From: Actinomycetota bacterium
GTDB lineage: Bacteria > Actinomycetota > CADDZG01 > JAHWKV01
Length of the DNA stretch: 64,000 nucleotides
Direction: 5' to 3'
Assembly: GCA_036258795.1 (NCBI GenBank)
Contig: DATACZ010000026.1
Span: forward strand, 12,552-76,551
In this document: positions 1 to 64,000 of the stretch, piece after piece
How positions within the stretch are numbered: the first letter of the stretch is position 1
Layout of the letters: each line of letters begins with the position of its first letter
Translations under genes and position numbers: made by a program
Notes under the pieces: model-generated
The model's input: only the letters and a program-made list of their open reading frames with translations
What the model was told of the DNA's origin: nothing
Databases searched by the model: none

Positions 1-291
1 GCCAGGACCCCTCTCGTACCGATCGGTCTCGCGCTGTTCGTGGTGTCGGCAGCCTTTTGGATGCTGGTTCTCTCCAGGATCCCCCTCAGCTATGCCTATC
101 CCTTCGTGGGACTGACCTACGTCCTCATCACGGTCTTCGACAAGATCTTCCTCAAGGAACACATTCCCGCACTGAGGTGGGCCGGAGTCGCTCTTATCGT
201 GATCGGCATCCTGCTGGTGGGAAACACGGGAGGCGCAGAGCCGTCACAGCTTGATGCCACCGGCTCAGCGGAAACCTCGGCTCCTCATTAG
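1..291 (+). CDS. C-terminal fragment of a small EamA/SMR-type membrane protein (ArnE/ArnF-like undecaprenyl-phosphate-aminoarabinose flippase subunit family); 5' end lies outside the window
   Basis: Hydrophobic segments 'FWMLVLSRIPLSYAYPFVGLTYVLITVF...ALIVIGILLV' are typical of the 4-TM EamA/SMR fold. It lies directly upstream of the GDP-sugar genes. Confidence 0.5.
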   Translation, partial: ARTPLVPIGLALFVVSAAFWMLVLSRIPLSYAYPFVGLTYVLITVFDKIFLKEHIPALRWAGVALIVIGILLVGNTGGAEPSQLDATGSAETSAPH

Positions 292-320
292 CACCTTTAC
301 TTAGCCGCTCGGGAGTCCTA

Positions 321-1247
321 ATGAAGGTGGTGGTTACCGGCGCCTCTGGCTTTGTAGGAAGGTACCTGGTCGCCCACTTTGTTCAGCTGGGCTACGAGGT
401 TGTCGCTCTCGTGCGGCGCCCGCAGGCATTACCGGGCGTTCGCACCGAGCAGGTAGACATCGAGAATTACCGGGCGGTCCTGGACTGCATGTCGAGGGTT
501 AGACCGGATGCCGTGATCCACTGCGCCGCTCAGTCCTCGGTTTCCAGGTCATGGGACGACCCTGACCTCACCTATCGCACCAACATCGGTGGTACCGCAA
601 ACCTGCTGGAAGCTCTCAAGCAGCGATCGGTCAAGCTCCTCCTTGTGGGATCCGCACAGCAGTACGGCCGCTCACCAACGGGGCGTCCTCTGAAAGAGAG
701 CGACGAGTTGGCCGCTCGGTCGCCGTATGCGGTAAGCAAGCTGGCTCAGGAACACATGGGATTGGCTTACCACCGGCGCTACGGCATCCAAGTCGTCGCC
801 ACCAGGCCCTTCAATCACACGGGGCCGGGGCAGAGTCCCGAGTACGCCGTGGGATCGTTTTGCTCTCAGGTAGCGGCGATGGAAAAAGGAACGATCAGGC
901 ACCTGCGGGTGGGAAACTTAGATGCCATACGGGACCTCCTGGATGTCAGGGATGTGGTTGCGGCATACGGAAGGCTGCTGGAGTCCGGGAAGGCGGGAGA
1001 GGTCTACAACGTCTGCTGCGGGCGAGGGGTTCGGATGGGAGACCTCCTGGCCAGGCTCATGGAAATGGCCGGGCTTCCGCCCGATGTTCCCGTAACTGCC
1101 GATGGCTTGGGTGCACCCGATGTGTTGGTGGGCGATCCGTCCAAAATACGGTCAGCAGTGGGATGGGTCCCTGAGGTCAGCCTCGACCGCTCGCTGGCGG
1201 AGTCGCTCGACTGGTACCGTAGCCGGATGAAGGCAGATCTGGCATGA
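321..1247 (+). CDS. NAD-dependent epimerase/dehydratase (SDR), likely GDP-4-keto-6-deoxy-D-mannose reductase (Rmd-like)
   Basis: N-terminal Rossmann motif '[15 protein letters not shown]' and a YxxxK active-site region. The stop overlaps the gmd start (ATGA), indicating an operon with gmd. Confidence 0.7.
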
Positions 1248-2245
1248 AAAAGGCTCTGGTAACCGGCGCGACGGGACAGGACGGCTCTTACCTGGTCGAG
1301 CTCCTGCTGTCCAAGGGTTACGAGGTGCACGGCGTGGTTCGTCGCTCTTCGTCATTCAACACCAGCCGTCTCGACGGCGTGTACAGGGATCCCCACGAGT
1401 CCGGGGTCATGTTCTTCAAGCACTATGCCGACCTAGCAGACTCCGCCTCTCTTCTCTCGCTAGTTGCCGAGATCCGGCCAGACGAGATCTACAACCTGGG
1501 CGCCCAAAGCCACGTTCTGGTGTCGTTCGAGATCCCGGAGTACACCTCCGATATAAGCGGGGTTGGCGTCACTCGCATCCTGGAGGCCATAAGGACCTCA
1601 GGGGTGCAATGCCGTTTTTACCAGGCTTCCTCCTCGGAGATGTTCGGGGCGGCCCCGGCGCCACAGAACGAGAAGACGCCCTTTTACCCGAGAAGTCCCT
1701 ACGGAGCAGCAAAGCTGTTCGGGCACTGGATCACCATCAATTACCGGGAGGCTCACGACCTCTTCGCTTGCAGCGGAATCCTGTTCAACCACGAGTCGCC
1801 GCGTCGAGGAGAGAACTTCGTCACTCGCAAGATCACCCGAGCGGTGGCGAGGATCAAGGCCGGAATGCAGGACAGGCTGTACCTCGGCAACCTGGATTCC
1901 ATCAGGGATTGGGGTTACGCACCCGAGTACGTCGAGGCGATGTGGCTCATGCTCCAGCAAGCGGAGCCGGGCGATTTCGTGATTGCCACGGGAGAGGGCC
2001 ACACTCCCCGGGAGTTCTGCCAGATCGCGTTCGACCATGCCGGGCTTGACTGGGAGCGGTACGTGGAGGTGGACCCTCGTTACTACCGCCCGACTGAGGT
2101 CTACCACCTCAGAGGAGACGCCTCCAGGGCCAGGGAGGTGCTGGGCTGGGAGCCTCGTACGACCTTCAGGGAGTTGGTGGAGTTGATGGTCGACGCCGAC
2201 ATCCAGCTTCTCGACGACGAGCTTAGCGGCCGCCTGGTTAGGTGA
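1244..2245 (+). CDS. gmd: GDP-mannose 4,6-dehydratase
   Basis: '[42 protein letters not shown]' is the canonical Gmd N-terminus. 333 aa. Confidence 0.95.
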
Positions 2246-3204
2246 CAAAAGCCAGTGCCGTAGTCACGGGTGGGGCCGGATTCATCGGAAGCCACCTGGT
2301 GGACAGGCTGACCGCCGAAGGTCATAGGGTTCTGGTCATCGACAACTTGGTCTCCGGGGATGCTCGCCTTCCGTACCTGGACGCCGCCGGGGCAGTGCTG
2401 GAGAAGGTCGACATACGCGAGGCACGCGCGGCGGAGATTATCGAGGCTTTCCGCCCATCCGAGGTCTATCACCTGGCGGCTCAGGCCGACGTCCGCAGAT
2501 CCGTCGCCGATCCGATCTACGACGCCGGCGTGAACATCCTGGGAACCCTGCAAATTCTCCAAGCTGCCGCGGAGATTGGGGCCCGGGTGGTATCCGCATC
2601 CTCGGGCGGGTGCATCTATGGGGACGCTGAAGCCGCAGCTCTTCCACTCGATGAGAGCTCACCCCGCAACCCTGACTCCCCTTACGGGATCAGCAAATCC
2701 GTCATGGACGATTACCTCCACTTTTACGGGGCCACCCGTGGACTGCAATTCGTCAACCTGGCCCTTGGCAATGTTTATGGACCCAGACAGGACCCGTTGG
2801 GGGAGGCCGGTGTCGTGGCGATATTCGGGCTGCGATTGTTAAAGGGTGAGCCGTGCGTCATCTTTGGTGACGGCCATCAGACCAGGGATTTCATTTACGT
2901 TGCGGATGTGGCCGAGGCATTCTTCCTCGGCGCAAGCAGGGGAGAGGGGAAGATCTTGAACATCGGTTCGGGGGTCGAGACCAGCGTGAACGAGCTGTAT
3001 GGGGCCCTTGCCGAGATATGCGGGTCGGACCAAGAGCCTCGCTATGACCCACCGCGGGCCGGGGAGCTCCAACGCAGCTGCTTGAATAGCGCCCTGGCCA
3101 AGAACGTACTGGGCTGGGCCCCCATGGTGGATCTCAAGGATGGGCTTCGCAGGACCGTCGATTTTCTCCGGGAGCAGCTCGAGAACCAGACTGCTAGTAA
3201 CTGA
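2242..3204 (+). CDS. NAD-dependent sugar epimerase/dehydratase (GalE/UDP-glucose 4-epimerase family)
   Basis: '[17 protein letters not shown]' Rossmann motif. 320 aa. Start overlaps the gmd stop. Confidence 0.8.
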
Positions 3205-3211
3205 CCGGGGC

Positions 3212-4440
3212 CTAGCGTGCCCCCACCAGTTCCGGGTGCCGGGCCATCGGATCCGGCGGCGGCCCGTTGGGCCCGTACCAGATCCACTCGCCCCCGACTC
3301 GATCCACCATGTATCCGTGGTAGGTCTTGAGGTAGTGGTGCCACTCGCAGAGCCGGCAGAGGTTCTTCAGCAAGGTTCGTCCCCGGTGGTGCACCGGGAT
3401 GATGTGGTCGATCTCCAGCCCCTCGTGCTCGCCACATCCAGGAACCACACAGATCGGATCCCGCGCTACCACGGCGGTTCTCAGCCGCTCCGGGATGGTG
3501 CGCCCTAGGTGGGAAACCGCCTTGATGTCCTGGCCGTCTGCCACCACCGCCGCCAGAAAGGCGTCGGAGGCAAAGGCCAGGGCAGCAGCCACCGGTATGG
3601 GGCCCACCCCGGGCACCTCACAGACCTCACCCGGCTCGAGGTAGCCACGTCTGAGGGCTGAGTAGTCCACCCGGACGTGAACTACAGCCCTCGGTCCGGG
3701 CGAAGCGGGTCTTCTGACCCTTGGCAGTGTCTGGCCATCGCCACCAGGGCGTCGGCGGCGTAGGCCGCAGCAGGCTCCTTGTTCGCAGCTCGCAAGCAAA
3801 CCCGCTTACTAAACGGCTCCAGCGCCGCCAGGATCACCGCCCCCGACTCTGGGGTAAACCGCCCATAAAGGCGGAAGGCCCCCTCCAGGTCGGTAAAGTG
3901 CCGAAGGTATCGGCGTCGGTGAAGGTAGTCGTGCTGCTCGGGCTCGGATCGTGCCGCCGCCCTTACCTTGGCACACTCGCGTCTAAGCCCGACAAGCTCC
4001 TCCAGCTCAGCCAGCGCCAGGAGGTCTTGCTGGGATTCGGGGCAAAGCGCCGCTGCCGAGGCGATCTCCTCCACCTGCGGCTCAGAGAGGTCTCCCCGCC
4101 GGTATGCCGCCTCGGTATCGGGAAGGGACTCGAGCAGCTCCGCGGTTTGAAGCACCGCCACCGCCCGCCCGACCGAGGTCCCTGCCACCGCTGCCATCCA
4201 GTGGGCGGGAGACCGCTCGCCCGTGTCCCACCACGCCCCCGAGTCGGCCACCTGCCGGGCCGCCAGCGCCTTTCCTGCCGCCCCGAGGCGCTCCACCCGG
4301 CAGAACTTCTCGAAAAGGCGGCGGGAAGCTGCCCGCTCGAGGTCGGTTGCATCCAGCTGCTGAAGGCTTTCCTCCAAAAGCGATAGCGCTTTGTCCAAAG
4401 ACTCGAACATAGGTTCGATAGTAGAGGGCAGATATGACAA
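3212..4440 (-). pseudogene. DUF222/HNH endonuclease (actinobacterial REP13E12-like) split by a frameshift into two overlapping ORFs (N-terminal DUF222 part 3682..4440; C-terminal HNH part 3212..3799)
   Basis: N-terminal ORF 'LDATDLERAASRRLFEKFCRVERLGAAGKALAARQVADSGAWW' matches the DUF222 domain. C-terminal ORF 'DHIIPVHHRGRTLLKNLCRLCEWHHYLKT' matches the HNH motif. Both are on the same strand in different frames and overlap over 3682-3799. Confidence 0.7.
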
Positions 4441-4475
4441 AATCGGGCTTTCTACGCCGAAGAGAATCTTTTCAA

Positions 4476-5198
4476 CTAGAGAAACAGATCCTCCTGGGGG
4501 GAGCGTAAGAGCTGCCGGGCGTTGCCCCGCCCCCGGGGAACCATAGCCCCCTTCACGATGGCGACGGGAACCCCGTCGGACTTCCCCATGACCAGCTCTG
4601 CCGCACCGGCTACCTCGTCGGCTATGGCGATGTTGGTTACCAGGAGCACCTGACCAAATGAGTCGAGGGCCTCTCTGTAGTTCCTGGTTGGCAGCATCCC
4701 CGCAACGCCGATGGCCACGTTGACCTGTCCGATCCTCCAGGCTCGGCCGAAGGTATCGGTGATGATCACGGCGACGTCGACCCCTCCGAGCCTATGGAGC
4801 TGGCTCCGGATCCTTCGTGCCGATTTATCCGGATCCAGGGGAAGAAGGCTCACCCAACCGGGCTCCACGTTGGAGGAGTCCACTCCTGCGTTGGCGCACA
4901 CGAAGCCGTGCCTGGTCTGGGCTATGACCAGGTTCCCACGCCTCCGCAGGATTCGGGCCGACTCCGCCTCGATCAGGCGTTCACGGGCCTCGACGTCGTC
5001 TCGGTCAAGGCGCACCACCCTGCCCTCGGACTTCGAGACTATCTTGTGTGTCACCACCACTACGTCCCCATCCTCGAGGCGAAGGGCCATCTGCCGGCAG
5101 GCGTCCAAGATCCTCTCCGCCACTGAGTCACCAGGGGCAATCTCCCCCTGGATCTTGACCCCGAGGATGCTGAGTGCGGGCACCTCAGGCATCGACAA
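4476..5198 (-). CDS. cofE: Coenzyme F420-0:L-glutamate ligase, single-domain CofE type
   Basis: 240 aa, CofE-like sequence. Overlaps cofD. Confidence 0.8.
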   Translation of the reverse strand: MSMPEVPALSILGVKIQGEIAPGDSVAERILDACRQMALRLEDGDVVVVTHKIVSKSEGRVVRLDRDDVEARERLIEAESARILRRRGNLVIAQTRHGFVCANAGVDSSNVEPGWVSLLPLDPDKSARRIRSQLHRLGGVDVAVIITDTFGRAWRIGQVNVAIGVAGMLPTRNYREALDSFGQVLLVTNIAIADEVAGAAELVMGKSDGVPVAIVKGAMVPRGRGNARQLLRSPQEDLFL

Positions 5199-6108
5199 TG
5201 ACCTGAGCCAACCTGCGAGCGTCGGAGGTGCCCTTCATCACTGTGTCCGTGACCAATGGCCTTACGCCGAGATAATTGATGCGGTCAGCGTCGGGTACAT
5301 CCACTTCATCGATGACGAGCGTCCCGCAGAAGCTGCTGTAAAGCCAGGCCACGCCGAAGGCGCTCGTCTCAGCGCCCGCCACCGGCATGAGCTCGGCAGC
5401 AGGCCCCTTGAGGGCCCGCCCTCCAACAATCGGTGAGATACCGAAGACTGCCGGCCTCCGGGCTCGGAGAGCTTCCCTTATTCCGGGGACGGCGAGAATT
5501 GGGCCAATGCTGAGAAGGGGGTTGGAGGGGCATACGATGATCCGGTCGGCGACCGCGATGGCTTCAAGCACCCCCGCCGCCGGAGATGCCGAGTCTGCAC
5601 CTTCGAAGCGGACTTCCGAAACTGGCTCCCGGTGTGAGAATCGAACGAAATACTCCTGGAACGGCCGGTCGACTCCTCCTTCGGTGATCACCCGGGTTCT
5701 AACGGGCTGATCGCTCATGGGCAGAATCTGAGTCTCTACGCCCAGTGAGCGGCGTATACGGTCGGTTACCTGGGACAACGTAAAGCCCTCCATCAACAAA
5801 GTCGTCCTGGCAAGGTGCGTGCCGATATCCCTGTCGTACAGGGAAAACCAGGGATCGACCCCATACCGCGACATCTGGTCAAGAGCGTGGCTGGTGTCAC
5901 CCCGTATTCCCCAACCCTTCAGCTCATCGACGACGCCTGCCAGGGTGTAGGTGAGGGTATCCAGGTCGGGGCTGACGTGGAGACCGTGGATGATCGCGTC
6001 GTCGCCGGTGTTCCCGATAACCGTGACGCTGGTCGGGTCGACGGCCTCCACGAGGCCCTTCAGGAACTTGGCGGCTCCAACGCCACCGGCAAGGGTGGTG
6101 ATCCGCAT
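5185..6108 (-). CDS. cofD: 2-phospho-L-lactate transferase (F420 biosynthesis)
   Basis: 'MRITTLAGGVGAAKFLKGL' matches the CofD/FbiA N-terminus. 307 aa. Confidence 0.9.
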   Translation of the reverse strand: MRITTLAGGVGAAKFLKGLVEAVDPTSVTVIGNTGDDAIIHGLHVSPDLDTLTYTLAGVVDELKGWGIRGDTSHALDQMSRYGVDPWFSLYDRDIGTHLARTTLLMEGFTLSQVTDRIRRSLGVETQILPMSDQPVRTRVITEGGVDRPFQEYFVRFSHREPVSEVRFEGADSASPAAGVLEAIAVADRIIVCPSNPLLSIGPILAVPGIREALRARRPAVFGISPIVGGRALKGPAAELMPVAGAETSAFGVAWLYSSFCGTLVIDEVDVPDADRINYLGVRPLVTDTVMKGTSDARRLAQVIVDA

Positions 6109-6146
6109 CAGGCAGTCATTCCCGGGCGAGGAGGGCGGTCATCAGA

Positions 6147-8615
6147 TTGATAGCTGTAACGGGATCCTTCAATAGGGCAGCTGCCTCCGGCATGGAGAGG
6201 TACCACGCTTCAAGGGAGGACAGTATCATCGGCGCCATGGCGGCAATCGATCGGTCCGAGGCTCTTGATTTAGCTCGAGAGCTTGAATCGGGAGCCAGCC
6301 CAGTACTCTTGAGGCGGGCGGCGGCCATAAGAGACCGCGAGTGGGGCAACGTGATCACCTACTCCCCCAAAGTCTTCATACCCCTCACCAAGCTATGCCG
6401 GGACGTCTGCCATTACTGCACCTTCGCTCGCCCCCCCGCCGGCGGGGAGAGGGCTTACATGACCATGGACGAGGTGCTGGAGCTGGCGAAGAGCGCGGTG
6501 GCGGCCGGGTGTAAGGAGGCGCTGTTCACCCTCGGGGACAAGCCCGAGCTTCGCTATAAGAAGGCGGCGCGAGAGCTGGCTGAGATGGGGGTCTCCACCA
6601 CGCTGGAGTACCTATCCCATGCGGCCGGGACGGTGATGGAGCGTACCGGCCTTCTTCCGCATCTCAATGCCGGAGTTATGACCGCCGGCGAGCTGGGCGC
6701 CTTGAGACAGAGCGCACCCTCGATGGGAATCATGCTGGAGTCCACCTCTCCGCGGTTAGCACAAAAAGGAGGGCCCCATTTTGGCTCTCCCGACAAGGAT
6801 CCCGCGGTTCGACTTGAAACCATCGACGAGGCCGGTAGGCAGAGAATTCCCTTCACGACGGGGATCCTGATCGGAATAGGGGAGACGTTCCGGGAACAGG
6901 CGGAGTCGTTGCTAGAGATTCAGCGCTCCCACCTGGAGCACCGGCACATCCAAGAAGTCATCATCCAAAACTTCAGGGCGAAGCCGGGAACCTTGATGCA
7001 GGCACACCCCGAGCCGGACCTGAGGGACATGGTTCGTACCATCGTGCTCGCCCGGCTCATCCTGGATCCGGAGATCAGCCTGCAGGCGCCTCCCAACCTG
7101 GCCGGCCTAGGTGCTCCTGCCTACGACGGGGATGACGTGACCCGGCCGATGGAGCGCCTGGACGAGGAGCTGGCCGCCTACCTGGATGCGGGAATCAACG
7201 ACTGGGGCGGCGTGTCGCCGGTCACTCCCGATCACGTGAACCCGGAAGCTCCTTGGCCTCAAATCGACCGCCTGAGGAGTGTGACCGAGTCCTGCGGCTT
7301 CATGCTGGCCCCCAGGCTGACGATTTACCCGAGATATGCGTTCAACCCTGATTGGGTGGCGCCCAAGGTTCGTCCTTACGTTCTGAAGCTGGCAGATTCC
7401 GCGGGCCTCTCTCGCGACCTAAGCTGGTTTCCTGGCGAGGCGGTCCACCCCCCGGACGTCATCGCCTTGCCGTTCTGGTGGTCCGGGCGTGAGTCGGTGA
7501 AGCCCAGGCCGGCGTTTGAGCGGGCGCTTGAAAAGGCTTCCACAGGGAAGGAGCTCGCCGAGGAAGAGATCGCCCTTCTGTTTTCCGCGAGAGGGCCCGA
7601 GATGACCGCTCTCACGCATGCGGCGGATCAGCTGCGCCGTGATACGAACGGCGAGACGGTCACCTTCGTTATCAACCGCAACATCAACTACACGAACATG
7701 TGCTACTTCAAGTGCGGGTTCTGTGCGTTCAGCAAAGGCCCGCGGTCTCTCAATCTGCGCGGAGACCCGTACCTGCTGGATCTGGAGGAGATTGCTCGGC
7801 GCACCGTTGAGGCCCACAACGCCGGGGCAACTGAGGTGTGCCTCCAGGGAGGCATCCACCCATCGTTTACCGGTGACTTTTACTTGAGCGTGCTCCGAGT
7901 CATAAAGGAGGCGGTGCCGGAGATCCACGTTCATGCCTTCAGCCCTCTGGAGGTGTGGCAGGGAGCGGCGACCAAGGGGATGGAAATCCGTGACTTTCTC
8001 TGGCAGCTGAAGGACAACGGACTCAGCACACTTCCGGGAACGGCGGCTGAGGTCCTGGACGACACCGTAAGGGCGGTGATCTGCCCCGACAAGATCAACA
8101 CCGCTCAATGGTCACTGGTTGCCACCACAGCTCACTCCCTGGGACTCAGGATGACCACTACGATCATGTTCGGCCATGCGGACTCGTACCTGTCTTGGGC
8201 GCGTCATCTCGTGGTCCTCAGAGAGATACAGAAGCGCACCGGTGGGTTCACCGAATTTGTCCCGCTCCCGTTCGTTCACATGGCCGCCCCGCTCTATCTG
8301 AAGGGAAAGGCGCGAAGAGGGCCCACCTTTGAGGAGGCGATAAAGATGCACTCCGTTGCCAGGCTGGCGCTTCATCCCTGGATCACCAACATCCAGGCAT
8401 CATGGGTCAAGATGGGTCCAGAGGGAGCGCAGGCGGCTCTCCAGGCCGGGTGCAACGATCTGGGGGGGACCCTGATGAATGAGATCATCTCCCGCTCTGC
8501 CGGCGCTTCCCATGGACAGGAGCTGGGCCCGGAGGAGATGAAGAGATTGGCCGGTGAGCTGGGCAGGCCATGGGCTCGGCGGAGCACCGTGTACGAGATT
8601 CTGCAGACTGCCTAA
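6147..8615 (+). CDS. fbiC: FO synthase, bifunctional CofG/CofH radical-SAM enzyme
   Basis: 822 aa with two radical-SAM cysteine motifs, 'CRDVCHYCTF' and 'CYFKCGFCAF'. Divergent from cofD. Confidence 0.95.
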   Translation: MIAVTGSFNRAAASGMERYHASREDSIIGAMAAIDRSEALDLARELESGASPVLLRRAAAIRDREWGNVITYSPKVFIPLTKLCRDVCHYCTFARPPAGGERAYMTMDEVLELAKSAVAAGCKEALFTLGDKPELRYKKAARELAEMGVSTTLEYLSHAAGTVMERTGLLPHLNAGVMTAGELGALRQSAPSMGIMLESTSPRLAQKGGPHFGSPDKDPAVRLETIDEAGRQRIPFTTGILIGIGETFREQAESLLEIQRSHLEHRHIQEVIIQNFRAKPGTLMQAHPEPDLRDMVRTIVLARLILDPEISLQAPPNLAGLGAPAYDGDDVTRPMERLDEELAAYLDAGINDWGGVSPVTPDHVNPEAPWPQIDRLRSVTESCGFMLAPRLTIYPRYAFNPDWVAPKVRPYVLKLADSAGLSRDLSWFPGEAVHPPDVIALPFWWSGRESVKPRPAFERALEKASTGKELAEEEIALLFSARGPEMTALTHAADQLRRDTNGETVTFVINRNINYTNMCYFKCGFCAFSKGPRSLNLRGDPYLLDLEEIARRTVEAHNAGATEVCLQGGIHPSFTGDFYLSVLRVIKEAVPEIHVHAFSPLEVWQGAATKGMEIRDFLWQLKDNGLSTLPGTAAEVLDDTVRAVICPDKINTAQWSLVATTAHSLGLRMTTTIMFGHADSYLSWARHLVVLREIQKRTGGFTEFVPLPFVHMAAPLYLKGKARRGPTFEEAIKMHSVARLALHPWITNIQASWVKMGPEGAQAALQAGCNDLGGTLMNEIISRSAGASHGQELGPEEMKRLAGELGRPWARRSTVYEILQTA

Positions 8616-8675
8616 AGCTCCCCACGGCAGGCAACAATCCAGCCTGAAGGGCAGAACGGGTCTACCATTGTTGTC

Positions 8676-10331
8676 GTGGAACAAGACGCTGGCGGACTCC
8701 CTTCGGATGCGAGCTCCGAGCCGGACCCCCTGGGCGACGACGTAAAGGATCAAGTCCCTGCCAGCGGACAGGGGCTATCCGACTCCTCCCCCAGGCCGGT
8801 CGAGCCGCCTCCTGCCCCTCCGCGTCCGGCTGATAGCACGCCGGAACAATCTCAGGTGACCAACCTCCGGCCCATAGGCCCCGATCCGGCCCCTTCCCGG
8901 ACCGGCGACTTATCCCGGGTGTTGGACCCTAGGCAAGGATTTAGGCAAAGGCCGGCCCCGGGCGGACGGCCGGATTACACGGACCGTATCGACTCCCTGC
9001 TGGCGTCGGCCCTTCAGGAGCAGTCTCGCGAGAAGCGCTTCCTCATGGAGACCGTCTACGGCGCGAAGTCGGCATTGGTCAAGGCTCAGGAGGAGCTCAC
9101 CGCAATCAGGGAGCTGGTTGCCGCTCGCGACAAGGAGCTAATTGGCCTGCTCGAGTCACGGCTGCCCGGAGTTGAGACCGACCACCTGACGGGCAGGGTG
9201 GAGGCGATCGAGCGCTTGGTTGGCCAAACCGATCAGTCGCTGGTACACACGCTGGAATCCCGCCTGGAAGAGGTAGATAGCCAGGACGTCAACAAAAGGA
9301 TCGATGCCGTCAACGGGCGAATCGATGCCATCGAGGAAGCCATCATTGAGCTGGCGGACAGGGTTAGCCAGGTGCCTCAGACGTTCAGGAACGACCTCGA
9401 AGCGTCCTCCGTCGCCCTCAGTGATCGCATGAGCGAGGAAGCGGCGGAGGTAATCAACAACGTGCGAAGCATTTCAGATGCCTTTATGGCCGATCTGAGA
9501 GAGGACGCCGTGGAGATGGTCCGGACGCTTCGCCTCCTTTCCGAGACGGTTGTAGAGGATGTCAAGCGTGCGCTGGAGGCATCCAGAAAACAGACGCTGA
9601 ATGCCCTTCAGCTCTCGCGCAAGCAAAGCGTCGATTTGATGAAGTCGGTGGCGGGCAACGTCAACGAAACCACCAAGATCACCGCGGAGGCTCTCGCCGA
9701 GCATCTAACCTCCTATCTATCCCAGAGGGAGGAAAGGATCGCCAGGGCGCGCGATCAGGTGCTTGTGGATCTGGTCCGGGAGCTGGGGGGGAACCTGAAG
9801 CGGCGCGACCGGCGAAAGCTCGGTCAGGCCGTCAGCGAATCACAGGACAACCCGGGAGGTGGCTCACAGCTAGCCTCCAGCACCACTCCAGCTCCGAGCT
9901 GGCAGCCTTTTCGGTCTCCTCCACCCATGTCGATGGCAGACCCCAACAGTGTCCTCGCCGCCAGCGATCCTCGAACCGGACTGAGCCAGTCGGGCCCAGT
10001 TTCCGCGGCCCGGATGATCGCAGAGCCGTTGGACGATTTCGAGGAAGATATGAACGAGTACCTTCGGGTCCCTCCTCCCGGTGCGCCATCGGACTCTGAA
10101 CCAGGAAAACCAAAGCGAGACCGCGCTCCGGAAAGCCGGAAGCGGAGCGGGGACAATCCACCGGCTGGGTCTACTCCCGCCCGGGGACGTGCGTCGACCA
10201 AAACCAAGAAAGCTGCACCGGACGAGGAGCAGGGCTCCTCGAGGAGGGCGGCAAACCCGAGAGGCGGATCGACCGGCACATCCGGCAAGTCAATGAGATA
10301 CCGGGGGCGGAGCGCAGTCTCCGGAGAGTAG
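8676..10331 (+). CDS. Hypothetical coiled-coil protein with Pro/Ser-rich disordered termini
   Basis: 551-aa ORF with coding-like codon usage. The central region has heptad-like repeats ('RIDAVNGRIDAIEEAIIELADRV'). No recognisable catalytic motif. Confidence 0.5.
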   Translation: MEQDAGGLPSDASSEPDPLGDDVKDQVPASGQGLSDSSPRPVEPPPAPPRPADSTPEQSQVTNLRPIGPDPAPSRTGDLSRVLDPRQGFRQRPAPGGRPDYTDRIDSLLASALQEQSREKRFLMETVYGAKSALVKAQEELTAIRELVAARDKELIGLLESRLPGVETDHLTGRVEAIERLVGQTDQSLVHTLESRLEEVDSQDVNKRIDAVNGRIDAIEEAIIELADRVSQVPQTFRNDLEASSVALSDRMSEEAAEVINNVRSISDAFMADLREDAVEMVRTLRLLSETVVEDVKRALEASRKQTLNALQLSRKQSVDLMKSVAGNVNETTKITAEALAEHLTSYLSQREERIARARDQVLVDLVRELGGNLKRRDRRKLGQAVSESQDNPGGGSQLASSTTPAPSWQPFRSPPPMSMADPNSVLAASDPRTGLSQSGPVSAARMIAEPLDDFEEDMNEYLRVPPPGAPSDSEPGKPKRDRAPESRKRSGDNPPAGSTPARGRASTKTKKAAPDEEQGSSRRAANPRGGSTGTSGKSMRYRGRSAVSGE

Positions 10332-10402
10332 TACAGGAGGGCCGGAGCCTATAATCCGGCATTGCGAATTCCCTCCTTCCGCAGTTGCGACACTCGGCCT
10401 AA

Positions 10403-13400
10403 ATGGATGAACTGAGTTTTCACGTACAGCCGCGTCTGGTCGTGGTTCTGGTTACTCATAACGGCGGCCCCTGGCTGCGGCGATGCCTGGCATCGATTGC
10501 GCGCCAGACTTACTCTAACTTCGACGTAATCGTGGTAGACAGCGGCTCCGAGACGCCCGCGGCGGCAGTGGTGGGAAGGATCCTTCCGGACGCCGAGTTC
10601 ATCTGGGTTGAGCGGAACCTGGGATTTGGAACGGCGTGCAACTACGCCCTGGGCTCTTCCACAAAAACGCCGTCGGCAGAGTACTTCCTCTTCCTCCACG
10701 ACGACACACAGCTGGACCCCGAGGCGATCAGCGCTCTGGTGTCGGCGGCGGTGAAGACCGGCTCCGGAATAGTCGGTGGCAAGGGACTCGACTGGGATTA
10801 CCCAGAGGTTCTCGTGGAGGTCGGAATGTCGGCGAACCAGTTCTGCTTCCCGTACTCGCCGTTGGAGGAGGGCGAAATAGACCAGGGGCAGCATGAGGGA
10901 CTCAGGGAGACGCTGTTCGTAAGCAACTCGTGCATGCTCGTGTCTCGGGGAATGGCCATGAGGTGCGGCCTATGGGACGGCGCCTACTTTGCCTTCGGGG
11001 AAGACCTCGATCTCTGCATCCGCTGCCGTGTGGTGGGCTTCAAGGTCATGGTCGAGCCCGCCGCCCGCTTTTTACACGCGCGTGCTCTGACCAATGGCGC
11101 TCGCCGAGCTGCGGGAGTCGGGCCGGCGACCGTTCTAAAGCGCCGGAACCAGCTGAGAACAATCGCGAAAAACTTCCACCTGTACCGAACGCTCCCGCTG
11201 CTTGTGGCCTTCTTCATGGCCGGAACGCTCAGGACGCTGTTGGTTGCCGCCTCTCGCCGGTTCGACGAGGTTTCCGTTTACCCTCGGGCGTTCGGCGCCT
11301 TCCTGGGTTCCTTGCCCGACGTTGTCCGGCGAAGGCGGGCCGTACAGAAGCGTAGGACCGTCCCGGATCGAAGAATCAGGCGGCTAATGGTCCGAGAGAC
11401 CCACCTCGGTCGGTTGCAGTTGGAGAGGTTGATCGGCGGCCTTGAACGCGGGACTTTGGCATTCGGGGCGAAGACGTTGTCGCAGCTTTCTTTTTCCTCG
11501 ATGAGGATGGCGCTCTCAGGTTGGGTACGGAAGCCAGCTTCGCTGTCACTCCTTCTGATCATCGTGCTGCTCATCGTGGCTCTGAGGAATGTCCTGTTCG
11601 GGCCGGCCATTGCATCAGGATCTCTTTGGCCCTTTCCCGCATCCGGCAATAGGCTGCTCGGCGACTACCTGTCTCAGTGGCGCGATGTTCGCCTGGGAAC
11701 AGAATCTGCGGCTCCGGTCGCCCTTCCGATCTTGTGGGCGGTGAACGTCATCAGCTTGGGCAAGGCCGTGCTGGCCCAAAAACTGCTCGTCGTTCTGGCA
11801 ATCGCAATGGGCTTGTGGGGAATGAGCAGGCTGGTCAAGCACACCACCCCTAGCGTGCCGGCTCGAGTGCTTGCTGTTGGGGTTTACGCTCTGGGGCCGG
11901 TCGTGCACTCAATGGTTTCCAACGGCGACATGGCCGCTTTGGGCCTCTACGCCGGCTTGCCCTTTATCCTCGACCTGGCTCTCAGGACTCTCGGATCCGA
12001 AGAGTCTCCAAGACCCGGAACACCTTTCAACCCGGACTTGCTGGCGCGAGACTCTGCCAGGCTGTCTTTGATCTGTCTGCCCGTGGTTGCTCTGGGCCCC
12101 TCCAACCTTGTTGCGCTATTCGTCCTGTTTTCCCTTATCGGCCTCTATGCCCTGGTTGTGGGTCGCTGGACCGACCAGGTCATCGTGCGGTTTGCGTACC
12201 TAATGCTCAGCCTGGGTCTGGTGGTGCTCGCCCTCCTTCCCTGGTCCCTCGAGGGCCTTCGTTCCAGTGGCCCGATCCTGAGCCCCCTGTTTTCGGGAAG
12301 GGGGGGCACTCTCCAAGCTCTATGGGCGGGGCGTGGCTTTGAGCAGATGTTGCTCGTGAATCTGGATGGGCGCCTGGGTGCTCTTGTTGCGCTGGGCGTG
12401 GCATTTGGAGCCCTGGCCCTGGCGGGTCCTCGCCGGCGGCTGGAGTCCCGAATGCTGGCTACTGCCTGGATAGGTTTTGCCTTAATTGGCGGCCTTGCCG
12501 GGAAGGGCTTGATCTCCCCTCCCGTTTTCTCGTCGACAGCATGGCTGGTGGTCCCCTTTGTGATCGTGGCGGCCCTGAGCGGCCATGTCGTGGCCGGCGC
12601 GGAGGAGGAGTTGCCGAAGCACTCGTTTGGGTGGCGGCACAACGTGGCCATCCCGGTGGTGGGCCTATTGATTGCCGGTGGAGTGCTTCTTGGGTGGGCG
12701 CCGTCGATCCTTAGTTGGGACCGTCCCAAGTCGACCTTCGCAGCAAGTACCGATGAGTTCAGCGGCTCGATCTCATCGTTTCTGACCACCACGGCCGAAG
12801 AGGTGGGTGACTTCCGAGTGTTGTGGCTGGGAAAGCGTTGGGTTGAACCGGTGCGCTCGGGCCTGCGCCCGATGGGCGACATCGATTACTTCCTTACGGG
12901 TCCACAGGGCCTCAACCATCTTTACGCGCACGAACCGCCTCCGGCTGAGGGAGAAAGGCGATTGGAGGTCGCCCTGGATGCCCTGATAGACCGCAAACTT
13001 CACCTTGCCGGGCACCTCCTCGCGCCGGCAAACATCCGGTTCATCATCGTAGATCCACAGGATCTGCCGGCAATCTCGGCGCTTAGGCGGCAACGGGACA
13101 TCGTTCTCGAGCAGCAGCTGAGCGGAGTGGCGGTATTCCGCAATTTGCGTTGGCTGCCAAGAGCCGTGCTGGCCCCCGTCAGCCTGGCGTCGCAGCTCAC
13201 GGAGGGTACTCCCAACGAAAGGGCCCTTATGCTTGTGGAGTGGTCCGGGGGGTGGCGAATTCCACGCCGGTCTACGAGCAGCTTCTCGGGCGAGCTCCCG
13301 CGAACCCGTCACTCTCAGATCCTGGTTGGCGAGAACTTCAACGCCTCATGGCGGGCATGGGTCGGAGACCGCCGCCTTTCCCATACTCAGGCCTTCGGCT

Positions 13401-13567
13401 GGGCCAATCGGTTCGAGCTTCATCCGGAGGCCCAAGGCGAGGTGACTGTGGCCTTTGGGAGGCGTTGGCTGCGCTTTTTCTGGCTGGCCGTTCAAGCACT
13501 GATCGTTTTTGGACTGGTGGCAGTGGCCCGTTCGCCTGAGCCCGGATCAGCCCCCGGCCGGCAATGA
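10403..13567 (+). CDS. Family 2 glycosyltransferase fused to a large polytopic membrane domain
   Basis: The N-terminal GT-A fold carries 'VVLVTHNG', 'DVIVVDSGS' and the DxD-like 'FLHDD'. About 15 predicted TM helices follow from ~aa 370. 1054 aa. Confidence 0.8.
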   Translation: MDELSFHVQPRLVVVLVTHNGGPWLRRCLASIARQTYSNFDVIVVDSGSETPAAAVVGRILPDAEFIWVERNLGFGTACNYALGSSTKTPSAEYFLFLHDDTQLDPEAISALVSAAVKTGSGIVGGKGLDWDYPEVLVEVGMSANQFCFPYSPLEEGEIDQGQHEGLRETLFVSNSCMLVSRGMAMRCGLWDGAYFAFGEDLDLCIRCRVVGFKVMVEPAARFLHARALTNGARRAAGVGPATVLKRRNQLRTIAKNFHLYRTLPLLVAFFMAGTLRTLLVAASRRFDEVSVYPRAFGAFLGSLPDVVRRRRAVQKRRTVPDRRIRRLMVRETHLGRLQLERLIGGLERGTLAFGAKTLSQLSFSSMRMALSGWVRKPASLSLLLIIVLLIVALRNVLFGPAIASGSLWPFPASGNRLLGDYLSQWRDVRLGTESAAPVALPILWAVNVISLGKAVLAQKLLVVLAIAMGLWGMSRLVKHTTPSVPARVLAVGVYALGPVVHSMVSNGDMAALGLYAGLPFILDLALRTLGSEESPRPGTPFNPDLLARDSARLSLICLPVVALGPSNLVALFVLFSLIGLYALVVGRWTDQVIVRFAYLMLSLGLVVLALLPWSLEGLRSSGPILSPLFSGRGGTLQALWAGRGFEQMLLVNLDGRLGALVALGVAFGALALAGPRRRLESRMLATAWIGFALIGGLAGKGLISPPVFSSTAWLVVPFVIVAALSGHVVAGAEEELPKHSFGWRHNVAIPVVGLLIAGGVLLGWAPSILSWDRPKSTFAASTDEFSGSISSFLTTTAEEVGDFRVLWLGKRWVEPVRSGLRPMGDIDYFLTGPQGLNHLYAHEPPPAEGERRLEVALDALIDRKLHLAGHLLAPANIRFIIVDPQDLPAISALRRQRDIVLEQQLSGVAVFRNLRWLPRAVLAPVSLASQLTEGTPNERALMLVEWSGGWRIPRRSTSSFSGELPRTRHSQILVGENFNASWRAWVGDRRLSHTQAFGWANRFELHPEAQGEVTVAFGRRWLRFFWLAVQALIVFGLVAVARSPEPGSAPGRQ

Positions 13568-14970
13568 GACCCCAGGAGGTGGCCTTCGTAGGCCTGTTCG
13601 TTGTTTTGCTCGGAGCGGTCCTGTTTCTCGACCGCGTCGTTCCGGACCACCGCAGCTCAACCAAGACTGATGAGGCAGGAGCCTTCGTATCGACCGGGTG
13701 GTACTGCCCGGCGCCGAATGGCGAGGACCTGGAGGCGCTGATGTCTACGGCCAATCTGGGGCGCTCCCCGCTGGCGGTCCGGCAATTGTCCGTGGGGGAA
13801 AAGAAAGAGTCCGACTTTGCGCAGGCACGGGTGGAAGCGCTTCACCGACGCTCCATTCCGCTAAGGCAGTTCAACATACCGAATGCGGTTGGGGTGACCG
13901 ACGCCTTTGGTGAGAACAGTACAGCTGCTCTCACCGTTCGCGGCCGAGGTAAGGGATTTGCATCTTCCGAATGCTCGCCGCAGCCGTGGGACAGGTGGTA
14001 CTTCGCCTCGGCTTCCACAGTTCGGGGTGAGGACCACTATCTCCTGGTTGCCAACCCTTTCCGAGAGGAGGCGGTGGTGAAGGTTCGGCTACTGATGCCG
14101 GATAAAGATGTCGTCCCGGCTCGTCTCAAGGATCTGGTCATCCCTACGCTCTCCCAAACCGCGGTTTATCTTCCCGACTACTACGTGGAGAACCCGAGCT
14201 TCGGGGTGGAGCTAACCGCCACCACCGGAAGGGTCATCGTCTCCCGATATTCAGCGGTCAACAGGGGAGGGGTCAGGGGCCTCTCCTTGGATCTGGGGGT
14301 TCGCGAACCCGCCGCCAACTGGCACTTCGCCGGTGGTGAGGTTCCCCAAAACGGGGAGGAAGAGTTAATTCTGGTTAACCCGGGCGACCGTGAAGCCCTT
14401 GTAGAGATCACTTTTCCCACCGACTCGGATCAGGTTGCTCCGCAAGACCTGAGCGAACTGCCGGTGGAAGGAGGAAGGCAGGTAACGGTGGACGTGTCGG
14501 ACCACCTTCCGAGGGGGACCAAACACGGGGTGGTGGTCACCTCGAGCAACTCCGTCCCGCTGGTGGTGGAGAGACGAATCACCGCGCCGGTTGAAGGTGG
14601 GCGAGGCATAGACATGGTGTTCGGAGTCCCTCGTGCATCTCAGCGCTGGGTGGTGCCGGTAGGTTCGGATGTGGGTGGCTTCTCCTCCTTGGCGATTACC
14701 AATCCGGGAGGAGGCGAGGCCACGGTGCGGGTTAGTCTCATCAGCGATGATGGCCCGGCTCGACCACCTGAGCTGGCCGCGTTGACCGTTGAGGCCGGGC
14801 GTCGAGAGACTGTAGACCTGACCAATCTCCTGAGACGAGAGATGGCGACTGCAGTAGTCGAGGCTACCAACGGCGCCATTGCAGTCGAGAGTCAGGCGGT
14901 GTTAGGAGACCCCTACTCGGACTTCGCCTTCACCGCCGGAGAGCCGGTTGCTGTTGGTGGACGGCCATAG
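13564..14970 (+). CDS. Membrane-anchored extracytoplasmic protein, possibly the DUF5719 family (recalled from memory, not verified)
   Basis: N-terminal TM 'VAFVGLFVVLLGAVLFL' followed by a ~440-aa soluble domain. Start overlaps the stop of the GT2 gene. Confidence 0.55.
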   Translation: MRPQEVAFVGLFVVLLGAVLFLDRVVPDHRSSTKTDEAGAFVSTGWYCPAPNGEDLEALMSTANLGRSPLAVRQLSVGEKKESDFAQARVEALHRRSIPLRQFNIPNAVGVTDAFGENSTAALTVRGRGKGFASSECSPQPWDRWYFASASTVRGEDHYLLVANPFREEAVVKVRLLMPDKDVVPARLKDLVIPTLSQTAVYLPDYYVENPSFGVELTATTGRVIVSRYSAVNRGGVRGLSLDLGVREPAANWHFAGGEVPQNGEEELILVNPGDREALVEITFPTDSDQVAPQDLSELPVEGGRQVTVDVSDHLPRGTKHGVVVTSSNSVPLVVERRITAPVEGGRGIDMVFGVPRASQRWVVPVGSDVGGFSSLAITNPGGGEATVRVSLISDDGPARPPELAALTVEAGRRETVDLTNLLRREMATAVVEATNGAIAVESQAVLGDPYSDFAFTAGEPVAVGGRP

Positions 14971-14979
14971 CCATTTCGA

Positions 14980-15336
14980 TCAGTCCCAACCCAGCTCCTC
15001 GAGCCGGTAGTCATCGATGCCAAAGTGGTGTGCGATCTCGTGGAGGACGGTCGTGCGGATGACCTCTGCGACCTCATGTTTGTCGGCAGCGGCTTTCTCG
15101 ATGTTGTGCTTGAACAGGGTGATGCGGTCTGGCAGGACTGCATGGTATCCGGTCTCGCGCTGCGTAAGTGGAATCCCTTCGTACAGGCCAAGCAGGTCGT
15201 CATCCTCGCTCTTGTTCGGGTCGTCCTCCACGGTGATCTCCAGGTTGGAAACCCTGCTGGCGAGCTCTACGGGAAGTTCTGCCATCGCCTCATCGACCAG
15301 GTCTAGGAACTCTTTGGAAGTTAGCGGGGGAACCAC
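14980..15336 (-). CDS. Zincin-like metallopeptidase family protein
   Basis: 'TTVLHEIAHHFGIDD' HExxH motif. 118 aa. Confidence 0.8.
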   Translation of the reverse strand: MVPPLTSKEFLDLVDEAMAELPVELASRVSNLEITVEDDPNKSEDDDLLGLYEGIPLTQRETGYHAVLPDRITLFKHNIEKAAADKHEVAEVIRTTVLHEIAHHFGIDDYRLEELGWD

Positions 15337-15450
15337 TCGTCAATAATCGCATTGGGCGCTGACGAGCGGTGGACTGAGCGGTAAAGTGGCAAAACGGCCG
15401 ACGCGGTACATCTGTTCGAGTCGCGCCCAAATGGCTACAATGGCCAGTCG

Positions 15451-16722
15451 ATGAACCCGATTTCCGCCATCACCCAACGCGTCACCAGGTTCAGCTGGGT
15501 GACGGGATTGATCTGCGCCGTTCTGATTCTTGGAGCCGGGGCTGCAACCGCTGCCGTGAGGATGGACGCCTCTGAGCGCAAGGTCGTTCTCAGGGGTGTG
15601 ACCGTTGGCGGAGTCGCCTTGGACGGGATGGAGTTTAAGCAAGCCCGCCAGCGCCTGCTCGACAGGTTCGACAAACCTCTGGACACAAAAATCGCCATTG
15701 AAGTAGGGGGAGCCTCGCACGGCTCAGTAACACCACGGGAGCTAGGCGTTTCCACAAACGTAGAAGAGGTCTATGAGAGGGCCGTGGCACTTCATGGAAA
15801 GCTCCCCATGTGGAAGAGGATCTGGTACCGCATCACCGGCATGTCGATAGGCCACGACCTTGTCGTGAAAACCGCTTTCGATGAGGACAAGACCAAAGCC
15901 TTCGTGGCCACGCTTAGCAAGAGCGTCAACCGCCCTCCCAAGGACGCCTCAGTGTCGCTGGTCGCGGGTTCTCCCAAGATCGCTTCTGAGGTCCCCGGAG
16001 TCGCTCTGGACGAGAAGGCCGCGCTCAAGGTTATAAAGGAGACTCTCTCCTCGCGGGAAAGGACCGCCAGACTCGAAACCTCTTCCGTTCCTGCTCAAAT
16101 CGAAAGGAACGACATCAAGAATGTGTTGGTGGTCAAAGTGGGGGAGAACAAGCTCTTTCATTACTCGGGAGAGCAACTGGTAAAAACCTACGACGTCGCG
16201 ACCGGTCTTCCGAAGTACCCGACCCCAAAGGGCCAGTTCAAGATCGTCAACAAGCGATTCAGGCCAACCTGGGTGAATCCGGCGAAGGCCCCAGGAAAGT
16301 GGGGCGAGAAGCTGCCCGCGAGGATTCCTCCCGGGCCCGATAACCCGCTCGGCACCCGAGCGATGGACCTGAACGCGCGAGGCATCAGGATTCACGGTAC
16401 CTCGTCTATTGGCTCGATCGGGTTCAACGCCTCCCACGGGTGCATCCGGATGAGGATGTCCGACGTTGAGGAGCTCTTCTCCCTGATCGACGTGGGAACG
16501 CCGGTGATAATCGTTCAGTCGGCTCCTTTCCGGGTGCAGACGGGTCCACGAGCCTCTTCCTCCCTCGATGCCCTAGCAGAGAGTGACGGAACAGCCATTC
16601 CCGGCCAATCCGTGGGAAGGCCTCCAGCACCTCCACTTCCCGCCATTCCTCCGCCTGCTCCCAAACCCCCCGAGCCGGTGGATCTGGGTGATGTGACGGA
16701 GCAGATTTTCCCGAGCAACTAG
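15451..16722 (+). CDS. L,D-transpeptidase (YkuD domain) with N-terminal membrane anchor
   Basis: The catalytic motif 'HGTSSIGSIGFNASHGCIRM' and an N-terminal TM. Pro-rich C-terminus. Confidence 0.85.
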   Translation: MNPISAITQRVTRFSWVTGLICAVLILGAGAATAAVRMDASERKVVLRGVTVGGVALDGMEFKQARQRLLDRFDKPLDTKIAIEVGGASHGSVTPRELGVSTNVEEVYERAVALHGKLPMWKRIWYRITGMSIGHDLVVKTAFDEDKTKAFVATLSKSVNRPPKDASVSLVAGSPKIASEVPGVALDEKAALKVIKETLSSRERTARLETSSVPAQIERNDIKNVLVVKVGENKLFHYSGEQLVKTYDVATGLPKYPTPKGQFKIVNKRFRPTWVNPAKAPGKWGEKLPARIPPGPDNPLGTRAMDLNARGIRIHGTSSIGSIGFNASHGCIRMRMSDVEELFSLIDVGTPVIIVQSAPFRVQTGPRASSSLDALAESDGTAIPGQSVGRPPAPPLPAIPPPAPKPPEPVDLGDVTEQIFPSN

Positions 16723-16870
16723 CTAGAGCTGTGGCTCCATCTGGCTACGCTGTGGCTCCATCTGCCTACTAGGTCGGTTCGGCAGCAGTAAGTAAGTAGG
16801 CAGGCAAGGATGGGCCAGTAATAGTGGGCTGACTTTACTTTAGGTAGCTAGTCAGTCAGTCCCCACAAGC
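16723..16870. repeat. AT-richer low-complexity spacer with short tandem repeats between convergent genes
   Basis: 'GCTGTGGCTCCATCTGGCTAC GCTGTGGCTCCATCTGCCTAC', 'AGTAAGTAAGTAGGCAGGCAAGG', 'TAGCTAGTCAGTCAGTCC'. Confidence 0.5.
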
Positions 16871-17974
16871 TCAAGCCGCCGGGCGACTCACCAAATCATC
16901 GAGCCGCCGTCTTATCTCTGGATCGGTAACTATCGCCTTTGCGGCCTCTACGGTAGTGGTGGCATCTGCATCCCGGCCCAGCTGCCGGTAACACAGGGCC
17001 AAGGAAGCGTAGTAATCGACGACGTAGGGATCGAGTTCGACGGCCGAGTGCAACGAGGCCAGCGAGTCCTGGGCGTTGCCCAAGGCCAGTCTCGCGGTGC
17101 CGAGCAGGTAGTGAGTCTCAGCCGACGAATCATCCATGCCTAGAGCCGCCCTGGCGTCCTCCTCCGCCTTTTCGGCCTGTCCCATGGTGAGATTTATCTG
17201 AGCGCGAGCGCGGTAGATGCTGGGGGCTCTCGGGTCCAACCTAACCGCCGTATCTATTGCCCTGGTCACCTCCTCCAAATCGGATGACGAGGGATCCAAG
17301 ATGGTCTCTTCGCCCGCTTCGGCTTGCAGTTTGGTGAGCAGCCTCCTGGCCAGAAGTGCATGGCCTTCAGCTAGCTGTGGATGCTCGCCTATTAGCCCCC
17401 TGATGAGCTCTATGGCCCGGTCGTGGTCCTCCAGCTGCTCGGCCAGCAAAAAGCGCACGATAGGGTCAGGCTGAGTAGAGGCTCGCGTCTCGAGGTAGCT
17501 CACCAACGAGAAGTCGCTGGCAGGTGGGACCAGCTTGGCTTCAATTGTTTCGGTCGAGCCGTCGACGCGCTTTACCCGCATGGTGTGCTCTCCGCTCTTG
17601 CTGCCTCGGAATGCCACAAGGAGTTGCTCGTGGTTCTTGAGCTCTTCCCCGTCGATCCAGGAGATGACGTCTCCAGGCTTCAGCCCTAGTTTGTGGGCAG
17701 GACTATCCGGAAGGACGTCCAGAATCAGGGCCCCACCGGTCTCCTGCCCACGTTCCATCAGAAGCCCCCAGCCCGGCTCATTCGTAAGCACGACAGTCCC
17801 GAACAACAGGGCTGCGGGAGGGTCAACCGCCTCCGGTGCCGGATACTCCGTCGATGCTTGTTTTTCCGCCGGCTCGCGTCCCACCATCCGTCGTAGAAAC
17901 GGAGGGGGGGAGCAGGATGTCGCAATCAGAGCCAGTGAAAGGCACGAGATGATTAGCGCACGGCCAGGTCTCAC
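16871..17974 (-). CDS. Lipoprotein with PDZ domain and TPR repeats
   Basis: Signal and lipobox 'LALIATSC'. A PDZ-like 'GLKPGDVISWIDGEEL' segment. C-terminal TPR-like repeats ('AEKAEEDARAALGMDD...HYLLGTARLALGNAQ'). Confidence 0.6.
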   Translation of the reverse strand: MRPGRALIISCLSLALIATSCSPPPFLRRMVGREPAEKQASTEYPAPEAVDPPAALLFGTVVLTNEPGWGLLMERGQETGGALILDVLPDSPAHKLGLKPGDVISWIDGEELKNHEQLLVAFRGSKSGEHTMRVKRVDGSTETIEAKLVPPASDFSLVSYLETRASTQPDPIVRFLLAEQLEDHDRAIELIRGLIGEHPQLAEGHALLARRLLTKLQAEAGEETILDPSSSDLEEVTRAIDTAVRLDPRAPSIYRARAQINLTMGQAEKAEEDARAALGMDDSSAETHYLLGTARLALGNAQDSLASLHSAVELDPYVVDYYASLALCYRQLGRDADATTTVEAAKAIVTDPEIRRRLDDLVSRPAA

Positions 17975-18076
17975 AGATTAATTATGGGCATCAAACAGGG
18001 GACACGCCCAAGATTGTTTCGCGAGGTTGCGGACTTTCGTTTGCATCTGGAGAAAGGGGAGTGCTAAGATGAAGCC

Positions 18077-18130
18077 GTTCCGCAGAAGTGAGTAGGGGCA
18101 ACCCGAAAGCTACTGCGGAACGCTTTTTTT
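18077..18130 (+). terminator. Intrinsic-terminator-like hairpin (GTTCCGCAG...CTGCGGAAC) followed by T7
   Basis: A 9-bp inverted repeat is followed by 'cttttttt'. A TTGCAT-N17-TAAGAT promoter-like element lies just upstream (~18036-18066). Confidence 0.5.
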
Positions 18131-18135
18131 GGTAA

Positions 18136-18164
18136 CTGCCCGGCCGCTGGCCGGGCAGTTTTCA
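18136..18164 (+). terminator. Second GC-rich intrinsic terminator hairpin (CTGCCCGGCC gctg GGCCGGGCAG) + TTTT
   Basis: A 10-bp perfect GC-rich stem, 4-nt loop, then a U-tract, immediately downstream of the first hairpin. Confidence 0.6.
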
Positions 18165-18297
18165 ATTTCCTGACTCGTTCTTAAAAGCGAGGAGGAACAA
18201 AACTACAAATTCTTGCTTAGGTAACAAAATGCGTTACATAAGACAGTACCAGGCGGGTTTGTTGAAAATCACATAAACGTAATTTATTGTTCTGATC

Positions 18298-18528
18298 ATG
18301 CTCAAAGTACAAACCCAAGTCGACCAAAGAATCTGTGCCCACCCCGGCTGCAACGCCCTGGCCGCGGCAACTCTCGGCTTTCACTACGAATCCAGGCTGG
18401 TCTGGTTTGAGGAGTTGAAGGCTAAGTTTGAGCTGGACAGATACGACCTGTGCGGCTACCACTTGGACCATTTTGCGCCTCCACGGGGGTGGAAGAAGGA
18501 GGACCGACGGGCCGACCCCTCCGGCTGA
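18298..18528 (+). CDS. DUF3499 family protein (conserved actinobacterial, whiB-associated)
   Basis: 'CAHPGCNALAAATLGFHYESRLVWFEEL...YDLCGYHLDHFAPPRGW' matches the DUF3499 pattern. Confidence 0.8.
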   Translation: MLKVQTQVDQRICAHPGCNALAAATLGFHYESRLVWFEELKAKFELDRYDLCGYHLDHFAPPRGWKKEDRRADPSG

Positions 18529-18685
18529 GCAACCTTCTTCGACTGTGGAGAGCAATCTGGACACCCTCAACCAAAGGGAGGGTTGGCTGGTCCGGCTCGG
18601 GCCCGACCGACTGCCTCAGGCCCCGGCTCCACCAACCGCAAGTGGCTTAGGTAACACGTGGGTAAGGCGCGTTTTTGGAGGATCT

Positions 18686-18988
18686 GTGGCACTCGATCGT
18701 GAGCTGATCCGTCAAGTGAGGTCGTTGGATGAGTACGACTTGCGCAGGCTGCTCATCTTCGTTAGGGGAGTTCTCCTCCAAAAGGCCGACCATGTCCTGG
18801 AGGACGACGGCTCCCCGGTGAAGCCTGGAAAGGTAAGTTACCGCTTGGAAGTGGTCAACTGCGGCAAGCCGGGGTGCTCCAAATGCCCCCACGGGCCTTA
18901 CTGGTATGCCTACTGGCGGGAGGGTGGCAGGATCCGGTCTCGCTACATCGGAAGACGATTGCCGGCGGGCGAACGCGCTGACTTATGA
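18686..18988 (+). CDS. Small hypothetical protein with a C4 zinc-ribbon-like motif (downstream part of table ORF 18428..18988)
   Basis: A GTG at 18686 is preceded by GGAGGA. 'NCGKPGCSKCPHGPYWYAYWREGG' carries four Cys. The upstream part of the table ORF overlaps DUF3499 and is likely non-coding. Confidence 0.4.
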   Translation: MALDRELIRQVRSLDEYDLRRLLIFVRGVLLQKADHVLEDDGSPVKPGKVSYRLEVVNCGKPGCSKCPHGPYWYAYWREGGRIRSRYIGRRLPAGERADL

Positions 18989-19019
18989 AGCGTGGTTGTA
19001 AGTTGAGACCGGTCGCCCC

Positions 19020-19391
19020 CTACAGGGGTCGCTGCGAGGTCCTTGAGGACGACGCGAGGGCCACGTTTGAACTGGCACGCCGTCGGAGTAAAGCCTTACG
19101 TTCTAGCTCGGTCAGACCACCCCAGATTCCGTAGGCCTCACGGGACTCGAGGGCGTGCTCCAGGCACTCCTGCTGGACGGGGCACGTGCGGCAAACGGCC
19201 TTGGCCGCCTCTTCTCGATCGCGCTTTTCCTTAACTGCCTCAGTATGTTCAGGGCCGAAGAAGATGGTCGGATCCATGCCCTTGCAGGCTGCGCGGTCCT
19301 GCCAGCGCGCCTCCGCCTCCAATGATGCGAGCTTCGAGGCCAGAGCCTTCGTGGTCTTGGTCTTCTTGGACGGATGGTCGTCGTTTCTCAA
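19020..19391 (-). CDS. whiB: WhiB-family [4Fe-4S] transcription factor (WhiB2-like, N-terminal extension)
   Basis: Four-Cys core 'RAACKGMDP...VCRTCPVQQECLEHAL...YGIWGGLTELER'. Confidence 0.9.
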   Translation of the reverse strand: MRNDDHPSKKTKTTKALASKLASLEAEARWQDRAACKGMDPTIFFGPEHTEAVKEKRDREEAAKAVCRTCPVQQECLEHALESREAYGIWGGLTELERKALLRRRASSNVALASSSRTSQRPL

Positions 19392-19576
19392 TACTTAAAA
19401 TTCCTCAATCCTTGGACAAAATTTCCGGGTTCTTGTGTGGTCCAGCGCCGCGGGGGAGAGATCAACATGGTTTACCCGGATTAAAACTTCTCTAATTAAA
19501 GGATAGGGCAACCCCCGTCATATGAGCCGTTGAACCTTGAAAGAAAACGCCCGAATGCCGGCCCGGTTAGGATGCT

Positions 19577-20962
19577 TTGATGAATCTGGGGCCCGTGTTC
19601 AAAGCCTACGACGTGCGCGGAGTTTATCCCGACCAGCTTGACGCCCCAACCCTAACCAGGATCGGAGCGGCCTTTGCCGAGGTCTGCCAGGCTCCCAAAG
19701 TCGTGGTCGGCAGGGACATGCGCGCGTCCTCGGAAGAGCTCGCCCCCGCCTTTATGGAAGGAGTCGTCAATCGGGGAGTGGACGTAATAGACGTGGGGCT
19801 GGTCTCGACCGATGCGCTGTACTTCGCCTCAGGGCTGTTCGGAGTGCCGGGGGCTATGCTGACGGCCTCCCACAACCCTCCTAAGTACAACGGCATAAAG
19901 ATGTGCCGCGCCGGCGCCTCCCCAATCGGGCAGGACACCGGCCTGGCGGATATCCGCCGGCTGGCCGAGCAGGGCCTTCCCAAATCGGAGCGTCCAGGTT
20001 CGATCTCTCAAGAAGACATCATGGAGCGTTTCGTCGAGCACGCTCTGAAGATGGTGGACACCTCCACCTTGAGGCCGCTGAAGATCGTGGTTGACGCAGC
20101 CAACGGGATGGCGGGGAAGATGGTCCCTCCAGTCTTCGACCGTCTGCCTGTCGAGCTGGTACCGCTTTACTTTGAGCTGGACGGATCGTTTCCGAACCAT
20201 CCGGCCGACCCTATCCAGATCGAGAACCTTGCCGATCTCATCAAAGCCATTAAGTTGAACAATGCGGACCTCGGGATGGCTTTCGATGGTGATGCCGACC
20301 GGGTATTCCTGGTGGACGAGCACGGGCAACCCGCGTCCGGAAGCCTCATAACCGCATTGGTGGCTGCCCAAGTCCTGGAGGCCGAGCCGAACTCCTCAAT
20401 CGTGTATGGCCTCACCTGCTCCAGAGTGGTCCCCGAGACAATCCGCGAGATGGGAGGAACCCCTATCCGCAGCAGGGTGGGACACTCCTTCATCAAACAG
20501 GTGATGGCGGAGTCCGGCGCTGCCTTCGGAGGAGAGCATTCCGGTCATTACTACTTCCGCGAGAATTTCAGGGCGGACTCGGGCCTTATATGCAGCCTGT
20601 TCGTTCTTTCGGCCCTGTCGAAGGCCAAAAGTGCGATGAGCGAGGTACTCCAGCCCTACCGCAGGTACTGGAACTCGGGCGAGATCAACCTGACCGTCGA
20701 GGATCAGCAGGGGGCATTCGATCGGCTTGCATCCGAGTTTGGTGATGGCCAGCAGGACTGGACAGACGGGCTAACGGTCGACTTTCCCGATTGGTGGTTC
20801 AATGCCCGAGCGTCCAATACCGAGCCCCTGGTGCGCCTAAACGTGGAAGCTGAGAGCCCTGACCTGGGGAAGAGCAGGACGGAACGACTGAAAGAGATAA
20901 TTAAGGACACCGCCCCAGGGCCCGCTGCCGAGGAGCCCGGGGTGGCCAAGAGTGTGGGGTAG
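19577..20962 (+). CDS. manB: Phosphomannomutase/phosphoglucomutase
   Basis: 'TASHNPPKYNGIK' active-site serine loop. 461 aa. Confidence 0.9.
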   Translation: MMNLGPVFKAYDVRGVYPDQLDAPTLTRIGAAFAEVCQAPKVVVGRDMRASSEELAPAFMEGVVNRGVDVIDVGLVSTDALYFASGLFGVPGAMLTASHNPPKYNGIKMCRAGASPIGQDTGLADIRRLAEQGLPKSERPGSISQEDIMERFVEHALKMVDTSTLRPLKIVVDAANGMAGKMVPPVFDRLPVELVPLYFELDGSFPNHPADPIQIENLADLIKAIKLNNADLGMAFDGDADRVFLVDEHGQPASGSLITALVAAQVLEAEPNSSIVYGLTCSRVVPETIREMGGTPIRSRVGHSFIKQVMAESGAAFGGEHSGHYYFRENFRADSGLICSLFVLSALSKAKSAMSEVLQPYRRYWNSGEINLTVEDQQGAFDRLASEFGDGQQDWTDGLTVDFPDWWFNARASNTEPLVRLNVEAESPDLGKSRTERLKEIIKDTAPGPAAEEPGVAKSVG

Positions 20963-20972
20963 AGGAAAGCCA

Positions 20973-21140
20973 ATGGTGGATGAGGAGCTCATCAGCCTAC
21001 TGATATGCCCAAATTGCGGGGGGGACATCGAATATCGGGAGTCCGAGCAGGTAATTGCTTGCATTGGCGAGTGCCGGCTCCTCTACCCGGTGGTGAATGA
21101 CATCCCCCACATGTTGGTGGACGAAGCCCGGGAGCCTTGA
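20973..21140 (+). CDS. Trm112-family small zinc-ribbon protein (UPF0434)
   Basis: 'LISLLICPNCGGDIEY....ACIGECRLLYPVVNDIPHMLVDEA'. The internal ATG at 20973 is the likely start (the table ORF starts at 20952, overlapping the manB end). Confidence 0.7.
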   Translation: MVDEELISLLICPNCGGDIEYRESEQVIACIGECRLLYPVVNDIPHMLVDEAREP

Positions 21141-22288
21141 CCGCTCTCGGTTACAGCCCTGATAGCGCGAAGGGTTTGGATGGGCGCGCCGCCAGGCGAC
21201 GATTGAGAGACCTCGACAATCTCTCCACGATCGAAGAGATCGACTCTCATGGGTTCTTGCGAAGCGTCGAGGCATTTCCCGCACAGATAGAGCAGGCCTG
21301 GAGCGTCGGTAAAGAGGCTCGTTCCTTACCGGATTGGGGAGAGATTTCCTCCATTGCCGTTCTGGGGGTGGGCGGCTCTGGCATTTCCGGAAATGTGCTC
21401 AAGGCGGTCCTCGGACCGGCCTTTCCTCTGTTCGTCCACACCTGTAAGGGGTACGAGCTCCCCGGTTGGGTAGGCCCGAACACACTGGTACTGGCCGTCT
21501 CCTACTCGGGGGAAACAGAGGAAATTCTGGAGACCGTTGAGAAGGCTCAGTGGAGGAACTCTCATATAGTGACGGTCTCCTCGGGGGGAACGCTCAATCA
21601 GCTCGGAGAGCGCCTGGGTTATCCGACCTCCTTGCTGCCGGTGGGCCTTCAGCCAAGGGCAGCGCTTGGTTACCTCTCCATGGCACTCCTGGCCGTCTGC
21701 CAGAACCTGGGGTGGGCCGACTTCGAGGCCGACGTTGCAGAGACAGTCGACCTGCTCACTGATCGGGCTTCCAGTTACGCCAGGCAGAGCCCCATAGCCA
21801 CCAACCCCGCCAAGCAACTAGCCCACCGGCTCGTAGGAACGCTGCCGTTGATATACGGCTCCGAAGGTCTGGCGGAGGTGGCCGCTTACAGGTGGAAGTG
21901 TCAGCTCAACGAGTGCAGCAAGGTTGCTGCCTATCACCATCTATTTCCGGAGCTCAATCACAACGAGATATCGGCGTGGACGGAGAAGGGATACGGGAGT
22001 TGCAACCCGGCCGTAGTGGTCTTGCGCCACCCACATGAACATGCCCGGATCAGCAAACGGATCTCCGTGACCACATCCCTGATATCGGAGCAGGGAGCGG
22101 TAGTCGAGGAAGTCTGCGCCAAAGGAACGAGCAAGCTGGCCAGTCTGATGGATCTCATTTGCCTCGGGGACTTCGTCGCCACATATCTGGCGCTTTTGAG
22201 AGGGATTGATCCGGGCCAGGTGGAGATGATCGACGAGGTAAAGCGCCGGATGAGTGACGCGAGGGTCACCGGCGACATTGTTCGGTAG
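21137..22288 (+). CDS. SIS-domain bifunctional phosphoglucose/phosphomannose isomerase (archaeal-type PGI/PMI)
   Basis: 383 aa with two SIS-like halves ('AVLGVGGSGISGNV', 'LVLAVSYSGETEE'). The manB - Trm112 - PMI - ahcY arrangement is conserved in Actinobacteria. Confidence 0.7.
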   Translation: MTALGYSPDSAKGLDGRAARRRLRDLDNLSTIEEIDSHGFLRSVEAFPAQIEQAWSVGKEARSLPDWGEISSIAVLGVGGSGISGNVLKAVLGPAFPLFVHTCKGYELPGWVGPNTLVLAVSYSGETEEILETVEKAQWRNSHIVTVSSGGTLNQLGERLGYPTSLLPVGLQPRAALGYLSMALLAVCQNLGWADFEADVAETVDLLTDRASSYARQSPIATNPAKQLAHRLVGTLPLIYGSEGLAEVAAYRWKCQLNECSKVAAYHHLFPELNHNEISAWTEKGYGSCNPAVVVLRHPHEHARISKRISVTTSLISEQGAVVEEVCAKGTSKLASLMDLICLGDFVATYLALLRGIDPGQVEMIDEVKRRMSDARVTGDIVR

Positions 22289-22294
22289 GGTTGA

Positions 22295-23590
<1,296 letters not shown>

Positions 23591-23760
23591 AGAAGCCACC
23601 CGACCGAGGGAAGGAGTCCAAGCCTAGCTTTCCCGGTCTACCGAGGACCGGCCGACCGAGCGAAGCGAGGGAGTCCAAGCCTTGCCTTATCCGGTCCACC
23701 GAGCGAGCGTAAGCGAGCGAGTGTGGCCGTGGGAGCGGAGCGAGTATGGCCGTGTCATAG
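23591..23760. repeat. Tandem pair of a ~65-nt dispersed intergenic repeat (core AGTCCAAGCCTTGCCTTWTCCGG...CCGAG...GAGCGAG)
   Basis: Two adjacent imperfect copies sit immediately 3' of ahcY. Related copies occur at 29941-30007 and 63806-63880. Confidence 0.7.
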
Positions 23761-23774
23761 GCGGTACGTAACAT

Positions 23775-24458
23775 TTGCTTGTGCGCGGGCTTGCCGACCT
23801 CCTTTATCCGGAGCTCTGCCTGGGTTGCCACCACATGGTTCGTGGCGGCCTCTGCAACGGGTGTCTGGCCGCGCTGGCTCGCCTCGGTCCTCCCAACTGC
23901 ACCCGATGCGGGCGGCCCACAGCGGCCGTAGTCTCGGGATGCCGTGACTGCCGCGGCCGAAGGCTTGCCTTTGACATGGCACGTCAGGCCGTTGAATTCG
24001 GCCCGTTGGTCCGCGCGGCCATTCACAGGTTCAAGTACATGGGGATGAGCAGCCTCGGAAATGCTCTAGCCTCGCTCATCGTCGAGCTTGTCGATCCATC
24101 GGAGCGGCCAGCTGATCTGATCACCTGGGTTCCGGCCGCCGACGATCGGCTGCGGGAAACCGGGCTTGACCACGGGAAGCTCTTGGCCGAGCTGGTTGCC
24201 CGGCAACTGGGAGTGCCCGCGCAGCCTACGCTCAAAAGGGTCCGCGCGACCGAGCCACAGATGCGGCTTCCCCAGGCGGCCCGGCGTAGGAATCTGGTAG
24301 GCGCTTTCAGGGCTTCCTGGCCACCACCGCCTGACGTCATGCTGATCGATGACGTCTTCACCACGGGCGCTACCGCCGGTGAGGCCGGACGGGCGCTAAA
24401 GGCCGCCGGGGCCCAACGGGTGACGGTATTGTGCGCCGCCCGGGCCATGTCCGAATGA
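23775..24458 (+). CDS. comF: ComF-family protein (phosphoribosyltransferase domain)
   Basis: N-terminal double CxxC zinc finger ('LCLGCHHM...CNGC') and a C-terminal PRTase motif 'VMLIDDVFTTGAT'. comF-hpf-secA is conserved actinobacterial synteny. Confidence 0.8.
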   Translation: MLVRGLADLLYPELCLGCHHMVRGGLCNGCLAALARLGPPNCTRCGRPTAAVVSGCRDCRGRRLAFDMARQAVEFGPLVRAAIHRFKYMGMSSLGNALASLIVELVDPSERPADLITWVPAADDRLRETGLDHGKLLAELVARQLGVPAQPTLKRVRATEPQMRLPQAARRRNLVGAFRASWPPPPDVMLIDDVFTTGATAGEAGRALKAAGAQRVTVLCAARAMSE

Positions 24459-24788
24459 GGTGCTGCGCGGGATCTATACTCTAAGGGGCGCTCCGTCTGG
24501 GTCTGTGGTTGCGGGGTTCACACCCCAAGTCCAGGCTAGTCGCAGGCAAAAGGATCCACGTAAGGCAACCATTGGTTGTTGAGCATGGTGCGGTTTAGAG
24601 GTCAGTCCTGCCTCGGGTGACGGGAAGCTCCCGGCACTTGGGAGAAGGTTCGAAGCACGGAATTTTGGTTATTCTTCCAGCAATGGGTCCCACTGGGGTT
24701 CGGGCTGGGTAACTCAAACCGTGCGAGGCTTCAGCAGGCGGATGTGGGGCCAAAGACCAGGTCAGCCGGACGGGAGGGCCCACAAGGG

Positions 24789-25187
24789 ATGCAGATAAGG
24801 GTCCATAGCAGGGATGGCCGGGTGCCCAGCACCCTGGAGAGCTTTGCCGCCGAGAAACTTGGGCACCTTGGAAAGTTCCTTCCGACGATCGAGACGATCG
24901 AGATTGAGCTCTACGAGGAGGGCAGGCCAAAGCGCCCCAACGGGCACGTAGCTCACGTTACCGTCGCAACGACAGGCCCCGCTTTCAGATCCAAGGTCAC
25001 GTCGGGTGACTTCAGGACCTGCATCGACATCGCCGCGGACCGGCTGTACCGGCGGATCACCAAGTTCAAGGGCAAGAGGTCGAGTAAGCCTGCCCACGCC
25101 AGGAGCAGCCGCAAGCCTCCCATGGAGCTCATCCCGGAGGATCAGACGCTGCTCGGCCTGGGGGAGGAGGACACCACCACACCCTGA
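24789..25187 (+). CDS. hpf: Ribosome hibernation promoting factor (short HPF/RaiA)
   Basis: 'MQIRVHSRDGRVPSTLESFAAEKLGHLGKF...' matches HPF. The internal ATG at 24789 was chosen as start. Confidence 0.8.
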   Translation: MQIRVHSRDGRVPSTLESFAAEKLGHLGKFLPTIETIEIELYEEGRPKRPNGHVAHVTVATTGPAFRSKVTSGDFRTCIDIAADRLYRRITKFKGKRSSKPAHARSSRKPPMELIPEDQTLLGLGEEDTTTP

Positions 25188-25250
25188 GAGTGGAGCACCG
25201 GCGGCAGCAGTTGATGTAGGGATCCCGGGGCCTCTCGTCATAATGGAAGC

Positions 25251-27965
25251 ATGACTGTTCTAGACAAAGTCCTTCGCATGGGCGAAGGGCGGAAATTCAA
25301 GAAAATCGCACAGCAGGCCTCGCTGGTCGGCGCCTTCGAGCCCGAAATGAGCGCGCTCTCGGATGTAGAGCTACGGGGCAAGACGGTCGAGTTCCGCCAG
25401 CGTATTGACCGGGGAGAGACGCTCGACGAGCTCCTTCCGGAGGCCTACGCCGTGGTACGGGAAGCAGCCCAGCGGACCATTGGCCAGCGCCACTTCGACG
25501 TGCAGGTGATCGGCGCCACCGTTCTTCACAGCGGCGCGATCGCGGAGATGAAGACCGGTGAGGGAAAAACTCTCGTGTCCACCATGCCGATCTACTTGAA
25601 TGCTCTTGCCGGCAAGGGGGTTCACCTCGTAACCGCCAACTCGTACCTGGCCAAGCGAGACGCCGAGTGGATTGGCCAGATCTACCGCTTCCTGAACTTG
25701 ACCGTGGGGCTCATCCAGCCCCAGACGCCGACACAGGTCAAGCAGGCCGCCTACCGAGCCGACATAACCTACGGAACGTCGAGTGAATTTGGATTCGACT
25801 ACCTGAGGGACAATCTAGCCCTCAGGCTCGAGGACACTGTCCAACGGGGTCACCCCTTTTGCATCGTCGATGAGGTCGACTCGATCCTGATCGACGAGGC
25901 CCGGACGCCGCTGATCATCTCGGGCGCTTCCGACGAGTCCGCAAAGTGGTACCGCACCTTCGCTCGAATGATGCCTCGACTTCGGGCGGGTGAGCATTAC
26001 GAGGTGGACGAGGCGAAGCGCACCGTCGCGATCAATGAGGACGGCATTGCCAGGGTCGAGCAGCTGCTCGGGGTCGACAACCTGTACGACCAAGTTCAAA
26101 CCCATCTGGTCCACTACCTCGACTCTGCTCTCAAGGCAAAAGAGCTATACAAGAGGGACCGGGACTACATCATCGAGGACCGCAAGGTACTGATCGTAGA
26201 TCAGTTCACCGGCCGTACCATGCCCGGCAGGCGGTGGTCCGACGGCCTGCATCAGGCAGTCGAGGCCAAGGAGAACGTTCCCGTACAACAGGAGAGCGTT
26301 ACCGAGGCCACCATCACCGTTCAGAAGTACTTTCAGATGTACGAGAAGCTCTCCGGAATGACCGGAACGGCGCGCACGCAGGCGGCCGAGTTTGCCAACG
26401 TATACGGCTTGGACGTCTACGAGATTCCCACCCACAAAGAGATGATTCGAGAGGATCATCCCGACCTCGTGTATAAGACGGAGGACGCCAAGTGGAAAGC
26501 GGTAACCGAGGATCTCGTGGCTCGAAACGCCAACGGCCAGCCTTGCCTGGTTGGCACCGTCGACGTCGCCAAGTCGGAAAAGCTTGCCGGATACCTTGAC
26601 CGTCGGGGAATCCCTCATCATGTGCTGAACGCCAAGAACCATGAAAGAGAAGCCTTCATCGTTGCCCAGGCCGGTCGCGTCGGTTCGGTCGTCGTAGCCA
26701 CCAATATGGCCGGGCGAGGCGTCGACATTCTGTTGGGAGGCAATCCCGAGTACCTGGCTCGACAGGAAATGGCGGCCATGGGCTGGGACAACGATTCCTA
26801 TCTGTTGAAACAGATGTCTCCCGAGGATTCAGCAGCGTACGAGGCCGAGTACGCGCCGATCTTCGAGGAAAAGAAGATCGAGTGCGACGCAGAGCACCAC
26901 AAGGTCGTGGACCTGGGCGGACTTTACGTACTCGGGACCGAGCGTCACGAATCCAGGCGCATCGACAACCAGCTGCGGGGTCGTTCTGGACGTCAAGGGG
27001 ATCCGGGGGCCAGCCGCTTCTATCTCTCTCTTGACGACGATCTGATGCGATTCTTTGCCACGGGAATGATCAACACCGTGATGGAGAGGCTCAATGTGCC
27101 AGAGGACCTTCCCATCGAGGCGAAGATGGTGTCGAAAGCGATCGAACGCGCTCAATCGCAGGTCGAGTCTCAAAACTTCGAGATCAGAAAGAACCTGCTC
27201 AAGTACGACGAGGTTCTGAGCAAGCAGCGGGAGGAGGTCTACCGGGCGCGCAGGAAACTCCTGGAGGGCGAGGACCTTTCCGAGCGGGCCATCCAGATGT
27301 TGACCGACGTCATCAATGCCACGGTGAGCACCTTCGCAAATCCGGAGGTCCACCCGGATGAGTGGGATTGGGAAGGTCTGGAGACTGCAGTCCTTCAGAT
27401 CTATCCCTCGAAGCTCATTGGCAGCATCGACCCCGACACCACTCCCTACCAGGAACTGGTCGAGGATCTCATCGACGAGGCAACTGGGGCGTACGAGGAG
27501 AGAGAAGCAGAGATCGGCTCCGAGCGGTTCCGGGAGCTAGAGCGGGTAGTGCTCTTGTCAATCCTGAACGCACGGTGGAGGGAGCACCTTCATGAGATGG
27601 ACCTCCTGCGTGAGGGGATCGGGCTCCGGGCCTACGGCCAAAGAGATCCCCTCATCGAGTACCAAAGGGAGGCCTTCGACATGTTTGCCGGCATGATGGA
27701 CTCTTTGAAGGAAGAGTTCGTCAGGTACATGTTTCATGTCCAGGTAGTTCAAGAGCCTGAGCCTTCCGCCCCATCCCCCAATGGGAGGGCGAATCGAGCC
27801 GAATCCGAGAGCGCTCTTCAAGGCGCCCGCCGCAGGGCCGGCGCTGAGAACGCCGATGTGGCAAGGCCCGGAGAACCTGCTCGAACCGACAAGATCCCGC
27901 GTAACGCCCCATGTCCGTGTGGGTCGGGGCGGAAATACAAGAAGTGCCATGGCCTCGACGCCTGA
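25251..27965 (+). CDS. secA: Preprotein translocase ATPase SecA
   Basis: 904 aa, Walker A 'MKTGEGKT', C-terminal zinc-binding '[14 protein letters not shown]'. Confidence 0.97.
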
Positions 27966-29083
27966 GGTTTTCGAGGATCTCAACCCTCGCCTCAAGGAGG
28001 CGTCGGTCAAGCTCGACGATCTAAAGGAGTTTCTTTGACGTCGATGCTAAGCAGGCTCAAGCCTTAAAGCTCGAGGAGCAATCCGCCGCGCCTGACTTCT
28101 GGGCGGACCAGGCGCGCGCCACCAAAGCCATGACGGAGCTCTCTCGTCTTCAGGATGACGTGTCGTCTTATATGGCTCTCGCCACCAAGCTCGAGGAGGC
28201 GAACCTGCTTTGGCTGCTGGCTCGGGAGGAATCCGACCGAGAGTCGTATCTCGAGGCCATGGCCGTTCTCGATGATCTCGATCGGGAGCTGGAGAGGGTG
28301 GAGGTAAGAACTCTCCTAGGCAGCGAGTATGACGAAGCGGACGCCATTGCAAGCCTTCACGCCGGCGAGGGAGGGACTGAATCCTGCGACTGGGCCGCCA
28401 TGCTGTTGCGCATGTATCTGAGGTGGGCGGAGAGGCAGGGGCTGGAGGCCGAGGTTCTGGACGTACAGCCCGGCGAGGAGGCCGGCATCAAGCAGGCCAC
28501 CTTTACCCTGAAGGGCCGATTCGCCTACGGACTTTTGTCTGCGGAGCGTGGTGTTCACAGGCTGGTCAGAATCTCGCCCTACGATGCCTCCAACCGCAGG
28601 CATACGTCCTTTGCCAGCCTCGACGTCATCCCTGAGGTCGAGGACAGCGTTGACATCAGCATCGACCCTGCGGATCTAAGGGTCGATGTCTTTCGTTCGG
28701 GCGGCCCCGGGGGCCAGTCGGTGAACACCACCGATTCGGCGATTCGCATCACGCACCTGCCGACGCGGACCGTGGTCGCAGTTCAAAATGAGCGCTCCCA
28801 ACTGCAGAACAAGGCTGTGGCCATGAAGATTCTGGCCTCTCGGCTGGCGGAGCGAGCGCGGCAGGAGAAGCGGCAGGAGCTGGAAGAGCTAAGAGGTGAG
28901 CAGATGGAAATCGGGTTCGGCTCTCAGATCCGGTCCTACGTTCTGCACCCCTATCAGATGGTGAAGGATCACCGTACCGGGGTTGAGGTGCGCAACCCCG
29001 AGGCGGTTCTGGACGGCGACATCGACGTGTTCATTGCCGCCGAGCTAAGGCGCAGACGCTCCACAAAATCGTCGAAGACCTGA
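27949..29083 (+). CDS. prfB: Peptide chain release factor 2, expressed via a programmed +1 ribosomal frameshift
   Basis: Frame 0 reads '[29 protein letters not shown]' and ends at CTT TGA C (28033-28039), preceded by the SD-like AAGGAG (28024-28029). The +1 frame continues '[28 protein letters not shown]...' into the table ORF 28130..29083, which has the GGQ motif. The start overlaps the secA 3' end. Confidence 0.9.
28024..28039 (+). promoter_or_regulatory. prfB autoregulatory frameshift site (internal SD AAGGAG - ttt - CUU UGA C)
   Basis: Exact match to the canonical RF2 frameshift cassette. Confidence 0.85.
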
Positions 29084-29251
29084 ACTTGATAGGCTCGCTG
29101 GTAAGGTAGGGGAGCAACCCGGCAAGATCGTCGGATACCATGCGAGGCCGGGCATGGATGCTAAGATTTTGCAGCCTGAGCCTCGCCCGCCTGGAAAGCT
29201 CCAAGCCGTGCCGCTTGCATAATCTCGAAGGGGGTAGTTCCACACCCAGAC

Positions 29252-29941
29252 ATGATTCGCCTCGAAAATGTAAGCAAGGTATACAAGGGCTCGGTGGTGG
29301 CGCTTAGGGACATCACCACAGACATTCAGAAGGAGGAGTTCGTCTTCCTGGTGGGGCCCTCGGGTTCAGGGAAGTCGACCTTCATCCGCCTACTGCTCAA
29401 GGAAGAGGAACCCAGTGAGGGCGTTATTTACGTGGCCGGCAAGGACATCGGCCAGCTGCCCAAGTGGAGGGTTCCCTATCTGCGACGCAATATCGGCTGC
29501 GTCTTTCAGGACTTCAAGCTTCTCACCAACAAAACCGTGGGCGAGAACGTGGCGTTTGCCCTGGAGGTTATCGGCCGACCCAGACACGTTATAAACGAGC
29601 GGGTCCCGGCGATCATCGATCTTGTTGGGCTGAGTCACAAGCTGCACAGCCGGCCGGACGAGCTCTCGGGTGGCGAGCAGCAGAGGGTATGCATCGCCCG
29701 GGCCATGGTCAACAGGCCGCCAATTCTGCTGGCCGACGAGCCTACCGGGAACCTTGACCCCGCAACATCGGCCGATATCATGAGACTCCTCAACCGGCTG
29801 AACGATGCGGGCACCACTTGTGTGGTCGCCACGCACGACCACACCATTGTGGATCGTTCCCGCAAGCGAGTTATCGAGCTTGATGGCGGAAAGATAGTGC
29901 GGGACCAGGTTCGCGGCGTTTATGGAATGGGAGGGGCCTAA
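29252..29941 (+). CDS. ftsE: Cell division ABC transporter ATP-binding protein FtsE
   Basis: Walker A 'GPSGSGKST', signature 'LSGGEQQR', 229 aa. Confidence 0.95.
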
Positions 29942-30007
29942 GCTGAGCGAGCGAATCCTAGCCTTGCCTTTTCCGGGCCTCCGAACGACCGAAGGGAGTG
30001 AGTGAGG
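29941..30007. repeat. Copy of the dispersed ~65-nt intergenic repeat (ftsE-ftsX spacer)
   Basis: 'GAGCGAGCGAATCCTAGCCTTGCCTTTTCCGGGCCTCCGAACGACCGAAGGGAGTGAGTGAGG'. Confidence 0.65.
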
Positions 30008-30895
30008 CCCGTGGCAGCGTTGAGGATGAACTACTTCGTCGACGAGACCGTATCCAACCTCAAGCGAAACCTCCTATTGACGCTGGCGGCGGTCTCTACG
30101 GTCTCAATCAGCCTTCTTCTTCTGGGTGTCGTCATGGTCGGAGGCGAGGTCCTCACCAAAATGGTGTCTTCCTGGGAGGGCAAGGTTGAGCTGAACGTAT
30201 TCCTGCGGGACGAGGCGACTCCCGAGCAGACCAAGGATCTCAAGGCTGCGACTGAAGGGATGCCCGAGGTCAGCAGGGTCTACTTCGAGTCCAAGGATCA
30301 GGCATTCTCCGAATACCGGCGTATGTTCAAAGACAGCCCTGCCATCACCGAGAACGTGGACCCTAACGCCCTGCCAGCCTCCTATCGAATCAAGCTCAAG
30401 GATCCCAACACGGCTCCCGCAGTGGCGGAACGGCTGAAGGGGCGCCCGGGGGTTGATGAGGTGCAGTTCGGCGGGGAAGCCATGAAGCGCCTGCTCAAGT
30501 TCACCGGGGTGGTGAGGACCATTCTCGTGATCGGAATAGTGCTCACCCTGGCCGCAGCCATCCTATTGATCGCAAACACCATTCGCCTAGGGATATACGC
30601 CCGTCGCAAGGAAATCGGCATCATGAAGCTGGTGGGTGCCACGAACTGGTTCATCAGGGTGCCTTTCATATTTGAGGGAGTGGTGCAGGCCGCCTTAGGA
30701 GCGCTCGTTGCTTCGGCCTTCATCTATGCCGGCAAGGTCTTCGGCCTTGACCGGATGCAGGAGGTGATCTTGTTCCTGCCGATGACCGTGAGCAGCGGGA
30801 GTGTAATCAAGGTTTTCCTGACGCTGCTTGCGGTTGGGGTGGTAATTGGAGCCTTTGGTTCCAGCCTGGCGCTCAGGCGCTTCCTTGAGGTTTAA
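30002..30895 (+). CDS. ftsX: Cell division permease FtsX
   Basis: 297 aa, 4 TM with a large extracellular loop. Adjacent to ftsE. Confidence 0.9.
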   Translation: MRPVAALRMNYFVDETVSNLKRNLLLTLAAVSTVSISLLLLGVVMVGGEVLTKMVSSWEGKVELNVFLRDEATPEQTKDLKAATEGMPEVSRVYFESKDQAFSEYRRMFKDSPAITENVDPNALPASYRIKLKDPNTAPAVAERLKGRPGVDEVQFGGEAMKRLLKFTGVVRTILVIGIVLTLAAAILLIANTIRLGIYARRKEIGIMKLVGATNWFIRVPFIFEGVVQAALGALVASAFIYAGKVFGLDRMQEVILFLPMTVSSGSVIKVFLTLLAVGVVIGAFGSSLALRRFLEV

Positions 30896-30969
30896 CGGGA
30901 GTCACTTTCTTCCTTCCCCAGCGAAAAATCACGGGGATCCGATCCGTTGAAGGTCGGAAAGTAGGATGA

Positions 30970-32133
30970 ATGCAAGCGCAGTTTGACAAGCTTTCCACCA
31001 AGATTCTTGCCGGCGTGTCGGCCGTAGGTCTTCTGGTCGCCTCATTCTTTTTTGGCTACGGCGTCGGAACATCCAATCCTCGCCGGGAATCTAACTTTGA
31101 GCTCCTCGAGGAGGCTAAGAGTCGAATCGAGGCCTCCGCGCTGGTCAAGCCGGATGAGAAGCTCCTGCTCCAGGGCGCGGTGCGGGGCATGCTTCAGGGA
31201 CTGGATGATCCCCACGTCGGATACATGACCCGTGAGGCTTACCGGGCGTTTGGTGAGGAGCTGCTGACCGGACAGTTCTCCGGAGTTGGTGTCTGGCTGA
31301 GCATGGAGGGAGGCGTGCCCAAGATTGTCTCAGTTCTCCAGGGCAGCCCAGCCTCCGCGGCCGGCGTAAGTGTCGGGGATGTGATCAGGGCGGTGGACCG
31401 CAAGCCGGTGAAGGGGCTCACTCTCGACGAGATTGCCCAGAAGATTCAGGGAAAGGTGGGCACGAGGGTTCACATGGAGGTAAGCCGAGGAGAGCAGCAG
31501 CTGGGCTTCAGTCTCCAGCGTGAGAAGCTCGACGTGCCGTCGGTGACCTCGAGCCTCAAAGGCGAGGTGGGAATGATCGAGCTGGTGTCCTTTATCGGTG
31601 GTGCGGGGCAAAAGGTGCGCGAAGCCGTTCAGTCGCTCCAAAGCCGCGGAGCCAAGGGTTTCATTCTCGATATGAGAGGTAATCCGGGAGGATCTCTCCA
31701 GGAGGCCGTCGACGTGGCCAGCGTCTTTTTGGACGGTGGAAAGGTCGTCTCGTACCGGGAGCGGGGCAAACCGGAGTTCACCTACGAGGCCCGTGGGTCG
31801 GCTGCTACTGCACTTCCTCTGGTGATCCTTGTGGACGAGGGTTCTGCCAGCGCATCCGAGATCGTGGCCGGTGCCGTACAGGACCGCCAGCGTGGACTGA
31901 TCGTGGGAACCGAGACGTACAAGAAGGGCTCCGTGCAGCAGATATTCGGTCTTTCAGATGGTTCCGCCATAAAGCTCACGATTGCCTCTTACTTCACACC
32001 TTCGGGAAGAGCAATTGGAGAGCGTGGAGTGGTGCCCGATGTCAGAGTCGCCGAGCGGGATCAGCAGCTGCCTCGGGCGAATGAGATCCTTTCGGGCATA
32101 GTGGCCCAGAACGCAGTTCCCGGACCGGGTTGA
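30970..32133 (+). CDS. S41 family C-terminal processing peptidase (PDZ + S41)
   Basis: N-terminal TM, a PDZ-like segment, 'DMRGNPGGSL' S41 motif. Confidence 0.85.
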   Translation: MQAQFDKLSTKILAGVSAVGLLVASFFFGYGVGTSNPRRESNFELLEEAKSRIEASALVKPDEKLLLQGAVRGMLQGLDDPHVGYMTREAYRAFGEELLTGQFSGVGVWLSMEGGVPKIVSVLQGSPASAAGVSVGDVIRAVDRKPVKGLTLDEIAQKIQGKVGTRVHMEVSRGEQQLGFSLQREKLDVPSVTSSLKGEVGMIELVSFIGGAGQKVREAVQSLQSRGAKGFILDMRGNPGGSLQEAVDVASVFLDGGKVVSYRERGKPEFTYEARGSAATALPLVILVDEGSASASEIVAGAVQDRQRGLIVGTETYKKGSVQQIFGLSDGSAIKLTIASYFTPSGRAIGERGVVPDVRVAERDQQLPRANEILSGIVAQNAVPGPG

Positions 32134-32155
32134 CAAGGGACGAGCCCTTCGGAGA

Positions 32156-32635
32156 GTGACGAAGAAGTCCAAGAAGTCAAAATCGTCGGGTGTCTCGGCG
32201 GTAAACAACCCCAAGGCCCGTCACGACTACACGATCCTCGACTCGTTTGAGGCGGGCATGGTCCTGACCGGTAGCGAGGTGAAGTCTCTGCGCCAAGGTC
32301 AGGCCTCGCTTCGAGAGGCGTTCGCGGTAATAAGGGACGGCGAGGTCTTCCTCATTGGAATGAATATTGCCCCCTATGCGCAGGCAGGCTATGCACAGCA
32401 CGAGCCGACCCGCAAGCGCAAGCTCTTGCTACACAAGGATCAGATCGAGCGTCTAATTGGAAAGACGGCCGAGAAGGGCCTCACTCTGGTGCCGCTTCGC
32501 TGTTACTTCAGCCACGGACTGGCCAAGCTCGAGCTTGGTCTGGCAAGAGGCAAGAAGCAATACGACCGCCGGGAGGACCTCAAAGCAAAGGACGCCAAGA
32601 TGCAGATCGACCGAGCGCTCGGTCGCCGGCGCTGA
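32156..32635 (+). CDS. smpB: SsrA-binding protein
   Basis: 'NPKARHDYTILDSFEAGMVLTGSEVKSLRQG' is the canonical SmpB sequence. Confidence 0.95.
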   Translation: MTKKSKKSKSSGVSAVNNPKARHDYTILDSFEAGMVLTGSEVKSLRQGQASLREAFAVIRDGEVFLIGMNIAPYAQAGYAQHEPTRKRKLLLHKDQIERLIGKTAEKGLTLVPLRCYFSHGLAKLELGLARGKKQYDRREDLKAKDAKMQIDRALGRRR

Positions 32636-32701
32636 GATCAGGAATTTTCTGAGGTCCTTGTGGCGTTACACTTGGTAATTAGCACCTTTACAACCAAGCC
32701 A

Positions 32702-33060
32702 GGGGGCGAAACTGGTTTCGAGGCCGGTCGTTTCGTCTGGAGGAAGCGGGTCGAGGTCAGGGATCCTCGTTAAACCTGCCTGAACAATTAACTGAAACGT
32801 CGCTGCATAAGCGAGTTCCCATCTAGATAGAGATGGGCGTTCCACCCGGAAGGGCCTGCGGTCCGGGATGGGGCGTCATGCAGCAGGCTGGCTCTTGTCA
32901 CCCCCCGCCGGGCGGGGTGCAGAGTGAGACCAAAGTCCGGCTGGGCTCCGGCGAGCCTGCCTGCGGCAGTCGCCGGGTCGAGAGGTAAAAGCAGGCTATG
33001 CCCGTAGAAGCCCCAGAGGAGAGCTGTGTCGACGGGGGTTCGAATCCCCCCGCCTCCACA
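32702..33060 (+). ncRNA. ssrA: Transfer-messenger RNA (tmRNA)
   Basis: 5' GGGGGCGAAACUGGUUUCGA pairs with 3' ...GGGGGUUCGAAUCCCCCCGCCUCCA (T-arm and acceptor). Lies immediately downstream of smpB. The internal '...GUCGCUGCAUAAGCGAG' resembles the actinobacterial '...GCUGCCUAAGCGACG' tag end. Confidence 0.85.
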
Positions 33061-33373
33061 ATTACATAGATGTATTTGCGTGAGAGCTTTATGTCTTACT
33101 AGCTCCTGCTCCAATGTCTCTAACACTTGACCGGCTTGGGCTCGTCGGTGACAGGGCCATCAGGCCGTGGCTTCCGCATTCCGGCACTGCGTCCAGGTCC
33201 AACGGGCCAATATTTCAGGCGGCACCTGGGTAACTAAGTAATACAGCGGCCTTTCGGTCGATCAGGAAAGCGCACTCCGATCGGCCACCTTCTTCAAATA
33301 CGCACAGAGCAAACAACTCGAAGCCGAAGCGCTGGTTCTCATATCGGGGAAAGAGCGGAGGTGTCTGTAGGCC

Positions 33374-34534
33374 TTGCGAATTGCCCTGTTGTCGTGGGAG
33401 TCACTCCATTCGATATCAATCGGGGGCGTAGGCGTCCACGTCACTGAGCTAGCGGCAGCCCTGGATCGGAAGGGCCATGAGGTGCATGTCTTCACGCGCA
33501 TGGGTAATGGCCAGACCCAGCTGGATCAGATTCACGGAGTCTGGTACCACCGCTGCCCCTTCGATCTCAACGCGGACTTCGTTGAGGAAATCGTCAACAT
33601 GTGCCGGTCGATCGTCCATCACGTGCACTCCACAGAGGCTTATATGGGTGCAACTTTCGACGTCATCCACGCCCACGACTGGCTGGCGGCGCTGGCCATG
33701 GCATGGATCCGACAGAGCGGCAGGAAGGCCATCCTCACCATGCACTCCACCGAGTACGGCCGCTGTGGGAATCACTTCAGCGGGGGAGACTCTGACCGTA
33801 TCCGGGAGATCGAGAGATATGGGACCTTTTGCGCAGACCGGGTGATTGCCGTGTCCCATGCCCTGAAGGATGAGCTTCAGTGGATGTACAACCTACCGGA
33901 CTGGAAGGTGGAGACCATCTACAACGGCGTCTCGATCGATGCATACAACGGGTGGATCCCAGATGCCGGTGAGATCCGGCAGAGCTACGGGATTGGGCCC
34001 ACCGACCCCACGGTTCTTTTCGCCGGAAGGATGGCCTACCAGAAAGGGCCGGACCTCCTGGTGGAGGCGATTCCGATGGTCCTTCACCATCATCCCCAAA
34101 CCAAATTCGTCTTCGCCGGTGACGGTCACATGAAAGGGCATTGTGAAGCCAGGGCCTACCAATTGGGAGCGGCCCACGCATGCACCTTTCTTGGTCAGCG
34201 GGGAGGAATAGAGCTCACGAACCTTTTCAAGATCAGTGATGCGGTGTGCGTGCCCAGCCGCAACGAGCCGTTTGGCATCACAGTGCTCGAGGCGTGGAGC
34301 GCGGGAAAGCCCGTGGTGGCGTCGAGCAGTGGGGGGCCCGGCGAGTTTGTCTGGCATGAAGTGACCGGCCTCCAGGTTTACCCGGATCCCAGCTCCATCG
34401 CTTGGGGCATAGGGACTCTCTTCACAAACTTCGAATGGGCCCGCTGGATGGGAGGAAACGGCCGGGAAAGCGTCGAGTCGGTGTTCAACTGGGATCAGGT
34501 TGCCGAGCAGGTGGAAGCTCTCTACAGCCAGTAG
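33374..34534 (+). CDS. GT4 glycosyltransferase (glycogen-synthase-like alpha-glucosyltransferase), TTG start
   Basis: 'MRIALLSWESLHSISIGGVGVHVTELAAALDRKGHEVHVFT' and a C-terminal GT-B fold with E-x7-E. Confidence 0.8.
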   Translation: MRIALLSWESLHSISIGGVGVHVTELAAALDRKGHEVHVFTRMGNGQTQLDQIHGVWYHRCPFDLNADFVEEIVNMCRSIVHHVHSTEAYMGATFDVIHAHDWLAALAMAWIRQSGRKAILTMHSTEYGRCGNHFSGGDSDRIREIERYGTFCADRVIAVSHALKDELQWMYNLPDWKVETIYNGVSIDAYNGWIPDAGEIRQSYGIGPTDPTVLFAGRMAYQKGPDLLVEAIPMVLHHHPQTKFVFAGDGHMKGHCEARAYQLGAAHACTFLGQRGGIELTNLFKISDAVCVPSRNEPFGITVLEAWSAGKPVVASSSGGPGEFVWHEVTGLQVYPDPSSIAWGIGTLFTNFEWARWMGGNGRESVESVFNWDQVAEQVEALYSQ

Positions 34535-34551
34535 TGGATGAGGTGAACAAG

Positions 34552-35175
34552 ATGAGCAAGAAGAACGCTGAGGCCGGATATCCAGAGGACGCCGGGGCGT
34601 TGCCCTCCACATATGGCGAGACCATGGTGCTGGTGGTTCCGGTCGACCCCACCGTTGCCCATGTGTACTGGGATGTTTCGCTCGCCGACTTGGAAAGGTC
34701 CGGCTCGGCCCAGGCCGTCCTGAGGTTTTATGACATTGACGGTGAAGACTTTGATGGGACTAACGCCCGAGGATTTTTTGATTTGGCTGTCGATCTCGAG
34801 GCCAGAAGCTCTTATGCGTCGCTGGGAGGCACCGCAAGGTCTTGCCAGGTCGACCTGGGCTTCGTAGCAAAGGATGGGCGTTTCGTCACGCTGGCCCGAT
34901 CAAATACCGTCCAGTTGCCCCGCTCCGGGCCGTCCCCTAGGAAAGAAGACCGCTACATAGTGGTGAGAGGCGACGAGGAGGAGGAGGCGGCACAGGGGGA
35001 ACGAGCCTCCACCGACAAAGCGGAGCAGACTGTCCGTCGGGAACCGGAGGTCGGCGTTCCCGTCTCAGTCGACCGGCCGACGATTGCGGCCAGAGCTGAG
35101 TCTCAAGAAGAAACGAACGAAGATCTCACTGAGTTGAGTGAACGGTCATTCGAGTCGGGCCTCTCGTCGGCCTGA
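34552..35175 (+). CDS. DUF4912-like protein (accompanies GH57 genes)
   Basis: An ATG at 34552 lies 15 nt after the GT4 stop. 'MVLVVPVDPTVAHVYWDV' matches the DUF4912 pattern (from memory). Acidic C-terminus. Confidence 0.45.
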   Translation: MSKKNAEAGYPEDAGALPSTYGETMVLVVPVDPTVAHVYWDVSLADLERSGSAQAVLRFYDIDGEDFDGTNARGFFDLAVDLEARSSYASLGGTARSCQVDLGFVAKDGRFVTLARSNTVQLPRSGPSPRKEDRYIVVRGDEEEEAAQGERASTDKAEQTVRREPEVGVPVSVDRPTIAARAESQEETNEDLTELSERSFESGLSSA

Positions 35176-35253
35176 TCGGATGGGGAAGCGCCGCACCTTC
35201 GTAGAGGCCGGTCCGCTCCGGGCTCGACTGGCACAATCCGGAGACCTCCTCTA

Positions 35254-38200
35254 ATGGAAAAGGGCTCTCTGGCGATGGTGCTTCATGCCCATCTTCCATA
35301 TGTCGGGCACTCTGCCGCCGAGGATTCCGTCGAACGGCATTGGCTCTATGAGGCGATGACCGAGAGCTACATCCCGCTCCTGCTTGCCTTGGAGCGCCTC
35401 GCCGACGGCGGCATCGACTACCGGATTACCTTCTCCGTGACTCCCAGCCTGGTCTCGATGCTAAGCGACCCACTCCTGCAATCCGGATACGAAAAGCGGT
35501 TGGAGCTATTGATCGAGCTGGCCGACAAGGAGATGGCGCGAACAAGGCGACAGCCGAAGCTCCATGCTTTGGCGTCGATGTACCGGCGGTTGCTGGCTCA
35601 AACGCATGACGTGTTCGTCAATCGCTACGGCAGGAATCTGGTCCAGGCATGGAAAGCGCTTCAGGAAAGTGGCCATGTCGAGATCCTCGCCAGCGCAGCC
35701 ACCCATGGCTATCTTCCGCTTCTTGCGGCCGTTCCCTCGGCGGTCGAAATGCAGATCCGAGTGGGTGTCCAGGAGTATCGGCGGGCATTCGGCCGAAAAC
35801 CGAAGGGGTTCTGGCTGCCGGAGTGCGGCTATTACTCGGGAGTGGACGAATTTCTTCGGGAGCAAAGAATCCGCTATACCGTTCTCGAAACTCACGGGAT
35901 CACCCGTGCCGACCCAAGGCCTCGCCATGGGGTATACGCACCCATCTATGCCTCAACCGGAGTGGCCATGTTTGGGCGCGATCCGGTGTCCACCAACCAA
36001 GTCTGGAGTCCAACGGATGGGTATCCTGGCGACCCGGCCTACCGCGAGTTCTACCGGGATGTCGGCTATGACCTCGATCTGGAATACGTCAGGCCATACG
36101 TGCACCGAGACGGCATCCGGCAGGACACGGGCCTCAAGTACTACAGCGTCACGGGGAAGACCAGACGAAAAAAGCTCTACGTGCCCGAGGAGGCTGAGCG
36201 GAAAGCCGAGCTACACGCCCGAGAATTTGCGGCGGGCAAGGAGAAGCAGGTCCAGCTTCTGGCCGCGAGCATGGACCGGAAGCCGCTCATATTGGCAGCG
36301 TACGACGCCGAGCTGTTCGGTCACTGGTGGTTCGAGGGGCCCAAGTGGCTTGAACAGCTGATTTGTAACCTTGCCACAGATAACAAGGGCGTCCGAATGA
36401 CCACACTGTCCGAGTATCTGGACGCGTACCCGGAGAACCCGTTGGCTTCCCCCGCCGTGTCCAGCTGGGGGAACGACGGGTTTCACGAGTCGTGGCTCAA
36501 CGAAAGCAATGATTGGATTTACCCGCATCTCCATAGAGCAGCCCGAGCCATGGAAGATCTAGCAAACGGTGATGCCCGGGCCGGGAGCTTGAGCGAAAGA
36601 GCTCAAGCGCAAGCTCTCAGGGAGCTGCTTCTTGCTCAGTCGAGTGACTGGGCCTTCATGATCAACGCCGGAAAGATGGCTGAGTATGGGGCTGATAGGA
36701 CCAAGACTCACTTGCTTCGTTTCCAAAGTCTTCACAACCAGATCAAGCGGGCGACTATAGACGAGACCTGGCTTGCAAAGGTCGAAGACGAAGACCGACT
36801 CTTTCCAGACCTAGAGGTCCCCCTGGCACTATCCCACTCCAACCACCGGGCCACATTCGGATCAGCAGCGGACCGAGAGCCCGCTGCATTGCAGACCGGT
36901 GTGACGGCAACGGCCGCAGGAGCGGCAAAAAGCAAGGCGCATTCTCGGAGTGAGGTCACCCGTCTTTCGACTGCGGACGTCCAGCTGTTCCTGGCCGGAT
37001 CTCATCCCCACATCCAAGAAAAGTTGGGGGCACACCGGATGACGGTGGAGGGAGTCCAGGGAACGTACTTTGCCGTGTGGGCACCCGGTGCCGAAACGGT
37101 GTCGGTGATAGGAGACTTCAACCGCTGGGAACCCGCCGCCAACGTACTGGCGCCACACGACAGGTCGGGAATTTGGGAAGGCTTTATCCCGGATGTCGGC
37201 AAGGGCAGTCGCTACAAGTTCCACGTCACCTCACCCCATCACGGCTATCGGGCCGACAAGGCCGATCCATTCGCATTCTTCAGTGAGGTCTCTCCAGGCA
37301 CGGCCTCAGTGGTGTGGGACCTTGCCTACCGATGGGGGGACCAGGAGTGGATGGAAACTCGCGGTCGCCACAACGCCCTGAACGCTCCCATATCCATCTA
37401 CGAGCTTCACCTGGGCTCCTGGAAGCGCAGGCCCGCCGATAACGCCAGCCGCCCGCTCACGTACCGTGAGCTCGCACCCAGGCTGACGGAGTACGTCAAT
37501 TCCATGGGCTTCACCCACGTGGAGTTCATGCCCGTCATGGAGCACCCCTTCTACGGCTCCTGGGGCTATCACGTGACCGGCTACTTTGCTCCCACAAGCC
37601 GCTACGGCACGCCGCAGGACCTCATGTACTTGATAGACCACCTCCACCAGGCCGGAATCGGGGTGATACTGGATTGGGTCCCCTCGCACTTCCCCAGAGA
37701 CGAGCATGGGTTGGGCTACTTCGACGGCACCCACCTATACGAGCACCAGGATCCACGGCAGGCCATACACCCCGAGTGGAACAGCTTCATCTTCAACTAT
37801 GGGCGTCCGGAGGTCTGCAGCTTCTTGATATCCAATGCCGAACATTGGCTTTCCGCCTACCACGCCGACGGCATCAGAGTGGATGCGGTCGCTTCGATGC
37901 TCTATCTGGATTATGCGCGCCAGCCGGGAGAATGGATTCCCAATCGCATGGGAGGAAGGGAAAACCTCGAGGCGATCGACTTCTTGAAGCGCCTAAACGA
38001 GCAGGTACGTTTCAACCATCCCGAAGTGCAGATGATCGCCGAGGAGTCCACTGCCTGGCCGATGGTTTCCAGGCCTGTTCATGTAGGAGGACTCGGCTTC
38101 GGTCTCAAGTGGGACATGGGTTGGATGCACGACACGCTTCATTACATGAGCAAAGACCCCATTCATCGAAGCCACCACCACAACGAGCTGACCTTTCGCA

Positions 38201-38856
38201 TGCTCTATGCGTTCAACGAGAACTTCATCCTGCCCTTGTCCCACGACGAGGTGGTGCACGGAAAGAGCTCCCTGGTGGGGCGCATGCCAGGAGATGAGTG
38301 GCAGCGCTACGCGAACCTGCGCCTGCTATTCGGATACATGTACGCGCAGGCCGGTAAGAAGATGCTGTTCATGGGGGGAGAGTTTGGCCAAGTGTCCGAG
38401 TGGAAGCACGATGGGGAGCTCGAGTGGGATGCCCTCGCCTATCCAACACATGCGGGGACGCAGCTCTGGGTGATGGGTCTCAACCGTCTCTACAGGGAGG
38501 AAGCCGCTCTGCACCAGCTCGACTGCGACCCTGAGGGCTTCGAGTGGGTGGACGCGGACGACAGCGAAAGGAGCATCATCAGCTTTATTCGCAGAGGGTC
38601 TTCCTTCGGCGACCTGTTCCTGTTCGTAGGCAACTTCACTCCGGTGCCGCGATTTGAGCACTTGATAGGCGTTCCCAGGGGTGGGCCATGGCGGGTGGTC
38701 CTGAACAGTGACGGCAGGCAGTACGGTGGCACGGGGTTCGGTGCCGTTGGCGACATCCAAGCGATGCCGGATACCGCGAACGGCCGGGTTCACTCCATCA
38801 AGCTGACCCTTCCGCCTCTTGCTTGCCTGTTTTTGAAGAGTTCGGCCGCCTCATGA
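35254..38856 (+). CDS. glgB: Fusion protein: N-terminal GH57 domain (~540 aa) + C-terminal GH13 1,4-alpha-glucan branching enzyme GlgB (CBM48 + catalytic + C-domain)
   Basis: The N-terminus 'MVLHAHLPYVGHS' is the GH57 signature. From ~aa 560, 'VQGTYFAVWAPGAETVSVIGDFNRWE' (CBM48) and 'GVILDWVPSHFPRDEHGLGYFDGTHLYEH' (GH13 GlgB) follow. A single uninterrupted 1200-aa ORF. Confidence 0.85.
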   Translation: MEKGSLAMVLHAHLPYVGHSAAEDSVERHWLYEAMTESYIPLLLALERLADGGIDYRITFSVTPSLVSMLSDPLLQSGYEKRLELLIELADKEMARTRRQPKLHALASMYRRLLAQTHDVFVNRYGRNLVQAWKALQESGHVEILASAATHGYLPLLAAVPSAVEMQIRVGVQEYRRAFGRKPKGFWLPECGYYSGVDEFLREQRIRYTVLETHGITRADPRPRHGVYAPIYASTGVAMFGRDPVSTNQVWSPTDGYPGDPAYREFYRDVGYDLDLEYVRPYVHRDGIRQDTGLKYYSVTGKTRRKKLYVPEEAERKAELHAREFAAGKEKQVQLLAASMDRKPLILAAYDAELFGHWWFEGPKWLEQLICNLATDNKGVRMTTLSEYLDAYPENPLASPAVSSWGNDGFHESWLNESNDWIYPHLHRAARAMEDLANGDARAGSLSERAQAQALRELLLAQSSDWAFMINAGKMAEYGADRTKTHLLRFQSLHNQIKRATIDETWLAKVEDEDRLFPDLEVPLALSHSNHRATFGSAADREPAALQTGVTATAAGAAKSKAHSRSEVTRLSTADVQLFLAGSHPHIQEKLGAHRMTVEGVQGTYFAVWAPGAETVSVIGDFNRWEPAANVLAPHDRSGIWEGFIPDVGKGSRYKFHVTSPHHGYRADKADPFAFFSEVSPGTASVVWDLAYRWGDQEWMETRGRHNALNAPISIYELHLGSWKRRPADNASRPLTYRELAPRLTEYVNSMGFTHVEFMPVMEHPFYGSWGYHVTGYFAPTSRYGTPQDLMYLIDHLHQAGIGVILDWVPSHFPRDEHGLGYFDGTHLYEHQDPRQAIHPEWNSFIFNYGRPEVCSFLISNAEHWLSAYHADGIRVDAVASMLYLDYARQPGEWIPNRMGGRENLEAIDFLKRLNEQVRFNHPEVQMIAEESTAWPMVSRPVHVGGLGFGLKWDMGWMHDTLHYMSKDPIHRSHHHNELTFRMLYAFNENFILPLSHDEVVHGKSSLVGRMPGDEWQRYANLRLLFGYMYAQAGKKMLFMGGEFGQVSEWKHDGELEWDALAYPTHAGTQLWVMGLNRLYREEAALHQLDCDPEGFEWVDADDSERSIISFIRRGSSFGDLFLFVGNFTPVPRFEHLIGVPRGGPWRVVLNSDGRQYGGTGFGAVGDIQAMPDTANGRVHSIKLTLPPLACLFLKSSAAS

Positions 38857-38878
38857 TGAGCGGCCTCGGGAGGAGAAG

Positions 38879-40339
38879 ATGCAAGAGCTGACCGAGTACG
38901 TTGAGGGCCTGCCGAATCTGTCCGGATCTGAGCAGTTGATCCAAGAGGCCATTGCCTCCGGGCGGGAGCGACCGGTGTTCCTGGGCCAGACCCCAGTCAA
39001 CATCGCCGACATCGACAGTGCGTTCGCCGTGGCCCTGCACATGCATCAGCCACTGATTCCTGCCGGCGGGCCGGATGTCAAGACTGCGGCAACCATCAGC
39101 AACCTGCAGTGGATGACCGAGAATCCCAGCCTGGGCGATAACCACAATGCCCCGGTGTTCCACTGGTGCTACAAGCGCATGGGCGAGTTCATCCCGCAGC
39201 TGATCGCTGAAGGCAAGCAGCCGCGGATCATGCTGGAGTACTCGGGGACCCTGCTCCACGGGATGCGGCGCATGGGCCTTAACGACGTGTTCGATGCTCT
39301 GAGGCCGGTCACCTGCGATCCCGATCTCAGATATGCGGTCGAGTGGCTCGGCTGCCCCTGGGGACACGCAGTCGCCCCCTCTACGCCGGTGCAGGACTAC
39401 CGGTTACACGTGCGAGCCTGGCAACATCACTTCGCCGCCATCTTCGGGCTGGATGCGCTCGGCAGGGTGCGTGGTTTCTCTCCCTCTGAGATGGCGCTGC
39501 CCAACCATCCCGATGTGGCTTACGAGTTTGTTAAGACCCTGAACGACTGCGGTTATCAGTGGGTGCTCGTCCAGGAGCACAGCGTCGAGCGTCCTGATGG
39601 AGGTCCGCTGGATGACAAGCACATCCCCCACCGTCTCGTCTGCACAAACTCCGAAGGAGAGACAGCGGAGATCGTGGCGGTCGTAAAGACTCAGGGCAGT
39701 GACACAAAGCTGGTGGCACAGATGCAGCCGTACTACGAGGCCAAGGGCCTGCAACGCTCCGACCTGGCCGGACGGGAGGTGCCGCCGCTCGTCACCCAGA
39801 TTGCGGACGGGGAAAACGGCGGGGTGATGATGAACGAGTTCCCTCCTAAGTACTTCGAGGTGGTCCGGGAGTGCTCCGGCTCACGCACGCCGATAATGAA
39901 TGTGACGGAGTATCTGGAGCAGGTGTTCGCTGCCGGGATCCAGCCTTCGGACCTGCCACCGATTCAGCCCCTCTTCCAGAACCGCATCTGGGACCGGATG
40001 GCGTCCGGCGAAGGCCCCGACCGGCTCTTTGAGGTCATCGAGCAGCTCCGGGCCGAGGATGGGCGTTTCCACATGGATGGTGGTAGCTGGACCAACGACA
40101 TCTCCTGGGTGCGGGGCTACGACCATGTGCTGATCCCGATGGACAAAGCCAGCTCACTCTTCCACGAGCAGGTCCTTACCCACGGCATTAGAACCGACGA
40201 TCCCCGCTACAGGTCTGGCCTGTTCCACCTGCTCACTGCGGAAACCAGCTGCTTTCGCTATTGGGGCGAAGGAGTTTGGACTGACTACGGCACCGAGCTG
40301 TCCCGTAGGGTCAACGACATAATCACCCACGACTTTTAA
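38879..40339 (+). CDS. Glycoside hydrolase family 57 protein
   Basis: 'FAVALHMHQPLIP' GH57 HxHQP motif. 486 aa. Confidence 0.8.
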   Translation: MQELTEYVEGLPNLSGSEQLIQEAIASGRERPVFLGQTPVNIADIDSAFAVALHMHQPLIPAGGPDVKTAATISNLQWMTENPSLGDNHNAPVFHWCYKRMGEFIPQLIAEGKQPRIMLEYSGTLLHGMRRMGLNDVFDALRPVTCDPDLRYAVEWLGCPWGHAVAPSTPVQDYRLHVRAWQHHFAAIFGLDALGRVRGFSPSEMALPNHPDVAYEFVKTLNDCGYQWVLVQEHSVERPDGGPLDDKHIPHRLVCTNSEGETAEIVAVVKTQGSDTKLVAQMQPYYEAKGLQRSDLAGREVPPLVTQIADGENGGVMMNEFPPKYFEVVRECSGSRTPIMNVTEYLEQVFAAGIQPSDLPPIQPLFQNRIWDRMASGEGPDRLFEVIEQLRAEDGRFHMDGGSWTNDISWVRGYDHVLIPMDKASSLFHEQVLTHGIRTDDPRYRSGLFHLLTAETSCFRYWGEGVWTDYGTELSRRVNDIITHDF

Positions 40340-40394
40340 AGGGCCATCAAGCCCTCACCGCATACGGAGCCGACCCCAGGTATAAATGACTCCC

Positions 40395-41456
40395 ATGGAA
40401 ACGGTCCGGCTCACCCAGTACTCGCACGGCGCCGGCTGAGCTTGCAAGCTCGGCCCCGGGGACCTGGCGCAGGTCGTGCGCCGCTTAGCCAAGAAACAAG
40501 GGAGCCTGGAGCCCAACGTGCTGTTGGGCCTGGACACCCCCGACGACGCTGCCGTGTACCGGATCGACGACCGCACTGCGCTGGTGCAGACGGTCGACTT
40601 CTTCACCCCCATCGTCGACGACGCCTACTCATGGGGAGCCATTGCCGTAGCCAACGCCATGAGTGACATCTACGCCATGGGCGGCAAGCCCCTGCTCGGC
40701 CTCAACCTGGTCGGGTGGCCCAAGGAGCTGGATCTCGATCTCTTGGGCAGCGTTCTGGAAGGCGGGGCCGATAAGGCTGCCGAGGCCGGGGCGGCGGTGA
40801 TTGGAGGGCATACCGTCGACGATCCCGAGCCGAAGTTCGGGATGGCGGTTACGGGGACCGTTGATCCGGACAAGATGACCAGATTGTCCAACGCACGCCC
40901 GGGCATGGGCGTGGTTCTCACCAAGCCCTTGGGAATGGGCATCATCTCCACGGCACTCAAGCGGGGCCAGGCCGACCCGGAGCTGGTGGCGGAGGCCACC
41001 CGCATCATGGCGGAGCTGAATGCGGGGGCAGCCCAAGCAATGCTCGAGGTTGGCGCTACGGCGGCTACCGATGTCACGGGTTTTGGCCTGATAGGCCACC
41101 TGCGTGGCATGGCTGCCGCGAGCGGATGCTCCGTTGAGCTATGGTCCGATGACGTTCCGGTCATTGAAGGGGTTCGAGATCTGGCGGAGCGCCAGCTCGT
41201 TCCCGGTGGAAGCCGTAACAACCAGCGCTACTTTGGCGGCTACGTGGACTTCGATTCCGAGGTGGACGACCTGACCAGGACGGTGCTTTTTGATGCCCAG
41301 ACGTCTGGGGGCTTGCTGATTGCGGTCCCGGACGACCGACTGCAGGACTTGCTGGAGGCGCTAGGAGCCAAGGGGACGTCTGTGCAGAAAGTGATAGGCC
41401 GCTTCTTGGAGGGGGAGGCCGGGCGGATGAGGGTGACATTGCGTGAACTCCGTTGA
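40395..41456 (+). CDS. selD: Selenide, water dikinase (selenophosphate synthetase), selenocysteine-containing form
   Basis: The table ORF (GTG 40476) is preceded in frame by 'M E T V R L T Q Y S H G A G U A C K L G P G D L A Q V V R R', with TGA ~40437-40439. 'GAG-U-ACK' is the conserved SelD active-site loop where Sec or Cys occurs. Downstream is the AIRS-like body. Confidence 0.85.
40440..40500 (+). promoter_or_regulatory. Putative bacterial SECIS hairpins downstream of the selD UGA
   Basis: GC-rich hairpins, e.g. GGCGCA-GGUCG-UGCGCC, lie 25-45 nt 3' of the UGA. Confidence 0.4.
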
Positions 41457-41501
41457 GTTGCCGGCTGAGTTCAGGGGGCATGTAGCCTTGGAGCCGCAAC
41501 C

Positions 41502-41924
41502 ATGAAGTTGGAGATTCCCGAGGACATATACGAGCGCATGGTGGCCCACTGCATCGGCGGCATGCCAAACGAGGCTTGCGGTTTTCTGGGCGGGCCTCCT
41601 GGAGTCGTTGAGCGAATTTACCCTCTTCCGAACGCCGCCTCCTCGCCGACTTACTACCGGCCTGGAGACCGGGAGATGATTGCGGCGATCAACGACATCG
41701 ACGAACGAGATCTGGAGCTGGTCGGCATTTTTCACTCTCATGTGGCCAGCGCCCCGTACCCATCGCCAACCGACCGGAGGGAGGCGCACTACCCGAACGC
41801 GGTGTACCTGATCGTCTCGCTCACCAACCTGGACGCGCCGGAAACCAAGGGCTATCTCATCCACAAGAAGGATTGGCGAGATGAGGACGGTGAGGTTGAA
41901 GAGGTAGAGCTGGTGATATGTTGA
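41502..41924 (+). CDS. mec: JAMM/MPN+ metalloprotease Mec (CysO-processing)
   Basis: 'HSHVASAPYPSPTD' JAMM motif. Directly upstream of cysO. Confidence 0.85.
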   Translation: MKLEIPEDIYERMVAHCIGGMPNEACGFLGGPPGVVERIYPLPNAASSPTYYRPGDREMIAAINDIDERDLELVGIFHSHVASAPYPSPTDRREAHYPNAVYLIVSLTNLDAPETKGYLIHKKDWRDEDGEVEEVELVIC

Positions 41925-41928
41925 CGTC

Positions 41929-42210
41929 ATGTCTGTAAAGGTCAACATCCCTTCGGTGCTGCGTAGCGCCGTCGGAGGATCGAAGTCGGTGGAGGGGCAG
42001 TCGGGACCCCTGCGTGAGCTCCTCGAAAACCTGGGTAACCAGTACCCTGAGCTCAGGGAACAGGTATTGGACGAGGATGGCCAGCTGCATAGGTTCGTCA
42101 ACATCTACGTCAACGACGAGGACGTCAGATACCTGGATGGCCTGGAGACCAAGGTGGCGGAAGGCGACGTTGTGGCCATCCTGCCGGCGGTCGCAGGCGG
42201 CGATACCTAG
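41929..42210 (+). CDS. cysO: MoaD/ThiS-family sulfur carrier protein CysO (C-terminus ...GG-DT)
   Basis: 93 aa, beta-grasp, ends 'AVAGGDT'. Confidence 0.8.
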   Translation: MSVKVNIPSVLRSAVGGSKSVEGQSGPLRELLENLGNQYPELREQVLDEDGQLHRFVNIYVNDEDVRYLDGLETKVAEGDVVAILPAVAGGDT

Positions 42211-42229
42211 CAATCTCATAACCTGAACA

Positions 42230-43162
42230 GTGCGCTTCGACGATATCTCGTCGCTGGTGGGAAACACCCCCCTCGTCGGGATTCAAAAGCTCTCGCCCAA
42301 CCCCAATGTGCGACTTTGGGCGAAACTGGAGGGTCAGAATCCGACCGGATCCCTGAAGGATCGTATTGCCCTCAAGATGATCGAGGAGGCCGAGGCCTCG
42401 GGGGAGCTCTCCGAGGACCGGGTTCTGTTAGAGCCCACCTCGGGAAACACAGGAATCTCACTGGCATTTCTGGCAAGGCGGCGGGGGTACCGGCTTGTTT
42501 GTGTGATGCCCGAGACCGCCTCCAAGGAGCGAACGCAGATGATTCAGCTCTTCGGCGGGGAAGTGGTGTACTCGCCGGGAAAGGAAGGCTCCAACGGAGC
42601 GATCACCATGGCTCAGCAGATGGTCGAGGAGGACTCCAAGTACCTGATGCTGTACCAGTACGGCAACGAGGCAAACCCCCGGGCCCACTACGACACCACC
42701 GGACCGGAGATCCTGCGCGATCTGCCGGAGGTAACGCACTTCGTTGCGGGGCTTGGGACGGGGGGCACCTTGACTGGGGTTGGAAGGTTCTTTGCGAAGA
42801 ACAAACCGGAGGTAAGGATCATCGCCGCCGAGCCGGAGCAGGGCGACCTCGTCTACGGTCTGCGCTCGCTGGATGAGGGCTTTATACCGCCGATCCTTGA
42901 TCAGTCGGTGCTGCACGGCAAGGTCAAGGTGAACGCAGAAGACTCCGTCGCCTGGACTCAGGCTCTCGCCAAGGAGGAGGGCATCTTTGCCGGCATCTCG
43001 GCCGGCGCAACGGTGTTTGTGGCGCGGCGGTATGCCCAACGTATGGACGCGGGCGACATCGTCTGCCTGTTTGCCGACGGAGGATGGAAGTATCTGTCAA
43101 CCGAGATCTGGACCACTCAGTTGGAGGAGGCGGCCGAGCGAGTGGAGTACATGCCATGGTGA
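42230..43162 (+). CDS. cysM: PLP-dependent cysteine synthase (CysM, O-phosphoserine/CysO-thiocarboxylate type)
   Basis: 'GNTPLVGIQKL...PTGSLKDRIA' PLP lysine motif. GTG start. Confidence 0.85.
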   Translation: MRFDDISSLVGNTPLVGIQKLSPNPNVRLWAKLEGQNPTGSLKDRIALKMIEEAEASGELSEDRVLLEPTSGNTGISLAFLARRRGYRLVCVMPETASKERTQMIQLFGGEVVYSPGKEGSNGAITMAQQMVEEDSKYLMLYQYGNEANPRAHYDTTGPEILRDLPEVTHFVAGLGTGGTLTGVGRFFAKNKPEVRIIAAEPEQGDLVYGLRSLDEGFIPPILDQSVLHGKVKVNAEDSVAWTQALAKEEGIFAGISAGATVFVARRYAQRMDAGDIVCLFADGGWKYLSTEIWTTQLEEAAERVEYMPW

Positions 43163-44034
43163 GCGAAGCCGGCGAGCAATTGAACTCCGCACCGGACTCC
43201 GGCGGAGACGAGCGCGGTGACGAACGGCCCATAGGCGTCTTCGACTCCGGCGTGGGAGGACTCACCGTCTTGGACGAGATGATCAAGCTTCTCCCGCAGG
43301 AGCACCTCATCTACTTCGGTGATACCGCTCGGTTTCCTTACGGCCCCCGGTCAATCGATGAGGTGTGGGAGTTTGCCCGCCAGATCATGGCTTTCATGGA
43401 GGACCAGGGGGTCAAGATGCTCGTTATAGCCTGCAACTCCATGACCGCCGCTTACGAAAGAAGCTCCTACGAGAGTCACCTGCCGGTGATCGGAGTCATC
43501 GAGCCCGCAGTTCGTGCTGCGACGAGAGCGACCCACAACCGAAAGATCGGCGTTCTGGGGACCAAAGCGACCATAACCAGCGGTGAGTACGAACGATGCT
43601 TGCAACGTACCCGGAGCAACGTGGAGATTCACCCTCAGATCTGCAGTGGCTTTGTGGAGCGCATCGAGGCCGGGGACACCTTCTCCCACGAGCTATTTGG
43701 GCTGGCCGAGGAGTACCTGGCGCCTCTACTGTCTTCAGGGGTCGACACTCTGATCCTAGGGTGCACGCACTACCCGCTGCTTCGTGGGGTTCTTCACTCC
43801 GTTACGAACGGGGAGGTTGAGCTCATCTCGTCTGCCGACGAGGTAGCCAAGGACGTCTACTCAAAGTTGGTTGAGCTGAACCTGCTCCGAAGGGTAAGAG
43901 AGCTCGGCACCAGGCGCTTCATAGTGTCGGGCGATCCCCAGCATTTCCGGAAGGTGGGGTCGCGCTTTTTGGCCGGACTGGATCAGGTGGAGCAGGCGCC
44001 CTGGCCGGTCCCTGAGGTCGTTCCCAGAGGGTGA
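43156..44034 (+). CDS. murI: Glutamate racemase
   Basis: 'IGVFDSGVGGLTVL' and 'LVIACNSMTA'. ATG 43156 overlaps the cysM stop (the table ORF starts earlier at 43084). Confidence 0.85.
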   Translation: MVSEAGEQLNSAPDSGGDERGDERPIGVFDSGVGGLTVLDEMIKLLPQEHLIYFGDTARFPYGPRSIDEVWEFARQIMAFMEDQGVKMLVIACNSMTAAYERSSYESHLPVIGVIEPAVRAATRATHNRKIGVLGTKATITSGEYERCLQRTRSNVEIHPQICSGFVERIEAGDTFSHELFGLAEEYLAPLLSSGVDTLILGCTHYPLLRGVLHSVTNGEVELISSADEVAKDVYSKLVELNLLRRVRELGTRRFIVSGDPQHFRKVGSRFLAGLDQVEQAPWPVPEVVPRG

Positions 44035-44792
44035 CAAACTTTGAGGTGATCGTCCTCGGTGCCAGCGGCACGTACCCAAGGCCCGACGGCGCCTGTAGCG
44101 GCTTCCTCCTGAGGTCCGGCCCTACACAGGTTTGGGTGGACGCGGGCCCGGGCACCTTCTCCAACCTTCAGAAGCACACGCCGTACAGCGAGCTACGAGC
44201 GCTCATCCTTTCCCATCTTCACATCGACCACATCACCGATCTCTATGCCTTTTACTACGCGCTTCGATACTCCTCCGAGAGCAAGGGGCCTACCGGCTTC
44301 GAGGTGTATGCGCCCGGTAAGGCAGAGGATCATCTGGACAAGCTCGTCTCCACCACGGGACCGGACGGCTTTGGGGGCTACTTCACCTTTCAGCCGATCA
44401 AGTCGGGGGATGAGCTGAAGATGGAGGCCTTCCTATTCCGCTTCCAGGAGACGGCACACCCGATCGAGACGATGGCCATGCGCGTTGAAGCAGGGAGGCG
44501 TAGCCTCGTTTACACGGCCGATACGGCACCAAGTGAGGCAGTGGTGGAGCTGGCCAGGGGGGTGGACGTTCTGATCGCTGAGGCGACAATGCAGTCTCCC
44601 GGCACTGCGAGCCGTCCCGTGCACATGACTGCCGAGGAGGCAGGCCAGATGGCCAGGGACGCCGGGGCCAAGAGGCTGGTGCTCACCCACATCGCTCCTA
44701 CTCTGGACCCCGCCGTAAGCGTTGAGCAGGCAAAGATTCACTTCGAGGGCGAGGTGGTTGCCGCCGAGGACCACATGCGTCTGGAGGTTTAG
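44031..44792 (+). CDS. MBL-fold metallo-hydrolase
   Basis: 'HLHIDHITD' metallo-beta-lactamase motif. Its position (murI - MBL - rph - rdgB) matches conserved actinobacterial synteny. Confidence 0.75.
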
Positions 44793-44836
44793 TTGCGATC
44801 GCGAGGGAAGGCTATCGGGCCGCGGGGTGTAAGGAC

Positions 44837-45562
44837 TTGAAGAGGCAGGATGGCCGCCTGCCCGAGGAGCTACGCCCGATCAAGGTAACCAGGGGCTACG
44901 TCGACTTTGCTGAGGGATCGATCCTGTACGAGTGCGGGAAGACACGCGTGCTGGTAAACGCCAGCCTGGAGGAACGGGTTCCCGACTTCTTGAGGGGTAG
45001 CGGGAAGGGCTGGGTGACCGCCGAGTACTCGATGCTGCCAAGATCAACCCAGGAAAGAACGCCCCGTGAGGTTAGCAAGGGCAGGCTGGGCGGCCGGACT
45101 CACGAAATCCAAAGGTTGATTGGGCGAAGCCTGAGGGCGGTGTGCGACCTTAAAGCCATCGGCGAGCGGACCATCTGGCTGGACTGCGATGTGATTCAAG
45201 CAGACGGCGGAACCAGGACGGCCTCCATCTCGGCTGCCTATCTGGCGTTGGCGGATGCCTGTACCGCACTGAGGTCAGAGCAGCGCCTGTCTGGCAATCC
45301 CCTCCTCGATGAGATTGCGGCGGTCAGTGTGGGAATCATTGAAGGGATTCCCTGCCTCGATCTCGACTACCTCGAGGACTCGTCCGCCGAAGTGGACATG
45401 AACATCGTGATGACCGGTTCAGGACGGTTTGTGGAGCTTCAGGGAACGGCCGAGGGGGAGCCCTTCTCGGATCAGGATCTCGAGTCGATGCTCGAGCTTG
45501 GCCGCAAGGGCATCTCCCAAATAGTGGCGGTGCAGCGTGACTGTCTCGGAACCTCCGGCTGA
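44837..45562 (+). CDS. rph: Ribonuclease PH
   Basis: '[34 protein letters not shown]' is canonical RNase PH. Confidence 0.9.
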
Positions 45563-45588
45563 GAGCCGGCCGCGGCTCGCGTCCCGAC

Positions 45589-46209
45589 GTGATGCTGGAG
45601 ATCGTGCTCGCAACCACCAATCCCGGAAAAGTGGCGGAGATCGAAGAGATCATGTCCGGTCTGCCAGTCCGGTTCCTCACCAGACAGGACCTAAGCAACT
45701 GGCCAGGCCCCATCGATGAGACCGGAAAGAGCTACCTCGAGAACGCGCTGATCAAGGCGCGTGCCTTTTCGCAGACTACCGGGAAAGCGGCCCTGGCTGA
45801 CGATTCGGGCATCGAAGTCGACGCACTCGACGGTGCGCCTGGGATTCGATCGGCGAGGTTCTCCGGCCCCGGCGCCACGGATGCCCAGAACAACTCGGCG
45901 CTTGCGGAGCTCATGCGCGAGGTTCCTGTGGACAGCAGGACTGCCCGTTACCGATGCGTGGCGGTGGTATTGACACCGGACGGTACCGAGATCACTGCCG
46001 AGGGGACCTGCGAGGGAACCATTGCGATGGAACCCGCGGGCACGGGAGGCTTTGGTTACGATCCGTGGTTCATCCCAGAGGGCTATGAGCAAACATTTGG
46101 AGAGCTCAGCGCGGAGGTGAAGCACGCCATCAGCCATCGGGGCAAGGCGCTAAGGCAACTCTCCGAGAAGTTGGAGGGTGCGGGCCTCGTGGCCGGAAAT
46201 CACCAATGA
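45589..46209 (+). CDS. rdgB: Non-canonical purine NTP pyrophosphatase (RdgB/HAM1)
   Basis: 'IVLATTNPGKVAEI', 206 aa. Confidence 0.9.
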   Translation: MMLEIVLATTNPGKVAEIEEIMSGLPVRFLTRQDLSNWPGPIDETGKSYLENALIKARAFSQTTGKAALADDSGIEVDALDGAPGIRSARFSGPGATDAQNNSALAELMREVPVDSRTARYRCVAVVLTPDGTEITAEGTCEGTIAMEPAGTGGFGYDPWFIPEGYEQTFGELSAEVKHAISHRGKALRQLSEKLEGAGLVAGNHQ

Positions 46210-46631
46210 TCGAGAGTGAGCGACCAACCCCCACGCCCTCCGTAGAGGAACCCCAGACGGTGACTGAACCTGTCCGGGTGGCCCCCGTGAAGCTGCTCAT
46301 TCGAGGACTGTTTGGCCGGTGCCCCATCTGTGGCGGAGGCTCTCTCTTTGCCCGGCGGTTCCAGATGAAATCTCGCTGCCCGAACTGCAATTACGACTTT
46401 GAGCGGGAGGAGGGATGGTGGATAGGTGCCATCATCATGAATACGGCGGCAGCGTTTGTGCTGTTCGCCCTCTACTTTCCGCTGAGTTTGATCCTCACGT
46501 GGCCCGACGTGCCATGGACGCTGCTCACTGTCATAGGCGTCCTGATAATGGGCATATTTCCGGTGATCTTCTATCCGATCTCGAAGACCCTCTGGCTGGC
46601 CGTCGACATCATTCTTCATCGATGGCGGTGA
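46206..46631 (+). CDS. DUF983 family membrane protein
   Basis: 'CPICGGGSLFARRFQMKSRCPNCNYDFEREEGWWIGAIIM' zinc ribbon plus TM helices. Confidence 0.7.
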   Translation: MIESERPTPTPSVEEPQTVTEPVRVAPVKLLIRGLFGRCPICGGGSLFARRFQMKSRCPNCNYDFEREEGWWIGAIIMNTAAAFVLFALYFPLSLILTWPDVPWTLLTVIGVLIMGIFPVIFYPISKTLWLAVDIILHRWR

Positions 46632-46637
46632 CTAAGA

Positions 46638-47252
46638 GTGACGAGCTCAGACGGAGGAATACCTGACAGTGATAGTTTTTCGGTCACGATGATTCTCGGG
46701 TCGCTTAAGGGGCGTCACAGCACCGGCCGCTTCGCTCGTACGGCGAAGATAATGCTGGCGGTGGCAGCTCTGGGGGCAACCACAGTGTCTGGCCCGGCGG
46801 CGGCGACGTCGCAATCCAGGATCCAATCCCAACAGGTACGGTCGGCCGCATCTTTCGCTGGCCCGACTGCTGTCGCTTGTGCCGCGGCTCCTATGTTCGC
46901 TGGCTTGGGTCCTTCCTGGTTGCCGGTTGTCTGCGCACCGGCTCCTGCCCCCGCTCCATGCCACCTGACCTCAACGTGCACGCCGCCACCGGCGACCCGT
47001 AAGGGCTGCAAATCGGCCGCTACTTCCTCCTCATCGGCGGGAGGCGCCTCTGCGATGTCCTCGGCCTGCTCTTCATCAGGCTCTGCAGCCTCAGTGGCAT
47101 GCACGCCGGCTGGATGCAGCTCCAGCTCCTCGGGTCGAGGAGGTTCTTGCTCGTCCGGGACGCATGCCGGGTGCCGGCCAAGCTCATCACGCGCCAGCGC
47201 GGCATGCTCTGTTTCGGGTACGAGTGCTTCCTGTTCTCTTACGTCCCGGTAG
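46638..47252 (+). CDS. Questionable ORF: Ser/Ala/Cys-rich low-complexity putative secreted protein
   Basis: A signal-like 'MLAVAALGATTVSGPAAA' then a Cys/Ser-rich sequence. Antisense ORFs of similar length exist, so coding status is uncertain. Confidence 0.25.
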   Translation: MTSSDGGIPDSDSFSVTMILGSLKGRHSTGRFARTAKIMLAVAALGATTVSGPAAATSQSRIQSQQVRSAASFAGPTAVACAAAPMFAGLGPSWLPVVCAPAPAPAPCHLTSTCTPPPATRKGCKSAATSSSSAGGASAMSSACSSSGSAASVACTPAGCSSSSSGRGGSCSSGTHAGCRPSSSRASAACSVSGTSASCSLTSR

Positions 47253-47303
47253 AAGTACCGGATTTCCAGAGGAGAAAGCCGGGGCGGTCCTTCAGCAGAG
47301 GGG

Positions 47304-47387
47304 TGCGGGCGAGAGGACTCGAACCTCCACGGGAGTCAATCCCACAGGATCCTAAATCCTGCGCGTCTACCATTTCGCCACGCCCGC
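47304..47387 (-). tRNA. tRNA-Leu (anticodon TAG)
   Basis: Reverse complement GCGGGCGTGGCGAAATGGTAGACGCGCAGGATTTAGGATCCTG-[long variable arm]-GGAGGTTCGAGTCCTCTCGCCCGCA. The GGTAGACGCG D-arm is typical of tRNA-Leu. Confidence 0.8.
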
Positions 47388-47506
47388 GCGATGTCGGTCT
47401 CAGAATAGCGGGGGCTGGCCACCCGGCGGCACAGTTGGGCGCAGCGACCTGCTGAAAGTTCTTATGGAGACCTTGGAAAGGTACGGGCTATGCCGACCCA
47501 GGGTTT

Positions 47507-47994
47507 CTAAGCCTGGCCGGTGTCCTGGCTCCAGAGGTAGTCGGGCGGAAGCTCTGCGTCGTCTCCCCACCTCGACATGTCCTCTGCATGAGTGATGGCA
47601 GCGCAAAGCTTGTCCGGAGTGAGCTGTACGCCTTCTAGGCTCTCGAGCCACTTTACGGTTCTTGGGTCCCGATCTGAAATCCCGAGGTCTTCAGCCCACT
47701 CCTTCACCGATATCGGGTCGGTCATCTTAGCCATCATCCGGTCACGATCTTGCTCGGTTCGGGTAGCCCGGACAGACTCCTGCGCTGCCCGGAACTTGCG
47801 GTCTAGCTGAAAGCTGTCAACGATACGAAGCTCTTGAGGTTCGGTCTTCAGCTGAATGGCCAGAGCGGCCCTGATCAGCTCCCTCGCCCTGGGCAGGGTA
47901 GTGGCCGAACAATGAACGCCCGGCTCCTCCGCGACCTGCGCTTTCCATGCTTCGCCGTCTCGCTCGTATACCGCGGTGTAGGTCTCGGTCACTT
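47507..47994 (-). CDS. HicB-like antitoxin-fold protein (UPF0150 N-domain + HTH-like C-terminus), apparently orphan
   Basis: 'TETYTAVYERDGEAWKAQVAEEPGVHCSATTLPRARELIRAALAIQ' matches the HicB N-domain. GTG start at 47992-47994 with GGGAGGAG 9 nt upstream. Confidence 0.5.
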
Positions 47995-48437
47995 TACTCA
48001 CTCCTCCCGGGCTTTCCGTAAGTTTCCCACGTTTCAGAAAGGACACAGGCAACCTGAAATTCAAGATCCCATTATCCGACTCCTGGAACATGATTGCCGC
48101 AGCGCCTTTTCTTGCGCACTGGCTGGCGGAAATTCCGTGGGCCCAGCTTTACACAATACGAACCTTTTCCACGCGGTCAAAGGTTTGACCTTCGGGTTAT
48201 GAGCCGCATGGTCGGGGGTTCGTGCCGTCCCAACGCGTCCCACGCAGTACCGCTCAGCAGGGCGTTCGCGCACTTGACGTCTCAGTCCGTACCACCGCCG
48301 ACCAGCCAGTAGCCGCCTGCGGTGTAGAAGAAGTGCAGAACCACCTCGCCTCGTGCTGCTACGTTCGCATCGCAGCTACCTGACCAGCGCCGCTCGGAAG
48401 TTCTAGACGATCCGCTCGCTTCCGGCTCCTCGCGATC

Positions 48438-49043
48438 TCACCCGGACTGCGCGAGTGGTGGGTGTTCCAGCACGCTGGGCCGGTACTCGACCAGTTGGAT
48501 GCGGCCATCGAAGGTGCGGCTGTCGATCATGTCGAGTGCGACGTCAGGGTAGCCGTCGTAGATGCGTTCGGCTCCCGTGGCGCCGGTGATCACCGGGAAC
48601 ATGACGACCCGGAAGCGGTCGACGAGGCCGGCTCGCAGCAGCGACCGGCTTAGGCTGATGCTGCCGATCGTGCTGATGAGACCGGAGCCATCCTCCTTCA
48701 TTACGCGGACCGCTTCGACGGCGTCGTCGCGCACGAGTGTGGTGTTGGCCCAGGCGAGGGGCTCCTTGAGCGAGGCGGAGAACACCACCTTCGACGCTCG
48801 CGTGAGTTCGTCGACGGACGACTCCTCGTCGGCAGTGAACTCATCTGTTCCCTCTGGGAGCTCGCCAGCGGCAAAGCCCGACATCAGCCGGTAGGTGTTG
48901 GCTCCCATCACGTAGGTGACCTCGGGTTGCTCGCCGAGCCAGGCGAGGTACTCGGGCCCCTCGAGCCCCCACCAGCCGGGCCAGCCTTCCGCCGACGCGT
49001 AGCCGTCGAGGGAGGTGATGAAGTCGACCATCAGTTCTCGCAT
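48438..49043 (-). CDS. Dihydrofolate reductase family protein (RibD C-terminal/YwjB-like)
   Basis: 'MRELMVDFITSLDGYASAEG...VVFSASLKEP...GSGLISTIGSISLSRSLLRAGLVDRFRVVMFPVITG' matches this family. Confidence 0.75.
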   Translation of the reverse strand: MRELMVDFITSLDGYASAEGWPGWWGLEGPEYLAWLGEQPEVTYVMGANTYRLMSGFAAGELPEGTDEFTADEESSVDELTRASKVVFSASLKEPLAWANTTLVRDDAVEAVRVMKEDGSGLISTIGSISLSRSLLRAGLVDRFRVVMFPVITGATGAERIYDGYPDVALDMIDSRTFDGRIQLVEYRPSVLEHPPLAQSG

Positions 49044-49590
49044 CGTGGTCCTCCTGGAACGACGGAACGGTTGTCACGCAATGTGTGCCGGTGTGTCCTT
49101 GCCGTTCCCGAAATCATCGCATTGATCTGCGGCGACGTTGAGTCGGCGCCGAGGAGGCCAGGCTCGGGGGTTAACCAGCGCGGCGCTTCTTTGTCACGGG
49201 CCGCGGCGCGGGCTCACGCAGCCGCCCGAGCGAGTCTGTCATGGCGAGGCTGGTTCCGGCAGTTGGGCTGCCTGACCACCTTCGTGGTCGGTGGCCGGCC
49301 CGGCAAGAACTTCGCGTGGACTTTCCGAAGGTAAGCAAGCGCGGCCTTCTGAGGACCCGACCGACAAGCGGGCGGATCCGGGCCCCCACAGCCATTGCTC
49401 CCAAGTCGTGGCGCTAAGAAACAAAGACTGGGCGGGCCAACCTCCTGTCGTGCTGTCCGACAAGGCGCAATCTAAAGCAACAAGTTAGAGGTCGCCCCCA
49501 AATAGGTCCTCGTGTGACCCATGTTCGGTCGCCTGTCAGTCGCGGCTGGCATCCTGAATCAGTACGAAGCACGAGAGATAGAAGCAGAAC

Positions 49591-49839
49591 GTGATCACAC
49601 CGGAGATTACAGCACTCGCAACGCAACTCGCCGAGGCGATCACACGCAACGCCGCTAGTGCCGTAGCGAGCAAGGTGAGCGCCATCCGGGCTCGTAAGGT
49701 TGATCAGGCGACTATGAATGAGTTGATCGAGCTCGTGAACGACTTGATCGCCGACAAGAACGAACTCGTCGGCCTTGCTCAGGCATTTGAGCAAGAACTG
49801 GTTGCGCAGCAGATCTCGGAAAAGGACAGAGTCTGGTGA
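49591..49839 (+). CDS. Small hypothetical helical protein
   Basis: 82-aa ORF in a region of lower coding density. No motif. Confidence 0.3.
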   Translation: MITPEITALATQLAEAITRNAASAVASKVSAIRARKVDQATMNELIELVNDLIADKNELVGLAQAFEQELVAQQISEKDRVW

Positions 49840-50317
49840 CCGTCGAGGCCTTGACCATCATGCAGTTGGTCGGCTTCAACTTCCGACGAGCATCGGTGAA
49901 CCGTTGACCACCCTGGTCGAGCGATTGATCTTGAGCAGGATGCCTGCACCAGATCAGTCCGCTGCGCAACAGGCACTGCAACTTCGTCGGGAGGCGGCCT
50001 ACCTCGAAGCGTCGACCGACCCGGAAGCCAGACAACTGCTTCAGCAGGGCTGATTCAGCAGCGAAAGGCCCCACTGTGGCCTGTTCATCCTGGGTCGGCG
50101 CTCAGTTGACCACGAGGTAGCCTACGTCTCGCTCGGCGACGGGTACATGGTCCGAGACCATGGACCTTGAAGGGTCTTCTCCAGAGCCTGGTAGCGGACG
50201 TACGGGTTGGCGGACGACACTCCATAACGCCGCGTTTTCGAGTTCCAATGGGATCTGACGCGCACCAACCTTCAAACACCAACAACGAGGGACGGGTTCA
50301 TACACCGTCATGATCGG

Positions 50318-50389
50318 TGGGCCCCCAGGGATTCGAACCCTGAACCTATCGGTTAAGAGCCGAGTGCTCTGCCATTGAGCTAGAGGCCC
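50318..50389 (-). tRNA. tRNA-Lys (anticodon CTT)
   Basis: Reverse complement GGGCCTCTAGCTCAATGGCAGAGCACTCGGCTCTTAACCGATAGGTTCAGGGTTCGAATCCCTGGGGGCCCA. Cloverleaf with a CTCTTAA anticodon loop. Confidence 0.8.
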
Positions 50390-50398
50390 ACGATGAGT

Positions 50399-51117
50399 CT
50401 ACCGAACGTCCCATGGTCCATTGGCCATAACGTCAATCCAACCTTTGACGCGATGAAGGAGGTCGGCGCTGCGCGTTACTCGAATGGAGCAGGTGCCGTG
50501 GTAAAGCACGTTCTTCCTGTGCCCAGTGCCCTCAGTCTTTACATAGGTCTTTCGAAACTGATTTAGCGGTATGCCGGTAACCGTGGACCAATAGCTTTTA
50601 ATTTCGGCCTCTGACAATCCATCGTGGATATTGAGCGACATCCGGAATCTGTCGCTGGTGAGCTGCAGATACGACGAGGACCATGCAAGAAACACCAAGA
50701 CGAGTCCAGGGTCCGAATCGTGAATTGCAGCCGGTTGAGCCGCTTTGCTCCCTCTGCCCAGTAGGCCACCACGCCTGCCACCCAAAATGGGTCAGACAGC
50801 AGCGAAAAGGCCTCCGATCGAGCCGCAGCTCGTATGGCTTCTACGCGGCGCAGGTTGCGGTTGTGAAGAGTAAGCCCAGCCTGAAGCCGACTAGCTTTGG
50901 CGTTGTTCAGTGCCCGCAGCCTGGCCTCTTGTTCGGGGCTCAACCGAATGTCACGGCACCAAGCCGAGAGCGTTCCCCTGGAGACCGGGATGATCTGGCC
51001 AATTTCTCGATAGGACAAGCCCAGCCTTCGCAGGGACTCGGCGAGCTCCCGCCGCTCCCATCGCTTCAGGACCGGCCACAAGGGTGCCTGGGTGAGGAGC
51101 TGTGGCGGAACCTCCAT
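50399..51117 (-). pseudogene. HTH-domain protein (IS630/homeodomain-like winged HTH at the N-terminus) disrupted by a frameshift, located between tRNA-Lys and tRNA-His
   Basis: ORF 50563..51117 ('GLSYREIGQIIPVSRGTLSAWCRDIR') and ORF 50399..50785 ('...YHGTCSIRVTRS...') are on the same strand in different frames and overlap. Confidence 0.45.
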
Positions 51118-51187
51118 GAAAGGAATTGTGGGGCGTGTAGGTGACAGATTTAGGTTTAAGGGTCCGCACGTGCAGATCCAGAGCTAG

Positions 51188-51261
51188 GGTGACCGACGGG
51201 ATTTGAACCCGCGACATCCTGGACCACAACCAGGTGCTCTACCAGCTGAGCTACGGCCACC
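51188..51261 (-). tRNA. tRNA-His (anticodon GTG) with an encoded G-1
   Basis: Reverse complement G-GTGGCCGTAGCTCAGCTGGTAGAGCACCTGGTTGTGGTCCAGGATGTCGCGGGTTCAAATCCCGTCGGTCACC. The extra 5' G and the C73 discriminator are diagnostic of tRNA-His. Confidence 0.85.
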
Positions 51262-51361
51262 ATGGGGCGCTAGGGCGCCATGGAGATGGTAGCACCGACT
51301 CTTGGCGTTAAATGGAGTCCCGGGGCGCGGCTGGTGAAGGTCGGATAGCCTTGCCAAGGTC

Positions 51362-52555
51362 ATGCGGAGCTCTGCCGACGTGATCGTCGTGGGCGGCGGA
51401 ATACTGGGATGTTCGGTCGCCGCGGAGCTAGCCGAGATGGGCGCCGACGTGGTCTTGGTGGAGAGAGCCGAGATCGCTCACGGCGCATCAGGGCGCAACC
51501 ATGGTCTTATCTTCTACCCGCTGAATCCCATCACCGACGCCCTTTACAGGACTTCTCTCGAGATGTATCGCCAGGTTGCGTCATCGCCGGACCTGGACAT
51601 CGAGCTCGACGAGAAGCCGGTGGGCTTTCTAATCCTCGTAGCGCGGGAGGACGAGTGGCCTGTGGCCTTGGCAGAGGCGTCCGCTTGCCAGGTAGGCGGA
51701 AAGGAGGTCCGCCGGGTGGACCGAGGGGAGCTTCATGTCCTGGAGCCCAACCTTTCAGACACGTTCGACGGCGCTTATCTGGTCGAAGACGGGTACCGAG
51801 TCGATCCCCAAGCGCTGACGCTGGCCTTTTCCCTCCTCGCCCAGGCCGATGGAGCCGACGTCGAGACCCATACGGAAGCGAAGCGAGTGATTGTTCGTGG
51901 TGACCGTGTTGAGGGGGTAGCGACCGACCGTGGCCTGATCCATTCGAGGATCGTGGTACTCGCCACCGGGCCCTGGGCCCCAAAGCTTGCTAGGACCGCG
52001 GGAGTCGACCTGGATATTTCCGGAGCCAGAGGCTGGCTGGTGCTAACAAGACCGGCTCCACCCCTGTGCCGCCATGTTCTAGTATCGGCCGGTTGGCACC
52101 TCGTCACGGGAGTCGAGGGACCGGCCGAAATCACGCTGGGGGCGTATGCGAGGGGAGATGCCCCGGTTCCCTCAGACGTCGGCCTTCTTATTCAGCAGAA
52201 CGCTTCAGGGCATGTGCTGTTGGGGGGGTCGCGCTCCGTATCCGTAAGGCAGGACCCTGAGGGCCCAGAGGTAACGAGGGAGATAGCCAGGCGTGCCGTG
52301 GCCGCTCTACCGGCCCTGGGCCCTATTCCCATAACCGAGGTTCGGTCGGGGGTAAGGCCGATGAGTCCCGATGGGTCTCCATTCATCGGGTGGGTGCCGG
52401 GCGTGGAAGGGCTCTTTGTGGTCGGAGGGCATGGTGGGCAAGGGATCATGCTTGGCGGAGGCAGCGCGAGGCTGGCGGCCCAGATGATCCGAGGAAGGAC
52501 GCCTTTTACGGATCCATCCCTTTTTGCCCTCGACCGGCTTAGTCCTGGACGATGA
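51362..52555 (+). CDS. FAD-dependent oxidoreductase, DAO family (glycine/sarcosine oxidase-like)
   Basis: 'DVIVVGGGILGCSVAAELAEMGADVVLVE' dinucleotide-binding motif and a C-terminal 'GHGGQGIM'. Confidence 0.8.
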   Translation: MRSSADVIVVGGGILGCSVAAELAEMGADVVLVERAEIAHGASGRNHGLIFYPLNPITDALYRTSLEMYRQVASSPDLDIELDEKPVGFLILVAREDEWPVALAEASACQVGGKEVRRVDRGELHVLEPNLSDTFDGAYLVEDGYRVDPQALTLAFSLLAQADGADVETHTEAKRVIVRGDRVEGVATDRGLIHSRIVVLATGPWAPKLARTAGVDLDISGARGWLVLTRPAPPLCRHVLVSAGWHLVTGVEGPAEITLGAYARGDAPVPSDVGLLIQQNASGHVLLGGSRSVSVRQDPEGPEVTREIARRAVAALPALGPIPITEVRSGVRPMSPDGSPFIGWVPGVEGLFVVGGHGGQGIMLGGGSARLAAQMIRGRTPFTDPSLFALDRLSPGR

Positions 52556-52579
52556 AGCCTGCCGGCCGGGAGGCCCGGC

Positions 52580-54010
52580 TCAGGATTCGGTCGGATTCCT
52601 CTCCAGGAGCACGCTCATGCCGTCGGAAAGCTGAGACATCCGGCCCAGAAATAGGCTTCCCTTGGCGAGCATATGCACTCTTTGGGCGTCTCCGGTGGTG
52701 AGACGGCGCAGAGCGTGCGGAAGATAACAGATCGCCGAGGCGAGGTGACCCTGCGTGGGGGCGAAGCCAGGCATTCCTCTCTCGGCCACAAACTCGTCGA
52801 TCTGGTCCTTTGACATCTCGCCCTTGCGGGCCGCCAGGCTTGCAATCATCCGGTAGTTGCGTTCGGGAACGTTGCCCGAGCCCTGTGGCTCGGTAACCTC
52901 GGGATCGTGCAGCTCGGTGGCGTAGTCGTCCACTTCCAGCATTGAAATGCCGGTGCGCTCCAAGGGCTCGACGGCCAGCGCCTGCATGATCTGGGGGTTG
53001 GAGCCTCCCATCGCAACCCGGTGCCGGCCAACGGTATCCAGCCGAAGGAGCGGTGAGGCCCCGTCGTCGGCCTCGATGAGAAGAGCGACCCCGCCCATTA
53101 CGTCCTCTAAAACCGGAAGGTCGTTGCGAAGATGCCCCTGGAACTTCATTCCCAGCTTTGGAAGGGAGCCGCCGGCAGCGACGGCCACCCTCTTGAAGAC
53201 TCCCGAGTTGACCAACGCACCGGCGAACACCATGGCCGGTAGGGGAGCCGCGCAGAAGTTCTTGATGTCGGCCCCAGAGGACTGTGTCAGGCCGGCTAGG
53301 GATGCCATAGCCTTGGCCATGTTCCCCCCGCCCCGTTGATAACGGTCGCCCACTGCTTCTTCCCCGCAGGTAAGTACGAAGTCGATCGACTCCGGATCGA
53401 TGTCGTGATCTTCGATCAGGTGCAGCAGGGCGAGTACTCCGGTTGCCTTGCAGGCAAGGTTCTCGAGCAGGATGTTTGCGGTAAGTGACTCGTCTTCGGA
53501 GTGAGCGGTCTTGACGGCGCCGGCAACCTCCTCGCCCAGGTACAGGGGCAAGCCCCCGGTCTCGGCTCCCGCGGCCTCGGCATCCTCTGCAACGTTTTCC
53601 AGGCGCTCTAGGTTGAACTTCTTGGATAGAGGGTGCTTCGCCAGCGCCTCTGCCGCCCGTTCGGCTACCGGCCCGTCCAGGACGATCAAGCTGAACTCGT
53701 CGACTGCGGCCATCAGCCCTAGAAACTCCTCCTCCGGCATCGCCTCGCCATCCGGCGTGAAGCGTGAGCTGCCTGGGACGGTCTTGCCGACCCTGGGACG
53801 CTCGGGCATCTCGCGGGGATGGATAGCACCCAGATATGCCTGATTGGGGGGATAACCCATGGCTTCATCGAAGCTCCGAAGGCTCGAGAGGAACTTGGAC
53901 TTCTGATCCGGGTTTTTGGGCAGCTCCCGCGACGGCTTGGACCCGTACCGGGCCAGGTTCGGCGTGTGGGCAAGGATATGGCTTGCTGCAGATACGACGG
54001 GTTTGGTCAC
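52580..54010 (-). CDS. Glycine/sarcosine/betaine reductase complex protein C-like (GrdC-like, thiolase-fold with 'NFCAA' Cys)
   Basis: N-terminus 'MTKPVVSAASHILAHTPNLARYGS' resembles GrdC (from memory). Starts 11 nt downstream of grdB. Confidence 0.6.
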   Translation of the reverse strand: MTKPVVSAASHILAHTPNLARYGSKPSRELPKNPDQKSKFLSSLRSFDEAMGYPPNQAYLGAIHPREMPERPRVGKTVPGSSRFTPDGEAMPEEEFLGLMAAVDEFSLIVLDGPVAERAAEALAKHPLSKKFNLERLENVAEDAEAAGAETGGLPLYLGEEVAGAVKTAHSEDESLTANILLENLACKATGVLALLHLIEDHDIDPESIDFVLTCGEEAVGDRYQRGGGNMAKAMASLAGLTQSSGADIKNFCAAPLPAMVFAGALVNSGVFKRVAVAAGGSLPKLGMKFQGHLRNDLPVLEDVMGGVALLIEADDGASPLLRLDTVGRHRVAMGGSNPQIMQALAVEPLERTGISMLEVDDYATELHDPEVTEPQGSGNVPERNYRMIASLAARKGEMSKDQIDEFVAERGMPGFAPTQGHLASAICYLPHALRRLTTGDAQRVHMLAKGSLFLGRMSQLSDGMSVLLERNPTES

Positions 54011-54023
54011 ACCAATTCCTTTC

Positions 54024-55316
54024 CTATTCGGTCGATGCCGGTTCGAACACCGTGGGCTTTTCGACTTCGGTGGAGATGGCCGTTAGTGCGGTCTCCAGCA
54101 ATTGCCGGCGCCACTCCTTTTCCTGATCCGGAGCGAGGCTGGGATCCCCTGCAGGGTATGGGATGCCCCTCGTCGGAACGATGCGGGGCGCGCCGACCCT
54201 GCTTGCGATCGGCACGAGGTTGCACAGGAGGGCGGTCGGAATGCCGGCCCTCTCCAGCTCTTTGGCAAGCGTTGACCCGCAACGCGTACCCGTCCCTCAG
54301 GTCGAGGTGAGGATGGCGGCCTGAACGCCGGCCTTGCGAAGCTCCTCGGCCCACTCGACCCCGTAGCCGGAGGCTGAGTCGATGGGCATGCCGTTTCCGA
54401 CCGTGACCAGATACTCGGAGTGCAACTGACCAATACGGCCCTCTTTCTCCATCTCCCGGGCCACGTCCAGGGGAAGAATCCGGTTCGGGTCCTCGTTGGC
54501 TTTTACGGTCGAGAACCCGCCGTGAATCGATTGAAATTCGCCCGCCGGCATGCTTTCCCTTTCCTCTAACGGGTACCGCAGCCACCGGGTGGCCCGGGAG
54601 GACTCCAGCCGGCCTGGATTTCCGTTGGGAACAAGCCCTCCTTCAGTTAGGAGGGCGATCAGGGCGTCCGCGGGATCGGACACCGGCGGAGCCGGCTCTA
54701 CGGTGCCGAAGTCGGGAAGTGGGATCTCGGTTGCGCTGCTGTCGCCGCCAAGGCGCTTCAGCGCCAGTGCAACCGCCCTCGTGGCGGCGTTGTCCTCAGC
54801 CATGCGATTTCGACGTGGACCCTTTCCCTTGATGGCATTGGGAATCTCTTCTCCGGCGGCTAGCTTGGCGACCGCGTCGGCGATTGCCTCCAGGGCGTCG
54901 CCCATCTCCCTGGCGGTCTCGCCGGTTGGAACGACCGGTGCTGAGCCTGCCTCCGCTACCCCAGGGTTGTCTGGGTGCATGGCCGCGAGGGTCTTGAGCC
55001 CTGCCTCGAAGGCGGCCGCGGCCACTCGCCCGCAAGCAATGCCGTTGCGCCCGCTGGTGAAGGCCGGACCGGCAATCAGAATCTCGGCATCCGTTCCCTT
55101 TACCAGCTCCAAGATCTCCTCAGCGGCGCCGTCCTTTGACGCTGCGTAGTCGTCGCCGCAGGACACCGTGGCTATGATCTGGTGCTGGTCCCCGAGAAGC
55201 GAAGCAAGCTTGCGGCCGGGGCCCAGCGGCTCTTCCTTGAGCTCGGGACCCGCGTTCGCGGAGTCCTCTCCGCCTATGCCGGCGAAGAACTGGTTGATGT
55301 AGTGGACGATCTTCAA
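54024..55316 (-). CDS. grdB: Glycine-reductase-family selenoprotein B (GrdB), with selenocysteine encoded by in-frame TGA at 54297..54299
   Basis: The table ORF 54297..55316 ('MKIVHYINQFFAGIGGED...AAILTST*') stops at TGA. The same frame continues 'U-GTGTRCGSTLAKELERAGIP...IPYPAGDP...TEVEKPTVFE*' (table ORF 54024..54215). This matches the GrdB 'VILTSTUGTCTRCGATMVKEIERVGIP...TVFE' architecture. Confidence 0.85.
54260..54296 (-). promoter_or_regulatory. Putative SECIS hairpin 3' of the grdB UGA (GCGUUG-CGGGU-CAACGC)
   Basis: A 6-bp stem with a G-rich 5-nt loop begins ~13 nt downstream of the UGA on the mRNA. Confidence 0.45.
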
Positions 55317-56590
55317 CTCGCGGCTTCCTCCCAGCAGGTCAAGCGCCCCCAGCCCAGTGGGTTGAGTGATCCGTATACCGCTGCCGTCTGGAGGCTCAGC
55401 TCAGCAGTCGAGGGGTCATCGGTAAGGTCAAGGATCTCACCTCCGAGCGCGCGCTCTACGGCATCGAGCTTGATGATCTCATCGTAATTCCCGGCGCTAA
55501 CCAAAGCAGAGCCCTTAGTTGGTGGAGATACGAGGGGGGGACCGGATCCGTCCGGACCTGCCATCTCACCGTGGATTGAAACAGCCTTGATGCCCATGGC
55601 CTCGCAGGCGTCGGCCTTTAAAGAATTGTCGGAGTCGGCGTTGCCGCCCCCCTCCTTGGTCAGGATGACCGCATCCAGACCGAGGCTGGCGCACAGGCGG
55701 GCGGCATGCTCGGATATCAGCTCCTTGTGAGCCTGTTCCACGGGCTCGGGGGAGAGGATCAGGCCGGCAAAGTCCAGGTCTTGCCCATCCCGTGCTCGAA
55801 GAGCGGCCACCACAGGGTGGTTCTGGTAAAGGTAAGTGTTGTTCTTGAGCCCCGGGTGTCCGTACTGACCGCTCACCACCGCCCCATCTTCCAGCTCACT
55901 TGGATCCATGAGGGTGGGCAGAGAATCCGACATGGAACGGCCGTATACAAAGACGTCCTTGAATGTTCCCTGAGTCTGAAGGTTCGTGATGGTTCCGATC
56001 CGGGGACGGTCGCCGGGAGCAGGGGTAGTAGTGGGCGCGACTTCTCGCTCTTCATCGGGTTCAGACTCGAGGGCAGCCTCGGCCAGGCGGGCGGCGAGCT
56101 TGAGGATTCCGCGGCGAAGGGCCAGGTCGACGTCCTCCCAGGCGGCTCCCTCTGCGGGCTCGAACTCGACCACCAGATTATGGGTGCTGCCAAAGGGTGA
56201 CAGCTCCGCGGCCGGGCCCGACATTTGAATCAACCCTTCCTGGAGCCTGGGCAGGTATCCGGCAGAGATCACCGCGGCTCCCCTTAAGACGTGGGTCTCT
56301 CCCCGTCCCTGCGGCATGGCCTTGCCGAGGAAGCCGGGGAAGATTCCAGCACCTTCAGGGCCCTTGGTACGCGGCTGTACCGCGTCGAGAACCTTGATCA
56401 CTCGGGCACTCTCCCCGGGTGAGATCCAGGACACGTTGGTCGACGCCAGCGCGCGGCTGGAAAGGCATGCCTTCGCCTCATCGGCAGAGACCGTGAGCCT
56501 TCCGCCCTCAAAGGTCGTGGAATCGCCAAAGCCCACCGACTCGACGTCGTGGCAAAGCAGTTTGAGAGGGCCTACTTCCTTATCTGTCAT
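55313..56590 (-). CDS. grdE: Glycine-reductase-family proprotein GrdE-like (protein B alpha/beta precursor)
   Basis: 'RVIKVLDAVQPRTKGPEGAGIFPGFLG...THVLRGAAVISAGYLPRLQEGLIQMSGPAAELSPF' parallels GrdE 'RIAPVKDVIEPRVKVEGSGAMFPGM...THALVGSTVL...GFQEGVIDMSGPIAKY'. The stop overlaps the grdB start. Confidence 0.75.
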   Translation of the reverse strand: MTDKEVGPLKLLCHDVESVGFGDSTTFEGGRLTVSADEAKACLSSRALASTNVSWISPGESARVIKVLDAVQPRTKGPEGAGIFPGFLGKAMPQGRGETHVLRGAAVISAGYLPRLQEGLIQMSGPAAELSPFGSTHNLVVEFEPAEGAAWEDVDLALRRGILKLAARLAEAALESEPDEEREVAPTTTPAPGDRPRIGTITNLQTQGTFKDVFVYGRSMSDSLPTLMDPSELEDGAVVSGQYGHPGLKNNTYLYQNHPVVAALRARDGQDLDFAGLILSPEPVEQAHKELISEHAARLCASLGLDAVILTKEGGGNADSDNSLKADACEAMGIKAVSIHGEMAGPDGSGPPLVSPPTKGSALVSAGNYDEIIKLDAVERALGGEILDLTDDPSTAELSLQTAAVYGSLNPLGWGRLTCWEEAAS

Positions 56591-56736
56591 GGGCGGTTAC
56601 CTAGCTTTGAGATACCCACGTTTTGGCCAGCACATTCACCGACGATCCTTCTGTACCCAGGAGCATGCAAACTCCCAGCCGATCAAGGAACCGTTCGCCC
56701 TCTCGAATCGCTGTGGGCGAGCGAAGCCGGCCGGCG

Positions 56737-58161
56737 CTAGCTGAAGTGACGCCTCAGCACCGTCCGGGCTGCGTGAAAACCGCACATCCCGTGCACGCCC
56801 GCTCCCGGCCGTGTGGACGATGAGCAAATGTAGATTCCTTCGGCGGGGGTTCGATAGGGGTTCAACCTCGGCGCCGGCCTGGCGAAAAGCTGACGCAGGT
56901 CCTGCAACCCACCAACGATGTCTCCCCCCACACAATTTGCATTGTGCCGTTCCAGCTCTGCAGGGCCCATGGCACTACGGGCGAGCACGAGGTCTTTAAA
57001 GCCGGGAGCGTAACGCTCGATCTGCCGCTCGATGGCATAGGTCATGTCAACGTCGGACCCATTTGGAACGTGGCAGTATCCCCAGAGAGTCTGCTTGCCT
57101 TTAGGAGCCCTCGAGTCGTCGAACAAACTCTGCTGAGCCACGATCACATAAGGCCTCTGCGGGTGGACGCCCTTGAAGACCCACTCCTCGGCTTCGGCGA
57201 TTTCGTTCAGGCTTCCCCCCAGGTGGACCGTTCCTGCGAGAGCGCAGAGTTCCGACTTCCACGGAACCGGCCCGTCCAGAGCCCAGTCGACCTTGAAGAC
57301 GCCAGGGCCGTGCCGGTAGTTCTCCAGGGTTCGAACATATCTGTCAGGTAGCTGGCCCCCTGCAAGGCGAATGACCTGCCGCGGATTAACGTTCAAAAGA
57401 GCGACCCTGTGCTGGGGAAGCTGACCCAGAGACTCCACCCGCTCCCCGGCGAGTATGTGACCGCCCAGTGTCTGGAAGTAAGAGACAAGGGCATCGGCAA
57501 TTTTTTGGGACCCTCCTCTCGCCAACGGCCATCCCACTGCATGCCCAAGAAACCCCAGTAGAAGGCCGAAGCCGCCGGTCGGGCTCTGGTCGAGGGGAAG
57601 AATGGAATGAGCTGCCAGACCTGCCACGAGGGCTCGAGCCGGCTCGCCGGTAAACATGGCTCTGGCAAGACCGGTGGCCGACCTGATGCCGGCAAGCGCA
57701 AAGCGGGCCATTAGCAGAGGGTGACGGGGAGGACGGAGCGGCCCGAGTACTTGATCGATTATTTGGCTCCATCCCCGAACCAGCGGAGTCATGAGAGACG
57801 AGTAGGCCCACGAGTCGTAGGCGAGTCCAGCCGCGGTCACATCCACAGATCTTCTGAGCACCACGGCGCCGCCTTCATCGAGCGGATGAGCCACAGGGAT
57901 CGGAGGCTGTACCAGCTGGAGGCCGTGCTCCTCGAGGGGCAGTGCTCGAAAAACAGGCGAGCACAGGGCCATTGGATGGATAGCCGAACAGACGTCGTGG
58001 ACGAATCCCGGAAGGGTAAGCTCCGCCGAGCGCATCCCTCCTCCGAGGTCCGGCTCCGCTTCCACCAGAAGTACCGAGACGCCCGCCTGCGCCAGCGTGA
58101 CGGCCGCCACAAGGCCATTGGGCCCTGCGCCCACCACCACGGCATCGTAGCTATCAGTCAT
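56737..58161 (-). CDS. FAD/NAD(P)-binding oxidoreductase, phytoene-desaturase (CrtI)-like family
   Basis: 'YDAVVVGAGPNGLVAAVTLAQAGVSVLLVEA' Rossmann motif. 474 aa. Confidence 0.75.
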   Translation of the reverse strand: MTDSYDAVVVGAGPNGLVAAVTLAQAGVSVLLVEAEPDLGGGMRSAELTLPGFVHDVCSAIHPMALCSPVFRALPLEEHGLQLVQPPIPVAHPLDEGGAVVLRRSVDVTAAGLAYDSWAYSSLMTPLVRGWSQIIDQVLGPLRPPRHPLLMARFALAGIRSATGLARAMFTGEPARALVAGLAAHSILPLDQSPTGGFGLLLGFLGHAVGWPLARGGSQKIADALVSYFQTLGGHILAGERVESLGQLPQHRVALLNVNPRQVIRLAGGQLPDRYVRTLENYRHGPGVFKVDWALDGPVPWKSELCALAGTVHLGGSLNEIAEAEEWVFKGVHPQRPYVIVAQQSLFDDSRAPKGKQTLWGYCHVPNGSDVDMTYAIERQIERYAPGFKDLVLARSAMGPAELERHNANCVGGDIVGGLQDLRQLFARPAPRLNPYRTPAEGIYICSSSTRPGAGVHGMCGFHAARTVLRRHFS

Positions 58162-58257
58162 GTATCGCCGACTAGCCTAGGCCCTTAACCAGAGCAGATA
58201 ACAGCATCGGCGTCTCACCTGAGGCACACTAAATGGCCAGCGAAATGCGGGAGAGGA

Positions 58258-59148
58258 ATGGTCAAGGCCTACAAGGTTGGATTTCAGGGTGAGGCAGGCG
58301 CCTACAGCGAGAAGGCCGCCAAGCTTCTCTTTCCACATGCTTCCTTCATGCCGTTCAGGTCGTTCCACAAGGTGTTCGAGGCCACCGAGATCGGGGCGAC
58401 CGACTTTGGGGTTGTGCCCATCGAGAACTCTCATGCCGGGTCGATAAACGACACCTACGATTTGCTGGTCCGACACGGGGTGCAAATCGTTGCAGAGACC
58501 ATAGTGCGCATCTCCCACTGTCTGCTGGCTGCCGACGGCACCTCCATGGCGGACGTAAAGCTCGTCTACTCTCACCCACAGGCGCTGGAACAGTGCGAGG
58601 AGTTCCTGGACGCCATCCGGGCGGAGAGAATGGCGGTTTACGACACTGCGGGGGCGGCTCGGCTGGTGGCTGACGAGAAAAAGCCAGGCACCGCGGCTAT
58701 TGCCTCGGAGGAGGCCGCCGCTCTCTACGGCCTTCAAGTCCTGGCCCAGGACATTGAGGATCGAGCAGACAACTCGACCAAGTTTGTAGCGATAAGCCGG
58801 AGCGCCACGGACCTGATGGGGCCGCCCGAGAAGACGTCGATAGTCTTTGCCACCGGGAACGTGCCCGGCGCCCTCTATGCCTGTTTGAGAGAATTTTCTG
58901 AGCGCCAGCTAAACCTTACGAAGCTGGAGAGCCGTCCCTCGCGGGCACGGGCCTGGCAGTATCACTTTTACCTGGATTTCGATGCGCCGACGAGTGACCC
59001 GGCGGCTCAAGATGTCCTCGCCGCGCTTGCGGCTCAGACCTCTTTTCTCAGGGTCCTCGGCTCTTACCCGCACGCAGTCACTACGGATTCCAAGAAGCCG
59101 GTACAGAGCCGGGGAGCGCCCTTTTACGGTGGCTCGAAGGGTCTCTAG
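58258..59148 (+). CDS. pheA: Prephenate dehydratase
   Basis: PDT domain 'VGFQGEAGAYSE...VPIENSHAGSI' and a C-terminal ACT domain with the ESRP motif 'TKLESRPS'. Confidence 0.9.
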   Translation: MVKAYKVGFQGEAGAYSEKAAKLLFPHASFMPFRSFHKVFEATEIGATDFGVVPIENSHAGSINDTYDLLVRHGVQIVAETIVRISHCLLAADGTSMADVKLVYSHPQALEQCEEFLDAIRAERMAVYDTAGAARLVADEKKPGTAAIASEEAAALYGLQVLAQDIEDRADNSTKFVAISRSATDLMGPPEKTSIVFATGNVPGALYACLREFSERQLNLTKLESRPSRARAWQYHFYLDFDAPTSDPAAQDVLAALAAQTSFLRVLGSYPHAVTTDSKKPVQSRGAPFYGGSKGL

Positions 59149-59157
59149 CGTCTAGCT

Positions 59158-59802
59158 TCAGGCCCTCAGCACGAAGTCGAAGGAGCCTTCCTTTCCTCCG
59201 CCGGCCGAATCCCGCATGTCAATGACCAGCCTTTCGTCGAATATGCCGTCCCGCCGATTCTGTGCCACGCCGGGGAAGTAGAGCTGGGTGGTCAAGATGG
59301 GGCCTCTAGGTTCCTGCACCTTCACGTGGATATGCCGGGTCCGCCCGGAGTAATGGCCTGGAATGATCGTCTCTAGACGATAGCTGCCGGTGGGGTCCGT
59401 GAACTGGTGGCCCCGCAGCCGGTAGCCGCGATTGTCGTACTCCCCGTCGTTGTCCGCCTGCCAAAAGTCGAGCAGAGCGCGTGCCACTGGCTGGCAGTCG
59501 GTGTGCATCACCTTGCCGGTGAGTACCAGCCTGGTGCCATCGATGCCGCCCGCCAGGAGTGACGCTCGCTCCGGAGAGTTAGGTGTGAAGAACGGGCCCT
59601 CGGTCTGTGCGACGGTCGCTTGCTCGGGCTCCCCACATGATGGCGTAGGAGCCAAAGCCTGGGCGGCAGTAGGACTGGACGGGGCGCGAGCCGGGTTGGG
59701 CTCGGCTGAACGAATCTGGGGCGTGGTGGACTCACGCCTGCAAGCTGTCAGTGCGGCCGCTACCCCGGCGCTGACCATCGAGAGGAACTTGCGCCTGTTC
59801 AT
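59158..59802 (-). CDS. Tat-exported lipoprotein with an intradiol ring-cleavage dioxygenase-like domain
   Basis: 'NRRKFLSMVSAGVAAALTAC' (twin-arginine plus lipobox) and a dioxygenase-like 'HIHVKV'. Confidence 0.6.
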   Translation of the reverse strand: MNRRKFLSMVSAGVAAALTACRRESTTPQIRSAEPNPARAPSSPTAAQALAPTPSCGEPEQATVAQTEGPFFTPNSPERASLLAGGIDGTRLVLTGKVMHTDCQPVARALLDFWQADNDGEYDNRGYRLRGHQFTDPTGSYRLETIIPGHYSGRTRHIHVKVQEPRGPILTTQLYFPGVAQNRRDGIFDERLVIDMRDSAGGGKEGSFDFVLRA

Positions 59803-59848
59803 GGCTTCCTACGGAAAAGGATCCGGCGCTCCCGCGGTCCGGACGGAC

Positions 59849-61234
59849 CTAACGGCTCGCCGGAGCCCCCGCAAGCTCTTTCACAAGCTCTGCGGCGAAG
59901 CCCTTGGCATCACCGAAGAGCATCATGGTCTTGTCCATGTAGTAAAGGTCGTTGTCTATCCCGGCAAACCCCGGCGACATGCTGCGTTTGATGACCATCA
60001 CGGTCTGGGCCTTGTCGACATCGAGGATGGGCATGCCGTATATGGGGCTGCCCTCGTCGGTTCGTGCGGCAGGGTTGGTGACGTCATTGGCTCCGATGAC
60101 CAGGGCTACGTCGGCCTGGGGGAATTCGGAGTTGATCTCGTCCATGTCCAAGAGCCTGTCGTATGGAATGTCTGCCTCAGCAAGCAGCACGTTCATGTGA
60201 CCGGGCATTCGCCCGGCAACAGGGTGGATGGCGAACCTGACATCCGTTCCCTGCCGTGTCAGCACGTCGTAGAGCTCCCTGACTTTGTGCTGAGCCTGCG
60301 CCACCGCCATTCCGTATCCCGGAACGATGATTACCGACGAAGCGGCCTCCAAGATGGAGGCGGCCTCCTCTGCCGTGGCGCTTCGATAGGTTCGCTCCTC
60401 CTCTTCCCCGGCTTTGGCGGCAACCTGGCCGAAACCTCCGAACAGCACGTTGGCAAAAGAGCGATTCATCGCCCGGCACATGATGATGGACAGGATCAAG
60501 CCGGAGGATCCGTCGAGGGCTCCGGCGATGATCAACAGCTTGTTGTCCAGTACGAACCCCATCATCGCCGCAGCCAGTCCGGCATAAGCGTTCAGCAGTG
60601 AGATAACCGTCGGCATGTCGGCCCCACCTATGGGGATGATGAGCAGGATCCCAAACAAAAGCGACAGACCTATGAGGATGGGGAAGAGGCTGGTGGCTCC
60701 CGGGTTGGTGATGAGATAGGCCGCGATTGCCACCGCGGTGCCAAAGATGGTCAGGTTCACCACGTTCTGACCCCGATAGACGATCGGCCGTGTGGGCAGG
60801 ATGTCCTGCAACTTACCAAAAGCCATCAGTGATCCCGTGGTGGTCAGGAATCCCAGCACGACCTCCACGGCGAGAGCCCCCATGATGAAGGGCGAAAGCT
60901 CCTCGAGATGGAGGTAGTACTCGGCGGTGCCGACCAGCCCGGCCGCCAGGGCCCCAAAGGCGTGCGATATGGCGGTTCTCTGGGGTACGGCGGTCATCGG
61001 CATGAATACGGCAAGGGGTATTCCGATTGCGGACCCAACGAAGAACGCCACGAGGATCCACTCGTAGCTGACGATCTCCGCCCGGAGCAGTGTCCCGATC
61101 ACGGCCAGCAGCATGCCGATCTCTCCTGCCTTGACCCCTCGCCTTGCGGTCGTGGGGTGGCTCAGCCACTTGAGCGCAAGGATGAATCCAACCGCGGCCA
61201 GGACGTATGCGAACTCCACCACCCACTCGCTCAT
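59849..61234 (-). CDS. pntB: NAD(P) transhydrogenase subunit beta
   Basis: 461 aa, N-terminal TM bundle and a C-terminal NADP(H)-binding domain. Confidence 0.9.
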   Translation of the reverse strand: MSEWVVEFAYVLAAVGFILALKWLSHPTTARRGVKAGEIGMLLAVIGTLLRAEIVSYEWILVAFFVGSAIGIPLAVFMPMTAVPQRTAISHAFGALAAGLVGTAEYYLHLEELSPFIMGALAVEVVLGFLTTTGSLMAFGKLQDILPTRPIVYRGQNVVNLTIFGTAVAIAAYLITNPGATSLFPILIGLSLLFGILLIIPIGGADMPTVISLLNAYAGLAAAMMGFVLDNKLLIIAGALDGSSGLILSIIMCRAMNRSFANVLFGGFGQVAAKAGEEEERTYRSATAEEAASILEAASSVIIVPGYGMAVAQAQHKVRELYDVLTRQGTDVRFAIHPVAGRMPGHMNVLLAEADIPYDRLLDMDEINSEFPQADVALVIGANDVTNPAARTDEGSPIYGMPILDVDKAQTVMVIKRSMSPGFAGIDNDLYYMDKTMMLFGDAKGFAAELVKELAGAPASR

Positions 61235-61527
61235 GACTTCTCCGGCTCTCGCTTCTTGAACATCTTGAGCATCCGGTCGGTGATCATGAAGCCACCGACC
61301 ACGTTGGCCGTGGACGCCGTGACGGCGATGGTCCCCAGCAGAGTGGTAAAGGGACTACGTTCAGACCCGGCAAGGATGATGGAGCCGACCAGCGAGATGG
61401 CCGAGATGGCGTTTGTCAGGGACATAAGCGGGGTGTGAAGCAGGGGCGAAACCCTCCTTATGACCTCCAGGCCCAGGAAGGTAGCCAGCACGAATACGAT
61501 CAGACCGGTAAGCAGGTCGTCTTCCAT
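61231..61527 (-). CDS. pntAB: NAD(P) transhydrogenase subunit alpha part 2 (membrane)
   Basis: 98 aa, 3 TM, overlaps pntB. Confidence 0.85.
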   Translation of the reverse strand: MEDDLLTGLIVFVLATFLGLEVIRRVSPLLHTPLMSLTNAISAISLVGSIILAGSERSPFTTLLGTIAVTASTANVVGGFMITDRMLKMFKKREPEKS

Positions 61528-61560
61528 GTGTTGCTCTTAATCCCCCTTTCGGACTGGGCG

Positions 61561-62853
61561 TTACTTCTGGGCCGGCTCGGCTGGGGCCGGGGGCTGCTTT
61601 GGGGCGGCGGCCGGCGGAGCAGGCGATAGCTCTCCTGGCGGCGCGGCAGGAACCTCGGCCGGCTTGACCTCCGGAGTGAGCTCTTCCAAGCCCAAAGACC
61701 TTCTTATTCTCGGGTGGACCACCTCGCCGTCACGGGTCAAAAGGGTGTCCCGGATGATCTGATCCTCCATGTTGATGTTCACCTTGCCGTCTTTGGCCAG
61801 AGTCAGAAGAAAGGTGGCCACATTCTTTGAGTACATCGAGCTGGCGTGAAACGGCACGGTGGCCGGCAGATTGGTGGGGCCGTGAATCGTCACACCATGC
61901 TCGACGACCACCTCGTCCGGGCGGGTCAGCTCGCAGTTGCCTCCGCGCTCTGCCGCCAGATCGACGATTACCGAGCCCGGTTGCATCCCCGCCACCATCT
62001 CCCCTGTAATCAGCACAGGCGCTGGCTGTCCGGGAATCGCAGCTGTGGTTATCACCACGTCGTTGGCGGCAACGACCCGCGTCATCATCTCCCGCTGTTT
62101 GATCAGGATCTCTTCGTCCATCTTCTTGGCATAGCCACCGGTGTCCTCGGCCTCTCCGGTATCCAGATCCAATTCGACGAACTTGGCTCCGACGCTCTGG
62201 ACCTGCTCCTTGACTGCCGGACGAACGTCGTATGCCTCCACCACGGCTCCGAGCCGACGGGCGGTCGCGATCGCCTGAAGCCCAGCGACCCCTGCTCCAA
62301 CCACGAAGACACGTGCTGGGCGGATGGTTCCAGCTGCAGTGGTCAGCATCGGGAACATCTTGGGCAGCGACCCTGCCGCCAGCACAACGGCCTTGTACCC
62401 GCCGACTGTCGCCTGCGAAGAGAGCGCGTCCATACTCTGGGCCCTGGTTATCCGGGGCATCAGCTCCATTGCAAATACGGACACTTCGCTCTTGGCCAGC
62501 TCGGAGATTCCTTCGGCATTCGAGAGTGGGTCCGAGAAGCCCACCAGGACCTGGCCAGGGCGGAGAAGATCCAGGTCGCCCTTTCCCTTGTCGGGGTTAG
62601 AGCCGAAGGTGCGAACCTGGACGATGATGTCGGCAGCGGCGAAGACCTCTTTACGTGAATCGAGGATCCTCGCCCCCTTGTCGGCATAGGCCTCGTCGAG
62701 GAAGCCCGCAGCCTCACCGGCGCCGGTCTGTACGACAATTTCCATACCAGGCTTCTTGACGGAGGGCAGAGTCGCAGGGACGAGAGCCACTCTGGCTTCT
62801 CCCGGGAATGACTCGGTGGGAACCCCCACCGTAAGTCGCTGCTCGTCTGCCAT
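61561..62853 (-). CDS. pntAA: NAD(P) transhydrogenase subunit alpha part 1 (NAD-binding), with Pro/Ala-rich C-terminal tail
   Basis: An alanine-dehydrogenase-like fold and 'VFVVGAGVAGLQAIATARRLGAVV' Rossmann motif. Confidence 0.85.
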   Translation of the reverse strand: MADEQRLTVGVPTESFPGEARVALVPATLPSVKKPGMEIVVQTGAGEAAGFLDEAYADKGARILDSRKEVFAAADIIVQVRTFGSNPDKGKGDLDLLRPGQVLVGFSDPLSNAEGISELAKSEVSVFAMELMPRITRAQSMDALSSQATVGGYKAVVLAAGSLPKMFPMLTTAAGTIRPARVFVVGAGVAGLQAIATARRLGAVVEAYDVRPAVKEQVQSVGAKFVELDLDTGEAEDTGGYAKKMDEEILIKQREMMTRVVAANDVVITTAAIPGQPAPVLITGEMVAGMQPGSVIVDLAAERGGNCELTRPDEVVVEHGVTIHGPTNLPATVPFHASSMYSKNVATFLLTLAKDGKVNINMEDQIIRDTLLTRDGEVVHPRIRRSLGLEELTPEVKPAEVPAAPPGELSPAPPAAAPKQPPAPAEPAQK

Positions 62854-63256
62854 TTTCGCTGACCTCCTCCTTGCGCATCCTACCCCTACGAGGGAACCGT
62901 TCAGATACCCGAAAAGGTGTCGGCTTCAAAGCCCCGGCCGGCTTTCGCAGATGCGGCATTGCCAGGCTCCCCGCCGGCCAGATCAGCCGGGTCGATTAGG
63001 GTACTCGAAAGCCGTTGGTTTCCGATAGTCGCCGGGGCCTGTCTCGGCAAGTGATGAGGTCAACCGCGTGTTCCGACCCCGCTAATTCGAGCAGCTCTTC
63101 CATTGTTTGTTTGCCGGGATATGGGCATGCCCCTATACTGAATTAGCAGTTTAAAGCGCCCTCTGCGGCCGGAAATAATGCTTTGAAAGTGGGCTTTGCG
63201 CCCACTTTTTAGATTCTGGACCGGGTGGGTGAAGGCTGTCGATCCTTAGGGGGGAG

Positions 63257-63808
63257 GTGGTCGTGGCCCGGCTGGAAGTCAGCCCGTCGGTACGCCACAT
63301 CTGCAAGTCGGCAGCCGACCGCAGGCATCTGGAGCTCGTTGATGTAACCCTGCGTGACGCCGGGCGGCAGCGGGTGCTCGAGGTCATCCTCGACCGTCCC
63401 GACGGGGGCATATCAATGGACCTCGTCACGGAGGTTTCGCAGGAGATATCCCGGGCGCTCGACGACGACGACTCCATCCCGGGACGCTACATGCTGGAGG
63501 TTTCCTCAGCTGGGCTGGAACGTCCCTTGATTCGGCCTGCGGACTACCGCCGGTTCGAGGGAAGGGACATCCAGCTTAAGTTGCGGGAGCCCCTCGGCGG
63601 CAGGAAGCGGTTCGAGGGGCGAATTAGGTCTGCAGGTGAGGAGTCGTTTGAGTTGGAACTGGCGGATGGGACGGCATTTGAGATCCCGTTCGAGGGGGTT
63701 GCACGCGCGAATCTGGCAGTCGACTGGGCGCGGGAGCTTGCCGGGATTGAGAGCGACGAAGCAGGAATCAACCTGGCATCCGGGCGTCTAATGGAAGGAA
63801 CACAATGA
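63257..63808 (+). CDS. rimP: Ribosome maturation factor RimP
   Basis: 'LVDVTLRDAGRQRVLEVILDRPDGGISMDLVTEVSQEISRALD' is typical RimP. Confidence 0.85.
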   Translation: MVVARLEVSPSVRHICKSAADRRHLELVDVTLRDAGRQRVLEVILDRPDGGISMDLVTEVSQEISRALDDDDSIPGRYMLEVSSAGLERPLIRPADYRRFEGRDIQLKLREPLGGRKRFEGRIRSAGEESFELELADGTAFEIPFEGVARANLAVDWARELAGIESDEAGINLASGRLMEGTQ

Positions 63809-63880
63809 CCGAGCGAGGCAAGCTAGTCCAAGTCTTGCCTTTTCCGGCTCGCCGAGTGAACGTAGTGAGGGAGGGTGGCC
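63806..63880. repeat. Copy of the dispersed ~65-nt intergenic repeat (rimP-nusA spacer)
   Basis: 'GACCGAGCGAGGCAAGCTAGTCCAAGTCTTGCCTTTTCCGGCTCGCCGAGTGAACGTAGTGAGGGAGGG'. Confidence 0.65.
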
Positions 63881-63881
63881 G

Positions 63882-64000
63882 TTGAACCCTATAGATATGG
63901 ATGCGCTTCGCTTGGTCGAGCGCGAGAAGGGCATCTCGTTCGAGAGCGTGGTGGTGGCTCTCGAACAAGCTCTCGCGGCCGCCTACAAGCGTTCCCCACA
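63882..64000 (+). CDS. nusA: Transcription termination/antitermination factor NusA (5' part; continues beyond window)
   Basis: TTG start. 'LNPIDMDALRLVEREKGISFESVVVALEQALAAAYKR' aligns residue-for-residue with the E. coli NusA N-terminus. Confidence 0.8.
   Translation, partial: MNPIDMDALRLVEREKGISFESVVVALEQALAAAYKRSP

Follow-up and report, generated by a model that had tools for sequence, protein, structure and literature searches.

GH57 enzymes of the branching-enzyme-like subfamily have a GH57 catalytic domain followed by a BE_C domain, and their true glycogen-branching members are recognized by a cleft-covering flexible loop together with the beta5-beta6 strands (PMC9291813). Loop-less proteins account for 92% of the family, and this class displays little or no activity when assayed alone (PMC9291813). 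Loop-less GH57 "GBEs" combine weak branching with hydrolysis (PMC9291813, PMC6616209) and carry out alpha-1,4-transglycosylation (PMC10346327), and the AmyC-type enzymes have high hydrolytic activity (PMC6616209). The physiological role of this class is still an open question (PMC9291813) on which two views are debated: one holds the loop-less majority to lie outside glycogen synthesis (PMC9291813), while the other has it cooperating with the GH13 enzyme GlgB (PMC10708623). In Petrotoga mobilis, separate GH13 and GH57 enzymes jointly raise branch density, and the GH57 enzyme trims the branches made by the GH13 enzyme (PMC10708623). M. tuberculosis pairs a loop-less GH57 branching-enzyme-like protein (Rv3031) with a GT4 enzyme (Rv3032) (PMC9291813).

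We analyzed a window of 64,000 nt from an uncultured Actinomycetota bacterium (assembly GCA_036258795.1, DATACZ010000026.1, positions 12,552-76,551 of the forward strand). At positions 33374-40339 of the window, four genes on the same strand form a glycogen-type cluster, in which a GT4 glycosyltransferase gene and a DUF4912 gene are followed by a 1200-aa fusion ORF and a second, putative GH57 gene, GH57b (Table 1). The preliminary description had named these neighbors, and Pfam agrees with it. Intergenic gaps of 17, 78, and 22 nt separate the genes, and a purine-rich, Shine-Dalgarno-like stretch lies ahead of each of the four; this close spacing and the ribosome-binding sites fit a single operon. 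A scan for promoters and terminators gave no signal beyond the shuffle expectation. No glgC-like nucleotidyltransferase (NTP_transferase) was found among the window ORFs scanned, which include all those of at least 210 aa, as had been claimed, and galU, like glgC, is absent from the window. The GT5 synthase plus GlgC of a classical GlgC-GlgA-GlgB locus is not the combination found within the window.

Table 1 Features of the cluster and its upstream boundary, in window coordinates
Feature	Position	Strand	Basis	Remark
smpB	32156-32635			directly before tmRNA
tmRNA (ssrA)	32702-33061	+	Rfam RF00023, 129.8 bits	upstream boundary, outside cluster
GT4 retaining glycosyltransferase	33374-34534	+	Pfam	386 aa, TTG start
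DUF4912 protein	34552-35175	+	PF16258	207 aa; best start ATG 34552 taken, mechanical ORF begins 34402
GH57(BE-like)::GlgB fusion ORF	35254-38856	+		1200 aa, uninterrupted
GH57 module	35254-36816	+	(beta/alpha)7 catalytic domain + BE_C helical domain	aa 1-521
Inter-module linker	36817-36978	+	composition	aa 522-575
GH13_9 GlgB module	36979-38856	+	NCBIfam + PDB 6JOY	aa 576-1200
CTG codon	36985-36987	+		aa 578; start of 623-aa "GlgB" in public annotation
CBM48 in GlgB module	37021-37275	+	Pfam	aa 590-674
GH57b, candidate stand-alone GH57-family protein	38879-40339	+	Pfam GH57	486 aa

The N-terminal half of the fusion protein passes the GH57 model of Pfam (PF03065, aa 7-389, 114.7 bits against a cut-off of 21.2), and BE_C follows it (PF09210, aa 425-521, 106.3 bits, cut-off 25), which is the domain order of the branching-enzyme(-like) subfamily. 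The HAHLPY motif lies at aa 11-16, and the predicted nucleophile Glu190 (WLPECGY) and acid/base Asp351 (YDAELFGHWW) align with those of 2B5D and 5WU7 and are invariant in 13 homologues. The module aligns end to end with T. maritima AmyC (PDB 2B5D, E 7.6e-145) with no gaps at the flexible-loop and beta5-beta6 sites, whereas against P. horikoshii 5WU7 gaps of 10 and ~14 residues fall at these two sites, implying that it lacks both features of a true GH57 glycogen-branching enzyme. With the NCBIfam GBE equivalogs it scored 315 bits for Thermococcales (cut-off 1000) and 294 bits for Thermus (cut-off 920). Judged by these features, the module is a GH57 + BE_C (DUF1957) branching-enzyme-like protein of the loop-less AmyC class; the earlier assignment to GH57 thus stands, whereas the generic label does not. 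AmyC and the module share both domains, the catalytic Glu and Asp, and the lack of flexible loop and beta5-beta6. However, AmyC is a stand-alone protein of 528 aa, whereas the module continues at its C terminus into a linker and an entire GlgB.

The linker of ~55 residues is rich in Ala, Ser, and Thr and shows no conservation. Beyond it, Pfam detects CBM48 (76 bits), Alpha-amylase, and Alpha-amylase_C (aa 1098-1195), and the NCBIfam GlgB model PRK05402 matches aa 575-1195 with 943 bits, exceeding its cut-off of 741. Over aa 570-1197, the GlgB equivalogs NF003811, NF008967, and TIGR01515 score 943, 933, and 866 bits (cut-offs 741, 577, and 464, respectively), and the GlgB of PDB 6JOY matches at full length with 770 bits. 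Asp877 (GIRVDAV), Glu931 (IAEEST), and Asp998 (LSHDEV) align to the catalytic residues of 6JOY. The module therefore has what defines a GH13_9 GlgB: a full-length, equivalog-level match, CBM48, the Asp/Glu/Asp triad in CSR II, III, and IV, and a C-terminal beta-domain. CBM48, the triad, and the C-domain are shared with short-type GlgB (6JOY, PRK05402), which has a free N terminus, whereas here the ~575 residues of the GH57 enzyme and linker take the place of the N1 domain. Catalytic residues are complete in both halves, and the earlier claim that the ORF joins complete GH57 and GlgB domains was borne out by Pfam and NCBIfam. Because its GH57 half belongs to the branching-enzyme-like subfamily, the protein joins the two unrelated families of branching enzymes.

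The sequence comparisons confirm GH57::GlgB as a genuine translational fusion. The preliminary description had asked whether a missed stop or frameshift might separate the halves and whether orthologues are fused; neither stop nor frameshift was found, and the in-frame junction recurs in at least two further Actinomycetota assemblies that are 65% identical to the window (L081, GCA_050693115.1; L168, GCA_050693695.1), both with GT4 and DUF4912 upstream of the fusion. A third protein fragment, P0518, likewise spans the junction. With no stop between the halves, translation of the GH57 module must therefore continue into GlgB. Between the window and L168, dN/dS is 0.22 for GH57, 0.11 for BE_C, and 0.14 for GlgB at dS ≥ 1, values that indicate purifying selection on each half. 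The linker, 29% identical with frame-keeping indels and a dN of 0.95, evolves fast yet remains open. The fusion was seen in metagenome-assembled genomes of two lineages only.

It is very unlikely that GlgB is instead made alone from an internal start and that the GH57 stretch is a misassembly, an untranslated relic, or a pseudogene. For the source contig, public annotation does give the GlgB half only, as a 623-aa protein (P0391, HEX2258455.1; 99% identical) that opens MFLAGSHPH from the CTG at codon 578, and no protein for the GH57 half of this contig was found in the protein collection searched. However, the conserved N-terminal motif of GlgB (..TADVQLF..) begins upstream of this CTG and is truncated by it, and the GH57 half is full length, with all catalytic motifs kept under the selection described above. 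Near aa 546 and 550 the linker also has a TTG and a GTG codon in frame, and these could additionally yield free GlgB, but such a start, if used, would leave the fusion in place. The annotation pipeline concealed the fused architecture because it called just the part matching a family model.

Fusions of this kind appear to be rare within the collections searched. None was present among the best 150 matches from 1.84 billion representative proteins. The 80 best loci of a genome-contig scan with the full protein were stand-alone glgB genes of 60-67% identity without a fusion, and in a junction-centered metagenome scan no locus spanned the junction among the matches listed (80 loci examined; at least 600 rows). 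Because the metagenome result holds among the matches listed, rarity is a bounded statement and absence is not proven. Long library matches proved to be MalQ::GlgB, Pep2::GlgB, GlgB::TreZ, tandem GlgB (by eye), or GH57(DUF3536)::GlgB, and genome rows that looked like the fusion ("residues 139-1196") held no GH57 ORF in any case by local ORF and BLAST analysis. Searches of the open-access literature turned up neither an account of a GH57::GH13 fusion nor a function for DUF4912. The DUF3536-type protein (P0157, 1068 aa) likewise has a GH57-family domain N-terminal to a full GlgB. However, this domain belongs to another subfamily, which has a DUF3536 domain and no BE_C, and it shares only 24% identity with the GH57 module of the window, along part of the sequence. 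P0157 represents an independent fusion event.

The surrounding cluster is common; the fusion represents a variant of it and no new kind of system. DUF4912 lies directly upstream of the GH57 gene in all 58 informative metagenome loci, and GT4, GH57b, and a separate glgB occur near the GH57 gene in 15, 18, and 5 of 79 loci, respectively. The GH57 module has also been fused, independently and commonly, to GlgA/GT5: among the 73 loci in which the end of the GH57 gene is complete, 10 have this fusion, and three more are cut by the contig end. In the Acidobacteriota proteins of this type (~1040 aa; P0002-P0120, L156), the GH57 module is orthologous (56-61% identity), and their loci likewise have DUF4912 upstream and GT4, GH57b, and glgB nearby, but the C-terminal partner is a synthase, whereas in the window it is a branching enzyme. 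Moreover, P0245 joins the GH57 module to a GT4 that is 35% identical to the window's GT4, and P0225 joins it to a GH57b-like domain.

The GT4 protein matches the Pfam models Glycos_transf_1 (125 bits), Glyco_transf_4 (110 bits), and partially Glyco_transf_5, while all its NCBIfam matches fall short of their cut-offs. The best is TIGR02149, glgA_Coryne (150 bits, cut-off 302), and TIGR02095, glgA, gives 76 bits (cut-off 328). Its PDB relatives are distant only (SPS-like 6KIH, MshA, BshA, GlgM 6TVP, and PaGS), and its orthologue in L081 is 78% identical. We presume it to be an alpha-1,4-glucan-elongating enzyme. The DUF4912 protein matches PF16258 over aa 21-131 (97.4 bits, gathering threshold 29.4). 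An alignment of 36 homologues shows an N-terminal domain of ~115 aa, a variable acidic linker, and a conserved motif, DLTExSExxFxxGxSS, at the extreme C terminus. A PDB profile search with it gave no meaningful match (SecA2 at E 0.13 is noise), and an AlphaFold model from the single sequence had a pLDDT of 42, too low for use.

GH57b exceeds the Pfam GH57 cut-off slightly (27.7 against 21.2 bits), with only the N-terminal half of the model covered. HQP (aa 56-58), the candidate nucleophile Glu204 (SPSEMAL), the candidate acid/base Asp310 (IADGENGG) with its D-G-E-N stretch, and a CSR-V-like ETSCFRYWG are invariant across 29 sequences. At least 8000 relatives were found at E ≤ 1e-5, of which the best 120 share 76-100% identity, and sequence and profile searches of PDB and a search of NCBIfam gave no match. 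Alignment with the GH57-BE profile by hhalign had a probability of 3.8%, with CSR-I, III, and V aligned and CSR-IV misaligned, and an AlphaFold2 model with 29 homologues (~80% identity) reached a pLDDT of 40, likewise too low for use.

The preliminary description proposed integration at ssrA; a horizontally acquired island there is highly unlikely. The cluster does start only 312 nt past the tmRNA gene, and its gene order is unlike that of L081, in which GH57b lies upstream of GT4. However, within the window the ssrA 3′ end has no second copy (up to three mismatches), no other pair of direct repeats qualifies as the ends of an island, and no integrase is present. GC stays at 0.58-0.62 through the cluster region and its flanks, with GC and skew both flat, and core actinobacterial housekeeping genes lie on both sides, those downstream being selD, a mec-cysO-cysM-like set, murI, rph, and rdgB. 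The likeness to the MGLP pathway of M. tuberculosis, also raised at the outset, extends only to the pairing of a GT4 with a loop-less GH57, and Rv3031 too is without the loop and beta5-beta6 (PMC9291813). Nevertheless, we think it very improbable that the product is a small methylated or acylated glucose lipopolysaccharide and not glycogen. Neither the cluster nor its immediate neighborhood contains a methyltransferase, acyltransferase, or glucosylglycerate gene, the GT4 is well under the TIGR02149 cut-off, a complete glycogen-type GlgB is covalently attached to the GH57 module, and relatives fuse this module to GlgA. Of the locus Rv3030-Rv3037c, only the GT4 and GH57 pair is matched here, between flanks of ssrA and selD, while DUF4912, GH57b, and the fused GlgB are additions.

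A catabolic or recycling role, in which the GH57 enzymes and GlgB would act on maltodextrin taken up from outside or on stored glucan, remodeling or degrading it, and would not build polymer, is unlikely. AmyC-type GH57 enzymes are strongly hydrolytic (PMC6616209), GH57b has amylase- or glucanotransferase-type motifs, and in two loci (L085 and L086) GH57b lies near a LacI regulator, an ABC sugar transporter, and GH130. Against this, a GT4 synthase-like gene heads the operon, many organisms have the GH57 module joined to a GT4 or to the glycogen synthase GlgA, and the cluster contains no transporter, phosphorylase, or debranching gene. In addition, a more distant cluster (L171) has nucleotide-sugar supply genes, a PGM::sugar-1-P nucleotidyltransferase and a ROK kinase, beside GT4, GH57, and DUF4912.

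We favor, with some reserve, the reading that the locus is a chromosomal, vertically inherited four-gene operon that makes and shapes an intracellular glycogen-type alpha-glucan and encodes a genuine GH57-BE-like::GlgB fusion. In this operon, GT4 would extend alpha-1,4 chains from a nucleotide-sugar, and the GlgB module, given its equivalog-level match and intact triad, would cut chains and re-attach the segments via alpha-1,6 bonds. The tethered GH57 module would work on the same particle, where, through hydrolysis or alpha-1,4-transglycosylation, it would shorten outer alpha-1,4 chains or redistribute them and contribute only minor branching itself. Judging from studies of GH13 and GH57 enzymes that occur as separate proteins, this may provide new acceptors and give a polymer that is denser and has short chains; the division of labor within the fusion is an extrapolation from other phyla, in which the enzymes are unfused. 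The best reading of the fusion therefore appears to be a tethered branch-and-trim enzyme, much as the preliminary description supposed, because the GH57 module belongs to the loop-less AmyC type, a poor brancher that hydrolyzes or trims. P. mobilis likewise has both families in one organism (PMC6629080, PMC10708623), but as two proteins; in the window they are one polypeptide, so that GH13/GH57 stoichiometry and proximity are fixed. GH57b may be a further intracellular alpha-glucan hydrolase or transferase, and the invariant adjacency of DUF4912 suggests that it serves the GH57 module as an accessory partner. A probable origin of the fusion is the in-frame attachment of glgB, a frequent neighbor of the cluster, at the end of the GH57 gene.

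More tentatively, the fusion might be one manifestation of a widespread alpha-glucan machine, not yet described, that consists of GT4, GH57b, DUF4912, and a loop-less GH57, with DUF4912 as the obligate partner of the loop-less GH57 proteins, a possibility to which we give limited credence. DUF4912, an unstudied constant partner of the GH57 branching-enzyme-like class, could be a glucan-binding or primer subunit, or an activator that docks via its C-terminal peptide. An obligate partner would explain the low activity of the loop-less class when assayed alone (PMC9291813). In the debate over this class, a selected, natural in-frame fusion is Rosetta-stone evidence for cooperation of GH57 and GlgB on one substrate, strengthened by the parallel fusions to GlgA, GT4, and a GH57b-like domain. 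The protein is also a natural single-chain construct for tests of branch-and-trim synergy, with some value for the design of highly branched, slowly digestible glucans.

The genes of the cluster at 33374-40339 are separated by gaps of 17, 78, and 22 nt, and a purine-rich ribosome-binding stretch precedes every ORF. The Pfam domains of the fusion ORF are GH57 (aa 7-389), BE_C (425-521), CBM48 (590-674), the alpha-amylase catalytic domain, and Alpha-amylase_C (1098-1195), and its last 625 residues match the NCBIfam GlgB equivalog PRK05402 at 943 bits (cut-off 741). Because the Pfam and NCBIfam assignments match it, the preliminary description of a cluster containing a GH57::GlgB fusion is borne out in all details.

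Genes of the alpha-glucan cluster
Feature	Position	Orientation	Product and domain support
GT4 glycosyltransferase	33374-34534	co-directional with the three other cluster genes	386 aa; Pfam
DUF4912 protein	34552 (ATG) to 35175	co-directional	207 aa; Pfam
Fusion ORF	35254-38856	co-directional	1200 aa; Pfam, NCBIfam
GH57b (stand-alone GH57)	38879-40339	co-directional	486 aa; Pfam GH57 threshold barely exceeded

The N-terminal module of the fusion ORF retains all catalytic motifs and aligns end to end with AmyC of T. maritima (PDB 2B5D, E 7.6e-145), whereas relative to the P. horikoshii GBE (5WU7), it lacks approximately 14 residues after CSR-III and 10 at the flexible loop. Because AmyC aligns throughout and these gaps are present relative to 5WU7, the module is, judged by its sequence, a member of the loop-less, beta5-beta6-less GH57 class. 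It accounts for 92% of the GH57 "GBE" sequences, branches amylose weakly or not at all, and has a role that was termed puzzling (PMC9291813); loop-less enzymes carry out hydrolysis and alpha-1,4-transglycosylation (PMC6616209, PMC10346327). The C-terminal module is an ordinary short-type GlgB (PDB 6JOY, 770 bits) in which D877, E931, and D998 are present.

The source contig (an Actinomycetota MAG; 114,789 bp) is publicly recorded with a 623-aa "GlgB" (HEX2258455.1) followed by the 486-aa GH57 protein HEX2258456.1. Since this annotation gives the GlgB half alone, the fused reading wants independent support. The annotated start of HEX2258455.1 is an in-frame CTG at codon 578 of the fusion ORF (nt 36985), which falls within a conserved N-terminal motif of GlgB; the fusion seems to have been hidden by family-model-guided start calling. 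No record for the GH57 half of the source contig was found in the protein collection searched, and approximately 1.7 kb of GH57 coding sequence, both intact and conserved, stands without a protein record in the source-contig annotation.

The junction, where the preliminary description had allowed for a missed stop, withstood inspection: no stop codon lies between the two modules in the window, and the in-frame junction is repeated in two further assemblies, L081 (GCA_050693115.1) and L168 (GCA_050693695.1), in which the protein is 65% identical to that of the window and GT4 and DUF4912 genes lie immediately upstream. A third protein fragment, P0518, likewise crosses the GH57-GlgB junction. Pairwise dN/dS of the window against L168 comes to 0.22 in the catalytic part of GH57, 0.11 in BE_C, and 0.14 in GlgB, with dS of at least 1; the linker, at 29% identity and with indels, is nevertheless kept open in frame. 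The catalytic motifs retained by the GH57 half are a further line of support for the fused reading. As the GH57 module is under selection and has no stop of its own, translation must run on into GlgB, for which a TTG or GTG near aa 546-550 may serve as an extra internal start.

An exhaustive search of 1.84 billion representative proteins returned no protein with a branching-enzyme-like GH57 module (GH57-BE) fused to GlgB among the best 150 matches, the long ones being, when read by eye, other GlgB fusions (with MalQ, Pep2, or TreZ) or tandem GlgB. The 80 best genome loci among the matches listed have no GH57 ORF near glgB, and junction-proximal search patterns gave no GH57 fused to GlgB among the matches listed from 80 metagenome loci. 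The GH57-BE::GlgB architecture is thus rare within the matches listed. This joining of the two branching-enzyme families is genuine and selected.

The surrounding gene cluster is widespread but unstudied. Seventy-nine metagenome loci carry a related GH57 gene (at 52-62% identity). In all 58 of them that have enough sequence, DUF4912 is the gene directly upstream of GH57 and shares its strand; GT4 is present in 15 of the 79 loci, GH57b in 18, and a separately encoded glgB in 5. Sixty-three of the 73 GH57 genes with a complete 3' end stand alone; the remaining 10 form fusions with a GT5 GlgA. More distant relatives include a GH57-BE::GT4 fusion with DUF4912 again upstream (P0245, L172) and a fusion of GH57-BE to a GH57b-like domain (P0225); in P0157, one of the long matches from the search of representative proteins, GlgB is joined to a different, DUF3536-type GH57. 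Modules of glycogen enzymes have been fused repeatedly and independently. In a distant cluster (L171:1099-9030), GT4, GH57, and a DUF4912 gene directly downstream of GH57 adjoin an 810-aa fusion protein (sugar-1-phosphate nucleotidyltransferase::phosphoglucomutase) as well as genes for a ROK kinase and a Glucodextran_C protein. The L171 cluster looks like a self-contained glucose-to-glucan pathway; its nucleotidyltransferase scores under all NCBIfam cut-offs. Since each component of the window operon is tied to the GH57 module elsewhere by conserved neighborhood or fusion, the comparison argues for one alpha-glucan-building pathway.

DUF4912 is an invariant neighbor of this GH57 clade (L088-L167, L171, and L172), and one relative, P0242, is without it. 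Full-length members carry a variable acidic linker followed by a conserved C-terminal peptide, DLTExSExxFxxGxSS, and no description of DUF4912 function was found in the open-access literature. GH57b belongs to an abundant family (at least 8000 sequences at E <= 1e-5, every candidate scored; the best 120 are 76-100% identical) and has no match in PDB or NCBIfam. In L082, L083/L084, and L085-L087, GH57b is paired with a synthase of the GT4 or GT5 family and with another GH57 of approximately 400 aa, in the absence of a GH57-BE gene, and GT and GH57b may form a separate sub-module.

In the mechanism that is best supported, the GT4 would elongate alpha-1,4 chains, the GlgB module would introduce alpha-1,6 branches, and the tethered GH57 module would trim or redistribute outer chains on the same particle. 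No glgC was found in the 64-kb window. Separate GH13 and GH57 enzymes of P. mobilis act synergistically in vitro, which shortens the branches and raises branch density (PMC10708623); the model parallels this synergy, although there the enzymes are separate, and the branching/trimming idea put forward earlier is therefore reasonable. The fusion combines kinds of enzyme that are already known and does not amount to a new system. It is valuable chiefly as genetic evidence that enzymes of the loop-less GH57 class act on glycogen-type glucans together with GlgB and GlgA, and it singles out DUF4912 as their constant partner.

The suggestion of an island integrated at ssrA fails all tests, with no ssrA 3' repeat, no integrase, and flat GC; the window also holds no other direct repeat pair able to serve as island ends. 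Core genes flank the cluster upstream (secA, prfB, ftsE, ftsX, a C-terminal processing protease, smpB, and ssrA) and downstream (selD, a JAB/CysO/CysM-like set, murI, rph, and rdgB), in an order similar to that of M. tuberculosis in its Rv3100c and Rv1334-1341 regions. From the likeness to the mycobacterial MGLP locus (Rv3031/Rv3032), the pairing of GT4 with GH57 alone stands; the tailoring genes are absent, and the GT4 scores far under the TIGR02149 cut-off.

Elsewhere in the window, a GrdB-like glycine/sarcosine/betaine reductase B gene (54011-55316, minus strand) has an in-frame TGA at 54297-54299 in the motif ..LTST-U-GTGTRCG... As the frame stays open for approximately 90 codons past it, this TGA is a probable selenocysteine codon, which fits the presence of selD (40476-41456) next to the glucan cluster. 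The GrdB-like gene has as its neighbors a Gly_reductase component (55313-56590) and a DUF5940 gene (52580-54010). Just before secA, a raiA RNA motif (24492-24774, plus strand; Rfam RF03072, 130.5 bits) immediately precedes a small ORF (24790-25188, plus strand) that by eye resembles a ribosome-hibernation factor. Also upstream of the glucan cluster, the stretches 4476-8615 and 10403-14970 contain F420 biosynthesis genes (a CofE-like ligase, CofD, and an 822-aa fusion of the radical-SAM CofG/H type) and a GT2 of 1054 aa with a DUF5719 protein after it, consistent with an Actinomycetota chromosome.

Follow-up and report, generated by a model that had tools for sequence, protein, structure and literature searches.

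A 64-kb stretch of DNA from a soil actinobacterium, hereafter the window, carries tightly packed genes for a GrdE-like protein, GrdB and GrdC, all on the minus strand. Judging from their sequences, we consider it fairly probable that they form a functional protein B/GrdC module, composed of a non-pyruvoyl GrdE-like subunit with a selenocysteine (Sec)-containing GrdB, plus GrdC, for which GrdA and thioredoxin would be encoded elsewhere in the genome. Either a little-known actinobacterial system has been split here, or the enzyme works with other partners. The clade to which its genes belong is large and made up of Actinomycetota, and we found no description of it in the literature searched.

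The GrdE-like gene (55313-56590, minus strand, 425 aa) matches Pfam Gly_reductase (PF09338, 340 bits), the GrdB gene (54024-55316, minus strand, 430 aa) matches GRDB (PF07355, 375 bits) and TIGR01918 (436 bits), and grdC (52580-54010, minus strand, 476 aa) matches Pfam DUF5940 and NF040746 (567 bits, cutoff 450). These scores bear out the identities proposed in the first-pass annotation, including GrdE and GrdC homology for the 425- and 476-aa proteins, and all five of its gene positions were confirmed in the window. The 4-nt overlap between grdE and grdB (TTGA) was also as described; the grdB-grdC spacer, given there as 11 nt, measures 13 nt and includes GAAAGGA. On the grdE side, a CrtI/amine-oxidase-family NAD(P)/FAD oxidoreductase (56737-58161, minus strand, 474 aa; Pfam NAD_binding_8 and Amino_oxidase) lies 146 nt away. 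On the other side, a DAO-family flavoprotein gene (51362-52555, plus strand; PF01266, 212 bits) converges on grdC with a stop-to-stop distance of 24 nt. Assembly error does not explain this arrangement: three independent Logan assemblies share the grdC-DAO junction, and one JGI contig and one Logan contig contain the junction of CrtI, grdE and grdB.

The GrdB reading frame runs from a TTG start through an in-frame TGA (54297-54299, minus strand), read as Sec340 in ILTST-U-GTGTRCG, to a TAG stop at 54024-54026. With codon 340 placed in T-S-T-U-G, the protein scores 436.5 bits against TIGR01918, the Grd/Prd selenoprotein B superfamily (cutoff 65.45). In relatives, tblastn alignments read past the TGA and reach GrdB residues 425-427, and the codon, which had been interpreted as Sec from the start, is kept in 46/46 distinct homologous sequences. 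A SECIS-like hairpin, GCGUUG-CGGGU-CAACGC (54269-54285, minus strand), begins 11 nt past the UGA, with a minimum free energy of -12.8 kcal/mol and 90% of the ensemble. The hairpin is conserved: in codons +4 to +9 the third position is 98-100% conserved across the 46 sequences, whereas flanking residues that are just as well conserved reach 46-65% at theirs, and the sole stem change observed is U-A to U-G. GrdB is thus predicted to be a bacterial selenoprotein by an in-frame UGA, a conserved stem-loop about 11 nt on and a selD gene in the window.

This selD (40386-41456, plus strand; TIGR00476, 348 bits, cutoff 125) has an in-frame TGA of its own at 40437-40439 (SHGAG-U-ACKLGPGDL), is 50% identical to the selD adjoining the grd operon in locus L003, and its predicted product shows selenium use by the genome. 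We found no selA, selB or selC in the 64-kb window: a tRNA-Sec was absent from its whole length, and SelA and SelB were absent from its ORFs of at least 300 aa, as were the Grd protein-C alpha subunit and TrxB. Every ORF of this size judged real was scanned with Pfam/NCBIfam or identified through an annotated ortholog in locus L009; two (8676-10331 and 38879-40339) are without any Pfam/NCBIfam match. Since the window holds a Sec-containing selD and lacks the required selA, selB and tRNA-Sec, the selenium gene island is dispersed in this genome.

GrdC was described from the outset as having a thiolase fold, and its AlphaFold model (pLDDT 81, pTM 0.87) agrees, with Foldseek matches to FabH and OleA (E ~1e-11, probability 1.0). 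Its profile score and this model identify it as a predicted protein C beta-type subunit with a thiolase/KAS III (FabH) fold. Cys253, between strand 245-249 and helix 256-268, is invariant, and Cys428 is conserved in 46/48 sequences compared.

We compared the locus with its relatives. Around 40 related loci with enough sequence show the order grdE'-grdB-grdC-trx-grdA, and 30 metagenome loci carry all five genes in this order. These five-gene operons (L003-L008, L018-L099) encode proteins 54-68% identical to those of the window by tblastn, or 58-67% in six genome loci; for GrdE alone, identity is 58-63% in the six genome loci and 54-66% in the metagenome loci by tblastn. They share with the window the gene order, the Sec motif, the SECIS-like hairpin, a Tyr or Phe at the pyruvoyl position and the lack of grdD. 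Five-gene operons include trx and lack trxB, and selD, selA or selB genes adjoin the operon in L003, L034, L052, L056, L058 and L085. The window differs from them together with L009, L014, L015 and L016: these five lineages form a sub-clade, monophyletic in neighbor-joining trees of GrdC, GrdB and GrdE, in which the operon ends without trx-grdA, no sel genes adjoin it, and prephenate dehydratase and CrtI-like genes lie upstream. Its G+C content is also lower (0.61-0.67, against 0.66-0.75 in five-gene loci). This comparison of gene neighbourhoods shows that the system is not GrdA-less by nature: because the five-gene relatives carry trx and a Sec-containing grdA directly behind grdC, the window locus is a derived, truncated version of the five-gene operon.

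The partner genes were looked for more widely. GrdA and operon-type thioredoxin gave no match in the 64 kb by TGA-aware six-frame BLAST, although these queries gave E values of 1e-37 to 1e-109 at all related loci, and the window contains no WCGPC motif. No GrdD-like gene was recognised in the window either, among its ORFs of at least 300 aa. The gap noted near the operon for grdA, grdD and trx thus extends to the whole 64 kb, and no Grd partners occur in the span covered, which reaches -52 kb on one side of the operon and +13 kb on the other. The lack of grdD is not peculiar to this locus, as had been implied: we found it linked to grd genes in 0 of ~100 related loci, and 40 five-gene loci, inspected without a GrdD query sequence, show no recurrent grdD-like neighbour. 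Within the sub-clade, no GrdA lies within 10 kb on either side of the L016 operon or anywhere on contigs L014 and L015 (11-14 kb), and of 285 metagenomic GrdA loci, the best 80 include none attributable to the sub-clade. Orphan (trx-)grdA loci do occur in other actinobacterial contigs (L080 and L069). In the DNA covered, no GrdA was found for any sub-clade genome, an observation that runs against placing it elsewhere in the genome.

Of the two flanking flavoproteins, only the CrtI-like one is a conserved neighbour. Its orthologs (61-84% identity) lie upstream of grdE and co-oriented with it throughout the sub-clade, 33 nt away in L014 and, as first noted, 146 nt in the window, and the gene may be functionally linked to the grd genes. 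Divergent from it, a prephenate dehydratase gene (58258-59148, plus strand; PF00800) is also found in L009, L014, L015 and L016 at 79-90% identity and is a landmark for the place in the chromosome that the sub-clade locus has kept. Because genes intervene before grdE in L009, L015 and L016 (including a 733-aa gene in L016), the CrtI-pheA pair may be synteny only. The convergent DAO gene is present as reported, and its product finds its best PDB matches among glycine and sarcosine oxidases. Its distribution is narrow: it occurs in 2/4 sub-clade lineages with DNA downstream of grdC (the window and L015, 55% identity; the L009 contig ends inside grdB and is left out of the count) and is absent from five-gene loci. 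This glycine, sarcosine or dimethylglycine oxidase-like flavoprotein is probably not part of the system.

The best-surviving alternative, which we regard as unlikely, is a re-wired, GrdA-independent reductase. GrdB would resolve its own carboxymethyl-selenoether via Cys346 and hand the acetyl unit to GrdC, and the resulting Se-S bond would be re-reduced by another donor, for which the CrtI-like flavoprotein and a general thiol system are candidates. The loss of trx-grdA from every sub-clade locus and the constant upstream, co-oriented CrtI-like gene fit this scheme, as does the stability of the arrangement over deep divergence (59-81% identity) with purifying selection. D-proline reductase is a precedent for a GrdB-like selenoprotein that works without protein A (PMC3091704) or protein C. 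However, PrdA depends on a pyruvoyl group, GrdC is retained in the window, and similarity to the Prd proteins is weak (PrdB 78 bits vs 300, PrdA 44 vs 700). The only known role of GrdC is the processing of carboxymethylated GrdA, and the sub-clade protein has no specific change at conserved positions. The genes intervening between the CrtI-like gene and grdE also speak against the scheme, and the flavoprotein as Se-S reductant is purely putative.

That the locus is simply a split canonical glycine reductase, pyruvoyl-dependent and used for Stickland-type energy conservation, is suggested by PGAP-style names (glycine/sarcosine/betaine reductase component B, complex component C subunit beta) and KO-based JGI names, yet the subunits themselves make this highly improbable. 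In C. difficile GrdE, Cys242 is the precursor of the pyruvoyl group (PMC9908766). In the window protein, Tyr243 aligns with the SGN-C column of eight canonical-type representatives, and no Cys is invariant among 18 actinobacterial sequences of the family. Because Tyr243 replaces the pyruvoyl-forming Cys, the GrdE-like protein is predicted to be a non-pyruvoyl protein B subunit and not the proprotein it was first taken for. GrdB and its 46/46 relatives read U-G-T-G-T-R-C (UxxGxxC), not the UxxCxxC of glycine reductase (PMC13188914). Placement of GrdB by profile holds at the superfamily level, while its scores fall below the equivalog cutoffs of GrdB (TIGR01917, 401 bits vs 602), GrdF (NF040794, 427 vs 800) and GrdH (NF040795, 381 vs 775). 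The published GrdB motif is YxNx6GGE...CGD...GPxF[NF]AGRYG...AHGGxD[QTAP]x8RV[IL]PxD...TxGNxTxV (PMC9751293); the window protein has its first two elements and reads GPAFTSGRNG, IHGGFS and TVGNGMPI at the other three, and it also departs from parts of the published GrdF motif (PMC9751293). The lack of a linked grdD in the ~100 related loci likewise argues against a canonical system.

The least probable reading, an inactive remnant decaying after trx-grdA loss, could appeal to the local absence of essential partners and to changes unique to the window GrdB at otherwise invariant residues (Y91N, T310M and V312I), but is largely refuted by the intact reading frames, the intact TGA and SECIS-like hairpin of grdB, the retention of the three genes in five diverged lineages, and dN/dS ~0.1 against the closest relative at dS ~1, similar to the adjoining CrtI-like gene. 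Overall, dN/dS is 0.10-0.26 (0.11 for grdE against L009), which points to purifying selection on the three genes. Of the positions that reach 97% conservation or more among five-gene loci, the sub-clade retains 149/163 (GrdC), 139/153 (GrdB) and 72/86 (GrdE). It also retains Sec340 and Cys346 of GrdB as well as Cys253 and Cys428 of GrdC, and its few specific GrdB changes fall at positions that vary in outgroups too.

We therefore return to the favoured reading, a functional module with GrdA and thioredoxin encoded elsewhere. In its favour are the clear profile assignments, the clade structure, the conserved hairpin, the purifying selection, the dispersed selenium genes and the orphan grdA loci of other contigs; against it stand, besides the missing GrdA, the GrdB scores below equivalog cutoffs, the departures from published motifs and the changes unique to the window GrdB. 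The ancestral operon of the clade would have been grdE'-grdB-grdC-trx-grdA, often beside selD/selA/selB and with no recurrent grdD-like neighbour. The trx-grdA tail would have been unlinked once, in the common ancestor of the sub-clade, and the remaining genes since held in a fixed place on the chromosome, with pheA/CrtI-like on one side and Ham1/RNase PH on the other. If betaine reductase is taken as the model, GrdB would use its Sec340 selenolate to attack the C-alpha of an X-CH2-COO- substrate and the carboxymethyl group would pass to the Sec of GrdA, most likely encoded elsewhere in the genome. GrdC would then make an acetyl thioester, for which its own thiolase-type Cys253 may be the attachment site, and thioredoxin would re-reduce oxidised GrdA. 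Because departure of the leaving group would not require a Schiff base, glycine itself is a less likely substrate than a glycine derivative that is quaternary or activated in some other way. With no grdD-like gene linked at any locus, the canonical step to acetyl phosphate lacks an assigned gene.

Among known systems, the glycine reductase GrdA/B/C/D/E (EC 1.21.4.2) of Clostridia, Synergistota and Spirochaetes has homologous GrdE-family, GrdB and GrdC proteins and an equivalent Sec position (340 of 430 in the window GrdB, 350 of 436 in C. sticklandii), and the five-gene relatives likewise have a CxxU selenoprotein A and thioredoxin in the operon. It differs in its pyruvoyl Cys, its UxxCxxC motif and its hosts, those of the window clade being high-GC soil Actinomycetota with F420 genes; related loci examined have no grdD-like gene, and the window sub-clade also lacks linked grdA/trx. 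Betaine reductase protein B (GrdH/GrdI, EC 1.21.4.4) likewise pairs a GrdB/GrdH-type Sec protein with an unprocessed partner: processing cysteines are absent from GrdI, as from FarE, and GrdI is no proprotein (PMC10838667). The window differs in its low GrdH score and in having no linked betaine transporter. In the fluoroacetate reductase FarB/FarE of Cloacibacillus (Synergistota), FarE has no autoprocessing cysteines, and the CxxC that follows Sec is gone from FarB; the window proteins resemble FarE fully in this respect and FarB by half. The clade and host are different, and the GrdE-like protein scores 145 bits against FarE (NF053623, cutoff 675) and 241 against GrdG (NF040793, cutoff 780).

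If the window enzyme does work without GrdA, a lineage of soil Actinomycetota would possess a selenoprotein-A-independent Grd enzyme in which the non-pyruvoyl protein B (GrdE'/Sec-GrdB) and GrdC need no further Grd partner to act on an X-CH2-COO- substrate, and the parent clade, with its grdE'-grdB-grdC-trx-grdA operon devoid of grdD, would represent a widespread, unstudied soil selenoenzyme.

Four open reading frames share the minus strand across 52.5-58.2 kb of the window. A CrtI/amine-oxidase-family NAD(P)/FAD oxidoreductase (474 aa; 56737-58161; hereafter CrtI-like) lies 146 nt from a GrdE-family protein (425 aa; 55313-56590; PF09338, 340 bits), followed by GrdB (430 aa; 54024-55316; PF07355, 375 bits; TIGR01918, 436 bits against a cutoff of 65), which is read through an in-frame TGA at 54297-54299, and GrdC (476 aa; 52580-54010; NF040746, 567 bits against a cutoff of 450). 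These scores are unambiguous and bear out the identities proposed by the first-pass annotation. The grdE and grdB genes overlap by 4 nt (TTGA), and the grdB-grdC spacer, initially put at 11 nt, measures 13 nt and contains GAAAGGA. A DAO-family flavoprotein gene on the plus strand (51362-52555) converges on grdC, with 24 nt between the two stop codons. The same junctions are present in independent JGI and Logan assemblies, showing that the arrangement is real. Scanning 51.0-58.6 kb for promoters and terminators was uninformative, with no promoter-like site and one terminator-like site, below the yield of shuffled sequences.

Judged by comparison with its homologs, the GrdB selenocysteine (Sec) codon is genuine. 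In every relative, tblastn alignments of GrdB continue past the TGA to the C-terminus, and the TGA is invariant in 46/46 distinct homologous sequences. Across these 46 sequences, codons +4 to +9 (ACG CGU UGC GGG KCA ACG) are 98-100% conserved at their third positions, compared with just 46-65% for the third positions of equally conserved flanking amino acids. A 17-nt hairpin, GCGUUG-CGGGU-CAACGC (54269-54285), begins 11 nt past the UGA, and the sole variant observed in its stem changes U-A to U-G. Single-sequence folding of the region 3' of the TGA gave z-scores of -0.2 and -1.2, insignificant alone, so that the case for a SECIS-like element rests on synonymous-site conservation. The window also carries selD (40386-41456, plus strand; TIGR00476, 348 bits), itself a selenoprotein gene with its own in-frame TGA at 40437-40439 (SHGAG-U-ACKLGPGDL), whose start ORF callers place at 40476. 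Just upstream of selD, a 486-aa ORF (38879-40339) has no Pfam or NCBIfam match. No selA, selB or tRNA-Sec was found within the 64-kb window. The UGA-reading release factor RF2 is encoded by prfB (28130-29083, plus strand), preceded by a classical programmed +1 frameshift site, AGGAG-TTT-CTT-TGA-C (28026-28039). Elsewhere in the window are a raiA RNA motif (24492-24774, plus strand, 130 bits), a tmRNA (32702-33061, plus strand, 130 bits) and tRNA-Leu, tRNA-Lys and tRNA-His (within 47302-51260). Two F420 biosynthesis genes, cofD (5185-6108, minus strand) and a fused CofG/CofH (FbiC-like) radical-SAM protein (6147-8615, plus strand), fit the earlier remark that this is an F420-using actinobacterium.

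The GrdE-like protein of the window was aligned with 125 full-length sequences, each representing a 50%-identity cluster. The critical column holds Cys, at positions 229-251 of the respective proteins, in 8 representatives, 7 of which read SGN-C or NGC-C, and the 5 Cys-bearing representatives that were scanned score 412-631 bits with the GrdG model. The window protein has Tyr243 in this column (SGQ-Y-GHPG), corresponding to Cys242 of C. difficile GrdE, the residue found as a pyruvoyl group (PMC9908766), and no invariant Cys was found among 18 actinobacterial GrdE-like sequences. According to PMC10838667, betaine GrdI and fluoroacetate FarE have no processing cysteines and are not proproteins, and FarB has lost the CxxC that follows Sec. 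While the canonical GrdB motif is UxxCxxC (PMC13188914), actinobacterial GrdB reads U-G-T-G-T-R-C, the first Cys being replaced by Gly in 46/46 sequences. The window GrdB falls under every equivalog cutoff (GrdF, 427 of 800 bits; GrdB, 401 of 602; GrdH, 381 of 775) and matches the published GrdB and GrdF motifs in their N-terminal parts only. Such scores and partial motifs argue that the actinobacterial enzyme is a distinct branch of the Grd family. By analogy, its substrate class should be one that does not require a Schiff base. An AlphaFold model of GrdC (pLDDT 81, pTM 0.87) matches FabH, OleA and thiolases in Foldseek (E about 1e-11) and places the invariant Cys253 at a strand-helix elbow resembling the KAS III nucleophile; a PDB sequence search with GrdE, GrdB and GrdC returned 0 matches. 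Since no grdD is linked at any locus examined, GrdC may by itself carry the acetyl thioester. Three database proteins, P0242 (798 aa), P0279 (774 aa) and P0350 (789 aa), consist of a GrdE-like domain fused to a GrdB domain ending at the Sec position; these may represent either fusions that exist in other lineages or gene calls that read through there.

The order grdE-grdB-grdC recurs in 6 species-representative genomes (Solirubrobacteraceae, Acidimicrobiia and unclassified Actinomycetota), with GrdE identities of 58-63%. A Sec-containing grdA (ECFV-U-TASGAMDL) lies 3' of the three genes in 6/6 of these genomes, with a thioredoxin gene (trx; WGPDCxPC) ahead of it in 5/6. Two long annotated contigs display the Pfam order Gly_reductase, GRDB, DUF5940, Thioredoxin, GRDA. 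We refer to this five-gene operon as type 1. A metagenome scan with a GrdA alignment yielded 285 loci, and the best 80 of these 285 were all of the five-gene type or a rearranged version of it: 30 hold all five genes in order and the rest are interrupted by contig ends, bar 4 rearranged loci. Among the latter, L044 has lost grdC and most of trx, in L045 a grdA'-'trx fusion precedes a second grdA, and L069 (an orphan grdA with an aberrant N-terminus) and L080 (an orphan trx-grdA) have no grdC upstream. At another locus, L066, a 4-kb insertion separates grdB and grdC.

Selenium genes accompany several of these operons. Directly upstream, in divergent orientation, lie selD, selA and selB at loci L003, L034, L056, L058 and L085, and selD alone at L052; in L003, the selB/selA/selD block occupies 4757-9469 (minus strand). 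The sel genes and the operon make up a compact selenium island, whose main selenoprotein client may be the Grd enzyme. When we clustered the neighboring ORFs of 40 type 1 loci, the only genes to recur besides the five of the operon were the sel genes and, among Acidimicrobiia, an ODP-family gene; no recurrent grdD-like or trxB neighbor emerged from these 40 loci. The ODP-family gene (oxygen-binding di-iron, PF19583) lies directly 3' of grdA in the same orientation (L005, 14848-15582; L006, 14844-15578; L007, 14884-15624; L008, 14847-15587) and may serve the operon as an oxygen-related accessory.

A six-frame search of the 64 kb with TGA read-through and queries from relatives found no match to GrdA or the operon-type thioredoxin; the identical search on relatives gave matches at 1e-37 to 1e-109. 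All ORFs of at least 300 aa taken to be real genes, antisense shadow ORFs being omitted, were covered by a Pfam or NCBIfam scan or identified through an annotated ortholog in the related locus L009. Of these genes, 2 are without any match, and none encodes TrxA/B, SelA, SelB or an alpha subunit of Grd protein C. A contig from the same organism extends ~6 kb beyond the window's right end (~13 kb from the operon) and adds rimP-nusA-infB-rbfA only, with no partners. A protein search with a GrdA profile was dominated by full-length sequences with TGA called as Trp. The two actinobacteria-like matches to the profile, L102 and L103, both proved to lie on the 3' side of grdC. The L102 homolog (154-609 of ENA ERZ27247908 k141_167534), directly 3' of grdC, has Cys replacing Sec (PECFV-C-TAAGAMDL), although Cys homologs of GrdA were reported to be lacking in an older survey (PMC1794560).

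The window's arrangement, which we call type 2, was found in five diverged lineages (the window, L009/L010, L014, L015 and L016/L017) that are monophyletic in neighbor-joining trees of GrdC, GrdB and GrdE. The type 2 order is a divergent pheA, the CrtI-like gene, 0-2 inserted genes, grdE, grdB and grdC, and the flanks contain neither trx nor grdA. The gene 3' of grdC differs: the window and L015 have DAO, L014 has a PDZ protein gene and L016 a hydrolase fragment. The DAO gene, common to the window and L015 only, was thus ruled out as a conserved partner of the system. Further downstream, the window and L014 have Ham1 in common, placing the type 2 locus at one chromosomal site. G+C content is 0.61-0.67 in type 2 versus 0.66-0.75 in type 1.

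Type 2 proteins keep most positions that are at least 97% conserved in type 1 (149/163 in GrdC, 139/153 in GrdB and 72/86 in GrdE), and retain GrdB residues Sec340 and Cys346 and GrdC residues Cys253 and Cys428. All type 2 members have three GrdB changes in common, each at a position where outgroup GrdB sequences differ as well; neither GrdC nor GrdE has a change common to them all. Type 2-specific substitutions at GrdB R162, R316 and F318 were considered as an indication that GrdA docking had been lost, a reading that was ruled out given this outgroup variation and the presence of Arg317 in 3/4 lineages. Between the window and L009, dN/dS is 0.11 for GrdE, 0.10 for GrdB and 0.08 for the CrtI-like gene; deeper pairs give 0.14-0.26, with dS saturated. 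By these measures, type 2 genes appear functional, with no sign of a changed role. The window GrdB is unique at four residues otherwise invariant in the clade (Y91N, T310M, V312I and R317G), a pattern that could stem from a change in specificity or from slightly relaxed constraint in this lineage alone.

The simplest reading is that trx-grdA, and also the sel genes, became unlinked from the operon in the type 2 ancestor, and that the module would still work using GrdA and thioredoxin encoded elsewhere. This is favored by the unchanged constraint on GrdC, by the unlinked (trx-)grdA loci of other actinobacterial contigs (L069 and L080), and by the dispersal of the selenium island in this genome, as the cell requires selA, selB and selC, which lie outside the window. 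A re-wired enzyme that does without GrdA, with the conserved CrtI-like flavoprotein perhaps serving it, would also suit an operon with no linked grdA, and we consider it unlikely given that same constraint on GrdC. Decay of the type 2 operon, as a loss of linked genes might suggest, is essentially excluded by the intact reading frames and low dN/dS, and the features tested exclude a canonical pyruvoyl glycine reductase.

Grd-type reductases have been regarded as rare and as belonging to anaerobic amino-acid fermenters. In one survey, few species from natural habitats had both GrdB and GrdE, the count being 107 such species, 0.35% of GTDB species (PMC9751293). A motif-filtered GrdB survey would have left out the actinobacterial sequences. 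In clade-unrestricted searches, each among 8,000 candidates scored, >1,200 GrdE-like and >6,600 GrdC-like proteins matched at E<=1e-10. Public annotation describes the clade's proteins as generic glycine/sarcosine/betaine reductase components. In full-text searches, we found no paper on the actinobacterial clade, its non-pyruvoyl GrdE, its trx-containing grdD-less operon or the truncated sub-clade, and nothing relevant on Acidimicrobiia, Thermoleophilia, Rubrobacter or related taxa as hosts of glycine reductase. Altogether, a sister family of Grd reductases, with a UxxGxxC motif and a thioredoxin gene within the operon but neither a pyruvoyl Cys nor grdD, is present in many soil Actinomycetota contigs. 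Its type 2 members put to a natural test whether protein B and GrdC can operate without a linked, or any, selenoprotein A. If active, the enzyme would give organisms that are generally taken for aerobes a reductive route dependent on selenium, with trimethylamine or ammonia, plus acetate or acetyl phosphate, as candidate products, and the identity of its substrate and products bears on carbon, nitrogen and selenium turnover in soil.

Follow-up and report, generated by a model that had tools for sequence, protein, structure and literature searches.

A grdB-family selenoprotein gene interrupted by an in-frame UGA in a GC-rich member of the Actinomycetota

During our examination of a 64,000-nucleotide stretch of DNA from an Actinomycetota bacterium (contig DATACZ010000026.1 of assembly GCA_036258795.1; hereafter the window) we encountered a gene on the reverse strand that is divided between two open reading frames, but which is almost certainly a single gene encoding the selenocysteine-containing beta subunit of the substrate-specific "protein B" of the glycine/sarcosine/betaine reductase family (Table 1). 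The sequence features described below suggest that this GC-rich actinobacterium uses selenocysteine and carries an enzyme of the glycine reductase type. From 55316 to 54024 a single frame comprises 430 sense codons followed by a TAG stop (54026-54024), and its sole internal TGA is codon 340, which is found in the translated context ...AAILTST-U-GTGTRCGSTLAKELERAGIP...TEVEKPTVFEPASTE. ORFs 54297..55316 and 54024..54215, both present in the ORF list, share this frame, which bears out the original prediction that they are parts of one gene of about 430 codons split at an in-frame UGA, with selenocysteine at 54297-54299. The gene starts with TTG (55316-55314) and is translationally coupled to the GrdE-like gene upstream, the start overlapping the TGA stop of that gene by 4 nt (TTGA). 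Proteins of this family from relatives begin with MK/MRIVHY at the same site, with ATGA overlaps.

Table 1. Location of the grdB-family gene, its recoding signals and associated genes within the window
Feature	Position	Strand	Basis
Complete grdB-family selenoprotein gene	54024..55316	-	Frame and translation; TIGR01918; PF07355
In-frame UGA predicted to be read as selenocysteine (TST-U-GTGTRCG)	54297..54299	-	Conservation among relatives
Putative SECIS hairpin (core stem-loop 54285..54269 plus weaker lower stem)	54264..54290	-	Fold; Rfam SECIS_4; synonymous constraint
GrdE/GrdG/GrdI-like partner subunit of protein B, 425 residues	55313..56590	-	PF09338, E = 1.9e-101
grdC, component C beta subunit	52580..54010	-	NF040746, 567 bits (cut-off 450), positions 1-476 of 477
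FAD-dependent amine-oxidase/CrtI-family oxidoreductase	56737..58161	-	PF01593; PF13450
selD (selenophosphate synthetase), second selenoprotein gene	40386..41456	+	TIGR00476; NF002098

Alignment of the conceptual read-through protein with its family, which had been proposed as a check, gives an end-to-end match to TIGR01918 (436.5 bits, cut-off 65.45, over positions 1-431 of the 431 in the profile, E = 1.1e-130) and 374 bits against PF07355 (cut-off 22). Identity to the GrdB, GrdF and GrdH references is approximately equal, at 40-44% (40% for GrdH of E. gilvus). The division of the gene at its UGA is a familiar annotation artefact: all 120 of the best database homologues (60-99% identity) have a called length of 338-351 aa and end at this TGA, and near-identical genes from independent assemblies stop at the same ...AAILTST. 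Matches came from about 150 GTDB species. The two ORFs should accordingly be merged in the annotation into one selenoprotein of 430 residues, and selD should be treated likewise. Searches of PDB sequences with the GrdB-family and GrdE-like proteins as queries returned no relatives, and a look-up of the exact GrdE-like protein yielded two short metagenome contigs only.

The UGA is followed by a hairpin with a 6-bp stem and a 5-nt loop (GCGUUG-CGGGU-CAACGC). When the U of the UGA is numbered 1, the stem is formed by G15-G20 and C26-C31 and the loop by C21-G-G-G-U25, while a weaker lower stem of 4 bp involves positions 10-13 and 33-36 (54290..54287 and 54267..54264). Folding of this region of the minus strand thus recovers the 6-bp stem and G-rich loop that had been described from the letters of the sequence, although the spacing from UGA to stem is 11 nt and not the 13 or so first given. 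The hairpin is built from the codons ACG CGT TGC GGG TCA ACG, encoding T-R-C-G-S-T, and these codons (+4 to +9 after the UGA) show almost no synonymous variation among 76-81 distinct sequences. Codons for conserved residues have a mean third-position entropy of 1.03 bits; values below 0.15 bits are found in only 8 of 193 such columns across the gene, and six of the eight make up the unbroken run of codons 344-349 that folds into the hairpin and includes CGT and TCA, neither of them an expected favourite of a GC-rich genome. This is the one such island of synonymous-site invariance in the gene.

In a permissive local search the Rfam model SECIS_4 (RF01990), which represents the bacterial SECIS of grdB-type mRNAs, matches 54259..54296 with 26 bits, short of the gathering score of 38 (E = 6e-4). 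The alignment begins immediately 3' of the UGA and runs over the whole 38-position model. Model and window have the stem CGUUG/CAACG in common, whereas the lower stem is poorly matched and the model's closing C-G pair is a C/U mismatch in the window, because Ser (UCA) stands in place of Ala (GCA). At gathering thresholds, Rfam detects raiA, tmRNA and three tRNAs in the window, and no SECIS. This hairpin recurs in identical register in grdF of Peptoclostridium acidaminophilum, grdH of E. gilvus and grdB of Acetoanaerobium and Photobacterium, except that the base of the stem shows a U-A to G-C exchange between these reference genes and the window; the loop is CGGGU on a 6-bp stem in the window, in contrast to GGN on a 7-bp stem in the references. 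Since the folding energy is no better than chance (z = -1.35, with 20 of 200 shuffled sequences folding equally well) and the minimum-free-energy fold of the 131-nt context lacks the hairpin, thermodynamics was not used as evidence. We nevertheless consider that the hairpin exceeds chance expectation, because the TGA is universally conserved in the related loci (see below), the island of synonymous invariance coincides with it and SECIS_4 matches at the exact site. It therefore appears to be under selection at the nucleotide level and to constitute a GrdB-type SECIS element with an Rfam score below the gathering threshold.

The selD gene in the window belongs to the Sec machinery needed by the grdB UGA. 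Its product scores 386 bits against TIGR00476 (cut-off 125) and 357 bits against NF002098 (cut-off 299), and it contains an in-frame TGA of its own at 40437-40439, in the context SHGAG-U-ACK; this exact codon is TGC or TGT (Cys) in 20 related selD genes. The grdB-family gene and selD were the only credible candidates in a scan of the window for other genes with an in-frame TGA. No tRNA-Sec, selA or selB was found within the 64-kb window with ARAGORN and tblastn; in 18 relatives selD, tRNA-Sec(UCA), selA and selB adjoin the orthologous grd cluster.

Each of the 84 related loci that extend to this position (54-99% protein identity) has TGA as the homologous codon, and so the search for cysteine-encoding orthologs that had been suggested as a test yielded no locus with TGC or TGT. 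The motif U-GTGTRCG is invariant after the UGA in these loci (n = 84), the 90 residues C-terminal to it are strongly conserved although their codons vary synonymously, and in alignments the TGA coincides with a TGA in the reference grdF, grdH and grdB genes. ORF callers do break the gene in two, but this pattern, together with the identical end found in independent assemblies, rules out for practical purposes a pseudogene reading in which a nonsense mutation, or an error of sequencing or assembly, had altered a former Cys codon. It is very improbable that the UGA is a true stop, giving a protein of 339 residues with a separate small gene or untranslated segment downstream. A 77-residue ORF is sometimes annotated after the truncated gene, but the residues immediately after the UGA (GTGTRCGSTLAKELERAGIPTALL...) are conserved as protein with synonymous variation and precede any start codon of the downstream ORF (the first GTG is at 54215), and the family model aligns without a break across the UGA. 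Recoding of UGA to residues other than selenocysteine has been described for a few bacteria. Here such recoding, whether to Cys via a Sec-like tRNA or through a genome-wide UGA sense code, found no support in our analysis and is equally hard to credit. TGA is the commonest true stop in the window, where it ends 25 of 44 long ORFs of high GC3, including the upstream grdE-like gene; this rules out an alternative genetic code and identifies the UGA in the grdB-family gene as a local recoding event. The presence of selenophosphate synthetase in the window, and of tRNA-Sec(UCA), selA and selB in relatives, likewise argues for selenocysteine, and Cys homologues are rare or absent in the GrdB family (PMC1794560).

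The full-length match, the conserved UGA and the SECIS place the protein in the selenoprotein B subfamily (TIGR01918/PF07355), within which the gene falls into an actinobacterial, uncharacterised branch. It is unlikely to encode GrdB in the narrow sense, the canonical glycine-specific subunit of Stickland-type glycine reductases. This identity would be in keeping with the family-level match, the gene order grdE-grdB-grdC, the location of trx-grdA directly downstream in relatives and the label "glycine reductase" that some sources attach to homologues, but the read-through protein scores only 401 bits against the GrdB equivalog TIGR01917 (cut-off 602) and is no closer to the GrdB references than to GrdF or GrdH. 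It also fails the full published GrdB motif (Nobu et al. 2022, PMC9751293), matching two of the five sub-motifs, whereas the GrdB proteins of Acetoanaerobium and Photobacterium, used as positive controls, both pass. Moreover, the binding of glycine and sarcosine as Schiff bases depends on pyruvoyl-forming cysteines, which are missing from the partner subunit. The redox motif is UxxGxxC (U-G-T-G-T-R-C) in the window and in all 84 relatives, in contrast to U-G-T-C-T-R-C in the references; UxxC is listed as a GrdB motif (PMC9312934). The G at +3 is a clade-specific replacement of the first Cys in the canonical U-GTCTRCG. The original prediction of a GrdB region of the form TST-U-GT(C/G)TRCG was correct as to the motif, which reads TST-U-GTGTRCG, and did not address the departure from the canonical glycine-specific protein. 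Scores also fall below the cut-offs for GrdF (NF040794, 427 bits against 800) and GrdH (NF040795, 381 bits against 775), and the published GrdF motif, which the P. acidaminophilum GrdF passes as a positive control, has no match. By the criteria that define the glycine, sarcosine and betaine enzymes the clade does not qualify as any of them, and its partner subunit is without pyruvoyl-forming residues.

GrdB (glycine), GrdF (sarcosine) and GrdH (betaine) from P. acidaminophilum and other Firmicutes are full-length homologues of the protein encoded in the window. They share with it a selenocysteine within ...LT[SA]T-U-GT and the T-R-C-G codons of the hairpin, and their genes similarly adjoin a PF09338 partner and grdC. 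The hosts differ, being a GC-rich (61%) member of the Actinomycetota in the case of the window and anaerobic firmicutes in the case of the references. A literature search for glycine reductase in Thermoleophilia, Solirubrobacterales, Pseudonocardia or Actinomycetota MAGs found nothing relevant.

The GrdE-like partner likewise stays below the model cut-offs, scoring 241 bits against the GrdG model (cut-off 780) and 145 bits against the FarE model (cut-off 675). In the region of the pyruvoyl site the references read SGN-C-VxxC-DK, whereas the partner in the window reads SGQ-Y-GHPG-LKN, and SGQ-[YFH]-GHP[GAS]-L, with neither Cys, is found in every actinobacterial locus where the partner region was recovered. 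The subunit in the window thus has neither of the cysteines that serve in self-cleavage and pyruvoyl formation.

On the other side of the grdB-family gene, grdC lies 13 nt downstream and is retained after grdB in most of the related loci whose contig reaches that far. The CrtI-family oxidoreductase gene is located on the same strand, 146 nt upstream of the GrdE-like gene; it immediately precedes grdE in most of the closest relatives (L003-L015; L012, with its short flank, is the one locus that lacks it), and no Solirubrobacterales or Pseudonocardiaceae locus shows this arrangement. The gene may be part of the operon in the sub-lineage to which the window belongs. Neither grdA nor trx was detected in the window (tblastn), nor did the surrounding 10 kb contain them in the closest sub-lineage (L003-L015). 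Both are found in most relatives from the Solirubrobacterales and Pseudonocardiaceae (53 loci with grdA, 49 with trx), and these genes may be located elsewhere in the genome of the organism from which the window derives. The grdD gene adjoins grdC in all three reference loci with a protein-C operon, but was found neither in the window nor within 10 kb on either side of the 84 actinobacterial loci (tblastn, and a GrdD profile HMM at E <= 1). Of the genes that accompany protein B in a complete complex, grdC is present in the window, and grdA, thioredoxin and grdD are missing from it. Clustering of the neighbourhoods of 82 loci, in which the clusters were polluted by the antisense ORFs typical of GC-rich DNA, revealed grdE, grdB, grdC, trx, grdA and selDAB, and apart from these no transporter or additional gene that is conserved and might point to a substrate.

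Partners of the alpha type that lack the cysteines for autocatalytic cleavage, as in the window, are known from betaine reductase (GrdH/GrdI) and from the fluoroacetate reductase FarB/FarE of Cloacibacillus porcorum; GrdI and FarE are not proproteins (PMC10838667), and presumably the partner in the window is not one either. FarB resembles the protein in the window also in departing from the CxxC arrangement beside the selenocysteine. GrdI, however, retains the second cysteine (SGS-F-MPC), whereas the GrdE-like partner in the window has neither. Further differences are evident in the betaine locus of E. gilvus, where a BCCT gene adjoins grdH and grdD accompanies grdC; there is no betaine transporter near the cluster in the window, and its grdC is without grdD.

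By analogy with these systems, the chances are about even that the actinobacterial type uses no pyruvoyl Schiff base, because its partner has no cleavage cysteines, and would be more akin to betaine reductase GrdHI or to FarEB than to glycine reductase proper. SelB and Sec-tRNA(Sec) would bind the hairpin and decode the UGA as selenocysteine. If the enzyme follows the established chemistry of its relatives (Andreesen 2004, summarised in PMC9908766), its selenol would attack an X-CH2-COO- substrate, bound to the GrdE-like partner, at the alpha-carbon and release X, after which the Se-carboxymethyl group would pass to selenoprotein A and be turned into an acetyl unit by protein C (GrdC). It is conceivable, although we regard it as rather doubtful, that the module grdE*-grdB(U)-grdC(-trx-grdA) defines an uncharacterised substrate class in largely aerobic soil Actinomycetota, which would be pyruvoyl-independent, UxxGxxC-containing and GrdD-less. 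Either its substrate would not be glycine, sarcosine or betaine, or its acetyl-release chemistry would differ, and the sub-lineage of the window would have a CrtI-like flavoprotein in place of nearby trx-grdA; this flavoprotein could be an alternative electron-delivery partner. If soil Actinomycetota do indeed use a different substrate, this would broaden a family whose known members come mostly from anaerobes that ferment amino acids.

A more distant relationship is observed with D-proline reductase. The GrdE-like partner does not resemble PrdA (44 bits, cut-off 700), and the GrdB-family protein scores 78 bits against the PrdB cut-off of 300. PrdB, at approximately 240 residues, has no counterpart of the N-terminal half, but is a distant homologue with selenocysteine in the equivalent C-terminal motif (TIGR04483, E = 6e-22, residues 257-393).

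The splitting of selenoprotein genes at UGA is a familiar artefact of annotation, and we consider it almost certain that the minus-strand reading frame studied here is a GrdB-family gene decoded with Sec. The two ORFs that the original prediction joined into one gene of about 430 codons both appear in the mechanical ORF list and share a frame; translation from 55316 to 54024 gives 430 sense codons with a lone internal TGA at 54297-54299 (...GVQAAILTST-*-GTGTRCGSTLAKELERAGIP...TEVEKPTVFEPASTE, then a TAG stop). With Cys in place of the stop, the read-through protein matches all 431 positions of the NCBIfam model TIGR01918 (‘glycine/betaine/sarcosine/D-proline family reductase selenoprotein B’) at 436 bits (E 1e-130; cut-off 65 bits), as well as Pfam PF07355, confirming the split-gene observation. 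The TTG start shares four bases (TTGA) with the TGA that terminates the gene upstream, and grdC starts 13 nt past the TAG.

The best 120 matches in a collection of 5.8 billion proteins share 60-99% identity with the query, span 79% of it and measure 338-351 residues, gene callers having ended all of them at the same codon as the UGA in the window; the closest database homologues end in ...AAILTST. DNA of relatives came from 4 loci obtained by exact-protein look-up and 80 loci from GTDB species genomes, the latter being Actinomycetota MAGs throughout bar one labelled Dormibacteria. The closest GTDB loci belong to unclassified ‘Actinomycetota bacterium’ (69-74% identity), followed by Solirubrobacterales and Gaiellales and then by Pseudonocardiaceae. 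The codon homologous to the proposed Sec position is TGA in 84/84 loci, and GTGTRCG follows it without exception; a Cys codon in relatives, named beforehand as evidence against the prediction, was found at this position in none of the 84. Across the related loci the 50 codons after the UGA are conserved in the residues they encode but change freely at third positions, so the downstream segment is translated in the grdB frame. This same-frame conservation excludes a reading as two genes, while the TGA common to all 84 loci excludes an assembly error and, together with the conserved downstream residues, a pseudogene. A variant genetic code is likewise ruled out: elsewhere in the window TGA acts as a genuine stop more often than any other codon, ending 25 of 44 long high-GC3 ORFs, and the recoding is therefore local.

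The SECIS-like hairpin predicted to follow the UGA was recovered by folding, as a 6-bp stem (G15-G20/C26-C31, the U of UGA being 1) with loop C21-GGG-U25 at 54285..54269, lengthened by four weaker pairs. Its folding energy is unremarkable alone (z = -1.35). Codons +4 to +9 (ACG CGT TGC GGG TCA ACG) are essentially without synonymous variation across 81 distinct sequences; third-position entropy is 0.7-1.8 bits in the invariant Gly/Thr/Gly codons just before +4 and in the Leu/Lys/Glu codons after +9. Only 8 of the 193 conserved-residue codon columns in the whole gene fall below 0.15 bits, and six of these are codons +4 to +9. A permissive Rfam search of 54150-54400 matched the full SECIS_4 model (RF01990) at 54259-54296 with 26 bits (E 6e-4), below the gathering score of 38; the model consensus encodes GTCTRCGATMVKE, the canonical GrdB peptide. 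A CGUUG...CAACG hairpin lies in the same register in P. acidaminophilum grdF, E. gilvus grdH, Acetoanaerobium grdB and Photobacterium grdB; at the stem foot these four carry a U-A pair, the actinobacterial clade a G-C pair. The comparative signal for the putative SECIS hairpin is strong.

A check for the Sec machinery was answered in part: the window contains selD, itself interrupted by a UGA, but tRNA-Sec, selA and selB were not found within its 64 kb. In the ORF list selD appears only as its post-stop part (40476-41456). The read-through SelD scores above both selD equivalog cut-offs, and TGC or TGT (Cys) stands at its UGA codon in 20 related selD genes, which makes a classic Sec/Cys pairing. 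A 7-bp hairpin lies about 25 nt past this UGA, with an energy no better than shuffles (MFE fold of 60 nt from the UGA onwards). In 18 relatives selD, tRNA-Sec(UCA), selA and selB are directly upstream of grdE-grdB-grdC-trx-grdA, and grdA of these clusters has an in-frame TGA too. For the organism of the window the machinery is shown only in part. What the sequence shows is a single gene whose UGA is conserved and whose hairpin is under constraint, accompanied by a partner gene translationally coupled to it, by grdC and by selD in cis. The original interpretation is supported.

Features of the window around the grdB-family gene and elsewhere
Feature	Position	Strand	Remark
raiA RNA motif	24492-24774	+	RF03072, 130 bits
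tmRNA gene	32702-33061	+	RF00023, 130 bits
selD (selenophosphate synthetase)	40386-41456	+	in-frame TGA 40437-40439 in catalytic SHGAG-U-ACK motif
Three tRNA genes (Leu-tag, Lys-ctt, His-gtg)	47302-51260		syntenic with relatives’ loci
DAO/glycine-oxidase-like enzyme	51362-52555	+	downstream of grd genes, convergent
grdC	52580-54010	-	
grdB-family gene	54024-55316	-	
PF09338 partner subunit	55313-56590	-	
CrtI/amine-oxidase-family FAD oxidoreductase	56737-58161	-	directly upstream of grd genes, same strand
PntAA-PntAB-PntB transhydrogenase genes	59849-62853		syntenic in several L003-L015 loci

Few bacterial selenoproteins are as widespread as GrdB (PMC9312934, PMC1794560), and at least one NCBI-named homologue (P0042) already bears the TIGR01918 family name. 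We found no literature on the actinobacterial GrdB-family clade, and the remaining interest lies in the departure of this whole clade from the characterised enzymes in motifs, partner cysteines, grdD and neighbourhood. The GrdB-family protein of the window is 40-44% identical to all references, which come from the plasmid collection and comprise annotated genes (P. acidaminophilum grdG and grdF; E. gilvus trxB-trx-grdA-grdC-grdD-grdI-grdH) and the unannotated Acetoanaerobium and Photobacterium grd operons. It scores below the equivalog cut-offs for GrdB (401 against 602), GrdF (427 against 800) and GrdH (381 against 775), and fails the published GrdB and GrdF motifs (Nobu et al. 2022, PMC9751293), which the references pass as positive controls. 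The Sec motif is UxxGxxC in all 84 loci, in contrast to UxxCxxC in the references. Residues ~312-319 (54361-54384, minus strand) fall within the published GrdB specificity motif; they read TVGNGMP[IV]DSA in the window and in the two relatives closest to it (P0002, P0003), and TxGNGT[STA]V in canonical GrdB and the other actinobacterial homologues inspected (L003, L004, L006, L074). The same three proteins carry GRNG in place of GRYG, and these differences may mark a sub-lineage-specific alteration of the substrate pocket.

The partner subunit reads SGQ-Y-GHPG-LKN where GrdE/GrdG have SGN-C-VxxC-DK. In every actinobacterial locus (L003-L086) that yielded this region, the partner shows SGQ-[YFH]-GHP[GAS]-L and both self-cleavage/pyruvoyl-forming cysteines are absent. 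The window partner resembles in this GrdI (betaine) and FarE (fluoroacetate), which likewise lack those cysteines and are not proproteins, the CxxC being missing from FarB (PMC10838667). By analogy only, there is perhaps an even chance that no pyruvoyl Schiff base is used, and hence that a betaine-like or other substrate with a good leaving group would be likelier than glycine. On the chemistry known for the family (PMC9908766, summarising Andreesen 2004), SelB-dependent insertion would place Sec at the grdB UGA, its selenol would make a nucleophilic attack on the alpha-carbon of a substituted acetate, and the carboxymethyl group would pass to GrdA and be converted by protein C. The grdC of the window is a good equivalog (567 bits, cut-off 450). 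Searches by tblastn and by a GrdD profile HMM, covering the window and 10 kb either side of each of the 84 actinobacterial loci, found no grdD; in the reference operons of Enterococcus, Acetoanaerobium and Photobacterium it comes immediately after grdC. Thus grdD is either unlinked or dispensed with in the actinobacterial clade.

The closest relatives, forming the sub-lineage of the window (L003-L015), share the order prephenate dehydratase (opposite strand), CrtI-like FAD oxidoreductase, grdE-like, grdB and grdC, with the convergent DAO-family flavoprotein slightly further downstream; trx-grdA is not nearby, and only here do two flavoproteins flank the grd genes. One MAG not assigned to Actinomycetota (L035, JBHELP010000242.1; label Candidatus Dormibacteria) also has the grdE-grdB-grdC cluster, at 66% identity and in a different order, with grdA before trx and with selD, tRNA-Sec, selB and selA downstream; horizontal transfer or misbinning may account for it. 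The 99% identical JGI contig L001 ends at its 3' side (positions ~2380-2425) in unrelated sequence (...NGNRSEERRVGKECFKKC) that looks like an assembly chimera or adapter-like tail.
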